Origin: a virus
Taxonomy: Duplodnaviria > Caudoviricetes
Length of the DNA: 39,312 bases
Strand: one strand, 5' to 3'
Virus record (IMG/VR): IMGVR_UViG_3300048851_000228
Coordinates: 1 to 39,312 of that record
Shown here: positions 1-39,312 of the stretch, in pieces
Numbering within the stretch: position 1 is the first letter of the stretch
How the letters are laid out: every line of letters begins with the position of its first letter
Position numbers and translations under genes: made by a program
Notes under the pieces: model-generated
What the model saw: the letters and a program-made list of their open reading frames with translations, nothing else
Database searches by the model: none
What the model was told of the DNA's origin: nothing

Positions 1-141
1 CGATATCTGACGCTGTTGCAAGAGGCAGACCTGATCGAACGTACGCGCGACCAGCGCGACGGTCGTCGGTCGCACGTCCGGCTCACCGCTCTCGGACAGA
101 GGCGAATGGTAGGCCTGCTCGGGCGCTTGATCGACGCTTGA
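1..141 (+). CDS. 3' end of a MarR-like winged-HTH DNA-binding protein (partial, probably host flank)
   Basis: Frame 1 reads RYLTLLQEADLIERTRDQRDGRRSHVRLTALGQ...* (TGA 139-141). LIER...DGRR..V.LT..G is the typical MarR wing. Confidence 0.7.
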   Translation, partial: RYLTLLQEADLIERTRDQRDGRRSHVRLTALGQRRMVGLLGRLIDA

Positions 142-148
142 GATGGAT

Positions 149-222
149 TGGAGCGGGTAACGGGAATCGAACCCGTGTATTCAGCTTGGAAGGCTGCTGT
201 ACTACCATTGTACTATACCCGC
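149..222 (-). tRNA. tRNA-Gly(TCC) with encoded CCA; probable integration site
   Basis: Reverse complement GCGGGTA TA GTAC AATGGTA GTAC A GCAGC CTTCCAA GCTGA ATAC ACGGG TTCGATT CCCGT TACCCGC T CCA folds as a cloverleaf with anticodon TCC. Confidence 0.96.
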
Positions 223-296
223 ATCGCCTTGAAATCGTTAGACTTCTAAGCCGATGCCCGCTTCCGTTCCATCGTTCGTTCCGTTGGAATTCCAAC
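221..296. repeat. att-proximal inverted and direct repeats (candidate integrase arm/accessory binding sites)
   Basis: GCATCGCCTT(221-230)/AAGCCGATGC(248-257) imperfect inverted repeat. TTCCGTT at 262 and 279. Perfect palindrome GTTGGAATTCCAAC at 283-296. Confidence 0.45.
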
Positions 297-320
297 ATGG
301 CGACGGGGCGGGCAACCGGC

Positions 321-686
321 TCATATTGAAATGGGCGCTGCGGTGCAAGCCGCGAGGGCTTCCTGCAGGCGGCTTATCATGGCGCTGACGTCGCGCGGCT
401 CGAACACCGCATATAGCTGATCCATCTGGAAACAGCCGTCCCGGCCCTGGCAATTATAATCGAGATCCGGCGCGACCTGGCCGTACTCGATCGCTTGCAA
501 GTGATCGATGTATTCGATCGAGCTGTCGGTCGTTACGAACGACGGGATCAGGTCTTGGTACAGGAAATCGCTGGCATGCAGCGTATCACCCTTGATCCTA
601 AGATCTTCGAAGACGACCGGTTCATACTTCGCGAATACGGTTCCGGCCGGCATCGCCATGAACGTCTCTGCATCGACGATACGCAT
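321..686 (-). CDS. Phage hypothetical protein (121 aa)
   Basis: ATG at 686, 2 nt after the integrase stop; MRIVDAETFMAMPAGTVFAKYEP... has globular composition. Confidence 0.75.
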   Translation of the reverse strand: MRIVDAETFMAMPAGTVFAKYEPVVFEDLRIKGDTLHASDFLYQDLIPSFVTTDSSIEYIDHLQAIEYGQVAPDLDYNCQGRDGCFQMDQLYAVFEPRDVSAMISRLQEALAACTAAPISI

Positions 687-688
687 GA

Positions 689-1966
689 TTAGGCACTCTT
701 CGCTGGGCGGCTGATCTGGCGGGGCGCGCGATCGTGGGTGAGGTCGATGGCGAGCATCGCCATGCCGGTCGTGCGGGGCAGGTACGTTTCGAGGATCTTC
801 TTGACGCTTTCGAGGCGATGGCCGGTGATCGCCGATATCAGGTGATCGGGGATCCCGCGCTGGCCCATCGTCACAACGCACGTGCGGCGGAAATCGCGGA
901 ACTCGATATCGGCGACCTCGGCCGCCAGGTCGGTGTCGCCGGCAGCTGTGAGCTTCGCGACGGCCTTCAGGCGGATCCTGTTGAAGCGGAACTGGAACTG
1001 CGTCTGACGGGTGCGACGCTCGGCTGGGTCACTGCTCGTCCACGGGCGCTCGTTCTTTTCATCGTGCAGGATCGTCGTCAGCCCGAGCTTGCGCGACGCG
1101 GCGATCGCCGCCTCAATCTGCACGCGGGCTTCGCCGACGACGGGTATGCCGACCCAGCGATCGGTCTTTCCCTGCCGCATCCGGATGCCCATCACGCGGC
1201 CGTCAGGCTCGCGTGCGGCGAGGCGGGCGTAGACCGCGTGGTCGTCCGCCTCCCAGCCCTGGATCTCTTCGTAGCGGCTCTGCAGCATCTTCAGCAGATC
1301 CTCCTGGCGCTGGCCGATCGTCCAGGCGAGGATCATGGCGGCCGCCATGTTGACGCGGCCGCGGGACAGCGCGGAGTCGATCAGCGCCTTCTGGCATAGC
1401 TCGCTGGCAAATTGCTGGCGTGGTTCTGGCGTCGCGATGTCGAGATCGCCCGCGGCCGGGTTGACCGGGATCTTCTCGTTGCGGTGTGCCCAGTCCCATA
1501 GGGTGCGCAGCACCTTCAGCGTGTTGAAGGCGGTCGTCGCGCGGATCTCGCCGTCCGGCCGCGGCGCGTACAGCACGTCGCGCAGCTGCAGAATGTTGTT
1601 TCGGGTGATCGAGTCCATGCGCTCGGTTCCTGCCCATTTGCTGATCGTGCGGAGCTTCGCCGCGTACTCGACCGCGGTTTTCTCCTTCAGCTTGGGAAAG
1701 CGGTGCAGCTTGAACTCGGCGATGATGGCGTCGACGGTATGGCTCTTGTCCATCTTCTTCACGTCGGCGGGCGATGCGGTGCCGGCGCGCCAAGCAGCGA
1801 CCTCGTCGTTGCGTGCGCGGGCAGCCGTCATTGCGGAGCCTTCATCCTGGCCGAGCACGAGGTTCTTCCAGCCGGCCGCCTTCAGCGTGGCGGAGGGTTG
1901 CCAGTAGTAGCGGACACCGCCAGCGGTCTTCTTGACGGTGAGCATCGGGATCGTGATCTTCGCCAT
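689..1966 (-). CDS. int: Tyrosine recombinase / phage integrase
   Basis: RBS AAAGGAG before ATG 1966. N-terminal arm-binding-like RYYWQP. Catalytic set R (GQRQEDL), K (RQGKT), FRDFRRT (HxxR variant), TGH, Y (LETYL). Confidence 0.93.
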   Translation of the reverse strand: MAKITIPMLTVKKTAGGVRYYWQPSATLKAAGWKNLVLGQDEGSAMTAARARNDEVAAWRAGTASPADVKKMDKSHTVDAIIAEFKLHRFPKLKEKTAVEYAAKLRTISKWAGTERMDSITRNNILQLRDVLYAPRPDGEIRATTAFNTLKVLRTLWDWAHRNEKIPVNPAAGDLDIATPEPRQQFASELCQKALIDSALSRGRVNMAAAMILAWTIGQRQEDLLKMLQSRYEEIQGWEADDHAVYARLAAREPDGRVMGIRMRQGKTDRWVGIPVVGEARVQIEAAIAASRKLGLTTILHDEKNERPWTSSDPAERRTRQTQFQFRFNRIRLKAVAKLTAAGDTDLAAEVADIEFRDFRRTCVVTMGQRGIPDHLISAITGHRLESVKKILETYLPRTTGMAMLAIDLTHDRAPRQISRPAKSA

Positions 1967-2018
1967 GGCGGGGGGCTCCTTTGGCGGTTGTGAGTGTGAC
2001 GTTCGCGGCGGCGGGACG

Positions 2019-2483
2019 TCAAGCGGCTGCTGCGCGGCGCTCCGTGGCGGCACGGGCGGCGATAGCGTCTTCCGACCACGTCATGTGCCACGTCATGTCG
2101 TGAATGCTCTCCAGTATGCGCAGGCGGCGATCGGCGGTGGCCTGGTCGACCAGGCCGCGTTCGACGTAGCGCGGATAGTCGGCGCGACGGATCAGGATCT
2201 CGCGGCGAAGGCAAAGGATCCGATCGGTCCAGGTGGCGGTGCCGCGCAGTTCGGCGCCGGCGCGGGCGAGCTTGCCTGTCAGGTCGTCGGCAATCGCGCC
2301 CATTACGCGCAACTCGCGATCTGCGTCGGCGCGCGCGAGGCGGCCCTTCTGGATCATGCCCGGGTAGAGGCGGATCCGGGTCGCCAGTTCCGCCTCGGCT
2401 TCCTTCGCCATGTCGCCGAGAGTTTCCAGTGCGTAGATCTCGCGATCGTCGCGGTAGAAGATGAAGGTGGGATCGAAGGTCAC
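2019..2483 (-). CDS. Hypothetical protein with an internal tandem duplicated domain
   Basis: GTGA-coupled start. Two related segments: ELATRIRLYPGMIQKGRLARADADRELRVMGAI and EILIRRADYPRYVERGLVDQATADRRLRILESI. Confidence 0.75.
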   Translation of the reverse strand: MTFDPTFIFYRDDREIYALETLGDMAKEAEAELATRIRLYPGMIQKGRLARADADRELRVMGAIADDLTGKLARAGAELRGTATWTDRILCLRREILIRRADYPRYVERGLVDQATADRRLRILESIHDMTWHMTWSEDAIAARAATERRAAAA

Positions 2484-2857
2484 CGCTCCTTCCCCCCAAC
2501 AACCCCCGCCGTCGCCCCCTGTTCGGAGAGGTGGGCTTTTACGAGCAGGCCGAGCGGGGTCGGTTGAATCGTCCACCTCGCATCGCCCATTTCGAATACG
2601 CACGGCGTCGGCTCGCCGTCCTCGACAGCCTCAAGCAAGTTGTGGCGCAGCAGGAAATCAATATCCTCACCTTCACAAATCACGGCGCTGTCGGGGTCAC
2701 CTGGAACCTCAAGATACTCCATTTCCGGCCAAGCATTGTGACCGGCAGGGAAGCCCCAACCAAAGATGTCGAGCCCCTTACGCTGCGCCTTCGTCAGCTT
2801 CCCCGCCACGTCCCCCGCAATCGCGGCTGCGGCATCTGTTGTGGGGGTCATGGTCAC
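2480..2857 (-). CDS. Phage hypothetical protein
   Basis: GTGA overlaps with both neighbours in the leftward operon. Confidence 0.65.
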   Translation of the reverse strand: MTMTPTTDAAAAIAGDVAGKLTKAQRKGLDIFGWGFPAGHNAWPEMEYLEVPGDPDSAVICEGEDIDFLLRHNLLEAVEDGEPTPCVFEMGDARWTIQPTPLGLLVKAHLSEQGATAGVVGGKER

Positions 2858-3048
2858 AGCTTTTCCAGGCGGTTATCGTTCTCGTCGCGGGTGCGCGGAC
2901 CGGCGTAAGGCCCGTCAGTATCGCCGCAGCCGGTGCACGTCAGCCAGAAGTCGGTGCTATCGCCAGCCGGCACTTGGCCGACCCGGTGGGCGCGCTTTGC
3001 TTCTTTGCATATCGTGCAAATATGGTGGTCGAAGTCGTAGCGGATCAT
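2854..3048 (-). CDS. Small zinc-ribbon-like protein
   Basis: CTIC...CTGC pairs; ATGA-coupled. Confidence 0.6.
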   Translation of the reverse strand: MIRYDFDHHICTICKEAKRAHRVGQVPAGDSTDFWLTCTGCGDTDGPYAGPRTRDENDNRLEKL

Positions 3049-3428
3049 CTTTCAGCCCCTTCGTGTTGCGAGCGTGAGGTGGCGAACATGTCGGGTATGC
3101 CGAGTGCGGCTCGCGCGCGTTCGGCGATCCCAGCCCGGCGCATCGGTGCGTCGTAGCGGTTGTGGCACTGCTGACAGGCGTGAAACATGCGATCGATGCT
3201 CGTTTCTTCGAGCGCCACTCCATGCTCGTGCGCCAACGTCAGAACGACCTTGGACCCGGTAGCGGGATGCGGCTGGCCGTTCATCGCCGCGCACCGCCCG
3301 CCATGATCTAGCCCGCACTTCCCGTCGCATTCGCAGCGGTTGCCACCACGTTCGCGCGCCTGTTCGACCATCGCTTTCCAGACCTTGGCCTTCGGATAGC
3401 GCGTCTTGTTCTCAGGACGGATCGGCAT
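3045..3428 (-). CDS. HNH-like Zn-binding phage protein
   Basis: MPIRPENKTRYP..W, RCEC...VVLTLAH...CQQCHNRYD pattern. Confidence 0.75.
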   Translation of the reverse strand: MPIRPENKTRYPKAKVWKAMVEQARERGGNRCECDGKCGLDHGGRCAAMNGQPHPATGSKVVLTLAHEHGVALEETSIDRMFHACQQCHNRYDAPMRRAGIAERARAALGIPDMFATSRSQHEGAER

Positions 3429-4203
3429 TGTTTCCCCCTCCCTGCAACAAGAGGCGGATGGCGGCGGCACACTCTTCAGCCTCGACAGCTTTGAACGCAT
3501 TGATCTCAGCCTGATTGTCTTCGTACATGCGTATCCGACCAGCGGCCCGCTCATCACAGACCTTCGCAGCTGCCTCGATCGCCAGCGCCACCCCTTCGTC
3601 ATCCCCTGCCGCAACGGTGGCGAGAGATTCAACCGTTACGGTTTCCGCAACAGTTGCCTTTGTTTTCGCCAGGGCATCCGACAGGCGCGGGCCGATCCAG
3701 TCGAGAACGCCAATCGCGACCTGCGCCTCGTCCGGCTCTACGAACACGCCATTGACCGTCGCACCGCCCGCAGCAATGATCTGCGTCCACCTCACACGAC
3801 TGGCTGCTGCATCGTCGCTGATGCGCTTGACCGCCTTTCGTAGCTCAGCCTCCCCCACCACTGGCATCGCCGCTTTCAACGAAACGTCGTGTTCGTGACA
3901 TCCGGTTGCCGCACTTTGCACATCGGTTGAAAGTGATGGGGGTGGTGGGGTTTGATCATCGACGTAACACGCATCGCATCCGGTATCGTGACCGCCTTGG
4001 GAAACGACCTTCGTGCCGTCGCAGGCAGGGCACTTCGGCGTTGGCAGTGCCTGCGGGGAGATGGCGGCAATAACGCGATCGGCAGCACGAAAAGCAGCGT
4101 CGCGGCGTGCCTGGCGATATGTGGCCAGCCCGTCTTCATCGAACGCAACCAGATCGATTTGCCGTGCTATCGTTGCGCGCAACTCGGGGTTGGGATTGGT
4201 CAT
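3412..4203 (-). CDS. Mosaic phage hypothetical protein
   Basis: 263-aa ORF with CPACDG..C..C knuckle and a C-terminal EAAAKVCD...EECAAAIR segment. Confidence 0.6.
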   Translation of the reverse strand: MTNPNPELRATIARQIDLVAFDEDGLATYRQARRDAAFRAADRVIAAISPQALPTPKCPACDGTKVVSQGGHDTGCDACYVDDQTPPPPSLSTDVQSAATGCHEHDVSLKAAMPVVGEAELRKAVKRISDDAAASRVRWTQIIAAGGATVNGVFVEPDEAQVAIGVLDWIGPRLSDALAKTKATVAETVTVESLATVAAGDDEGVALAIEAAAKVCDERAAGRIRMYEDNQAEINAFKAVEAEECAAAIRLLLQGGGNNADPS

Positions 4204-4844
4204 GCGGCGATCCTTTGCGACTGGATTTGCGCCATCAACTGGAGGCCGATGTGCTTGGTGTAGGCGGGCGGGATAGCCTCGCGCAGACCGTCACGAGATG
4301 CCCACGGCATTCCCATGATATCGCGTGCCGTGCCGACACCAGAGAAGTTGCCGACAACGTGCATGAACTCCCCATCGCGGATCGGTCGCCCCATTTTACG
4401 GGTAGGGGCAACATGCGGAGGGTGCGCCGGCGCTTTGATCAAGAAGTTGGCTTCAAAGAGCCGGTGCCGATAGGTGCGCAGTCCAAACATAGCGCCACAA
4501 AGCACAACCGGGTCGAGCAAGGGCGCGCCCTGAACGTTTTCGATCACGTAAGGCAAGCCGGACATGGCAAGCAGTCTACGTATGGGGCTCACCAAGTCGG
4601 GATGCTCGTTATTTTGGACCCGCTGCGCCAAGGTATACCGCTGGCATGGGGGGCTTGCGTGGATAGCGTCGAATGTGCGGATGAAGCGCATATCCACAGC
4701 GGTCGCATCCATTTGGATGAAACCGAACGGATACCGTGGCTGCGGGTCGATATCGACACCCACCACGTCGAACCCGGCTTCGTGGTAGCCTGTTGCCGCG
4801 CCGCCTTCACAGCAGAATAGGTCTAATATCCGAAGACGGCTCAC
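4200..4844 (-). CDS. Solitary short C5-cytosine DNA methyltransferase
   Basis: Motif I LDLFCCEGG, motif IV SPPCQ, motif VI IENV, motif VIII RHRLF, C-terminal EAIPPAY. No cognate restriction endonuclease nearby. Confidence 0.85.
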   Translation of the reverse strand: MSRLRILDLFCCEGGAATGYHEAGFDVVGVDIDPQPRYPFGFIQMDATAVDMRFIRTFDAIHASPPCQRYTLAQRVQNNEHPDLVSPIRRLLAMSGLPYVIENVQGAPLLDPVVLCGAMFGLRTYRHRLFEANFLIKAPAHPPHVAPTRKMGRPIRDGEFMHVVGNFSGVGTARDIMGMPWASRDGLREAIPPAYTKHIGLQLMAQIQSQRIAA

Positions 4845-5614
4845 GCTACACCTCGGCCGTTAAGCGCGGCGAGTTCCGACTTCATGCGGTTAAAGGTAAG
4901 CACCAGCGACAAGATCAAGTCTTCCGGTCCACCGCCAGGCCGCGCGCGGATTGTGCGGTCGTAGTTCGAAAGCAACTCCTCGACGTTTTCAGGCCATTCG
5001 CCCTCCGCCTCCCGCGTATGGGTGGGGTCTATCGGAGGATACGCGCTTGCATCGGGTGCGGATGCCGGATGGTTGGCAGGATCGGCCGCATAATCGCGCA
5101 TCGCGTTCGCCGTCTTCAGGCCAAGCGCGACGTGGTGCGGATCGCCACCAGCGGCAAGCCGACGGTCTGCCCACACCTGCACGATCCGCCACGCATCCGG
5201 GTCGCGTCCCAACAGGATAAACATTGGCTCACCGGGTCTGCGCTTGGCTAGGCAATCGTGGTTCGCCTCTCCAATGTCACCTTCCCCCAACCTGTCAGCT
5301 TTCCTTGCAGGTTCGGTGAGGCGGGCATTGATGACGGCTGTCTCGATCTCGTCGACCAGATCCACCATCTGCATTTCGCCAGTGCCAATGTCAGACGGTG
5401 CGGGGTTCGACATCAGGTCGACCAGGGGGTAGGCGTTGCTAGGATCGTCTGAGTAGCACATGTTCGTCAGCCTGAATTCGCGAACAGCCTTGTAGATCGC
5501 CCGGTTCAACGGGCTACGGATCTCAAGATGCTTGGTCGCGTCGTCGCTGTGTTCACCGGCCAGCCGATGAACCGCCTCCCCCGCAACCGGCACCGCTTGC
5601 TGAACGTCCTTCAT
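4841..5614 (-). CDS. Phage hypothetical protein
   Basis: ATGA-coupled start at 5614; contains a DCLAKRRPGEPMFILLGRDP..WA module. Confidence 0.65.
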   Translation of the reverse strand: MKDVQQAVPVAGEAVHRLAGEHSDDATKHLEIRSPLNRAIYKAVREFRLTNMCYSDDPSNAYPLVDLMSNPAPSDIGTGEMQMVDLVDEIETAVINARLTEPARKADRLGEGDIGEANHDCLAKRRPGEPMFILLGRDPDAWRIVQVWADRRLAAGGDPHHVALGLKTANAMRDYAADPANHPASAPDASAYPPIDPTHTREAEGEWPENVEELLSNYDRTIRARPGGGPEDLILSLVLTFNRMKSELAALNGRGVA

Positions 5615-5775
5615 GCTGCGTCTCCCCGTGGTTTGCCTGCTGCTTCCCAAGATGCGACCGCTTCCAGCCAGCTTTCGGCCTCGTCGACCTGCTCGCTGCA
5701 TCGATTGCTTTCCTCATGGATCTCTTCGTCGCTCATCGCGCGGAAATCGGCAGCGTACTTTTTCCATGCTGCCAT
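5611..5775 (-). CDS. Small acidic hypothetical protein (54 aa, not in the ORF track)
   Basis: MAAWKKYAADFRAMSDEEIHEESNRCSEQVDEAESWLEAVASWEAAGKPRGDAA*. TGATG and ATGA overlaps fill the gap exactly. Confidence 0.7.
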   Translation of the reverse strand: MAAWKKYAADFRAMSDEEIHEESNRCSEQVDEAESWLEAVASWEAAGKPRGDAA

Positions 5776-6257
5776 CAGAACGGCATCCCTTCGTCATCGA
5801 GCTGGCTCAGCATCGCGCGACACGCGCGTGGACCGGCCGCGCTGATCTGGCCTTCCAGCCAATAGAAATCGCTCTTGATCTTGTTGCGGACGATTAGGCG
5901 CAGTGCGAGTTCGGCGATCATCCCATCCGATCCGCACTCCCAGCGATCGTCGTCGATCGGGGCGGATGATGCTTTCACGCCCGGCAGGCGATCCTCCTCG
6001 GCCGCGGTGACCAGCGCCTCTTCGATTGCTAGGACGTACAGGGGCTCGATCGTGATCGGCTTGTCGAGCCACGGGCTAGACGATGCAGCATGAACCCACG
6101 CGCCGCGCTTCCTCTTCCCGTTCCGTCGATGCCACATGTAGGGAGCGAAGACCGCGATGACGAAATGATCTCCATCGCCGACGTAGTAAGGCCGGTTCGG
6201 CTCGATCTGCGACGGAACGATCGGGTGCGGCACCACTGGGTAGAAGTCGTGGATCAT
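5775..6257 (-). CDS. Phage hypothetical protein
   Basis: Translationally coupled on both sides. Confidence 0.6.
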   Translation of the reverse strand: MIHDFYPVVPHPIVPSQIEPNRPYYVGDGDHFVIAVFAPYMWHRRNGKRKRGAWVHAASSSPWLDKPITIEPLYVLAIEEALVTAAEEDRLPGVKASSAPIDDDRWECGSDGMIAELALRLIVRNKIKSDFYWLEGQISAAGPRACRAMLSQLDDEGMPF

Positions 6258-6493
6258 GTGTTGCTCCGATATGTGATGGTCTGGGCGTCGAACGGGGAGT
6301 AGCTGCGGCGGAAGCCGAGGCGGCGGAGGATGCGGGAGGCGATCACGCCGTCGATCTCGACGTCGGCGTCGATCGCACCGCGCATCACGTCCAGAGCCTT
6401 GGCGATGGTGATGACGGTGAGCTCACCTTCCTCGATGTAACCGCCCATGAAGGCGGTCACGGTGTCGAGATCGTGAGCGGTGGGATACGTCAT
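6254..6493 (-). CDS. Small hypothetical protein, possible winged helix
   Basis: ATGA-coupled; IASRILRRLGFRRS...ITYR resembles a recognition helix plus wing. Confidence 0.55.
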   Translation of the reverse strand: MTYPTAHDLDTVTAFMGGYIEEGELTVITIAKALDVMRGAIDADVEIDGVIASRILRRLGFRRSYSPFDAQTITYRSNT

Positions 6494-7053
6494 GCGGCAG
6501 CAGCCTTGCTGACGGGCTCGCAGGCCGAGCAAAGATCCGGTGCGATCCAGTGGCAGGGCTGCTCGCCATCCATGCAGGCGCGCTCGTCGGTACAACCGCA
6601 GTCGCGGCACGCCCGGCCGGGGATGATCGTCTCGGGCTCGCTTTTCAGAACAAAAGGATCGGTGGCGACGTTGCGCGGGGCGTGGTCGAGACGATCAATC
6701 TCGGCCCAGATGAGCGCGGCCGCCTTGACTAAATTTGCCCGGGCGTCACCGGGACGCCAGTGCGCGGCATCCCAAGGCCACGATGGGGGTGCGTCATGCC
6801 ACAAGTCGTTGTTGCGCATCTGTTCGGCCGCGCGACCTGCATAAGCGATGCCAGCGAAGACCAAGGCGGAAGGCTGATAATTTTGGTCGCGGGCGAGCGT
6901 GAAGCCGTGCTTTTGCACCTGTTCCATCCGTTCGGCGATGATCGCGCGCAGGCCGTCGCCGATGAGGACGGAGGCTCCATCGTGCGTCATCGCTTCGCCG
7001 ACCGGCGCGTAGGTCGATGCGTGGATGCTGGCGAGGGGGTGTAGCTGCGTCAT
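6490..7053 (-). CDS. Conserved-type phage protein with C-terminal Cys-rich Zn finger
   Basis: RBS AGGAG. IAERMEQ...WPWDAAHWRP...LVKAAALIWAEIDRLD module, then CRDCGCT...C..PCHW...LCSAC. Confidence 0.8.
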   Translation of the reverse strand: MTQLHPLASIHASTYAPVGEAMTHDGASVLIGDGLRAIIAERMEQVQKHGFTLARDQNYQPSALVFAGIAYAGRAAEQMRNNDLWHDAPPSWPWDAAHWRPGDARANLVKAAALIWAEIDRLDHAPRNVATDPFVLKSEPETIIPGRACRDCGCTDERACMDGEQPCHWIAPDLCSACEPVSKAAAA

Positions 7054-7062
7054 GGCAGTCTC

Positions 7063-7281
7063 CTAAGCGTGAAGAGGGAGCCCGATTTGTCGGGCGTAGG
7101 CTTCGAGATCCGCGGCTTTGCGGCGGGTAGCGGCGAGCGCTTGAGGTAGGCGGCGCCAGTATTGATCGCGGGCGCATTGCAAGCCGGCGAGTTCGTGGTC
7201 CTGGTCGCGCGATCGGGCGCGGCCGAGCGTTTCGAGTTCAGTTATGCGCGCGTCGCGCTGCTGCAGCTGGTCGAGCGTCAC
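7063..7281 (-). CDS. Small helical hypothetical protein
   Basis: GTG at 7281 overlaps the upstream TGA; VTLDQLQQRDARITELE... Confidence 0.55.
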   Translation of the reverse strand: MTLDQLQQRDARITELETLGRARSRDQDHELAGLQCARDQYWRRLPQALAATRRKAADLEAYARQIGLPLHA

Positions 7282-7409
7282 GGCGTCCAGCCCTTTGCCG
7301 CGAGGCGCGCCATGCTGACCCGGTGCAGATCGGCTGCGCGACGGCGTTCGGCTTCCTCGAGAGAACAATTCGCGGCGAGCGCGTAGCGCATGAGGGCGAG
7401 GTGGCGCAT
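7278..7409 (-). CDS. Small hypothetical protein (start uncertain)
   Basis: MRHLALMRYALAANCSLEEAERRRAADLHRVSMARLAAKGWTP*; GTGA overlap downstream. Confidence 0.45.
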   Translation of the reverse strand: MRHLALMRYALAANCSLEEAERRRAADLHRVSMARLAAKGWTP

Positions 7410-7463
7410 GGCCGGTGATGGCCCTTCACGCTTGCGCACGGCCGGGGCGTACCGGACCGGGCA

Positions 7464-7616
7464 TCACCCGACCTGCCACGTGACGAGCATGCCGATCGCC
7501 ATCATCAGCGCGAGGCTGAACGCGGTGGCGAGCATGATCAGGCCGAGATTGCCGTCATAGCCGCGGCAGGCGTTGGCGACGTCGACCCAGAAGGACGGGC
7601 GGGCCGGCGCCATCAT
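7464..7616 (-). CDS. Small single-pass membrane protein
   Basis: LGLIMLATAFSLALMMAIGMLV hydrophobic stretch; ATGA-coupled. Confidence 0.5.
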   Translation of the reverse strand: MMAPARPSFWVDVANACRGYDGNLGLIMLATAFSLALMMAIGMLVTWQVG

Positions 7617-7723
7617 GAGCGGCATGCCGCAACGATGATCGCGGCGATCGCCAGCCATGAGAGGATAATCAGCGCGATGATGACGCGCAGATTGCCCCAG
7701 CGGCGCGGTGCCGGCCCGATCAC
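7613..7723 (-). CDS. Small single-pass membrane peptide
   Basis: VIGPAPRRWGNLRVIIALIILSWLAIAAIIVAACRS*; GTGA-coupled. Confidence 0.45.
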   Translation of the reverse strand: MIGPAPRRWGNLRVIIALIILSWLAIAAIIVAACRS

Positions 7724-8082
7724 TGGCCACGGAGCCGCGCGATCGTGGCGCATGCCAGCTCGATCGCTTCCTTTTCGACCTTGTCCGCCATTGCGTTCAA
7801 TTGGCTCGCGATCGTACGGGCGCCGCGGACGTCCGGCGTCAAGATAAGGCCGCGACCGCGTGCGCCGCAGCCGCATTGGCAGCCCTCTTTCGCCAGTATC
7901 AGGGCGATGCGCTTGAACGAATCCTCAACCGTGACAGTCGCGACGTTCACCGCCTCGGCATGGTGAAACAGGACGTCGCCAAGTCCGGGGATGTGGCGAA
8001 CATGCGACGGGATCGGCTCTTGATCGATGCCGCTATAGTTTGCCCGGTCGACGCCGGGCCCGCTGGCTGTCGCGCGGATCAT
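7720..8082 (-). CDS. Phage hypothetical protein
   Basis: ATGA-coupled 120-aa ORF. Confidence 0.65.
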   Translation of the reverse strand: MIRATASGPGVDRANYSGIDQEPIPSHVRHIPGLGDVLFHHAEAVNVATVTVEDSFKRIALILAKEGCQCGCGARGRGLILTPDVRGARTIASQLNAMADKVEKEAIELACATIARLRGQ

Positions 8083-8462
8083 GCCGCATTGCCCGAGAAC
8101 AGCGACATAGCGCTCGCACTAAGGCGGCTGTCGATCGCGACGCGTTCGGCCTGGTCCACGAGGCCGCGGGCCGCGGGCGGCAGGCGGTTGTCGAACCACA
8201 GGTCGACCTCGATCTTCGTCCAGGTGCTGTCCTTGTGGGCCGTCTTTACCAGCTTGCCGGCGCGGACGATCGGGAACGGTGGGGGGAAACCTTCGAGCGC
8301 GATGTACGCGTCGAGCGTCTTGCAGACGTAGCCGGCGCTGCGATGCGCCTGGCCGAGGCGACCGGCGATATGGAAGATGTCGACGGTGCCCGCATTGCGG
8401 GGGTTGCGCGCAGCAACAGCGCGGCGCGCGAGATCGGTAGGGATAACGGTGATCGGGGACAT
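8079..8462 (-). CDS. AlpA/excisionase-like winged-HTH protein, first gene of the leftward early operon
   Basis: RBS GGAG; IAGRLG...EGFPPP...WTKIEVDLWF matches the AlpA/Xis FP.P...W...V..W pattern. Confidence 0.6.
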   Translation of the reverse strand: MSPITVIPTDLARRAVAARNPRNAGTVDIFHIAGRLGQAHRSAGYVCKTLDAYIALEGFPPPFPIVRAGKLVKTAHKDSTWTKIEVDLWFDNRLPPAARGLVDQAERVAIDSRLSASAMSLFSGNAA

Positions 8463-8492
8463 GACCAGCTCCGTTCGGTTGAGAACGGCTTC

Positions 8493-8539
8493 GGTCTATT
8501 GCCCCAGCTTATATTATGTCAATGGCTTATATTCTAAGC
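8493..8539 (-). promoter_or_regulatory. Leftward early promoter (PL-like) with operator sites
   Basis: Minus strand CCA-TTGACA-TAATATAAGCTGGGGCAA-TAGACC (-35 at 8522-8517). GCTTATATT at 8507 and 8525; near-palindrome GCTTA-N5-TAAGC at 8525-8539. Confidence 0.75.
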
Positions 8540-8974
8540 CTCGTTAGTTATCCATAGGTAAGATCCAAGCAGAGCTAGGGCTGCGCCGAAAAGGGTGGCG
8601 TAGCCCTTGGATACTAGCGCCGAGAATAGAGTTTCCGGATACTCGTTGTAGGGTGCGACCGTCAGGGACCACGCCATCACGCCGAGCCCGACGACGACTA
8701 CAAGAGCAGCCCGTTTCTTCAGTGTTCTCATGATTGCGGTCCTACGCCTGGGATCTGCAGCTATAACTGCAAAAGCGAATATCAGAATGAGGCTTATCCC
8801 CGCCACATAGTTGGGCGGTGCTGCCTGTGGGGTCGTAGGTCGGGGCACTCCTGGACCAACATCCTGCGGCGTCGGAAGGTACGTTCCCAGTGGGCCGATG
8901 TTGTCGCTCGTGGCCGGCTTCGTGGCCACTGCTGCTGCGCGTCCCACCAAGCCATCACGTGGAGCGATGTGCAT
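8534..8974 (-). CDS. Three-TM membrane protein coupled to the repressor; candidate superinfection exclusion protein
   Basis: TGATG overlap with the repressor stop. Pro-rich N-tail, three hydrophobic helices, basic loop RRR...KKR after TM1. Visibly more A/T-rich than the structural genes. Confidence 0.75.
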   Translation of the reverse strand: MHIAPRDGLVGRAAAVATKPATSDNIGPLGTYLPTPQDVGPGVPRPTTPQAAPPNYVAGISLILIFAFAVIAADPRRRTAIMRTLKKRAALVVVVGLGVMAWSLTVAPYNEYPETLFSALVSKGYATLFGAALALLGSYLWITNEA

Positions 8975-9333
8975 CAAGCCGCTTGCTTGCGTCGTTCAAC
9001 CTCGCGGGAGGGTAGCGGTTCCGCAACGCGGCGTATCATCTCACGTTGGTTGTCGCCAGCTGCGCGAAACTGCGCGATCAGGTCGCGCTCTTCGGCACTA
9101 AGGCGATCGGGGTTATCGGCGTCGGTAAGGAGGTCGGCTGGCGTACAGTCGAACTCCCGAGCGAGTACGCGCATGCGTGCGATGTCGAGCGAGAGGCCGT
9201 CCTGGTTCTCGATCTGACTGATGTAAGGTTGAGAAACGCCACTACGCTGGGCCAGTTCTGACTGACTCAGTTTCGCCTGCTTGCGCAGTTCCCTGATGCG
9301 ATTGCCCGGATGCATGGTGAAGACATATGCCAT
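8974..9333 (-). CDS. CI-like XRE-family repressor (no S24 peptidase domain; start 9333 or 9315)
   Basis: NRIRELRKQAKLSQSELAQRSGVSQPYISQIEN HTH; divergent from the Cro-like gene. Confidence 0.9.
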   Translation of the reverse strand: MAYVFTMHPGNRIRELRKQAKLSQSELAQRSGVSQPYISQIENQDGLSLDIARMRVLAREFDCTPADLLTDADNPDRLSAEERDLIAQFRAAGDNQREMIRRVAEPLPSREVERRKQAA

Positions 9334-9335
9334 CT

Positions 9336-9400
9336 GCTTATATTCTGAACCGGCGTATCGCTTATGTCCATTGACGAAATATAAGATATCGCAATAAACC
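9336..9400 (+). promoter_or_regulatory. Rightward lytic promoter (PR-like) with operator half-sites
   Basis: CCA-TTGACG(9371-9376)-AAATATAAGATATCGCAA-TAAACC. GCTTATATTCT at 9336-9346, GCTTAT at 9360, AATATAAG at 9378-9385. Confidence 0.75.
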
Positions 9401-9417
9401 ACCGTCCCGAAGCGGGA

Positions 9418-9678
9418 GTGTCTGGTTTGAAATTGGCGGCGTGGCGTAAACGGGAGGGCAAAACGCAAGAGTGGCTTGCGGCCGAGCTTGGCTGCAGCCA
9501 GCCTTACGTCTCGCAGATCGAGCGCGCGCAGGACGCGATCATCCCCGGCGCCGACATCATGGAACGCGTTTTCATCGTGTCCGAGGGCGCAGTCGAGCCC
9601 AACGACTTCTACGACGTGCCTCGCTGGCGCCGGGCGCTGTCTGCGGCGCTGGCGGCCCTGACCGGCAAGGCCGCGTGA
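9418..9678 (+). CDS. Cro-like XRE HTH protein
   Basis: LAAWRKREGKTQEWLAAELGCSQPYVSQIER...V.PNDFY; first gene of the rightward operon. Confidence 0.9.
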   Translation: MSGLKLAAWRKREGKTQEWLAAELGCSQPYVSQIERAQDAIIPGADIMERVFIVSEGAVEPNDFYDVPRWRRALSAALAALTGKAA

Positions 9679-9927
9679 TGGAAATTGCAGGATCCTGGCA
9701 GTCATTCTCCGACTCCTTAGCGGACTTCGTTCCGCGTTCTGTTCTTGATTCGTTCCAAAATCGCGCCGCAAGTCCAACATGTCAAGGAAGCTGTCGTGAG
9801 TAGCGGTGTGCCGCCCCGCCACTTCCTTACAACGCCAGGGCGTGCGCCAGCGCGGACCCGACGGACGTCGGCGCGCGCCGGCCGGCATATGCGACGCCCC
9901 ACCGGCACCTGGAGAAAGGCTTTCCGC

Positions 9928-10056
9928 ATGATCCCCGAGCCTTTTGTCGCGCCGTTTCCGCCACAAGCACAGATCGCATGCAAGGTTGTGGGCGCAGTCG
10001 CGTCCTGGGCGCTCGCCCTGTCTCCTTGGTTGGCCGTTGGATGGCTAAAGCTGTGA
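9928..10056 (+). CDS. Small membrane-type peptide
   Basis: RBS GGAGAAAGG; MIPEPFVAPFPPQAQIACKVVGAVASWALALSPWLAVGWLKL*; stop overlaps the primase GTG. Confidence 0.4.
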   Translation: MIPEPFVAPFPPQAQIACKVVGAVASWALALSPWLAVGWLKL

Positions 10057-11141
10057 CGGCTGCCCCCGTCATATCGGTGCGCGAGATTGAAATGCAGCTG
10101 CGCACGCGCTGTGAAAGCGTCGTGCGGCAGTGCCTGCCAAATGCGATCAAGGATGGTCCGTATCTGAAGGTTGGCTCGATCACGGGCGAGAAAGGGCGCA
10201 GCCTGGTCGTGCCGCTGCAAGGCGCGTCGCGCGGTATGTGGACGGATTATTCGTCGAGCAACACTGGCGATATGATCGGCATGATCGAGCAGACAATGTT
10301 CGGTGGCGATCGCGGCCAGGCGGTGGCCTGGGCGAAGAGCTGGCTCGGTATCGACGACCTCGACCCCGGCCGGCTGGCGACGATGCGCGCGGAAAGCGCA
10401 GCGCAGGACCTGGCGGCGGACAAGGCGGCTGCGCGCGAGACGGAAGCGAAGAAACGCGGTGCTCGGGCCCTTTGGTTGAACGCCAAGGCACTGTCTGGCG
10501 TAGACCCTGCATCGCGTTACCTGGCGAACCGCGGCATCGATGTCGGGCGCCTCGGCGATTGGCCGGGGTCGCTGCGCTACCATGACCAGGTGTGGAACGT
10601 AGACGTCCGCGGCAAGATCGATTGCATGGTCGCCACGATGGTCACGCCCGCCGGCGTCCAGGTCGCAACGCATCGCACCTGGCTGGGCCGCGATGCCGAT
10701 GGCGTGTGGGTGAAGGCAGACGGCGCAGACCTGGGCGTGCCGCGCGGATCCGCCAAGAAGGTGCTGGGCAAGTCGGGCGGTTCGTTCGTGCCAATCCGCA
10801 AGGGTGCCAGCGGCCGCAGCATGGCGGACCTGCGCGGCCCTGAGACGATCTATGTCGCCGAGGGCATCGAGGATGCGCTGACGGTGGCGATGGTGAAGCC
10901 CGAGGCGCGCGTCGTCGCGGCATATTCGCTGCGCAACCTCGGGTTCATTCAATTTCCGGAGGCGATCACGACGATCGTCATCGTCGCCGATCGCGACGAA
11001 GGCCAGCGCGAGATCGATGCGCTGGAGGCGGCGATCGCGCGGCAACAGGCCCGTGGCCACAAGGTTCAGATCGTCATGCCACCCGTCGGGGTGAAGGACG
11101 TGAACGCGTGGCTGCTGGCGGATTTGGAGCGTGCAGCGTGA
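10053..11141 (+). CDS. TOPRIM-domain DNA primase
   Basis: YLANRGI, ATHRTWL, KKVLG, YVAEGIEDALT, IVADRD, GVKDVN. Confidence 0.88.
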   Translation: MTAAPVISVREIEMQLRTRCESVVRQCLPNAIKDGPYLKVGSITGEKGRSLVVPLQGASRGMWTDYSSSNTGDMIGMIEQTMFGGDRGQAVAWAKSWLGIDDLDPGRLATMRAESAAQDLAADKAAARETEAKKRGARALWLNAKALSGVDPASRYLANRGIDVGRLGDWPGSLRYHDQVWNVDVRGKIDCMVATMVTPAGVQVATHRTWLGRDADGVWVKADGADLGVPRGSAKKVLGKSGGSFVPIRKGASGRSMADLRGPETIYVAEGIEDALTVAMVKPEARVVAAYSLRNLGFIQFPEAITTIVIVADRDEGQREIDALEAAIARQQARGHKVQIVMPPVGVKDVNAWLLADLERAA

Positions 11142-11377
11142 CCTCGACCCCGACCATTCGCGAAATAGGCGTCGGCCGTAACTATCTGCTGGCCCTGCCT
11201 CTGGGCGAGGCGATCGCCCAGCATCGCGCCTGGGCATCGTCGCAGATGATCGAGATCTCGCGCGTCGAGGTCGGCGAGCCGGGCAAGGTGCCCGGGTTCG
11301 TTCTGCTGATCGCATTCGGCCCGACGACCGACATCGAGGCGGCTTGGCTCGACACGTTCTTCGAGGTTGATGCGTGA
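11138..11377 (+). CDS. Hypothetical protein
   Basis: GTGA overlaps on both sides, between primase and helicase. Confidence 0.6.
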   Translation: MTSTPTIREIGVGRNYLLALPLGEAIAQHRAWASSQMIEISRVEVGEPGKVPGFVLLIAFGPTTDIEAAWLDTFFEVDA

Positions 11378-13308
11378 CGAAGCGCGCACCCGACAACGTC
11401 GTCTCGATTGCGGCCGCGCTGGACGCGCCGATCGACGCGCCGGACATGGCGAAGCCCGGCGACCAGGCACCGCTGGGCGGCCGCGACGATGACGACGATC
11501 TCGACCGGCCGCAGATCCCGAAGGAATGCCCGGTCAAGGCGCTGGGCGTCGGGCCGGACGGCCAGATCTGCTACTACCTCAACAATCTCGGGCAAATGGT
11601 GAAGCTCGGACCGCGCGATCACGGCAAGAACAACCTGCACGTGTTGTTCTCACCCCGGACCCATCTGCTCGCGAAATACTGGCCGCGCTGGTCCGCGCCT
11701 GTCTACGAAGGGCGCGGCAATGCGCGCGTCATGGTCAAGCCGAGCGAAATCGTCGGCTTCGCGCAGGATGACGCGAGCGAGGCGCTGATCAGCGCATGCG
11801 GCGCGGCCGGGATCTTCGATCCGCAAGGGCGCGTGCGCGGGCGCGGTGCACATAAGGGCAGCGGCCGCGTGCTGATCGTCCACCTGGGCGACAAGATCAT
11901 GTCGGCGCAGCGGACGGCGACCGGCAAGCCCAAGCCGCTCGACTTTCAGGATCCCGGCCTGATCGGCCGCTATGTCTATCCGGCCGGCGAGCCGTCCCCC
12001 CGGCCCTGGCATCAGCCGGTCAAGGAAGACGTCGGCGAGGCGCTGCTGGCGCTGCTGTCGACCTGGCCGTGGCAACGATCATTGCTAGATCCCATGCTGT
12101 CGCTCGGCTGGGCGTCTCAGGCGTTCATTTGTGGCGCGCTGGACTGGCGATCGCATCTGTTCCTCACGGGCGGTCGTGGCACCGGTAAGTCATCGTTGAA
12201 CGGTAAGAACGGTTTGTTCGATCGATTGCTGGGCAAAGGCGTGCTGCGCACCGGTGGCGCAAGTGAGGCGGCCGTTCGCCAGAAGCTCAACCAGCAAACA
12301 ATTCCCGTGATGTTTGATGAATTCGAGCCGAACGAATTCAATGCGAGCAAGTTAAAGGCGGTCATTGAGCTGGCGCGTATTGCGTCGTCGGGCGACGAGA
12401 TGAGCAAGGGTGGGCAAGACCACCAGGCGCATGACTTCATGCTGCAGAGCGCGTTCATGTTCTCCGCGATCCTGAAGCCCAAGATGGAGCCGCAGGATCA
12501 GAGCCGGTTCGCCGTGCTCGAACTGAAGCCCCTGCCCGAAGATGCGCGGCCGCTCGACCTCGATGCCGCCAAGTTGCCCGAGATGGGCCAGAAGCTGATG
12601 CGGCGCATGATAGATGGCTGGCATCGCTACGCCGAGACATACAGCGCGTACCGCAAGGCGCTGGCTGGGGTAGGTCATGACGCGCGGGCCCAGGATACCT
12701 TCGGGTCGTTGCTCGCATGTGCGGATCTCGCGCTGTACGATCATGTCCCCGATCCGACCCTGCTGGAATTCTGGGCGCGGCAGTGTGACCCTGAAGGCCT
12801 AGCGGAGATCGCTGACGGCACGACGGAACATGGCGCGTGCCTGAAGTTCCTGACGACGACCAGCGTGCAGGCGCGGGGCGGCGAGGATCGCCAGACACTT
12901 GGCACATGGATCGGCAATGCGATGCGCGACGTCGACCAGCTCGACGGCGATCACGACCACCGAAAGCGCGACAAGAAGCGGCTGCAGGAGATCGGGCTGA
13001 AGGTCGTCAACGCACGGGAACTCGATCCCGACGACAAGGGGCGACCGCGCTGGGGAGCCACCGATTATTCACCGGGAAAGCCCGGCTTCCTCGCTGTCTC
13101 GATCTCGCATCGTTCGCTGACTGAGATCTTTCGCGACAGCAAGTGGCGTGATGGCGGCTGGACGCAGGCGCTCGGCCGTGCGGACGGCGCGATCCCGCGC
13201 GTCAAAATCGCGTTCGGCTTCTCCAAAGAGTGGGCCGTCCTGGTACCGCTGGACGACGAGATCGACATGGCCGGGCGCGATGGCGACGGCGATCGGGGGG
13301 CAGCGTGA
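11374..13308 (+). CDS. P-loop replicative helicase (SF3/primase-associated type)
   Basis: Walker A LTGGRGTGKS, Walker B VMFDEFE, QSRF possible Arg finger; follows the primase. Confidence 0.8.
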   Translation: MTKRAPDNVVSIAAALDAPIDAPDMAKPGDQAPLGGRDDDDDLDRPQIPKECPVKALGVGPDGQICYYLNNLGQMVKLGPRDHGKNNLHVLFSPRTHLLAKYWPRWSAPVYEGRGNARVMVKPSEIVGFAQDDASEALISACGAAGIFDPQGRVRGRGAHKGSGRVLIVHLGDKIMSAQRTATGKPKPLDFQDPGLIGRYVYPAGEPSPRPWHQPVKEDVGEALLALLSTWPWQRSLLDPMLSLGWASQAFICGALDWRSHLFLTGGRGTGKSSLNGKNGLFDRLLGKGVLRTGGASEAAVRQKLNQQTIPVMFDEFEPNEFNASKLKAVIELARIASSGDEMSKGGQDHQAHDFMLQSAFMFSAILKPKMEPQDQSRFAVLELKPLPEDARPLDLDAAKLPEMGQKLMRRMIDGWHRYAETYSAYRKALAGVGHDARAQDTFGSLLACADLALYDHVPDPTLLEFWARQCDPEGLAEIADGTTEHGACLKFLTTTSVQARGGEDRQTLGTWIGNAMRDVDQLDGDHDHRKRDKKRLQEIGLKVVNARELDPDDKGRPRWGATDYSPGKPGFLAVSISHRSLTEIFRDSKWRDGGWTQALGRADGAIPRVKIAFGFSKEWAVLVPLDDEIDMAGRDGDGDRGAA

Positions 13309-13504
13309 TGCGCCTGGTGCCAACGCATGCAGCCAGCGATGCGCAGCATCGCGACCGGGCTGCATTCATCATCAACTTATCCTCCCGCGATGACGTCTAT
13401 CGACGCGCGCACCACGTCTTCTCCTTTATTTGTGCCCCGACCCCGGCCCATTGCTTCGCAGAGAATTGGCGTGCTAGGTCTCGCTGCGCCGATGGGTCCG
13501 GGGG

Positions 13505-13764
13505 GCGGTTCCAAAGTTCCAGCGCGGTTCCAAGCCGTGGAACTAGCAAGCGTTTGAAATGGCAGGATAATTGCGCCGGTTCCACAGGTTCCAAGGTTTT
13601 TGCCTCACGTAATGCGCGTGCGTGCATGCGTACAGGCGCATGCGTATGGGGATATCTTAGTTTCCTTGGAACTCTGGAACTATTCAAGAATACCAAGGTA
13701 AAAGAGCGTCTTAGCGGTTCCAAAACCGGTTCCACGGCGGTTCCAAGCCTCGAACCTTGGAACT
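13505..13764. repeat. Iteron cluster / putative phage replication origin
   Basis: 12 copies of GTTCCA: forward at 13508, 13516, 13527, 13579, 13588, 13717, 13729, 13740; reverse at 13538, 13667, 13675, 13758. A/T-rich spacers; just downstream of the helicase. Confidence 0.75.
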
Positions 13765-14457
13765 GCGCCGACGCGCTCGCTCGCCAAGTCACTGAGATCG
13801 CTACGCATCCGATTAAAATATGGGGTGGATATGTCGCGACGACGTCCGCGCCGTCCGCCAGTGCGGATCAGGGGCTAGATACAGGGGGTGCGTGCGCAAA
13901 GTTTCAGGGCCGGAACGCGCTCGGCCTGGTCGTCGACGGCCTCGATCTGGGCGATCGCGCCGGGCGGCCGGCCGAGGGCAGAAATGGCGGTTTTCCGCCG
14001 TTTTCTGTGGTCGCGATTGGGCGTGTTGGAACGGCCGTGTTGGAATGCGCGGCGAATGTCGAGGCAGATCAAGGCTTTGCGGATGACCGTGCGCAGCCTG
14101 CGGGGCTGGACGGTGCCGCCTCGGCCGGCCTGGGCGGCAGGGGGGTGGTCGATGCCGATCGGCAGGGGGTGGCCCCCCCCAGCGGCCCGCGTTTCTCTCC
14201 TAGCTCCAAGGCGTAGGCGATTTTTCTCGTTTCGACAGCCTTTCGAATTGCTGGATCGCCAGTCGCGCCTGTTGGGCGGGACGGTCGCTTAAATTCCTAC
14301 GTCGAAATGGGGTCGGGGGTTTGTATTCTGTCCCTAGCTAGCCGTGATCGGCGCGAGGGCGCGGATCATCAAAGGCTCGAGCGGGTCGGGGGACAGATTG
14401 AGGTCCTGGGCTGGGGGCGTAGCGCGGAAACGTCGACGCTATGGGGAGGGCTGACCT

Positions 14458-15063
14458 GTGTCAACTGACCTCACCGGCGATGCCGCGATCGGCCGCGAGA
14501 TCATGACCGATGTCCAGGCGCAGCTCGATGCCGAGCGCGTCGAGGAAGAACAGCTCGATCTGCTCGATCCGATCACGCCCGAGGATATCTGGGACGCCCG
14601 GGAGGCGTTGGGTGACAACGCGAGCGCGATCGAGGTCACCAACGAGGCGCGGAGCCGCAAGCGTGGACGCCCCAAGGGAGCGCGCAATCGGAAGTCGACG
14701 GACCTTGAGCGATGGCTGCTGGCGCATGGGCAGCATCCGGCCGTCACACTGATGCAGATCCAGTCGGCCGCTCCGGAAACGCTGATGGAGGCATCCAAGC
14801 GGCGCAAGGTCCATAGCTTCCGGAAGGACGGCACGGCGAACGTCGTCATGGAGCACATGACCTACGAGGCCGCGCAGGCGTTGCGCGCCCGGTGCGCCGA
14901 TATGCTCATGCCATACCTGCTCGGAAAGAAACCGATCACGGTCGACATGAACTTCAGCGGCGTCACGGATCTGGTGTTCCAGGGCTATTCGTCGGGTGAA
15001 GGCGACACCGCCGTAATCGCGGACGCCGAGTTTCTCCCTGTCGAAGAGGATGACGCGGCATGA
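14458..15063 (+). CDS. Probable terminase small subunit
   Basis: Directly upstream of and ATGA-coupled to TerL; GRPKGARNR basic motif. Confidence 0.65.
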   Translation: MSTDLTGDAAIGREIMTDVQAQLDAERVEEEQLDLLDPITPEDIWDAREALGDNASAIEVTNEARSRKRGRPKGARNRKSTDLERWLLAHGQHPAVTLMQIQSAAPETLMEASKRRKVHSFRKDGTANVVMEHMTYEAAQALRARCADMLMPYLLGKKPITVDMNFSGVTDLVFQGYSSGEGDTAVIADAEFLPVEEDDAA

Positions 15064-16673
15064 CTGCGGCGAGCGCATCCCGCGTAGCCCGGCGACTGAA
15101 TTCACCTGGCCCCGTAGCCGACGCGTTCGTGAAGAGCCGGGCGTTCATCTGCGGATGCGTCGGACCGGTCGGGTCCGGCAAGACCATTGCCGCTTTGCAA
15201 AAGGGGATCATGGTCGCCTCGAAGCAGAAGGGTGTCATGCGCGAGGACGGTGTGCTGATACGCACGGCGCGCATCGGCGTGATCCGCGAAAGTTACCCGT
15301 CGCTGAAGTCGACGACGCTCAAGAGCTGGTTTCGTATCGTCCCGGAGGCGGAGGGCAAGTTCAACTGGCAGGCGCCGTACGTCCACAAATTCCGGAAGAT
15401 CCTGAAGCGCGAGGGTAATCGCCGCGACGGCCGGCCGATCGATATTCTCGAATGCGAATTCGAATTCCGGGCGATCGGCGACCTATCCGTCGAGGAAGCG
15501 TGCCGCGGCTGGGAAGTCAACGCGGTGATTATCGACGAAGCGGATCTTCAACCGGCCAATCTCGTGCCGTTCCTGACCGGCCGTGTCGGTCGTTTCAGCG
15601 ATCTCGATATTTCGCTGGTCGTTGATCCGCAGATCATCGTCGTGCTGAACATGCCCGACATCGAAAATCATATTTACACGCTGCTTTTCGACGAAGCATC
15701 GGAGGTGCTGGGGCTGACGGGCGAAGAGGCCGCGATCCTGCAGGCGACGCTGGGCGATCGGAAGCTGATCGAGAAGTTCGTGCAGCCGGGTGGGCGGGAG
15801 CCCGATGCCGAAAACCTGCATAACCTGCCCGGGGCGACACCGGAAAACCCTGAAGGCGGTCGAGGGTATTACGTGCTGCAGGTCGCCGCGAACCGCGCGA
15901 CGCCGGGGTATGTCGATCGCATGGTCGACAACAAGCCGGTGCCGATCCAGCACGGACAGGCCGTCAACGCCGGGTTTGCGTACACCACGCATGTCCAGCC
16001 GTGCGTCTGGGATCCGCGGCGCAAGTTGATCATCGGCGTCGACCAGGGCCTGTTCGCGGCCGCGGTCGCCCTGCAGCGTGACTGGGACAACCAGGTCCGC
16101 ACGCTTGCCGAGGTCGTCAACACCGCACGTAGCGCCAGCGGCAACGTCAGCCTTACCAAGATCGGACCCAAGGCGTTCGCCAAGCGGGTGAAGGCCATGC
16201 TGGCGGATCGTTTTCCCGGCATCACGAACGATATGATCCGTGTCGTCGCTGACCCGGCCGCTTTCGCCGCGAAAGACCAGGACGCCGAGGAAAACGAGCG
16301 CGACTGGCTGCTGATCTTCGAGAAAGAGCTGGGGCTGAAAGTGCACCGCGCGAAGACGAATAGCGCGGGCCTGCGCAATCAGGCGGTCTGGACGGCGCAG
16401 GATACACGCGACGGCTATGCGATCGATCCGGCGTGTCGGCACCTGATCAAGGCTCATTCGGGCGGGTACCGCTACGCGAAGGCGACGCTGAGTACGGGCG
16501 AGACGCGCGGCCACCTTGAGATCGCCGATACGATCTACACGCACGTGGCGGACGCCGAGCAATACGCCGCGCTCGAAGGCGAACACGTGGTCGGCGACCT
16601 GCGCGGCAAGAAACGCCGGCGGGCGCCCGTCACCAACGACAGTGATTTCGATGTGCATCAGGGGGTGCGGTAA
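15060..16673 (+). CDS. terL: Terminase large subunit
   Basis: Walker A GPVGSGKT, Walker B VIIDEAD, nuclease motifs IGVDQG, ADPA, HVADAEQY. Confidence 0.92.
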   Translation: MTAASASRVARRLNSPGPVADAFVKSRAFICGCVGPVGSGKTIAALQKGIMVASKQKGVMREDGVLIRTARIGVIRESYPSLKSTTLKSWFRIVPEAEGKFNWQAPYVHKFRKILKREGNRRDGRPIDILECEFEFRAIGDLSVEEACRGWEVNAVIIDEADLQPANLVPFLTGRVGRFSDLDISLVVDPQIIVVLNMPDIENHIYTLLFDEASEVLGLTGEEAAILQATLGDRKLIEKFVQPGGREPDAENLHNLPGATPENPEGGRGYYVLQVAANRATPGYVDRMVDNKPVPIQHGQAVNAGFAYTTHVQPCVWDPRRKLIIGVDQGLFAAAVALQRDWDNQVRTLAEVVNTARSASGNVSLTKIGPKAFAKRVKAMLADRFPGITNDMIRVVADPAAFAAKDQDAEENERDWLLIFEKELGLKVHRAKTNSAGLRNQAVWTAQDTRDGYAIDPACRHLIKAHSGGYRYAKATLSTGETRGHLEIADTIYTHVADAEQYAALEGEHVVGDLRGKKRRRAPVTNDSDFDVHQGVR

Positions 16674-16674
16674 A

Positions 16675-16914
16675 ATGGCTTTGTTGAAACCCGTGGGGAA
16701 GATCCTCGGTGGCGTGCTGAAGGCGGTCGGCGTGGTGTCCACACCCGGCAAGGCGCCGACGCCGCTCAAATCGGTGACGCGTGACGATGCTGCAGGCTCG
16801 ATTGCGGCCGACGACGAATTGCGACGCCGCCAGGGCGCGGCCGCTGACATCATCACCGGATCAGGCGGCGCCGAGGCCGCTCTCACCGGTGGCAAACTCA
16901 CCCTCGGCAGCTGA
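16675..16914 (+). CDS. Small virion protein upstream of the portal
   Basis: MALLKPVGKILGG...LRRRQGAAADIITG...KLTLGS, like small pre-portal podovirus proteins. Confidence 0.65.
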   Translation: MALLKPVGKILGGVLKAVGVVSTPGKAPTPLKSVTRDDAAGSIAADDELRRRQGAAADIITGSGGAEAALTGGKLTLGS

Positions 16915-16925
16915 AGGAGACACCC

Positions 16926-17075
16926 GTGGACCAGGACAACAGGCGCGATCGCGAACTGAAGGAAGAGTTTGCAGCCGCGCGCGACCCGGAAAGCCCGGCG
17001 GTGCTGAAGGAGCGGATCGACCAGCTCGAAGAGCGGATCGTCTCCATCGAACACGCCACCCACACCAACGTCTGA
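16926..17075 (+). CDS. Small coiled-coil protein (49 aa, not in the ORF track)
   Basis: RBS GAAGGAG; VDQDNRRDRELKEEFAAARDPESPAVLKERIDQLEERIVSIEHATHTNV*. Confidence 0.6.
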   Translation: MDQDNRRDRELKEEFAAARDPESPAVLKERIDQLEERIVSIEHATHTNV

Positions 17076-17086
17076 AAGTTAAAATC

Positions 17087-17815
17087 ATGGAAGAGAATAA
17101 TGACAAGCCTCTGACGCTCGAAGAGAGCCGAGAGCTAAACTTCGAATTCGGTCTCGATACTGTTGCCGCGAAGGAATTGCAGGCGGCACTTGACGCGGCG
17201 ACTGAGTCAGCTGGTGCCGATCGTCTGATCGTCATCGAACTGACTGACGGGATGGTCACGCTCGGCTATCCGGCAGAAGGTGGACCGGAAGATCAGACGA
17301 TCGCCGGCAAGGCTTTGCTGATCATTGCCGGGCTGCAGGCCGATCGCGTCGACCTGAAGGACCAAATTAGTAGGTTAGAAACCGAGCTTGCCGATGCGAT
17401 CGCGCGGGCTGAGAAAGCCGAGACTGGCGAGAAGAAGGCGAAAGCTACGCTGACAAAGGCGAGCGCGCCAGCCAAGCGGCGCAAACTCGGTGCGATCGAC
17501 GATGTCGATGGCGACAAGATCCGTGCGGCGATAGCAGGTGCCGATGAGGTTCAGGTCGCGTTCTCGGACGGCACGCGCGAGGTGCTCGGCCTGTCGCCGG
17601 TCATCGTCGCCGGCGACGCGTGGAAGGATCATCCGAATGGGTTGATGCTCAACGAACCGGTCGAGATCGAGGGGCCCGGCGAAGGTACCAGCGTCACGAT
17701 CGACGGCTATGCGCTAATGATCGACGGTAAGCAGGTCGCCTATTCGCGGCGATCGACGCCCCTGCAGATCGCGCCGGGGCAGCACATGAAGATCTCCGAC
17801 GACATCATCTTCTGA
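17087..17815 (+). CDS. Hypothetical protein with coiled coil and beta-rich C-terminal domain
   Basis: ATG 17087; LKDQISRLETELADAIARAE heptads; beta-strand-rich tail. Confidence 0.7.
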   Translation: MEENNDKPLTLEESRELNFEFGLDTVAAKELQAALDAATESAGADRLIVIELTDGMVTLGYPAEGGPEDQTIAGKALLIIAGLQADRVDLKDQISRLETELADAIARAEKAETGEKKAKATLTKASAPAKRRKLGAIDDVDGDKIRAAIAGADEVQVAFSDGTREVLGLSPVIVAGDAWKDHPNGLMLNEPVEIEGPGEGTSVTIDGYALMIDGKQVAYSRRSTPLQIAPGQHMKISDDIIF

Positions 17816-17821
17816 TCATCC

Positions 17822-17847
17822 GGGGCGCCGCCTGCGGGTGGCGCCTC
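17822..17847 (+). other. GC-rich hairpin before the portal gene
   Basis: GGGGCGCCGCC-TGCG-GGTGGCGCCTC; no U tract. Confidence 0.45.
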
Positions 17848-17860
17848 ATCTGGGGGCGGC

Positions 17861-19534
17861 ATGGCCAACGATACAATCCAAGACGACGACCAGGTGCGCG
17901 AGCACCTGCGTAACCATGACCGCCTCGCGATGCTGCGTGCGCCGTGGGAAGCGGTGTGGCGCGAGATCGACGAACGCGTGAACCCGATGGGGGCCGGCAC
18001 GATCGGCGCCAGCGCTGGCGCCGGTGGCCGGATGAGCCGCGCCGGCACGGTGAAGGGCGCGCAAAACTTCGACGTGACGGCGGTGGAGAGCCTGGACCGC
18101 TTTTCCGCAGCGATGGCGGCGATCACGGTGCCGCGCAACACTCAGTATATCCGGACCAAGTTCGGCAACAAGGATCTCGACAAGCTGCCGGAGGTACGGC
18201 GCTGGTGCGAGCGGGCTGGCGATCGGTTGCACGCAATCCGCTATGCGCCGCATGCCGCGTTCGCCGTCCAGGCCACCAAGGATTTCCGTCAGCTCGGACG
18301 CTATGGCATCGGTCCGCTATGGACCGGCGAAAAGAAGGGCGTCGGTATGTTCTACCGCGCGCTCCATATGGCGGAATGCTACATCGATGAGGATTTCTCG
18401 GGGCAGGTCGACACCGTCCATCGCCGCTACACGCTGACCGCGCGGCAATGCCGGCAGGAGTTTGGCCAGGACGCGCTGACGACCAAGATGCGCGAAGCGA
18501 TCGAGGCTAAGAAGCTCGATAGCGAATTCGAGATCCTGCACATCGTGTGCCCCAACGTCGACATCGAGCCCGGCCGGTTCGACTGGCGCGGCAAGCGCAT
18601 CGCGTCGTCCCATGTCGCGATCGACGAAAAGGTGTTCCTGCGTCGCGCCGGCTTCAATTCGATGCCGATCAGCGTGTCGCGGCACATGTCCGAGGCGGGC
18701 GAGCTGTATGGCTGGTCGCCGGCGATGAAGGTGCTGCCGGCGATCCGGTCGGCAAACGTGATGAAACAGACGATCATGCGGTCGGCGCACAAGATGGTCG
18801 ATCCGGCGCTCGCGTTCTGGGACGATGACGGCATCACGTCGCTGGTCACGCGCCCGGGCGGGCTCAATCCCGGCCTGGTCGACGAACGCGGCAACCTGAT
18901 GGTCGCTGCGCTGCCGACGGGATCGAACCTGCCGATCGGGCTGGAAATGATCGAGGGCGAGCGGGCGGACATCCGCACGGGTTTCCTCGAGGACTTTTTC
19001 AAGATCCTCACGGACCCATCCGATCGCATGACGGCGACACAGGTATTGGAGATGGTCGGCAAGCAGGGCGTGCTGGTTGCACCCTATGCCGGGCAGTACG
19101 AAACAGAAAAACAGAACCCGGTCACGCAACGTGATCTGGATCTGGCGATGGCGGCCGGGCAGGTCGAGCCGTTCCCCGACGTCGTGTTGGAGGCAGGCGC
19201 GTATCCGCTAATCGAGTATGAAAACCCGCTGACCCGGATGGCGCGGGCCGAAGAGGCTGCGGGCCTGACGCGCTGGTTCGAGGCGATGACGCCGCTGGCG
19301 CAGATCGATAACGGCGCGGTGTTCGATCACATCGATACCGACGCGGCCGCGCCAGGGCTCGCGGACGTGCTTGGCGTGCGGCCTAGCTGGATCGCCACGC
19401 CCGAGCAGGTCGCGGCAAAGCGCAAGGCGCGGTCGGATAGCGAAGCGGTCGCAACCGGGGCGGGCCAGCTGGCCGACGTCGCCGGCGCGTACAAGGATAT
19501 CGCGTCCGCCAACCAGATCACGGAGGCGGCGTAA
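17861..19534 (+). CDS. Portal protein (T7-like head-tail connector family)
   Basis: 557 aa; R..WE..W.EI, D.TA, GELYGWSPAM, MTATQV motifs. Confidence 0.9.
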   Translation: MANDTIQDDDQVREHLRNHDRLAMLRAPWEAVWREIDERVNPMGAGTIGASAGAGGRMSRAGTVKGAQNFDVTAVESLDRFSAAMAAITVPRNTQYIRTKFGNKDLDKLPEVRRWCERAGDRLHAIRYAPHAAFAVQATKDFRQLGRYGIGPLWTGEKKGVGMFYRALHMAECYIDEDFSGQVDTVHRRYTLTARQCRQEFGQDALTTKMREAIEAKKLDSEFEILHIVCPNVDIEPGRFDWRGKRIASSHVAIDEKVFLRRAGFNSMPISVSRHMSEAGELYGWSPAMKVLPAIRSANVMKQTIMRSAHKMVDPALAFWDDDGITSLVTRPGGLNPGLVDERGNLMVAALPTGSNLPIGLEMIEGERADIRTGFLEDFFKILTDPSDRMTATQVLEMVGKQGVLVAPYAGQYETEKQNPVTQRDLDLAMAAGQVEPFPDVVLEAGAYPLIEYENPLTRMARAEEAAGLTRWFEAMTPLAQIDNGAVFDHIDTDAAAPGLADVLGVRPSWIATPEQVAAKRKARSDSEAVATGAGQLADVAGAYKDIASANQITEAA

Positions 19535-19803
19535 TGGATGCCGTAGCAACTGCTCCCACAAGTGGGAGCAGCATGGGACGGGAAGCGCGTCGGCTGGTGC
19601 TGTTTGATCGCGCGAAAGACGCAATGGGCGGGGCTCGCAAGCTGGGCGAGATAGTCGGCGTGGGGCGGCGATCCGTCAATAACAAGCTGAACGCCGAGCG
19701 CCGTCTTACCGATTTCGAGCTGAAGCTTACCGCAGACGCGCTCGATGCGCAGGCGCGGTACCTCGACCAGCTGGTCGCGGACATCCGCAAGGTGCTGCCA
19801 TGA
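19534..19803 (+). CDS. Small HTH DNA-binding protein within the head operon
   Basis: AMGGARKLGEIVGVGRRSVNNKLNAERRLT; TAATG-coupled to the portal. Confidence 0.65.
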   Translation: MDAVATAPTSGSSMGREARRLVLFDRAKDAMGGARKLGEIVGVGRRSVNNKLNAERRLTDFELKLTADALDAQARYLDQLVADIRKVLP

Positions 19804-20174
19804 ACAACGCACAGCGAAAGGTTTTCCTCGTCTTATCCCGAGATTGGAAAGAGCTGTTGCCGCGGTTGTCGCCGCCCGCCTGGTTGCGCACGATCATCGC
19901 GCTGCTGGTGGCGATCGTCGGTCGGCGCTGGGCGTACCGCGTCACCTTCACGGCTGACGATCGCATGTTGCGGATCGCCGCTCATCACGTGCTGGCAGAT
20001 CTCCGCATGTTCTGTTTCGCGACCGCCGATGGCCGTCGCCCGATTTTCGCATCCGATCCCCTCGTCATGGCGCGCAGGCTTGGCCGGCGCGAGGCGTTCG
20101 ATCGGATCATCAAGTACCTCAATCTGGACGAGGCGCAGGTCCAGGCAATCATGGAGATAGACGATGGCATTTGA
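19800..20174 (+). CDS. Bbp19-like small head-region protein
   Basis: VLADLRMFC...DPLVMARRLGRREAFDRI..YLNL, located between portal and scaffold. Confidence 0.65.
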   Translation: MNNAQRKVFLVLSRDWKELLPRLSPPAWLRTIIALLVAIVGRRWAYRVTFTADDRMLRIAAHHVLADLRMFCFATADGRRPIFASDPLVMARRLGRREAFDRIIKYLNLDEAQVQAIMEIDDGI

Positions 20175-21120
20175 GAACGGTGGCGAAGGCGGCCAGGACT
20201 TCGGCGGTGCTGCAGACCTGCTTCCCGCCGGTGGCAGTGGTGGTGGTTCCGGTGGTGGCGATGGCGGCGAGACTGGCGGCAGTGCCGGTGGCGAAGGTGG
20301 CCAGGGCGGCGCTGAAGGCGGCGATGGCGGCCAGGGTGGCGGTGCCACGCCCGACTGGTTCGAGAAGGTTTCCGCGAACGCTGGCGAAGGCGAGACGACC
20401 TCAAACCGCGACTGGCTCGCGGCAAAAGGCGTGAAAGATATCGACGGCCTGGCGAAGATCGCCCGCGATACCGAACGTGCCTTGCGTGACGGCGGTCGCA
20501 TCAAGGTTCCTGGCGAGGGCGCCAAGCCCGAGGAACTGTCCGCATTTCACAAGGCGATCGGCGTGCCGGAGGCGGTCGAGGGGTATGAGGTGAAAGGCCC
20601 CGAAGGCGTGCCGTTGAACGATGCGCTGATCGGGTCGCTGCGGGAAAGCGCGTTGAAGTACGGCACGCCGAAGGCTGCGTTCGAAGGATTGGTGGGCGAT
20701 TTCATCAAGGCGCAGATGGATGAGGCCGCGGTCGAGACGAAGCGCCAGGACGATCTCGCGTCCGGGTGGCTGAAGGAACAAGGCGGTAAGGCCGACGAGC
20801 AGCTGGCGCACATCAACACGGCAGCCCGATCGCTCGGCTTCACCAAGGCTGATATGTCGGGCCTACGCGCCGGGCTGGGCGCCGATCGCGCGCTTGGGCT
20901 GTTGGCAAAGCTTGGCGCTGGCATGGCGGAAGACGTGCTGATCACCGGAGGTAGCAACCGGTTCGGCGTGTCCGGCGCGGAGGCACAGGTGGAACTCGAT
21001 CGGCTCAAGAGCGACGATGATTTCCAGAAGAAGAACGTGCCTGGATCGCCCGAGCGCACCCGCTGGGACCGTCTCAACAAGCAGGCCGCTGAGTATGCTG
21101 CAGCAAAAGATGCGGGCTAA
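20164..21120 (+). CDS. Capsid scaffolding/assembly protein
   Basis: Gly-rich acidic N-terminus, IKVPGE...F.KAIGVPE...Y; immediately precedes the capsid gene. Confidence 0.8.
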   Translation: MAFENGGEGGQDFGGAADLLPAGGSGGGSGGGDGGETGGSAGGEGGQGGAEGGDGGQGGGATPDWFEKVSANAGEGETTSNRDWLAAKGVKDIDGLAKIARDTERALRDGGRIKVPGEGAKPEELSAFHKAIGVPEAVEGYEVKGPEGVPLNDALIGSLRESALKYGTPKAAFEGLVGDFIKAQMDEAAVETKRQDDLASGWLKEQGGKADEQLAHINTAARSLGFTKADMSGLRAGLGADRALGLLAKLGAGMAEDVLITGGSNRFGVSGAEAQVELDRLKSDDDFQKKNVPGSPERTRWDRLNKQAAEYAAAKDAG

Positions 21121-21133
21121 TATTGATTGCCAG

Positions 21134-21161
21134 TTGACGCGCGAATCGGCGTGTGAAATTT
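21134..21161 (+). promoter_or_regulatory. Possible sigma70-like promoter for the capsid gene
   Basis: TTGACG-N16-AAATTT preceded by TG. Confidence 0.35.
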
Positions 21162-21347
21162 AGAGGGCTCCGGCACCGGGGGGAGCCGCTTAAATCCCCC
21201 CAAAATTTAGTGCCCGCCTAGCCTCGTCGCCCGGGTCCCCCTGCTGGAATGCAGCGCCGATCGCGGGCGTTAAACGATAGAGGGGCCGGACGGTATCGTC
21301 CCTTAGCCAATCGAAATCGGATCAAACCTTTTTCGTGAGGCTGCGAG

Positions 21348-22277
21348 ATGGCAGACGTCAACACTACCGCAAATTATGAGTTCAAGAACAACCTGGAACT
21401 GAAGCTTCAGCAGAAGACTTCGGTGCTCTGGGATACGACCGAAGAGCAGGATTGCACCGGTTCCGAGAAGGAAACGGTCAAGGATCTTCTTGGCGAGGCG
21501 ACCCCGCAGGAAGCGGACGAGCGCTACGGTGATCTGAAGCGTACGCCGGTCGACCATGATCGCGTCTGGATCGTCAAGCCGAATGAACTCTACTTCAACG
21601 AGTATGTCGACGGCGCCGATCAGCTCGCGACCAAGATCGCGCTTGAGGGCGGTTACACGATGGCCGCTATGGCGACCATTCACCGCTCCTGGGACAGCCA
21701 GATCCTCGCCGGCATGTACGGCACCATGCTGACCGGCAAGGATGGCACGATCACCACGCCGCTCGCAGGCGGTGTCACCGTCCCGGTCACGGTCGGCGGT
21801 GCGGCCGGCCCGCAGCGCATGAACGTTGCCAAGGTTCGTGCAGCCAAGGTGATGCTCGGCCAGGCGTTCAACGATCCGTCGGACAAGCGCTACATGGCGC
21901 TCAGCGAGGTCCAGCGCGACGACCTGCTGAACGAAGTTCAGGCGACGTCGGGCGACTACTCGAAGGCGTTCGGCATCCGCCTGGACGCCGACGGCAACCT
22001 GATCGGGATCCTCGGCTTCAACCTCGTCAACATCGAGCTGCGCAACCCGAGCCTTCAGGTGGTGCAGCGCGGCCTGACGGTCACTGCGCAGGGCTACACC
22101 CGCAACCCGTTCTGGGTGAAGTCGGGCGTGCGCAAGGGCGTGTGGCGCAAAATCCGCACCGCGATCAAAGACCAGCCGTCCAAGGTCGACACCCGTAGCG
22201 TGTTCGCCGGCACTACCGTCGCCGCAACGCGCACCCAGGCCGGCAAGGTCGGCATCATCGAAAACAGCGAGGCTTGA
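21348..22277 (+). CDS. Major capsid protein
   Basis: 309 aa; F..NLELKLQQK.S.L start, ILGFNLV, ATRTQ..KV end; follows the scaffold. Confidence 0.88.
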   Translation: MADVNTTANYEFKNNLELKLQQKTSVLWDTTEEQDCTGSEKETVKDLLGEATPQEADERYGDLKRTPVDHDRVWIVKPNELYFNEYVDGADQLATKIALEGGYTMAAMATIHRSWDSQILAGMYGTMLTGKDGTITTPLAGGVTVPVTVGGAAGPQRMNVAKVRAAKVMLGQAFNDPSDKRYMALSEVQRDDLLNEVQATSGDYSKAFGIRLDADGNLIGILGFNLVNIELRNPSLQVVQRGLTVTAQGYTRNPFWVKSGVRKGVWRKIRTAIKDQPSKVDTRSVFAGTTVAATRTQAGKVGIIENSEA

Positions 22278-22280
22278 TCC

Positions 22281-22718
22281 ATGGACCTGTACGCACTCGA
22301 ATTCGTAGGCGGTCCCGACGGGACCGTACAGCCGCCCAAGAAGCTGGACGGCCGCGTCGTCAGCGCCAAGAAGCGCCGCACCCGCGCCGTCAAGCCGACG
22401 ATCATCCTGAATATCGGCGATCGGCTGTACATCGGCAAACTGCCGCAGGACGGTCTCCTTCAGCAGCTGTCCGGCAATTTCGACACCTCGCTCGGTGCGA
22501 CGACGCTGTCGATCGGCACGACCACGACGCCGGCGAAGTACGCCAACGCGGTCACGCTGACGGACGTCAACAAGCCGGTGGCGATCGGGCCGCGTAGCGC
22601 AGCCGCGGTGCTGGCGCCGACGACGGTCGATGAGAATTTGTGGGTCACGATTGGCGGTGCGGCGATCCCCGCGGCCGTCGTCGGTGCCTTCTATATGGAA
22701 TACACGATCGCGACCTAA
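22281..22718 (+). CDS. Capsid decoration/cement-like protein
   Basis: 145-aa beta-rich, Thr/Ala-rich ORF after the capsid gene (GDRLYIGKLP...TLSIG). Confidence 0.65.
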   Translation: MDLYALEFVGGPDGTVQPPKKLDGRVVSAKKRRTRAVKPTIILNIGDRLYIGKLPQDGLLQQLSGNFDTSLGATTLSIGTTTTPAKYANAVTLTDVNKPVAIGPRSAAAVLAPTTVDENLWVTIGGAAIPAAVVGAFYMEYTIAT

Positions 22719-22743
22719 CGCGCACTCGTGGACGATCTCGGAC

Positions 22744-22813
22744 CGGACCTTGCGGGGGCGCAGGGTCCGACCGAAGCCGGGCGGCGCCGTCATCGCCGTC
22801 CGGCACCCTTTTT
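22744..22813 (+). terminator. Tandem hairpins; the second resembles an intrinsic terminator/attenuator
   Basis: CGGACCTTGCG/CGCAGGGTCCG (22744-22769), then GCCGGGCGGCG/CGCCGTCCGGC (22776-22804) followed by ACCCTTTTT. Confidence 0.6.
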
Positions 22814-22824
22814 GGAGAATGCCC

Positions 22825-23022
22825 ATGGCGCAGGTCAAACTCACGGTCGCTCGCGGCAAGCCGCAGATCAAGGATATCGCGCTGAGCGCCGGCACGGCGA
22901 TCGCCGGATCCGATGCGATGGAACTCAACATCGATTTCACCAAGATGGCCAAAGGCGACGCCCTGGTCATGCTCGACGGGCTACGCGACAAGATCTTCGC
23001 GACCCCCTGGCCGATGGTCTGA
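22825..23022 (+). CDS. Small virion-region hypothetical protein
   Basis: RBS GGAG; MAQVKLTVARG...WPMV*. Confidence 0.7.
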   Translation: MAQVKLTVARGKPQIKDIALSAGTAIAGSDAMELNIDFTKMAKGDALVMLDGLRDKIFATPWPMV

Positions 23023-23030
23023 GCGCGTAG

Positions 23031-23639
23031 GTGGCGGACTTCGTCACCATCGCCAACCTGGCGGCCTCGGCACTTGGCGAGGACGATCAGCTACGGTCGC
23101 CTGACGATAACACCCATCTTTCACGGTCCGTGCTGGCGGTGTGGAACGTCGAGCGGCGAGCCGCGCTTCGCGATCATAGCTGGAATTTCGCCATGCGGCG
23201 CCAGGCGCTGCCTGCATCGGCCGATCAGGACGCAAGCCCTTACGGGTTTGCCTACCGCATACCGGCATCAAGCGTGCGCCTTATCGAGGTGCTCGGCTAT
23301 CGTCGCGGTGATTACCAGCTCGAAGGCCCGTTCATCCTCGCCGATGCGGCAGCGCCGCTCCGGATCCGCTTTATCGCCGACGTCGTCGAGCCAGCCGAGT
23401 GGGATGACATGTTCGCCAAGGCGTTTGCGATGCGCGTCGCCTGGCAGATCGCCGACCGCATCACCGGCGATACCGGCCGTGTGCAGCTCGCCGAGCGAAA
23501 GTACCGTGACGCCCTGTCCGAAGCCAAGCGCGTAGATGCGCGCGAGAACCCGCAGGTGCCTTCTGTACCGACTGGATGGGAGATGGCGCGCACGGGCGGT
23601 GGTGAGATCGTCGATCGCAAGGGGCTTGTTTGGCCATGA
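23031..23639 (+). CDS. Tail tubular protein A / adaptor (T7 gp11-like)
   Basis: V.IANLA...LG, LRDHSWNFAMRR, Y.IP motifs. Confidence 0.85.
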   Translation: MADFVTIANLAASALGEDDQLRSPDDNTHLSRSVLAVWNVERRAALRDHSWNFAMRRQALPASADQDASPYGFAYRIPASSVRLIEVLGYRRGDYQLEGPFILADAAAPLRIRFIADVVEPAEWDDMFAKAFAMRVAWQIADRITGDTGRVQLAERKYRDALSEAKRVDARENPQVPSVPTGWEMARTGGGEIVDRKGLVWP

Positions 23640-25849
23640 GCCTGCAGCGTCCGATCGCCACCAGCTTCAATGGCGGCGAGCTATCACCACGCATGGGTGG
23701 TCGCGTCGACACCGCGGTGTACGGCGTCGGCGTCGATCAGGCCCAGAACTTTGTGCCCACCGTCGAGGGTGCGATCGTCAAGCGCCCCGGTTTCGAGTAT
23801 ATCCGTGAGGCAGCCGCTACTGCCAGCTGGCTGACACAGTTCCGGTTCAACCTGACGCAAGACTATGTGATCGAGTGGAGCAACGGAAAGCTTCGTTTTT
23901 ACACGAACGATGTCCGGATCGAGACTGCGCCGGGTGTGCCGTACGAAGTGGCGGTGCCCTACACTGCAGCGGAAGCGCCATTCGTCTCGTTCCAGCAAAG
24001 TTTTGATCGACTGTATCTCGATCATCCGAGCTATCCACCTGCGCGGCTGACCCGGACATCGGCAACGACATTCGTTTACGAGGTCCTGCCATTTGCCAAC
24101 GGTCCCTTCGCCGATCGCAATACGGATGTTGGCGTCACCGTCACTGTGAGCGGAACGACGGGCGCGGTGAACATAACTGCGACGTCGGCAATATTCCTGC
24201 CCGGGCACGCCGGCGCACCGTTCCGCATCGAGGCGCTGGATTTCTCGACGATCCCGGCGTGGGAAGCGCAGATGAAGGTCGTCGTCGGCGATGTGCGTCG
24301 GTCCGAGGGCAAGGCCTATACCGCGCTGACCGCCGGCACGACGGGAACCGTCCAGCCGATACATACCGCCGGCGCCGAGTGGGACGGCTCCAACACGAAG
24401 GACGCGAACGACAAAGGGCCGTTCGGCGTGCAGTGGGCGTATCGTCATGACCAGTTCGGCATGCTGCGTATCGATGCGGTAACGTCGCCGACGACCGCAG
24501 CCGCAACCGTCACGCGGGCGTTGCCCGATAGCGTCACGAGCGTTCCGACCTGGCGCTGGGCCCATGGCGCGTTTTCCGCCGCTGCCGGCTGGCCGTCCGT
24601 CGTCATCGCCTGGGCGGGCCGGCTGTGCCACTTCAAGAACTTCGAGCTGCTGGCGTCTGTTGCCGGCGATTACCTGAACCATGCAGCCTATACCGCCAGC
24701 GGCATCACGCCGGCGGACCTGGCGTTTCGGCGGACCTTGTCGACCGAGGATCCCGTGTTGTGGGCCATGGGCGATCGCAAGCTGATCGTGGGTACCGCCA
24801 GCCGCGAGATCGCGATCGGCGCGATCAACGCCGCGTCGGCCGTCGCCGGCGACAACATCGAGGCGGTGCCGCAAAGCTTCTACGGCAGCGAGCGGGTGTT
24901 CCCCGCCCAGATCGCAACGACCGGCGTGTTCGTCCAGCGCGGCGGGCGCAAGCTGCGCCAGGCCGAATATGATTTCGCCCGCGATCGCTATGCGGCAGCC
25001 AACATGACCGTGTGGTGCCGCCACATCACGAAGAGCGGCATCCAGCAATTGACGTTCCAAAAGGAACCTGAAGAGCTGTTGATCGGGGTTCGCGGCGACG
25101 GCCAGATGATCGTCCATCCGCATGCGCCCGAGCAGGACATCAAGGGCTTTGCCCGCATGCTGCATGGTGGCGGCCGCGTGCTGTCGGCTGTGTGCTGCGC
25201 AAGCGCGAGCGGCGACCAGGACGCGCTGTGGGTGCTCGTCGAGCGTCTGGACGGCGCGCGCAGCGTCGAGCGCATGGCAACGTGGCATGACGACGAGGAT
25301 CCGATCGAGGACGCGTTCTACGTCGACAGCGGTACGACAGTGATGGCGGCAGCCGGGCAAACGCATTTCACCGGCGCAACGCAGCTGGCAGGCCGCGCCG
25401 TCGCGATCCTTGCGGCAGGCGGCGTCGTCACCGGGGTGACGGTCGCGGCGGACGGCAGCTTTTCTGTGCCGGAGTCGGTAGTCCCGGCAGAGCGCGCGTA
25501 CCGCCTCACGGTTGGCCTGCCCTACCTCGCGCGCGTCGTGACCCTGCGGCCTGAACTTCGCGGCAACGGCGAGACGTCGCAGGGCAAGCGCCAGCGCCTG
25601 GTGAAGATGGTGCTGCGCCTGATAGCGACGACGGGGATCAAGATCGGCGCGAAAGGCGGAACCCTCGATAACCTGGTCGACCGCGCCAGCGACGAATTCA
25701 TGGACGCGCCAGTGCCCCTGTTCACCGGCGACAGCGAGCGATCGGTAAGCGGTGGATGGGATCGTAACGGTCAGGCCGTATTCGAAAGCGACGGGCCGCT
25801 GCCGGCGACTATCGTCGCGGCCATGCCGACGCTCGCGGTGACGTCGTGA
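23636..25849 (+). CDS. Tail tubular protein B / nozzle (T7 gp12-like)
   Basis: TSFNGGELSP...KRPG, QSFDRLY..HP.YPP, GWPS, VGLPY, PLFTG, PLPATI. Confidence 0.88.
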   Translation: MSLQRPIATSFNGGELSPRMGGRVDTAVYGVGVDQAQNFVPTVEGAIVKRPGFEYIREAAATASWLTQFRFNLTQDYVIEWSNGKLRFYTNDVRIETAPGVPYEVAVPYTAAEAPFVSFQQSFDRLYLDHPSYPPARLTRTSATTFVYEVLPFANGPFADRNTDVGVTVTVSGTTGAVNITATSAIFLPGHAGAPFRIEALDFSTIPAWEAQMKVVVGDVRRSEGKAYTALTAGTTGTVQPIHTAGAEWDGSNTKDANDKGPFGVQWAYRHDQFGMLRIDAVTSPTTAAATVTRALPDSVTSVPTWRWAHGAFSAAAGWPSVVIAWAGRLCHFKNFELLASVAGDYLNHAAYTASGITPADLAFRRTLSTEDPVLWAMGDRKLIVGTASREIAIGAINAASAVAGDNIEAVPQSFYGSERVFPAQIATTGVFVQRGGRKLRQAEYDFARDRYAAANMTVWCRHITKSGIQQLTFQKEPEELLIGVRGDGQMIVHPHAPEQDIKGFARMLHGGGRVLSAVCCASASGDQDALWVLVERLDGARSVERMATWHDDEDPIEDAFYVDSGTTVMAAAGQTHFTGATQLAGRAVAILAAGGVVTGVTVAADGSFSVPESVVPAERAYRLTVGLPYLARVVTLRPELRGNGETSQGKRQRLVKMVLRLIATTGIKIGAKGGTLDNLVDRASDEFMDAPVPLFTGDSERSVSGGWDRNGQAVFESDGPLPATIVAAMPTLAVTS

Positions 25850-26298
25850 CCGTGCAGATTGCAGCGATGCTTCCCGCCGACATGATCGAGATCCAGCGCC
25901 AGGCGTCGCAGCTCGTGCAGCTGGGGATCGAGCGCGAAGTCACGATTGAGGAAGCCGAGGCGATCGCCGATGGACCGGGCGAAGCGTGGACCGCGCGGCA
26001 TCAAGGGCGGATCGTCGCATGTCTGGGCCTGCGCGAGACGTTCCCCGATCGGCAGGCGGTCGCGTGGGCGGTGCTGGCAGAGGGTGTCGGCGCCGCGCAC
26101 TTCGCGATCACGCGGTTCGCCCGTGCGCGGATCTCGGCCAGCCATCTCGGCCGGATCGAGGCGATCGTTCGCCAGGCCGTGCCGGCGGAAGGTGCCTGGG
26201 CGAGCCTGGTAGGATTGGCGCCGGCGCATGTGCTGCGGTGCTTTGGAGCGATGGGCGAAACGCATATCCTGTGCGAGCGCATCCGGGAGGTGCGATAG
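25846..26298 (+). CDS. gp13-like / GNAT-fold assembly protein
   Basis: Sits between nozzle and ejection genes; GRIVAC.G...AWA...RIEA.V pattern. Confidence 0.6.
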   Translation: MTVQIAAMLPADMIEIQRQASQLVQLGIEREVTIEEAEAIADGPGEAWTARHQGRIVACLGLRETFPDRQAVAWAVLAEGVGAAHFAITRFARARISASHLGRIEAIVRQAVPAEGAWASLVGLAPAHVLRCFGAMGETHILCERIREVR

Positions 26299-26744
26299 TG
26301 GCTGAAGGTATGCAGGCGGCCGGCCAGGTCATAGGCGGCGTCGGGCAGTACGAGGCCGGCAAGTACAACGCGAAGGTCGCCAATACGCAGGCGATCGAAC
26401 TGGAACGCGCCGGCGCGTCCGAGGAAGAGCGCGTGCGCGAGGCGGCGCGGATGCAGATGGGGCAGCAGATCGCGGCGCAGGCCGGCGGTGGCTTCCAGAT
26501 CGGCACGGGATCCGCGCTCGACGCACTGACGCAAAGCCAGGTGAACGCCGCGCTCGACGCGCTAACGATCCGGCGCGAGGCGGCTGGCCGTGCGCGTGCG
26601 CAGCGGATCTCGGGCGCGATCGCGAAGTCGCAGGGTGAGAACGCGCTGGTTAGCGGCATGCTTGGCGCGGCAACGACGATCGCCAACACCAACGCGGACT
26701 GGGCTGCAGCGCGACAGGGTACGACGGCGAGAGGCGGCCACTGA
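26298..26744 (+). CDS. Small internal virion (ejection) protein, gp14-like
   Basis: GTG overlapping the upstream TAG; Ala/Gly/Gln-rich, G.Q.A..AGGG...GTGSALD motif. Confidence 0.75.
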   Translation: MAEGMQAAGQVIGGVGQYEAGKYNAKVANTQAIELERAGASEEERVREAARMQMGQQIAAQAGGGFQIGTGSALDALTQSQVNAALDALTIRREAAGRARAQRISGAIAKSQGENALVSGMLGAATTIANTNADWAAARQGTTARGGH

Positions 26745-28750
26745 TGCCACAGGAGCAGGGTTACGAGCGCCGTGTAGGGTCTGTTACCCCGGCCGCCCTT
26801 CCGCAGGCCTCAGCGGCCGCCTTCGGCGCGGGTATCGGACAAAGCGTTTCCGAAATGGGAGACGTGCTGCACCGGCGCGACGTTCAAAAGTACCAGATCG
26901 AGCGCCAACAGACTGCCGATAGCGAGTCTGCCGACGCCGCACTTAAATTGGCAGATGTGCGTCAGCGCCTCGATGCGGCACGTGACCAGGCCCGCGCAGC
27001 GCCCGACGCCGGCGCGGCAGGGCATGTCGCGGCGATGGAAGCGGCGTTCGATCGGGAAGTGTCGGGGATCACGGACGGCATCACCGAAGACCGCGTGCGC
27101 CGAAACCTTTCGACCCAGATCGCCGACTATCGATCGAATTTTGTCAGCGGTGAGAACACCTGGAAAACGGTGTACGCTGCGAAGACCAGTGTCACCAACC
27201 TTGGCGTCTTGAACGAGAAGGCGTCGGCGCGCGTCTTCATGAGCAGCGATCCCAACGTCTACGGGCAAGAGAGCACTGCCTGGGATGATGCTGTCGATAC
27301 GCGATCCGACATAGGCGCGGACCAAAAAGAGGCCGTTCGTCGAGATGGTCATGCGGCGTTGGCCATCGCCTATGCGGGTCGGCGAGAACGGGACGATCCG
27401 AAAGGCCTGATTTCTGACATTGACGGTGGATCGTTCAACGACGTCCTTGACGCAAAGCAACTCGATCGCCTTCGTGCTGGTGCCGAGGCGCAGGTCCGGA
27501 TGGTCGAAGCGCAGCAGAAAGCACTCGCGGCCGCACAGGTGACAGCGACGCGCGAGCAGCTTGCGACCAAGCGTGCAGAACTCGATACCGGCGCGGGCAA
27601 ACCGCAGGATTGGGCGACGCTCGCGCAGCAGTATGAGGCGATCGGCGACACGTCCGCGGCTGTCACCGCTCGTGCAGCAGGCGAGGCGAAGATGGCAGCG
27701 CTTACCCATCAGGGCGATGGAATGGATGCGCTTGATAGCCAGATTTCGACACTTACCGCGAAGCAGGGGCGCGGCGGTCTGTCGACCGCCGAGGCGGCGA
27801 CGCTTACGGGGATAACGGCGCTTCGTAGCCAGAAAGCCCAACGACTGGGACAGCCAGGTGGCGCCTTGCTCGATATGGAGTTCATGACTGGCCGGCCGAT
27901 CGCGCCGCTCGATCCGGCGGATCCTGCATCGGTTCGGCTTCGCGGGCAGCAGGCGGCGCAGGCTGCGCAGTTGGCGGGGCGGCCGAACGCGATCGAGCCG
28001 TTCAAGCCGACCGAACTGCCGGCGATGAAGGACCTGATGGAGAACGGCGCCGGCGGGCGCATCCAGGTGCTGCAGACGCTGGCCGCGTTCGGCGATGCGC
28101 GCGTGATCGATGGCGCAGCGCGACAGGTGTCGGGCAGCGGCGACGGCGCGTTCCGGGTCGCGTCGCGCATGTTGACCTATCCGGCCGGGCAAGCAGTAGC
28201 GACAGCGATCGTTCGCGGCGACGAGCTGCGCGGCAAACAGCCCTGGCCGGAGAAGGCTCAACGTCAGGCGCGGGCGGATTTCATGAAATATTATGGGGGC
28301 GCCATGCGTGGCGGCGACCTCCCACCGGGATTCGTCAACGATCTGTTCGATGGTGCGATGGGGTTCTACGCGAGCCGCGCGAACGGTGGCGCGTATGATG
28401 CCGGCCGGTTTGCTGAAGCGACCGAGGCGGTGCTGGGGCGGAACGGCGGGCGCGGTGGTGTTGCGCGTGTGCCCGGGCAGGGCATCGTCATCGCCCCGCC
28501 AACGATGTCGCCGGAAGCCATGATGACGCGCTTCGCGCGGGCTAAGGGGGAAGACTATCAGGCGGCAGCCGGGGGTAGAGCGCCTGTCTATTCGGATGGC
28601 TCACACCTGACACGCGGCGCGCTGCGAACGATGTTGCCGACCATGCTTGCCGATGGCCGCTATGGCTTTCGTGGCGCGAACGGCGCGTTGTTGCATGACG
28701 ATCGCGGCGGGATCTACGCCGTCGACCTGCACCGCCTGCCCGCGCGATGA
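26744..28750 (+). CDS. Internal virion (ejection) protein
   Basis: 668-aa Ala-rich helical ORF in the ejection block; TGATG-coupled. Confidence 0.7.
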   Translation: MPQEQGYERRVGSVTPAALPQASAAAFGAGIGQSVSEMGDVLHRRDVQKYQIERQQTADSESADAALKLADVRQRLDAARDQARAAPDAGAAGHVAAMEAAFDREVSGITDGITEDRVRRNLSTQIADYRSNFVSGENTWKTVYAAKTSVTNLGVLNEKASARVFMSSDPNVYGQESTAWDDAVDTRSDIGADQKEAVRRDGHAALAIAYAGRRERDDPKGLISDIDGGSFNDVLDAKQLDRLRAGAEAQVRMVEAQQKALAAAQVTATREQLATKRAELDTGAGKPQDWATLAQQYEAIGDTSAAVTARAAGEAKMAALTHQGDGMDALDSQISTLTAKQGRGGLSTAEAATLTGITALRSQKAQRLGQPGGALLDMEFMTGRPIAPLDPADPASVRLRGQQAAQAAQLAGRPNAIEPFKPTELPAMKDLMENGAGGRIQVLQTLAAFGDARVIDGAARQVSGSGDGAFRVASRMLTYPAGQAVATAIVRGDELRGKQPWPEKAQRQARADFMKYYGGAMRGGDLPPGFVNDLFDGAMGFYASRANGGAYDAGRFAEATEAVLGRNGGRGGVARVPGQGIVIAPPTMSPEAMMTRFARAKGEDYQAAAGGRAPVYSDGSHLTRGALRTMLPTMLADGRYGFRGANGALLHDDRGGIYAVDLHRLPAR

Positions 28751-31365
28751 CCGACCAGCGTAGCGGTCCGCTAGCGACCTACCTGCCAACGCCTAGCCCG
28801 CAAGGGCCTGGCGTCCCGAAGCCGATCGAGCGGCCGACGCTGGGCCAAGTGTACGACGCGGCAACGACGACGTCACGCGCCGACCTGCCCAGTGCGGAGC
28901 GCGATCGACTGTACGAGGCGTACAAGCCGATCGTCGATGAACTCAACCAGGGACGATCGTGGTTTCGCCGCTATCACAACCCCGGCGCTGGCGGCGCAAA
29001 CTTCGAGACGTACCTGTTCAACGACGACGGCAATCCCGTGGCGTCTGCACCTGGTGCTGAAGCGCAGGAAGAGCATCTGTGGCGGGCGATCGACACGGCG
29101 CGGCAGGCCAATCCCAAGGCCTTCCCGGGTGTGCCGGCGACGCGCGACGATTTTCACACGCAGATCCTGAACAATGCCAAGGCGAAACTGCGTGGCGCGC
29201 GCGAGACGATTGGCCGGAACGATAGCTGGGCCGGCACCGGCGCCGAGATTGCCGCGGGCGTCGCGACTAGCTTTCGAGATCCGGTCAACATCGCCGCGAT
29301 GCCGATCGGCGGTGTCGGGCGCAGCGTCGCTACGCGGATCGTGACGTCGGCGCTGGCGAACATGGCGGTCGAGGCTATCGAGCAGCCGATCGTCGCCAAC
29401 CAGCGCGAGAAGCTGGGCGAGACGCTGACCGGTCGGGAAGCGGCGATCAACATCGGCGTGGCGGGCCTTTTCGGTGGTGGGCTGCAGGGCGTCGGTGAAG
29501 TCGCCGCGCCGGTACTGTCTGGCGCGATCGGTCGCGGCCGGGCGCTGGCGGCCGACGCGCGCGCCAAGATTGGCTGGGAGAACATGACACCGCCCGAGAA
29601 GGTGGCGGTGCTGTCGCTGGAGCGTGATGCAGACATCGCGGCGACCAGTCCTTTCAAGCCGGGTGCCGGCACCGATGCCCATGTCAACCGGATCGAGAAG
29701 ACCGTCGCTGGGCTGAAGGCGGGCGAAGGCGTTCCCCCGCCGGCGCCGGCGCGGTCGTTCAATTTTCAGACCTATGCCAATCGCACCGGCGTCGCGGAGA
29801 ATGGCGGCAAGTGGCAGGGCGGCACGGCGACCTCGTCCGCGTACGGCATGTACCAGATCACGCGGGACACGTGGCTGCGATTTGCCGAGAAGGCGAGGAT
29901 CAAGGGCGTCGACGATGCCGCCACCTGGGACAAGCGGACGAACCCGGCCGCGCAGGAGGCGGTGTTTACGGCGATCACGAACGAAAACCGGGCAGCGTTG
30001 GCGCGTGCCGGTGCGCCGGAAACTTACGGCAATCTGTACCTGATGCACTTCGCCGGCAGCGGCGCCGGCGCGAAGATCCTGAAGGCCGCACCTGGTACGC
30101 CGATCGAGCGCGTGCTGTCCGAGCGCGCGATCGCCGCGAACAAGTTCCTGCGGGGCAAGTCGACCGACGACGTCATCGCCTGGGCGCACGCCAAAATGGG
30201 CGAGACGCCAAGCGAAGGGCCGGTGTTATCGCGCAGCGGTTTCGACGAGCACGACGCCGGCGACGCGGAGTGGCGGAACGCCCAGGCGGAAGTCGAGGCG
30301 GCCGAGCGCCAGATCTCCGAGGCGAACGCGGCCGATGTCGACGACGCCATGCCGCGATCGGTGGATGACGACGTGCCGTTCGATCTGGACGATCCTCGCA
30401 GCACCCGAGGCGGGCCGCAGCGCGATCCGTTCGCCGACCTGCCTGACGACATGGTCGACGCGACACCGGTCCGCATTGATGCAGCGATGGACGCCGAGCC
30501 GGTGCGGCCGACCCTGTCGCAAGTCGAAGCGCAGGATCTCGAAACGCGAGGGTTGGGACCCGCGTCCGAACTGTCGTTCGTGAGTAAGGAAGGCCCGCCG
30601 GGCGTGTCGTTCGTCAATGAGGACGGCAATTACGCGACCGCAGTCTACCGCAACCAGAACGGCGCGGCACGTGGAATTGTCCGGATGCCGATCAGCGATG
30701 AAGCGCGCGAGATCGGCAACGAAGTCAGCAGCTATGTCGCGCCCGAGCTGCGCCGCCAGGGCATCGCGACCCAGCTGTACGATAGCATCCGCGAAAACGG
30801 TTTCGACGTCGATCGCCTTAGCGGCACCGCAGACCTGACCCCCGATGGTGCCGCGTTCGTTAATGCCCGTCGCGCACGGCCGGCTGATGCGCCGACGCCG
30901 TCGACCGTCCCCAAGCGGTATCAAGATTGGCAGTCACCGAACGACGAGCTCGAAACGCACTGGCGCTACCAGGCGGAAACGCCGGAAGGTGCGCAGCCGG
31001 TATGGGCAATGCGGGATGCCGATGGCGCGATCGTCAAATGGGCGCCGGCCGAGCGAACGATACGGCGCGAGCTGGACCGCGAATTCTTCCCCGAGAATTT
31101 TACTGTCGAGCAGGTGTCGCCGACCACGCGTGCGCCGGATGTGGAGCCGGCGCCGACGGCAATCGCCGGGTTCGATCATCCGGACGATGTCGCCGCGACG
31201 CGACAGATCGATAGCATGGTCCACGATCTGAAGATGCTCGTCGACCAAGCGCCGGACATGCGCGTGCGTGTCGGTGATGACGGCGAGGATCATCCGCTGG
31301 CGGACGTGCTCGCCGATCTGGACGGCGACGAGGCCGCGATCGAGGCCGCGCGGCGGTGTATGTGA
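28747..31365 (+). CDS. Internal virion (ejection) protein with lytic-transglycosylase-like domain and GNAT-like module
   Basis: Hydrophobic Gly/Ala segments; AENGG...SSAYGMYQITRDTW...LYLMHFAG.G; YVAPELRRQGIATQLY. Confidence 0.8.
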   Translation: MTDQRSGPLATYLPTPSPQGPGVPKPIERPTLGQVYDAATTTSRADLPSAERDRLYEAYKPIVDELNQGRSWFRRYHNPGAGGANFETYLFNDDGNPVASAPGAEAQEEHLWRAIDTARQANPKAFPGVPATRDDFHTQILNNAKAKLRGARETIGRNDSWAGTGAEIAAGVATSFRDPVNIAAMPIGGVGRSVATRIVTSALANMAVEAIEQPIVANQREKLGETLTGREAAINIGVAGLFGGGLQGVGEVAAPVLSGAIGRGRALAADARAKIGWENMTPPEKVAVLSLERDADIAATSPFKPGAGTDAHVNRIEKTVAGLKAGEGVPPPAPARSFNFQTYANRTGVAENGGKWQGGTATSSAYGMYQITRDTWLRFAEKARIKGVDDAATWDKRTNPAAQEAVFTAITNENRAALARAGAPETYGNLYLMHFAGSGAGAKILKAAPGTPIERVLSERAIAANKFLRGKSTDDVIAWAHAKMGETPSEGPVLSRSGFDEHDAGDAEWRNAQAEVEAAERQISEANAADVDDAMPRSVDDDVPFDLDDPRSTRGGPQRDPFADLPDDMVDATPVRIDAAMDAEPVRPTLSQVEAQDLETRGLGPASELSFVSKEGPPGVSFVNEDGNYATAVYRNQNGAARGIVRMPISDEAREIGNEVSSYVAPELRRQGIATQLYDSIRENGFDVDRLSGTADLTPDGAAFVNARRARPADAPTPSTVPKRYQDWQSPNDELETHWRYQAETPEGAQPVWAMRDADGAIVKWAPAERTIRRELDREFFPENFTVEQVSPTTRAPDVEPAPTAIAGFDHPDDVAATRQIDSMVHDLKMLVDQAPDMRVRVGDDGEDHPLADVLADLDGDEAAIEAARRCM

Positions 31366-31378
31366 CGAAGGATAGATC

Positions 31379-33976
31379 ATGTCGCTAGGTGCCTGCATTC
31401 CCGACATGCTGAAGCGGGGCGAGATCGATCCCACACGGGCGGCGCGCATGAAGACGTTGTTCGAGGAACTCGAACGCCAGTACCGCACCCGGATGTCGCC
31501 GGCAGCGGCCGCGGCCGAGGCCAGCGAAAAGACGCTGACCAAACTCGTCTACGAGGCTCGGCTGAAGAAGCGGCAGACGTTGCTGCAGGTAACGGCCCAG
31601 CACCGGATCTTGCGCGACATGGAAGGCTTCGCGGGCGGTGGTCACGACAAATATCGTTCGGCCGCGGCCGCGGTGTTCGATCGCGACTGGAAGGGGCGAG
31701 CCCAGTATAGCAGCATCGAGGGACGCCGGCGCGCGATCGTCGGCCAGGCGCATGCGATGATGGTCGACGTGCTCGAGCGTCACAAACGCAACTTCGTCAC
31801 CGGTGGCGAGCGCAACAAGGCGGACCTGGTCGACCTCGAACGCGAGGCGTTCGGCGAGGACAGCGGCAATGCGGCCGCCAAGGAACTCGCTGCGGCGTGG
31901 GACGAAACGGCCGAGTGGCTACGCCAGCGCGCGAACGCGGCCGGCGCCGATATTGGCAAGCTCGACAAATGGGGCTTTCCCCAGCGCCACAATTCGCAGG
32001 CGATCCGCGAGGCGGCCGATGCCAGCCCGGAATATCGCGCGCTTGATGCGGAGCTGAAGCTGGCGCGCAGCGAGGGGCGCAAGGGCGACGCAACGCGGAT
32101 CGGCGAACGGATGGTCGACATGGCGTCGCAGACCTGGCGCGACTTCATCACGCCGCGCTTGGACCGGTCACGCATGATCGACAAGACCACGGGCGAGGCA
32201 TTCACTCCCGAGGCGCTAGACACAGCCCTGGACGGCGTCTTCCGGACGATCCGCACCGACGGCTGGGAAGGTCGCGCCCTGGGCGCAATGGGCGGCAGCA
32301 AGCTCGCTAGCAGCCTGAGCGAAGAACGCTTCCTCATCTTCAAGGATGCGGCCGGATGGACCGACTATAACGAACGCTTCGGCGCAGGAAATTCGTTCGA
32401 GGCTATGAACGGTCATATCGAACGAATGGCGCGCGACGTCGCGCATATGGAGTTGTTGGGCCCAAGCCCGGCCGCGCAGGTCAAGTGGATGAACGACCTA
32501 ATCGAGAGCAAGCGGCAGCTGACCCCGGACAGCAAGGCAACCGGGCAGAAAGCGGACGGTCTGTTGGTGTCGATCGACAACCTGTTCGCGACGACGTCAG
32601 GCGCTCTGTCGGCACCGGTCGATCCGAAATTCGCCAAGCGCATCGGATCCGCGCGCAACCTGCTCGTCTCCGCCCAGCTCGGCAGCGCCGTGGTGACGGC
32701 CGTGCCGACCGACATCGCGTTTTCGACACTCGCTCGGATATATCGCGGGTTGCCGATCATGCGCGGCGCGTTCGAGTTCGCCCAGCTGCTGAAGTCGGGC
32801 GATCGTCACGACGCGATCGCGTCCGGCCTGATCGCCGAGGAAGCCAGCCGGTCGCTGCAATCCGGCAACAGGTTCGTCAATGACGAACAGATCGGCGCGA
32901 AATCCGGATGGCTGGCGGAGCGCGTCATGAACCTGTCGCTGATCGCGCCCTGGACGCAGAACGCACGGTGGACGTTCGGGCGGGGCATGCAGGCCGAGCT
33001 GGGCAAGCAAGCCGCCCGACCGCTGGACCAGGTGCCGGCGCGCTTCCAGCGGATGCTCCGCGAGTATGGCTTCAGCAACGGTGAGTGGGAGCAGGTCCGC
33101 AAGACGCCGCTGTCCAATGGCGTGTTCCTGGAACCGATGCAGATCGAGAACCGCGGCTTGCGGGATCGCATGCTCGAAATGATCCTGATGGAGACCGACG
33201 GCGCGATCCCGGCCACTACCGTGACGGGGCGTGCGGCGCTGTCGTTCGGCCAGCGACCGGGCTCTGCAGGCGGCGAGTTCCTGCGCAGCATCGGGCAGTA
33301 CAAGTCGTTCGGCGTCAGCCTGATCCAGATGCAGGCGGGGCGCATCATGGCGGAGAAGGGGGCAGGTAATAAGCTCCTGTACCTGGCGGGCCTCAGCGCG
33401 TTGGGCACGGCGGGCGGACTGATCGCCAACTGGGCCCGCGACATCCGCAGCGGGAACGATCCCCAGCCGCTCGATGAGGCCTCGATCGGCAAGGCGTTCC
33501 TGACGGGTGTCGGTTTCGGCGTGTTCGGCGACTACCTGACGGCGGTGACCAGCGATCGCGCCGGCGCCTGGCCCGCGGCGGTCGCCGGGCCGCTCGTTGG
33601 TGCGACCGGTGAGTTCGGCGAGGTCGCGGTCGGATCCGCGATCGAGACCTACAAATGGGCCAAGGATCCCGACGAGGACGATGACGGCACGTCGAAGACA
33701 TGGAACGAGCAGACCCATGCCGGCCGCAAAGCCGTGCGCCTGGTCAAGCGGTACGCACCTGGTACGAACATCTGGTATGCTCGCAAAGCCGCCGAGGTGA
33801 TGTTGTGGGACCAGCTGCAGTACCTGTTCGATGACAACGCCCAGCAATCGTTCGACCAGGCGTCGCGCAATCGTGAGCGCGATGGGCGTGCCGATTGGTG
33901 GCAGCCGGGCCAGATGGCTCCCGGCCGGGCCCCGAACCTCGACCTCACGCGTGATCGAGATCCGAATAAGGAATAG
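31379..33976 (+). CDS. Large internal virion (ejection) protein, gp16-like
   Basis: 865-aa helical ORF with late hydrophobic segments (LLYLAGLSALGTAGGLIA; GVGFGVFGD); last of the ejection block. Confidence 0.75.
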   Translation: MSLGACIPDMLKRGEIDPTRAARMKTLFEELERQYRTRMSPAAAAAEASEKTLTKLVYEARLKKRQTLLQVTAQHRILRDMEGFAGGGHDKYRSAAAAVFDRDWKGRAQYSSIEGRRRAIVGQAHAMMVDVLERHKRNFVTGGERNKADLVDLEREAFGEDSGNAAAKELAAAWDETAEWLRQRANAAGADIGKLDKWGFPQRHNSQAIREAADASPEYRALDAELKLARSEGRKGDATRIGERMVDMASQTWRDFITPRLDRSRMIDKTTGEAFTPEALDTALDGVFRTIRTDGWEGRALGAMGGSKLASSLSEERFLIFKDAAGWTDYNERFGAGNSFEAMNGHIERMARDVAHMELLGPSPAAQVKWMNDLIESKRQLTPDSKATGQKADGLLVSIDNLFATTSGALSAPVDPKFAKRIGSARNLLVSAQLGSAVVTAVPTDIAFSTLARIYRGLPIMRGAFEFAQLLKSGDRHDAIASGLIAEEASRSLQSGNRFVNDEQIGAKSGWLAERVMNLSLIAPWTQNARWTFGRGMQAELGKQAARPLDQVPARFQRMLREYGFSNGEWEQVRKTPLSNGVFLEPMQIENRGLRDRMLEMILMETDGAIPATTVTGRAALSFGQRPGSAGGEFLRSIGQYKSFGVSLIQMQAGRIMAEKGAGNKLLYLAGLSALGTAGGLIANWARDIRSGNDPQPLDEASIGKAFLTGVGFGVFGDYLTAVTSDRAGAWPAAVAGPLVGATGEFGEVAVGSAIETYKWAKDPDEDDDGTSKTWNEQTHAGRKAVRLVKRYAPGTNIWYARKAAEVMLWDQLQYLFDDNAQQSFDQASRNRERDGRADWWQPGQMAPGRAPNLDLTRDRDPNKE

Positions 33977-34072
33977 CTTGGCGGTGAATCGTCGCCCTGA
34001 TAGATAGCAGCTTCCCGGTGATGACGGCACCGGACCTACGCCCCCGAATACCAAAGCCCTGGGGGGTAGTGA

Positions 34073-36223
34073 ATGACCGTTGCCGCGCTTCCTGCCGTTG
34101 CTGAATATGCCGAGGATGGCGTTTCGCTGTCCTTCCCGGCACCGTTCCGCTTCAAGGCAGCAGCCGACCTGGTCGTCGAGCGGATCATCAACGGCGTTAC
34201 GATCCCGCTGGCACTTGGCGCTGATTACACGGTGGCGGGCGGCGCGACCGACGCGGGCGGTACAGTCACCCGCACCGCGGCGACGAACGGTGCGTTGTTG
34301 CAGATCCGGCGATCGACGCCGCGAACGCAGCCGATGGTCTATACGACCGGCGATCGTTTCCCGGCTGCCAGCCATGAAGGCGCGCTCGATCGGCAGATGC
34401 TGATCTCGCAGGAGCAGGACGCGACGATCGCCGACATCGGCCGTCGGGCCATTCGGGTTCCGCCCGGGGAGATCGCTCCCGTGCTACCGCCCGCCAGCGC
34501 GCGCACCGGCGTGAAGATCATGGGGTTCAATCCGCTGACCGGCGCGCCGGAAGTGCAGGACGGCTCCGACTTCGAAGGCGATACTGGCGCTCCCGGCCGG
34601 GACGCCTCGGTGTTGGCGCGCACGTCGTTGCCGCTGATCGCGACGGCCGGCCAGACGACGTTCCTTGCCGGCTTCACGTTCGATCCGGTCAACGTTTATG
34701 TGAGCGTCAACGGCCTCGACATCACGGGTGCCGATTTCACGGTGACGCCGGCGAACGATGGCGTCGTGTTCGCCTCGGGCCTGGTGGCGGGCAACGTGGT
34801 CGAGATCCGGTCCTTCGTGCCCGGCAACAATCGCGCGGCGGACCTGGTTGTTTCGGTCAAGGACGTCGACTTCGCGGGCGGCGCGCGAGGCGACAACCAG
34901 CACGATGACACGGCCGCGATACAGGCGGCGATCGACTATGTCAGCGCGCGGGGTGGCGGCATCGTCGACTTGCCACCCGGCACCTACAAGGTTTCGACCC
35001 GGCTTCGCTCCGACATGTTCCAGCTTTTCTGCCTGGTCATGCCTAGCAACATATGGCTGCGCGGACACGGGAAGACAGTCAGCATCATCCGGCTGAACGA
35101 CGACGACCAAATCGCGGGTGTTGGCGCGGCGATCCGCATCATCGCGCAGGAGCCGGGAGCGGTAAACGGGATCACGCTGACCGGGCTCGCGGTGGACGGC
35201 AACTACCAGAACCAGCCCAAGCTCCAGAACCAGGGCGGGAACGGCGGCAATATCTTCTTCGGCTACTTTGATGGCGGCGTTCCGAACAACGTCACGATCG
35301 AGGACTGCGCGTCCTACAATGCCTACGGGCAGGGCATCCAGATGGTGGGACAGCCTGAAAGCCAAGCCGCAAATATCTTCATTCGCAATAACGACATCTA
35401 CCAATGCTCGTTCATCGGCGTTCAGGTGTCGCAGTTCGTCAACATCGACATCAGTCACAACAAGATCACGTATTGCGGTGACAATGGCATCGATATCTAC
35501 GGGTTCAACAATAGCTTCTCCGCGCCAGCTATCCGTTCCGGCGGTTTCATCATCGCCAACAATCGCATCGTCAATTGCGGCGGTGCGGGCGTGTTTCCCG
35601 AGTCCGTCGCGAACGGGATTGTCGATAGCAATTCCGTCGAGGGCTGCAACCAGGGCGTGCATGTCAACCTGATCGGCGGTGAGATCAAGGGCATCAAGAT
35701 CACCAACAATGAGGCGATCAACTGCGGCTCCGGCTATGCCGTGACCGGCCCGATGAACGTCGAGTTTCGGTACAACTATGCCTCGGGTTTTACGGTCGCG
35801 GGCCTGATCTGTGGCGGCTCGGGTGGCGAGGCGAGCTACATCAAATATTCCGGCTTCACCTTCCTGCCGGCCAACAAGAACCTGCCGCTGGTGCTGGTCG
35901 TGCCTGGAACGAACGGTTTCAACTTCGTCGACCCCGGCACCGAAAACTTCCTGATCGAGGCAAACACCAACGATCCGACGCCGGCGAGCTCGTACTTCGT
36001 CAACTACTCGGCCGTGACGGTCGGCAGTCCAGCGCCGACGTTTCGCAGCGCAACCAACCCGGGTGCGACCTCCGGTATGCGCCTGCCGCAGCCCCGCATC
36101 GAGGGCCGCATGACGTGGGCCGCGCCCCCGTCTTTCGCCGACAATGCAACCGCTGTCGCGGCGCTCGGAGCCGGCTCGATCTACGTCGACAGCACCACCT
36201 TCGTTCTGACGCTTACGCACTGA
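34073..36223 (+). CDS. Tailspike with T7-like N-terminal anchor and right-handed beta-helix (polysaccharide depolymerase-like)
   Basis: DG...F..PF...DY.V.G...GG.V...IRR.TP..Q anchor; VSVKD...GD...DDTAAIQAAID...GG.V.LPPGTY; Asn-ladder repeats. Confidence 0.88.
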   Translation: MTVAALPAVAEYAEDGVSLSFPAPFRFKAAADLVVERIINGVTIPLALGADYTVAGGATDAGGTVTRTAATNGALLQIRRSTPRTQPMVYTTGDRFPAASHEGALDRQMLISQEQDATIADIGRRAIRVPPGEIAPVLPPASARTGVKIMGFNPLTGAPEVQDGSDFEGDTGAPGRDASVLARTSLPLIATAGQTTFLAGFTFDPVNVYVSVNGLDITGADFTVTPANDGVVFASGLVAGNVVEIRSFVPGNNRAADLVVSVKDVDFAGGARGDNQHDDTAAIQAAIDYVSARGGGIVDLPPGTYKVSTRLRSDMFQLFCLVMPSNIWLRGHGKTVSIIRLNDDDQIAGVGAAIRIIAQEPGAVNGITLTGLAVDGNYQNQPKLQNQGGNGGNIFFGYFDGGVPNNVTIEDCASYNAYGQGIQMVGQPESQAANIFIRNNDIYQCSFIGVQVSQFVNIDISHNKITYCGDNGIDIYGFNNSFSAPAIRSGGFIIANNRIVNCGGAGVFPESVANGIVDSNSVEGCNQGVHVNLIGGEIKGIKITNNEAINCGSGYAVTGPMNVEFRYNYASGFTVAGLICGGSGGEASYIKYSGFTFLPANKNLPLVLVVPGTNGFNFVDPGTENFLIEANTNDPTPASSYFVNYSAVTVGSPAPTFRSATNPGATSGMRLPQPRIEGRMTWAAPPSFADNATAVAALGAGSIYVDSTTFVLTLTH

Positions 36224-36233
36224 GGATCTGAAT

Positions 36234-36461
36234 ATGGCATCCGCTCCTCCTGTTATCGCGCTCGGCTTTCCGCAGCGTCTCGCAAATTACGTCATTGGTG
36301 GCGGTGCGGAGGTGAACTCCTACGCGCTCGGCTATCAGCAGGCGGGGCGGTTCGGGCCTGACGGTTCGCCCGAGTCCACTGACGCGCAGAAGGCCGCTTA
36401 CCGCGCCGGCTTACGAGACAGGCAACTGGATAACTCTGCCGTTCTGGTGCTCGGGCTGTGA
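36234..36461 (+). CDS. Small hypothetical protein between the tail genes
   Basis: RBS GAGG; GTGA-coupled to the next gene. Confidence 0.6.
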   Translation: MASAPPVIALGFPQRLANYVIGGGAEVNSYALGYQQAGRFGPDGSPESTDAQKAAYRAGLRDRQLDNSAVLVLGL

Positions 36462-37960
36462 GTGTGCCGCTGGAGTTTGCCAAGCGTTTGGCGGAGTTTC
36501 TTAATGGTGGCGGCCTCGATGGTCGCGGCATCGCGAGCATCGCCGTGAATGGTGATGGTGACCTCATCATCAACTACACCGATGGCACGACGCAGAATGC
36601 CGGGCAGGTCGGTGGCGATGGATCCTACAACCTTGCGGCCGATGCGCTGTTCCAGGACACGAGGAACGACGGCAAGGGCGCGCGCGAGACGCTGGAGGGG
36701 CTGTTTGGCGTCAAGGTCGGCATGCCGGCCAATGATGATCCCAACCGCATTTTCGTCTCCGGCGCAGCAGCTCCGGCCGATCACGCGTACTTCGATATCC
36801 TGATCGCTTCCACCAACACTGGCGGCGTCTCGATGGTCTACGGTGGGCAAGACCTACCGATGACGAACAACCCCGGCACCGGCACCCCGATGAGCCCGGG
36901 GCAGCTGGTCGCGGGCAAGATCGCCACGATCGAAATCAGCTATGGCGGGCTCGTCTTCATCTGGCACGGCAACCGCGACCCCGTACTGCAGGCGGAAATC
37001 CCCGACGCGCCGAACCCGGTGGGCGGACGCGACGCCGACCTGATCATGAACCCGTGGGGCAACATCACCTTTCCGGGTGGCGTGCGCGCTGTGGGGACGA
37101 TCAACAAGTCGGTGCTCGTCGCCGGTAGCTCGAACGCCAACGCGGATTACGTCGCGGCGGGCGCTGTCCCGTCACAGGTGGCGGTCGACGCCTTGAATGC
37201 CCTGAGCGTGGGCAACGGCATCAACTACGTGGCGGAGAACCTGTCCGCGCCCGGTGCTCCGACCAGCGCGGCAGGCGGGCAGCTTGCCGGCTCCGCTTCC
37301 CTCATGGCTGGGACGGCCAAGTGGGTGTTCCTGTTCTTCTGGATGAACGAGTGCCGGACCATTTTCTACAACGACTATGGCGGCTTCCCGGCGCAGATCG
37401 GCGCGGCACGGAACATCATCGGGTACATTCGCGATCATGGCGCAGAGCCGGTGCTGGTGGCTGGCTTCCATCCCGATCCCCGCGCGTCCGACACGGCGCT
37501 GGATCCGTTCTACTTCACCGGCAGCGGGCGCGACATGGCGTTCCCGGCCTTCAAGGCCAATCCTGTCGACCCGGTCAATGACATGGTTCCGTCCGCATCG
37601 ACCACGATCACGACGGCGACAGCGTTCACCGAGCTGCGCGACTGGACTGGTAGCGGCATCCTCCGCACCGGGTACACGCGCGCAGGGCACTGGAACCGCT
37701 CGATCCGCGAGCTTGGTAACGAGCTGGATTGCGACGTGCTCGATGTGGAGTTCGCCTCCTTCCGTAACACTATCGAGACGGTGCCGGATCTCAGTGCAGG
37801 GCTCAACACGTGGTACAATCAGGCCAACCCGCTGCACCCGCTCAAGGCGAAATATGACGCCAGCGTGACGCCACTGCTCCAGCAATGGGCGCGCGCGAAG
37901 ATCGAGGGTCGCGAGGACATCCGACTGTTCCGTGGGCTGGCGTCCGATTGGTGCACATGA
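36458..37960 (+). CDS. Second tail-associated protein with SGNH-hydrolase-like domain
   Basis: N-terminal GRGIASIAVNGDGDLIINYTDG tail-type motif; VLVAGSSN, NLSAPG, FWMNE, NPLHP blocks. Confidence 0.7.
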   Translation: MSVPLEFAKRLAEFLNGGGLDGRGIASIAVNGDGDLIINYTDGTTQNAGQVGGDGSYNLAADALFQDTRNDGKGARETLEGLFGVKVGMPANDDPNRIFVSGAAAPADHAYFDILIASTNTGGVSMVYGGQDLPMTNNPGTGTPMSPGQLVAGKIATIEISYGGLVFIWHGNRDPVLQAEIPDAPNPVGGRDADLIMNPWGNITFPGGVRAVGTINKSVLVAGSSNANADYVAAGAVPSQVAVDALNALSVGNGINYVAENLSAPGAPTSAAGGQLAGSASLMAGTAKWVFLFFWMNECRTIFYNDYGGFPAQIGAARNIIGYIRDHGAEPVLVAGFHPDPRASDTALDPFYFTGSGRDMAFPAFKANPVDPVNDMVPSASTTITTATAFTELRDWTGSGILRTGYTRAGHWNRSIRELGNELDCDVLDVEFASFRNTIETVPDLSAGLNTWYNQANPLHPLKAKYDASVTPLLQQWARAKIEGREDIRLFRGLASDWCT

Positions 37961-37994
37961 CCATCGCCGCAACCGCCACGCGGGGCCTGTAACC

Positions 37995-38441
37995 ATGTCG
38001 GGACCATCCTTCGCCGGAAGCGAGACCGCAGATCTACGGTTTCAGTACGACGTGATCAAGAATCTTGCGGAGAGCGTTCGCGAGCAGTCCAGGGTCATGG
38101 CCGGCATCCAGTCCACTCAAATGACGATGCTCGAACGGCTCGCAAAGATTGAGTCAAACCGTGTCAACGAGGATGTCGCGAAACTCGACGTGAAGGTCTC
38201 GCATATCGCCGAGCGCACGGACAAGCTGGAAGCCGACAAGGATCGCCGCGACGGGGCGTACAGCGCGTTCGACTGGATCCGCGTCTGGGGGCCCGCGCTC
38301 TTTAGCCTCGCGGTCGTGCTGTACCTGGGCGGGCGGGCCGCTGGGTTGATCCCGTCACCTCCTGTCACGCCCGCGCGTGTCGAGGCCACAATACATCCGG
38401 AAGACCGCCGCATCGAGGGCACCGTGGGAGGTAAGCCATGA
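37995..38441 (+). CDS. Coiled-coil plus single-TM protein preceding the endolysin (lysis-associated)
   Basis: ERLAKIE...LEADKDRRDGA, then hydrophobic WGPALFSLAVVLYLGG. Confidence 0.6.
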   Translation: MSGPSFAGSETADLRFQYDVIKNLAESVREQSRVMAGIQSTQMTMLERLAKIESNRVNEDVAKLDVKVSHIAERTDKLEADKDRRDGAYSAFDWIRVWGPALFSLAVVLYLGGRAAGLIPSPPVTPARVEATIHPEDRRIEGTVGGKP

Positions 38442-38992
38442 CGAAGACTATAGACCAGCTCGTTGACGAAGTTATCGGCAAGGAGGGCGGCTATTCCAAC
38501 CATCCCGCTGACAAGGGTGGCCCGACCCGCTGGGGCATCACTGAGCAGGTAGCCCGCGCCTATGGCTACAAGGGCGACATGCAGGCTCTGCCGCGCGTAA
38601 CGGCCGTTGCGATCTACAAGCGCCGCTACTGGATCGATGTCCGGTTCGACCAGGTTGCAGCGGTCTTCCCGCGCGTCGCTGCTGAGATGTTCGACACCGG
38701 CATCAACATGGGCCAGTCGATTGCGGCCGGCTTCCTTCAGCGTGCGATCAACCTGTTGAACCTCGGTGCCACGCTCTATCCGGATATTACGGCTGACGGG
38801 CAGATCGGCGCCATGACGATCGCGGCGCTACGGAGTTATCAGCAGAAGCGCGGTGCGGCCGGCGAGGTCGTGTTGCTGAAGACGATCGACGGGTTCCAGA
38901 CTGGCCGATACGCCGACATCACGGAAGCGCGGCCCGCCAACGAAGCGTTCTTCTATGGCTGGATCGCAAACCGGATCGGGGTCGAGGCATGA
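38438..38992 (+). CDS. Endolysin, GH108 lysozyme with peptidoglycan-binding domain
   Basis: EGGYSNHPADKGGPTRWGIT, FDTGINMG, DG.IG..T, F.YGW..NR. Confidence 0.93.
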   Translation: MTKTIDQLVDEVIGKEGGYSNHPADKGGPTRWGITEQVARAYGYKGDMQALPRVTAVAIYKRRYWIDVRFDQVAAVFPRVAAEMFDTGINMGQSIAAGFLQRAINLLNLGATLYPDITADGQIGAMTIAALRSYQQKRGAAGEVVLLKTIDGFQTGRYADITEARPANEAFFYGWIANRIGVEA

Positions 38993-39312
38993 CCGGCCTT
39001 CATATCCCTGATGCGCGCGGCTGGATCGGCATCGGCGTGTTCGTCCTGACCGTCATGGTCCTGTGGATGCTCGCGATCTTTCCCGAGCTGCGACATGACG
39101 AATTCTTCAAGACGATCGCCACGCTGATAATCGGGACCGGCTTTGTCAACGGCGTCGTGTCGTGGGCCTACAGCGCCACCAAGAGCGGTGGTGAGCTCGC
39201 CGACAAGCAAGCCGACATCATCAAGGAACGGGCGGCGACCGATGCCGCTGCGGTCGCCGCAACCCCAACCGGCACTCCCTCCGATCCCATCAGCAAGAAG
39301 GATATCGCATGA
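38989..39312 (+). CDS. Putative holin (two TM helices)
   Basis: ATGA-coupled to the endolysin; WIGIGVFVLTVMVLWMLAIF and IATLIIGTGFVNGVVSWAY. Confidence 0.65.
   Translation: MTGLHIPDARGWIGIGVFVLTVMVLWMLAIFPELRHDEFFKTIATLIIGTGFVNGVVSWAYSATKSGGELADKQADIIKERAATDAAAVAATPTGTPSDPISKKDIA

What the first reader, a model, noticed from the sequence alone, without database searches (positions are those of the whole stretch)
8837..8896. Repressor-coupled membrane protein carries a copy of the phage's own ejection-protein N-terminus: candidate superinfection exclusion by mimicry
Seen: the 3-TM protein (8534-8974, minus strand, TGATG-coupled to the CI-like repressor) contains GPLGTYLPTPQDVGPGVPRP. Residues 7-26 of the ejection protein at 28747 (nt 28765-28824, plus strand, about 20 kb away) read GPLATYLPTPSPQGPGVPKP. 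The match is 15/20 identical and ungapped, with conservative G/A and R/K changes. Thirteen of the 15 identical residues use different synonymous codons (only Tyr TAC and one Thr ACG are shared), which points to protein-level selection rather than a recent DNA duplication. Established: genes co-transcribed with the repressor are expressed in lysogens, and P22 SieA is an inner-membrane protein that blocks DNA entry at the ejection-protein step. Inference: the lysogen displays a membrane-tethered decoy of the ejection protein's N-terminal peptide. The decoy could poison assembly of an incoming ejection conduit or occupy the host factor that peptide binds. I know of no described exclusion protein that is a sequence mimic of its own ejection protein.
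Basis: partly seen in the sequence, partly recalled or inferred. Interest (0 to 1): 0.95.

Follow-up and report, generated by a model that had tools for sequence, protein, structure and literature searches.

The report
Membrane decoy of phage injection peptide
A small predicted membrane protein encoded beside this phage's repressor carries a copy of the first residues of the phage's own likely DNA-injection protein, five related phages carry copies matched to their own different versions, and the copy likely acts as a decoy that blocks DNA entry by rival phages.

Summary
Observation confirmed. The match is 15/20 identical, with 2 of 15 codons shared; none of 200,000 shuffles reach its score. 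The predicted within-genome co-variation also holds. In 6 of 42 related phage records (window included), a small membrane ORF carries a copy of the first 20-30 residues of that phage's own ej3 protein. These score 57-91; the other 36 score 39 or less. The six peptides are largely unrelated to each other, sit on at least four anchor types at two loci, and are scattered over the portal tree. Other late proteins are not copied (0 of 3,241 windows). All six tails are predicted to face the periplasm. The upstream neighbour ej2 weakly matches T7 gp15-type tunnel proteins by fold. Best reading (0.65): superinfection exclusion by an allele-matched decoy that competes with the incoming ej3 N-terminus, probably for ej2. 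Exclusion, expression and binding are untested, and the complex predictor was unavailable. It is not a SieA family member. I found no such decoy in print. The scan noted the same idea earlier on other phage DNA (seven unchecked AI notes).

The parts
8534..8974 (-). Candidate decoy: 146-aa protein with a 54-residue N-tail and three predicted TM segments. Member of an unnamed membrane family (alignment A1).
   Evidence: no PHROG or PADLOC hit; only a sub-threshold Pfam hit
8837..8896 (-). Copied peptide, residues 27-46 (the local alignment extends to residue 22, nt 8911)
8974..9315 (-). CI-like HTH repressor; its stop overlaps the decoy's ATG (TGATG)
   Evidence: one weak sigma70-like site at 9370-9342, at chance level
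9418..9678 (+). Divergent Cro-like HTH gene
26298..26744 (+). ej1, internal virion protein (gp14 position)
   Evidence: phrog_418, E=2e-18
26744..28750 (+). ej2, likely gp15-type periplasmic tunnel protein; inferred target of the peptide
   Evidence: model pLDDT 84; top five Foldseek hits are PhiM1 and T7 ejectosome/core chains, best E=4.7e-3
28747..31365 (+). ej3, likely injected protein in the gp16-N position: unstructured N-terminus, helical domain, hydrophobic region, lytic transglycosylase, GNAT-like module, terminal Cys
28765..28824 (+). Original peptide, ej3 residues 7-26; hypervariable among ej3 homologs; pLDDT below 50 for residues 1-25
31379..33976 (+). ej4, virion structural protein, related to the phiV10 protein in the same position
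   Evidence: phrog_684, E=4e-129

Best explanation
The 8534-8974 protein carries a copy of the N-terminal peptide of the phage's own ej3 protein on a predicted three-helix membrane anchor, and likely works as a superinfection-exclusion decoy in lysogens. Shown: the copy, its match to the resident ej3 allele in six phages, its specificity for the ej3 N-terminus, and repeated recruitment onto different anchors. Predicted: an N-out topology that displays the peptide on the periplasmic face of the inner membrane. Inferred: the gene is co-expressed with CI in the lysogen. Inferred: the ej3 N-terminus is a docking 'tape' that clamps the C-terminal end of the gp15-like ej2 tunnel as the conduit reaches the inner membrane. 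Inferred: the tethered copy occupies that site first, so the conduit is not completed and the DNA stays out. The block would be type-specific. It would cover heteroimmune phages that share the ejection type, such as G003 (ej3 N-terminus scores 89 against the decoy; CI only 48% identical). It would spare progeny assembled in the cytoplasm.
For: (1) Co-variation. 6 of 42 records (window, G814, G816, G817, G379, G836) have a small TM ORF scoring 57-91 against their own ej3 residues 1-45 (Z 6.6-15). The other 36 score 39 or less. Only 2 of 1,578 unrelated non-self pairs reach 50 (max 56). Each decoy's best target among the 42 is its own ej3; 100,000 label permutations give at most 3 matches against 6 observed. 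(2) The six ej3 peptides score only 17-45 against each other, so this is not one conserved motif. (3) Specificity: 0 of 3,241 45-aa windows of portal, capsid, nozzle, ej1, ej2, ej4 and terminase, and 1 of 911 other ej3 windows, reach 55. (4) Independent recruitment: the window and G816 share one anchor family but carry different tails. G814 and G817 have other anchors. G379 and G836 are about 60-aa single-TM peptides at another locus. The six are scattered over the portal tree. (5) Synonymous sites are saturated: 33 of 88 codons shared against 29 expected. (6) Positive-inside bias gives N-out in all six. G817 begins with a signal-peptide-like stretch (my reading of the sequence). (7) The ej2 fold hits are T7 gp15 and PhiM1 chains. 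In T7 an extended gp16-N 'molecular tape' cements gp15 (PMC8954989, passages). P22 SieA escape mutations map to gp16 and the C-terminal region of gp20 (PMC10883804). (8) Similarity of ej3 residues 1-30 tracks the ej2 C-terminal 250 aa (rho 0.34-0.36) more than ej4 (0.11-0.22) over 37 records.
Against: No experiment, and no direct evidence of binding. 36 of 42 records lack a detectable copy, including close sisters (G003, G823, G827, G838). G415 has the same anchor family after CI with no tail. Of 7 Logan family members with tails, only P0056 matches a known ej3 N-terminus (score 54 to G814; 5 of 200 shuffles reach it); their own genomes were unavailable. The database gene call omits the motif. 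A 54-residue N-tail with no signal peptide must still cross the membrane. The ej2 fold match is below Foldseek's E=0.001 line. The ej2 co-variation is weak, uses non-independent pairs and is confounded by adjacency, since ej3 residues 40-170 track equally well (0.32). In T7 the tape is internal (residues 157-228), not N-terminal. No RNA covers the decoy gene itself. phiV10 has no copy.
Confidence: 0.65

Rival explanations
1. Exclusion by occupying a host factor. The ej3 N-terminus binds a host inner-membrane or periplasmic protein, and the tethered copy blocks that protein rather than ej2.
For: Same co-variation and topology data. Host inner-membrane proteins assist DNA entry for lambda (ManYZ; PMC13434031, passages). 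Hosts differ among the six, which could also explain the peptide differences.
Against: The peptide is hypervariable among phages found in one host genus. It stays fixed between the window and G003, whose ej2 C-termini are alike while their ej4 genes have diverged.
Confidence: 0.12
2. Sensor or helper rather than blocker. The tethered peptide captures incoming ej2 to report superinfection to the lysis-lysogeny switch, to trigger an abortive response, or to aid entry.
For: Four of six decoys lie directly after the repressor, three of them overlapping its stop codon. The 3-TM anchor has invariant residues (R88, A90, G96, G130, G137, W141) and exists without a tail, so it has some role of its own.
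Against: G379 and G836 are only peptide, one helix and a few basic residues, leaving no signalling domain. No partner gene is conserved beside the six.
Confidence: 0.1
3. Non-functional relic. Bits of the ej3 5' end are occasionally captured into an accessory slot and act only as spacer or linker.
For: The distribution is patchy (6 of 42). G814's copy starts at the start codon, as a captured gene end would. The slot after CI turns over rapidly.
Against: Synonymous sites are saturated while amino acids are kept. The same segment is taken every time and other late-gene segments are not. It is always fused in frame upstream of a TM helix. In the window, 3 of 5 mismatches fall in the 4 columns that vary among the five closest ej3 alleles (p=0.03; p=0.15 with seven alleles).
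Confidence: 0.1
4. Chance or compositional (Pro/Gly-rich) similarity, or an assembly artefact.
For: Both peptides are Pro/Gly-rich; one whole-protein shuffle of 2,000 reached 82.
Against: Shuffle, non-self, control-window and permutation tests. Five more cases with different compositions. One public contig holds both copies.
Confidence: 0.01

Closest known systems
Phage P22 SieA (Leavitt et al. 2024, PMC10883804; abstract, most of the Discussion and passages read)
   Same: Prophage-encoded, about 150-160 aa, three predicted TM segments, no signal sequence. Acts (SieA shown, here inferred) on the ejection-protein conduit at the inner membrane.
   Different: The FxRYPxEAxxFNK motif is absent and there is no profile hit. 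The passages read report no ejection-protein copy in SieA. Two SieA types 24% identical show the same specificity, whereas here each decoy is matched to its own phage's allele. The target is a T7/epsilon15-type module, not a P22-type one.
HK97 gp15, TP-J34 Ltp and Tuc2009 exclusion proteins (as described in the PMC10883804 Discussion; the name Ltp is recalled)
   Same: Membrane exclusion proteins that block DNA injection; for HK97 and TP-J34, escape maps to the tail tube or tape-measure genes.
   Different: Their targets are long-tailed phages, and no sequence mimicry of the target is described in the passages read.
T7 gp15:gp16-N periplasmic tunnel and PhiM1 ejectosome (PMC8954989, passages; PDB 7k5c, 6yt5, 8vb2)
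   Same: Gene order nozzle-ej1-ej2-ej3. The ej2 model's five best fold hits are these chains. ej3 has a lytic transglycosylase, as gp16 does.
   Different: The gp16 role appears split over ej3 and ej4. ej3 begins with an unstructured peptide and its transglycosylase is internal. T7 is lytic and has no such decoy (recalled).
Uetakevirus phiV10 / epsilon15-type temperate podophages
   Same: ej4 is 25% identical over about 92% of its length, with a four-gene ejection module in the same position.
   Different: phiV10 has no second copy of any of five tested N-termini (best 39). Its annotated superinfection-immunity gene is an O-antigen acetyltransferase.

Membership tests
P22 SieA family | Inner-membrane protein with three TM segments and no signal sequence | tested here: inconclusive
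   Hydropathy gives three segments; location not measured
P22 SieA family | Conserved FxRYPxEAxxFNK motif near the C-terminus (PMC10883804) | tested here: not met
   Absent from the sequence and from alignment A1
P22 SieA family | Sequence homology to known exclusion or defence proteins | tested here: not met
   0 of 12 family members hit PHROGs or PADLOC at E<=0.1; no match in the annotated phage collection; SieA itself was not aligned directly
Superinfection-exclusion proteins (functional class) | Expressed from the prophage | tested here: inconclusive
   TGATG coupling to CI; one 196-nt RNA-library contig matches CI only, not the decoy
Superinfection-exclusion proteins (functional class) | Blocks DNA entry with adsorption intact | not testable with these tools
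   Needs infection assays
T7 gp15-type tunnel protein (for ej2) | Elongated helical fold, position between the gp14-like and gp16-like genes | tested here: inconclusive
   Synteny met; the top five Foldseek hits are ejectosome chains with probability 0.47-0.99, but E>=4.7e-3 and TM<=0.30; no sequence hit
T7 gp16-type ejection protein (for ej3) | Follows the gp15-like gene; peptidoglycan hydrolase plus hydrophobic membrane segments | tested here: met
   phrog_4067 E=4e-15; gp144 transglycosylase E=7e-10; hydrophobic region at about 160-260
T7 gp16-type ejection protein (for ej3) | Extended tape that binds gp15 | not tested
   The complex predictor was unavailable; residues 1-25 are unstructured in the monomer model

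The most novel reading that the evidence does not exclude
Temperate podophages repeatedly build allele-matched entry immunity. They capture the hypervariable docking peptide of their own ejection protein, fuse it to whatever membrane anchor is at hand (as little as one helix in about 60 aa), and display it in the periplasm. This would be a second, modular self/non-self code independent of the repressor. It would drive the diversification of ejection-protein N-termini, and its specificity could be read from sequence and reprogrammed by swapping about 20 residues.
Probability: 0.5. Interest if true: 0.93.

Novelty: new variant of a known kind. Interest (0 to 1): 0.86.

Why it matters
How SieA-type proteins stop the ejection conduit is stated as unresolved in PMC10883804. 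Here the inhibitor names its target in its own sequence, so the mechanism can be tested directly with a six-by-six matrix of decoys and ejection alleles. The copies also mark the first 20-30 residues of ej3 as a functional interface in conduit assembly. They would explain why that segment is hypervariable, and they predict exclusion groups from genomes alone. Gene callers truncate or may miss these genes (here the call dropped the motif), so the class is probably under-counted.

Tried and rejected
Complex prediction of ej2 (residues 255-668, two copies) with the decoy tail was not available because the queue was full, so there is no result either way. The VIA structure comparison of ej2 was busy. 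Word-index homolog searches found only the window's own truncated protein or 3 known members. The ESM Atlas gave no usable hit. A DNA-pattern scan for the window's motif gave 3 viral, 64 metagenome and 59 genome stretches. Only the ej3 starts of G001 and G003 were real; the rest were chance matches, mostly in non-coding frames. A profile search for the anchor family found 0 of 401 and 1 of 401 (weak, E=2.7e-4, not inspected) genomes in the family around a Sphingomonas genome; a second pattern found 0 viral stretches. My early count of no copy in the first relatives suggested a one-off relic; this was overturned when more distant records were added. The idea that codon sharing is below chance was rejected: P=0.02 with phage-wide usage, 0.22 with uniform usage, and 33 of 88 against 29 expected pooled. 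The whole-record tblastn test missed G817, found by the slot and TM-ORF tests. RNA: one 196-nt contig of a soil metatranscriptome matches CI and none was laid on 9500-29400; this is too thin to show lysogen expression. Small-share runs X2 and X4 gave only short, diverged pieces, with no usable piece over the decoy. phiV10 was negative.

Full report
Context. The window is a 39.3-kb virus record of a temperate podophage. It carries integrase, CI/Cro, primase, terminase, portal, capsid, adaptor, nozzle, a four-gene internal-protein module (my labels ej1-ej4), tail fibre and endolysin. Its ej4 is about 25% identical to the phiV10 protein in the same position. Named members of related ej3 clusters come mostly from Sphingomonas, and the closest portals among cellular genomes were found in that genus, so the host is probably a sphingomonad (inference).

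Observation. The 146-aa ORF at 8534-8974 (-) starts at an ATG overlapping the CI stop. Its residues 27-46 match ej3 residues 7-26 at 15 of 20 positions, with 2 of 15 codons shared and 33/60 nucleotide identity. It is the best of 703 protein pairs in the window (91; next 69). None of 200,000 shuffles of the 20-mer reach its score, and 2,000 whole-protein shuffles reach at most 82. One public contig spans both copies without a difference (possibly the source sample). The database's gene call starts at V57 and drops the motif. The ATG overlap and the long N-tails of homologs favour the longer start, but the start is not shown.

The anchor family. A full HMMER search found 13 proteins. One is the window's own truncated call and one is an unrelated repeat protein, which I dropped. 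The 11 others share a C-terminal hairpin with invariant R88, A90, G96, G130, G137 and W141, and have very variable Pro/Ala-rich N-tails. The ten looked up are Logan-only and unnamed. None of the 12 aligned hits PHROGs or PADLOC. Among the 42 records studied, the family occurs in 3: the window, G816 and G415, each directly after CI. G415's member has a tail of about 10 residues and no copy.

Co-variation test. I collected relatives by portal searches of viral contigs and of two samples of 401 genomes and by a pattern scan, and fetched their records. I kept 42 records, window included, with an identifiable ej3 start. Dropped were three duplicates with identical slots (G119, G597, G663), fetched records lacking the CI region or a usable ej3 (G001, G007, G291, G306, G821, G840), and short or more distant hits that were never fetched whole. 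Some long records were read only in part (for example G820, G827, G838 and G839 to 40 kb), and ORFs crossing stretch boundaries could be missed. For each record I aligned every 40-300-aa ORF with a hydrophobic helix (mean 8.9 per record) to residues 1-45 of every ej3. Six records score 57-91 against their own ej3; the other 36 score 39 or less. Of 1,578 unrelated non-self pairs, 2 reach 50 (max 56). Each of the six ranks its own ej3 first. Label permutation gives at most 3 matches in 100,000 trials. For the four CI-slot cases, 0 of 2,000 shuffles reach the observed score. The six ej3 peptides score 17-45 against each other.

Specificity and independence. Against the same TM ORFs, 0 of 3,241 45-aa windows from portal, capsid, nozzle, ej1, ej2, ej4 and terminase reach 55, and 1 of 911 other ej3 windows does. 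The copied span is always within ej3 residues 1-32. That is the hypervariable segment among homologs, and residues 1-25 are unstructured in the model (pLDDT below 50). The anchors differ. The window and G816 use the family above with different tails. G814 has a 3-TM anchor without a significant profile match, and G817 has a long tail behind a signal-peptide-like start. G379 and G836 are 62- and 60-aa single-helix peptides ending in basic runs, encoded downstream of the helicase gene (antisense to it in G379). The six are scattered over the portal tree, and close sisters (G003, G823, G827, G838) lack a copy. Codons are shared at 33 of 88 identical residues against 29 expected at saturation, so the match is kept at protein level. 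Lys/Arg bias places the tail outside in all six (prediction only). Most of the other CI-downstream slots hold small membrane or exported ORFs of other families, and a few are empty.

Target. The ej2 model (pLDDT 84) has PhiM1 and T7 ejectosome or core chains as its five best Foldseek hits, though none passes E=0.001. ej3 has a lytic transglycosylase. In T7, an extended gp16-N 'molecular tape' cements the gp15 tunnel (PMC8954989, passages). For P22, a 2026 preprint reports a prediction that the gp20 C-terminal segment wraps the gp16 N-terminal region (10.64898/2026.09.03.749273, passages). Across 37 records, ej3 residues 1-30 track the last 250 residues of ej2 (rho 0.34-0.36) more than ej4 (0.11-0.22) or portal (0.22). 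The window and G003 keep both peptide and ej2 end while ej4 diverges. Adjacent ej3 residues 40-170 track equally (0.32), so linkage could explain this.

Mechanism. I commit to decoy-type superinfection exclusion at the ej2/ej3 junction (0.65). Rivals are blocking of a host factor (0.12), a sensor or helper role (0.10), a neutral relic (0.10) and chance (0.01). The copy, its allele matching, its specificity and its repeated recruitment are shown. Topology is predicted. Expression, binding partner and exclusion are inferred. Against the reading: 36 of 42 records lack a copy, G415 keeps the anchor without one, only 1 of 7 tailed Logan members matches a known ej3 (weakly), phiV10 is negative, and no RNA covers the gene.

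Comparison and novelty. It likely works like P22 SieA, an inner-membrane 3-TM protein whose escape mutants map to gp16 and gp20 (PMC10883804: abstract, part 1 of 2 of the Discussion, passages). It fails the SieA motif and homology tests. Six full-text searches for exclusion combined with ejection-protein, mimic, decoy, dominant-negative or ejectosome terms listed no paper describing such a decoy. I saw listings and abstract starts for these, plus passages of one 2026 review (PMC13434031). The library lacks most subscription papers, and no supplements were read. Passages of 10.64898/2026.02.16.706137 were used only for gene-order context. After the main result was in hand, the scan's index returned seven unchecked AI notes proposing the same idea in other phage groups; they are leads, not support. 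I rate this a new variant of a known kind, with a categorically new reading (a modular, allele-matched entry-immunity code) at probability 0.5.

Noticed in passing
window 31357-31362 and 31394-31396 (ej3 C871, ej4 C6): ej3 homologs end in a conserved Cys (40 of 42 have one in the last 12 residues), and all 12 ej4 homologs listed have a Cys at position 6. A disulfide may join the two halves of a split gp16-like protein in the periplasm.
   Followed up: partly
window 29750-30950 (ej3 middle): The middle of ej3 swaps modules between relatives: transglycosylase or GH108 lysozyme (PF05838), and GNAT-like or PF18809 nuclease-like domains. This resembles the 'polyvalent proteins' of PMC5512222 (search listing only).
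   Followed up: partly
CI-downstream slot in relatives (L006, L031, L033, L035, L037, L039, L041, L173, L176, L237): A hotspot for small, unrelated membrane or exported proteins in either orientation; each is a candidate exclusion gene without a copied peptide.
   Followed up: partly
L179:11291-11479 (-) and L331:3869-4051 (-): A second accessory locus between helicase and terminase holds about 60-aa single-helix decoys; sister records G838 and G818 have other sequence there.
   Followed up: yes
window 9011-9206: A 196-nt contig from a soil metatranscriptome is identical to the CI gene; nothing from that run was laid on 9500-29400.
   Followed up: partly
L008:10445-13065 (G001): The ej3 gene of this close relative is interrupted by a frame change near codon 330, either an assembly error or a broken gene.
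   Followed up: no
L007:4469-7531 (G001): In this record the integrase lies next to a 5'-truncated portal gene, so the immunity-replication-terminase block is missing.
   Followed up: no
window 4200-4844 (-): C5 DNA methyltransferase in the early region.
   Followed up: no
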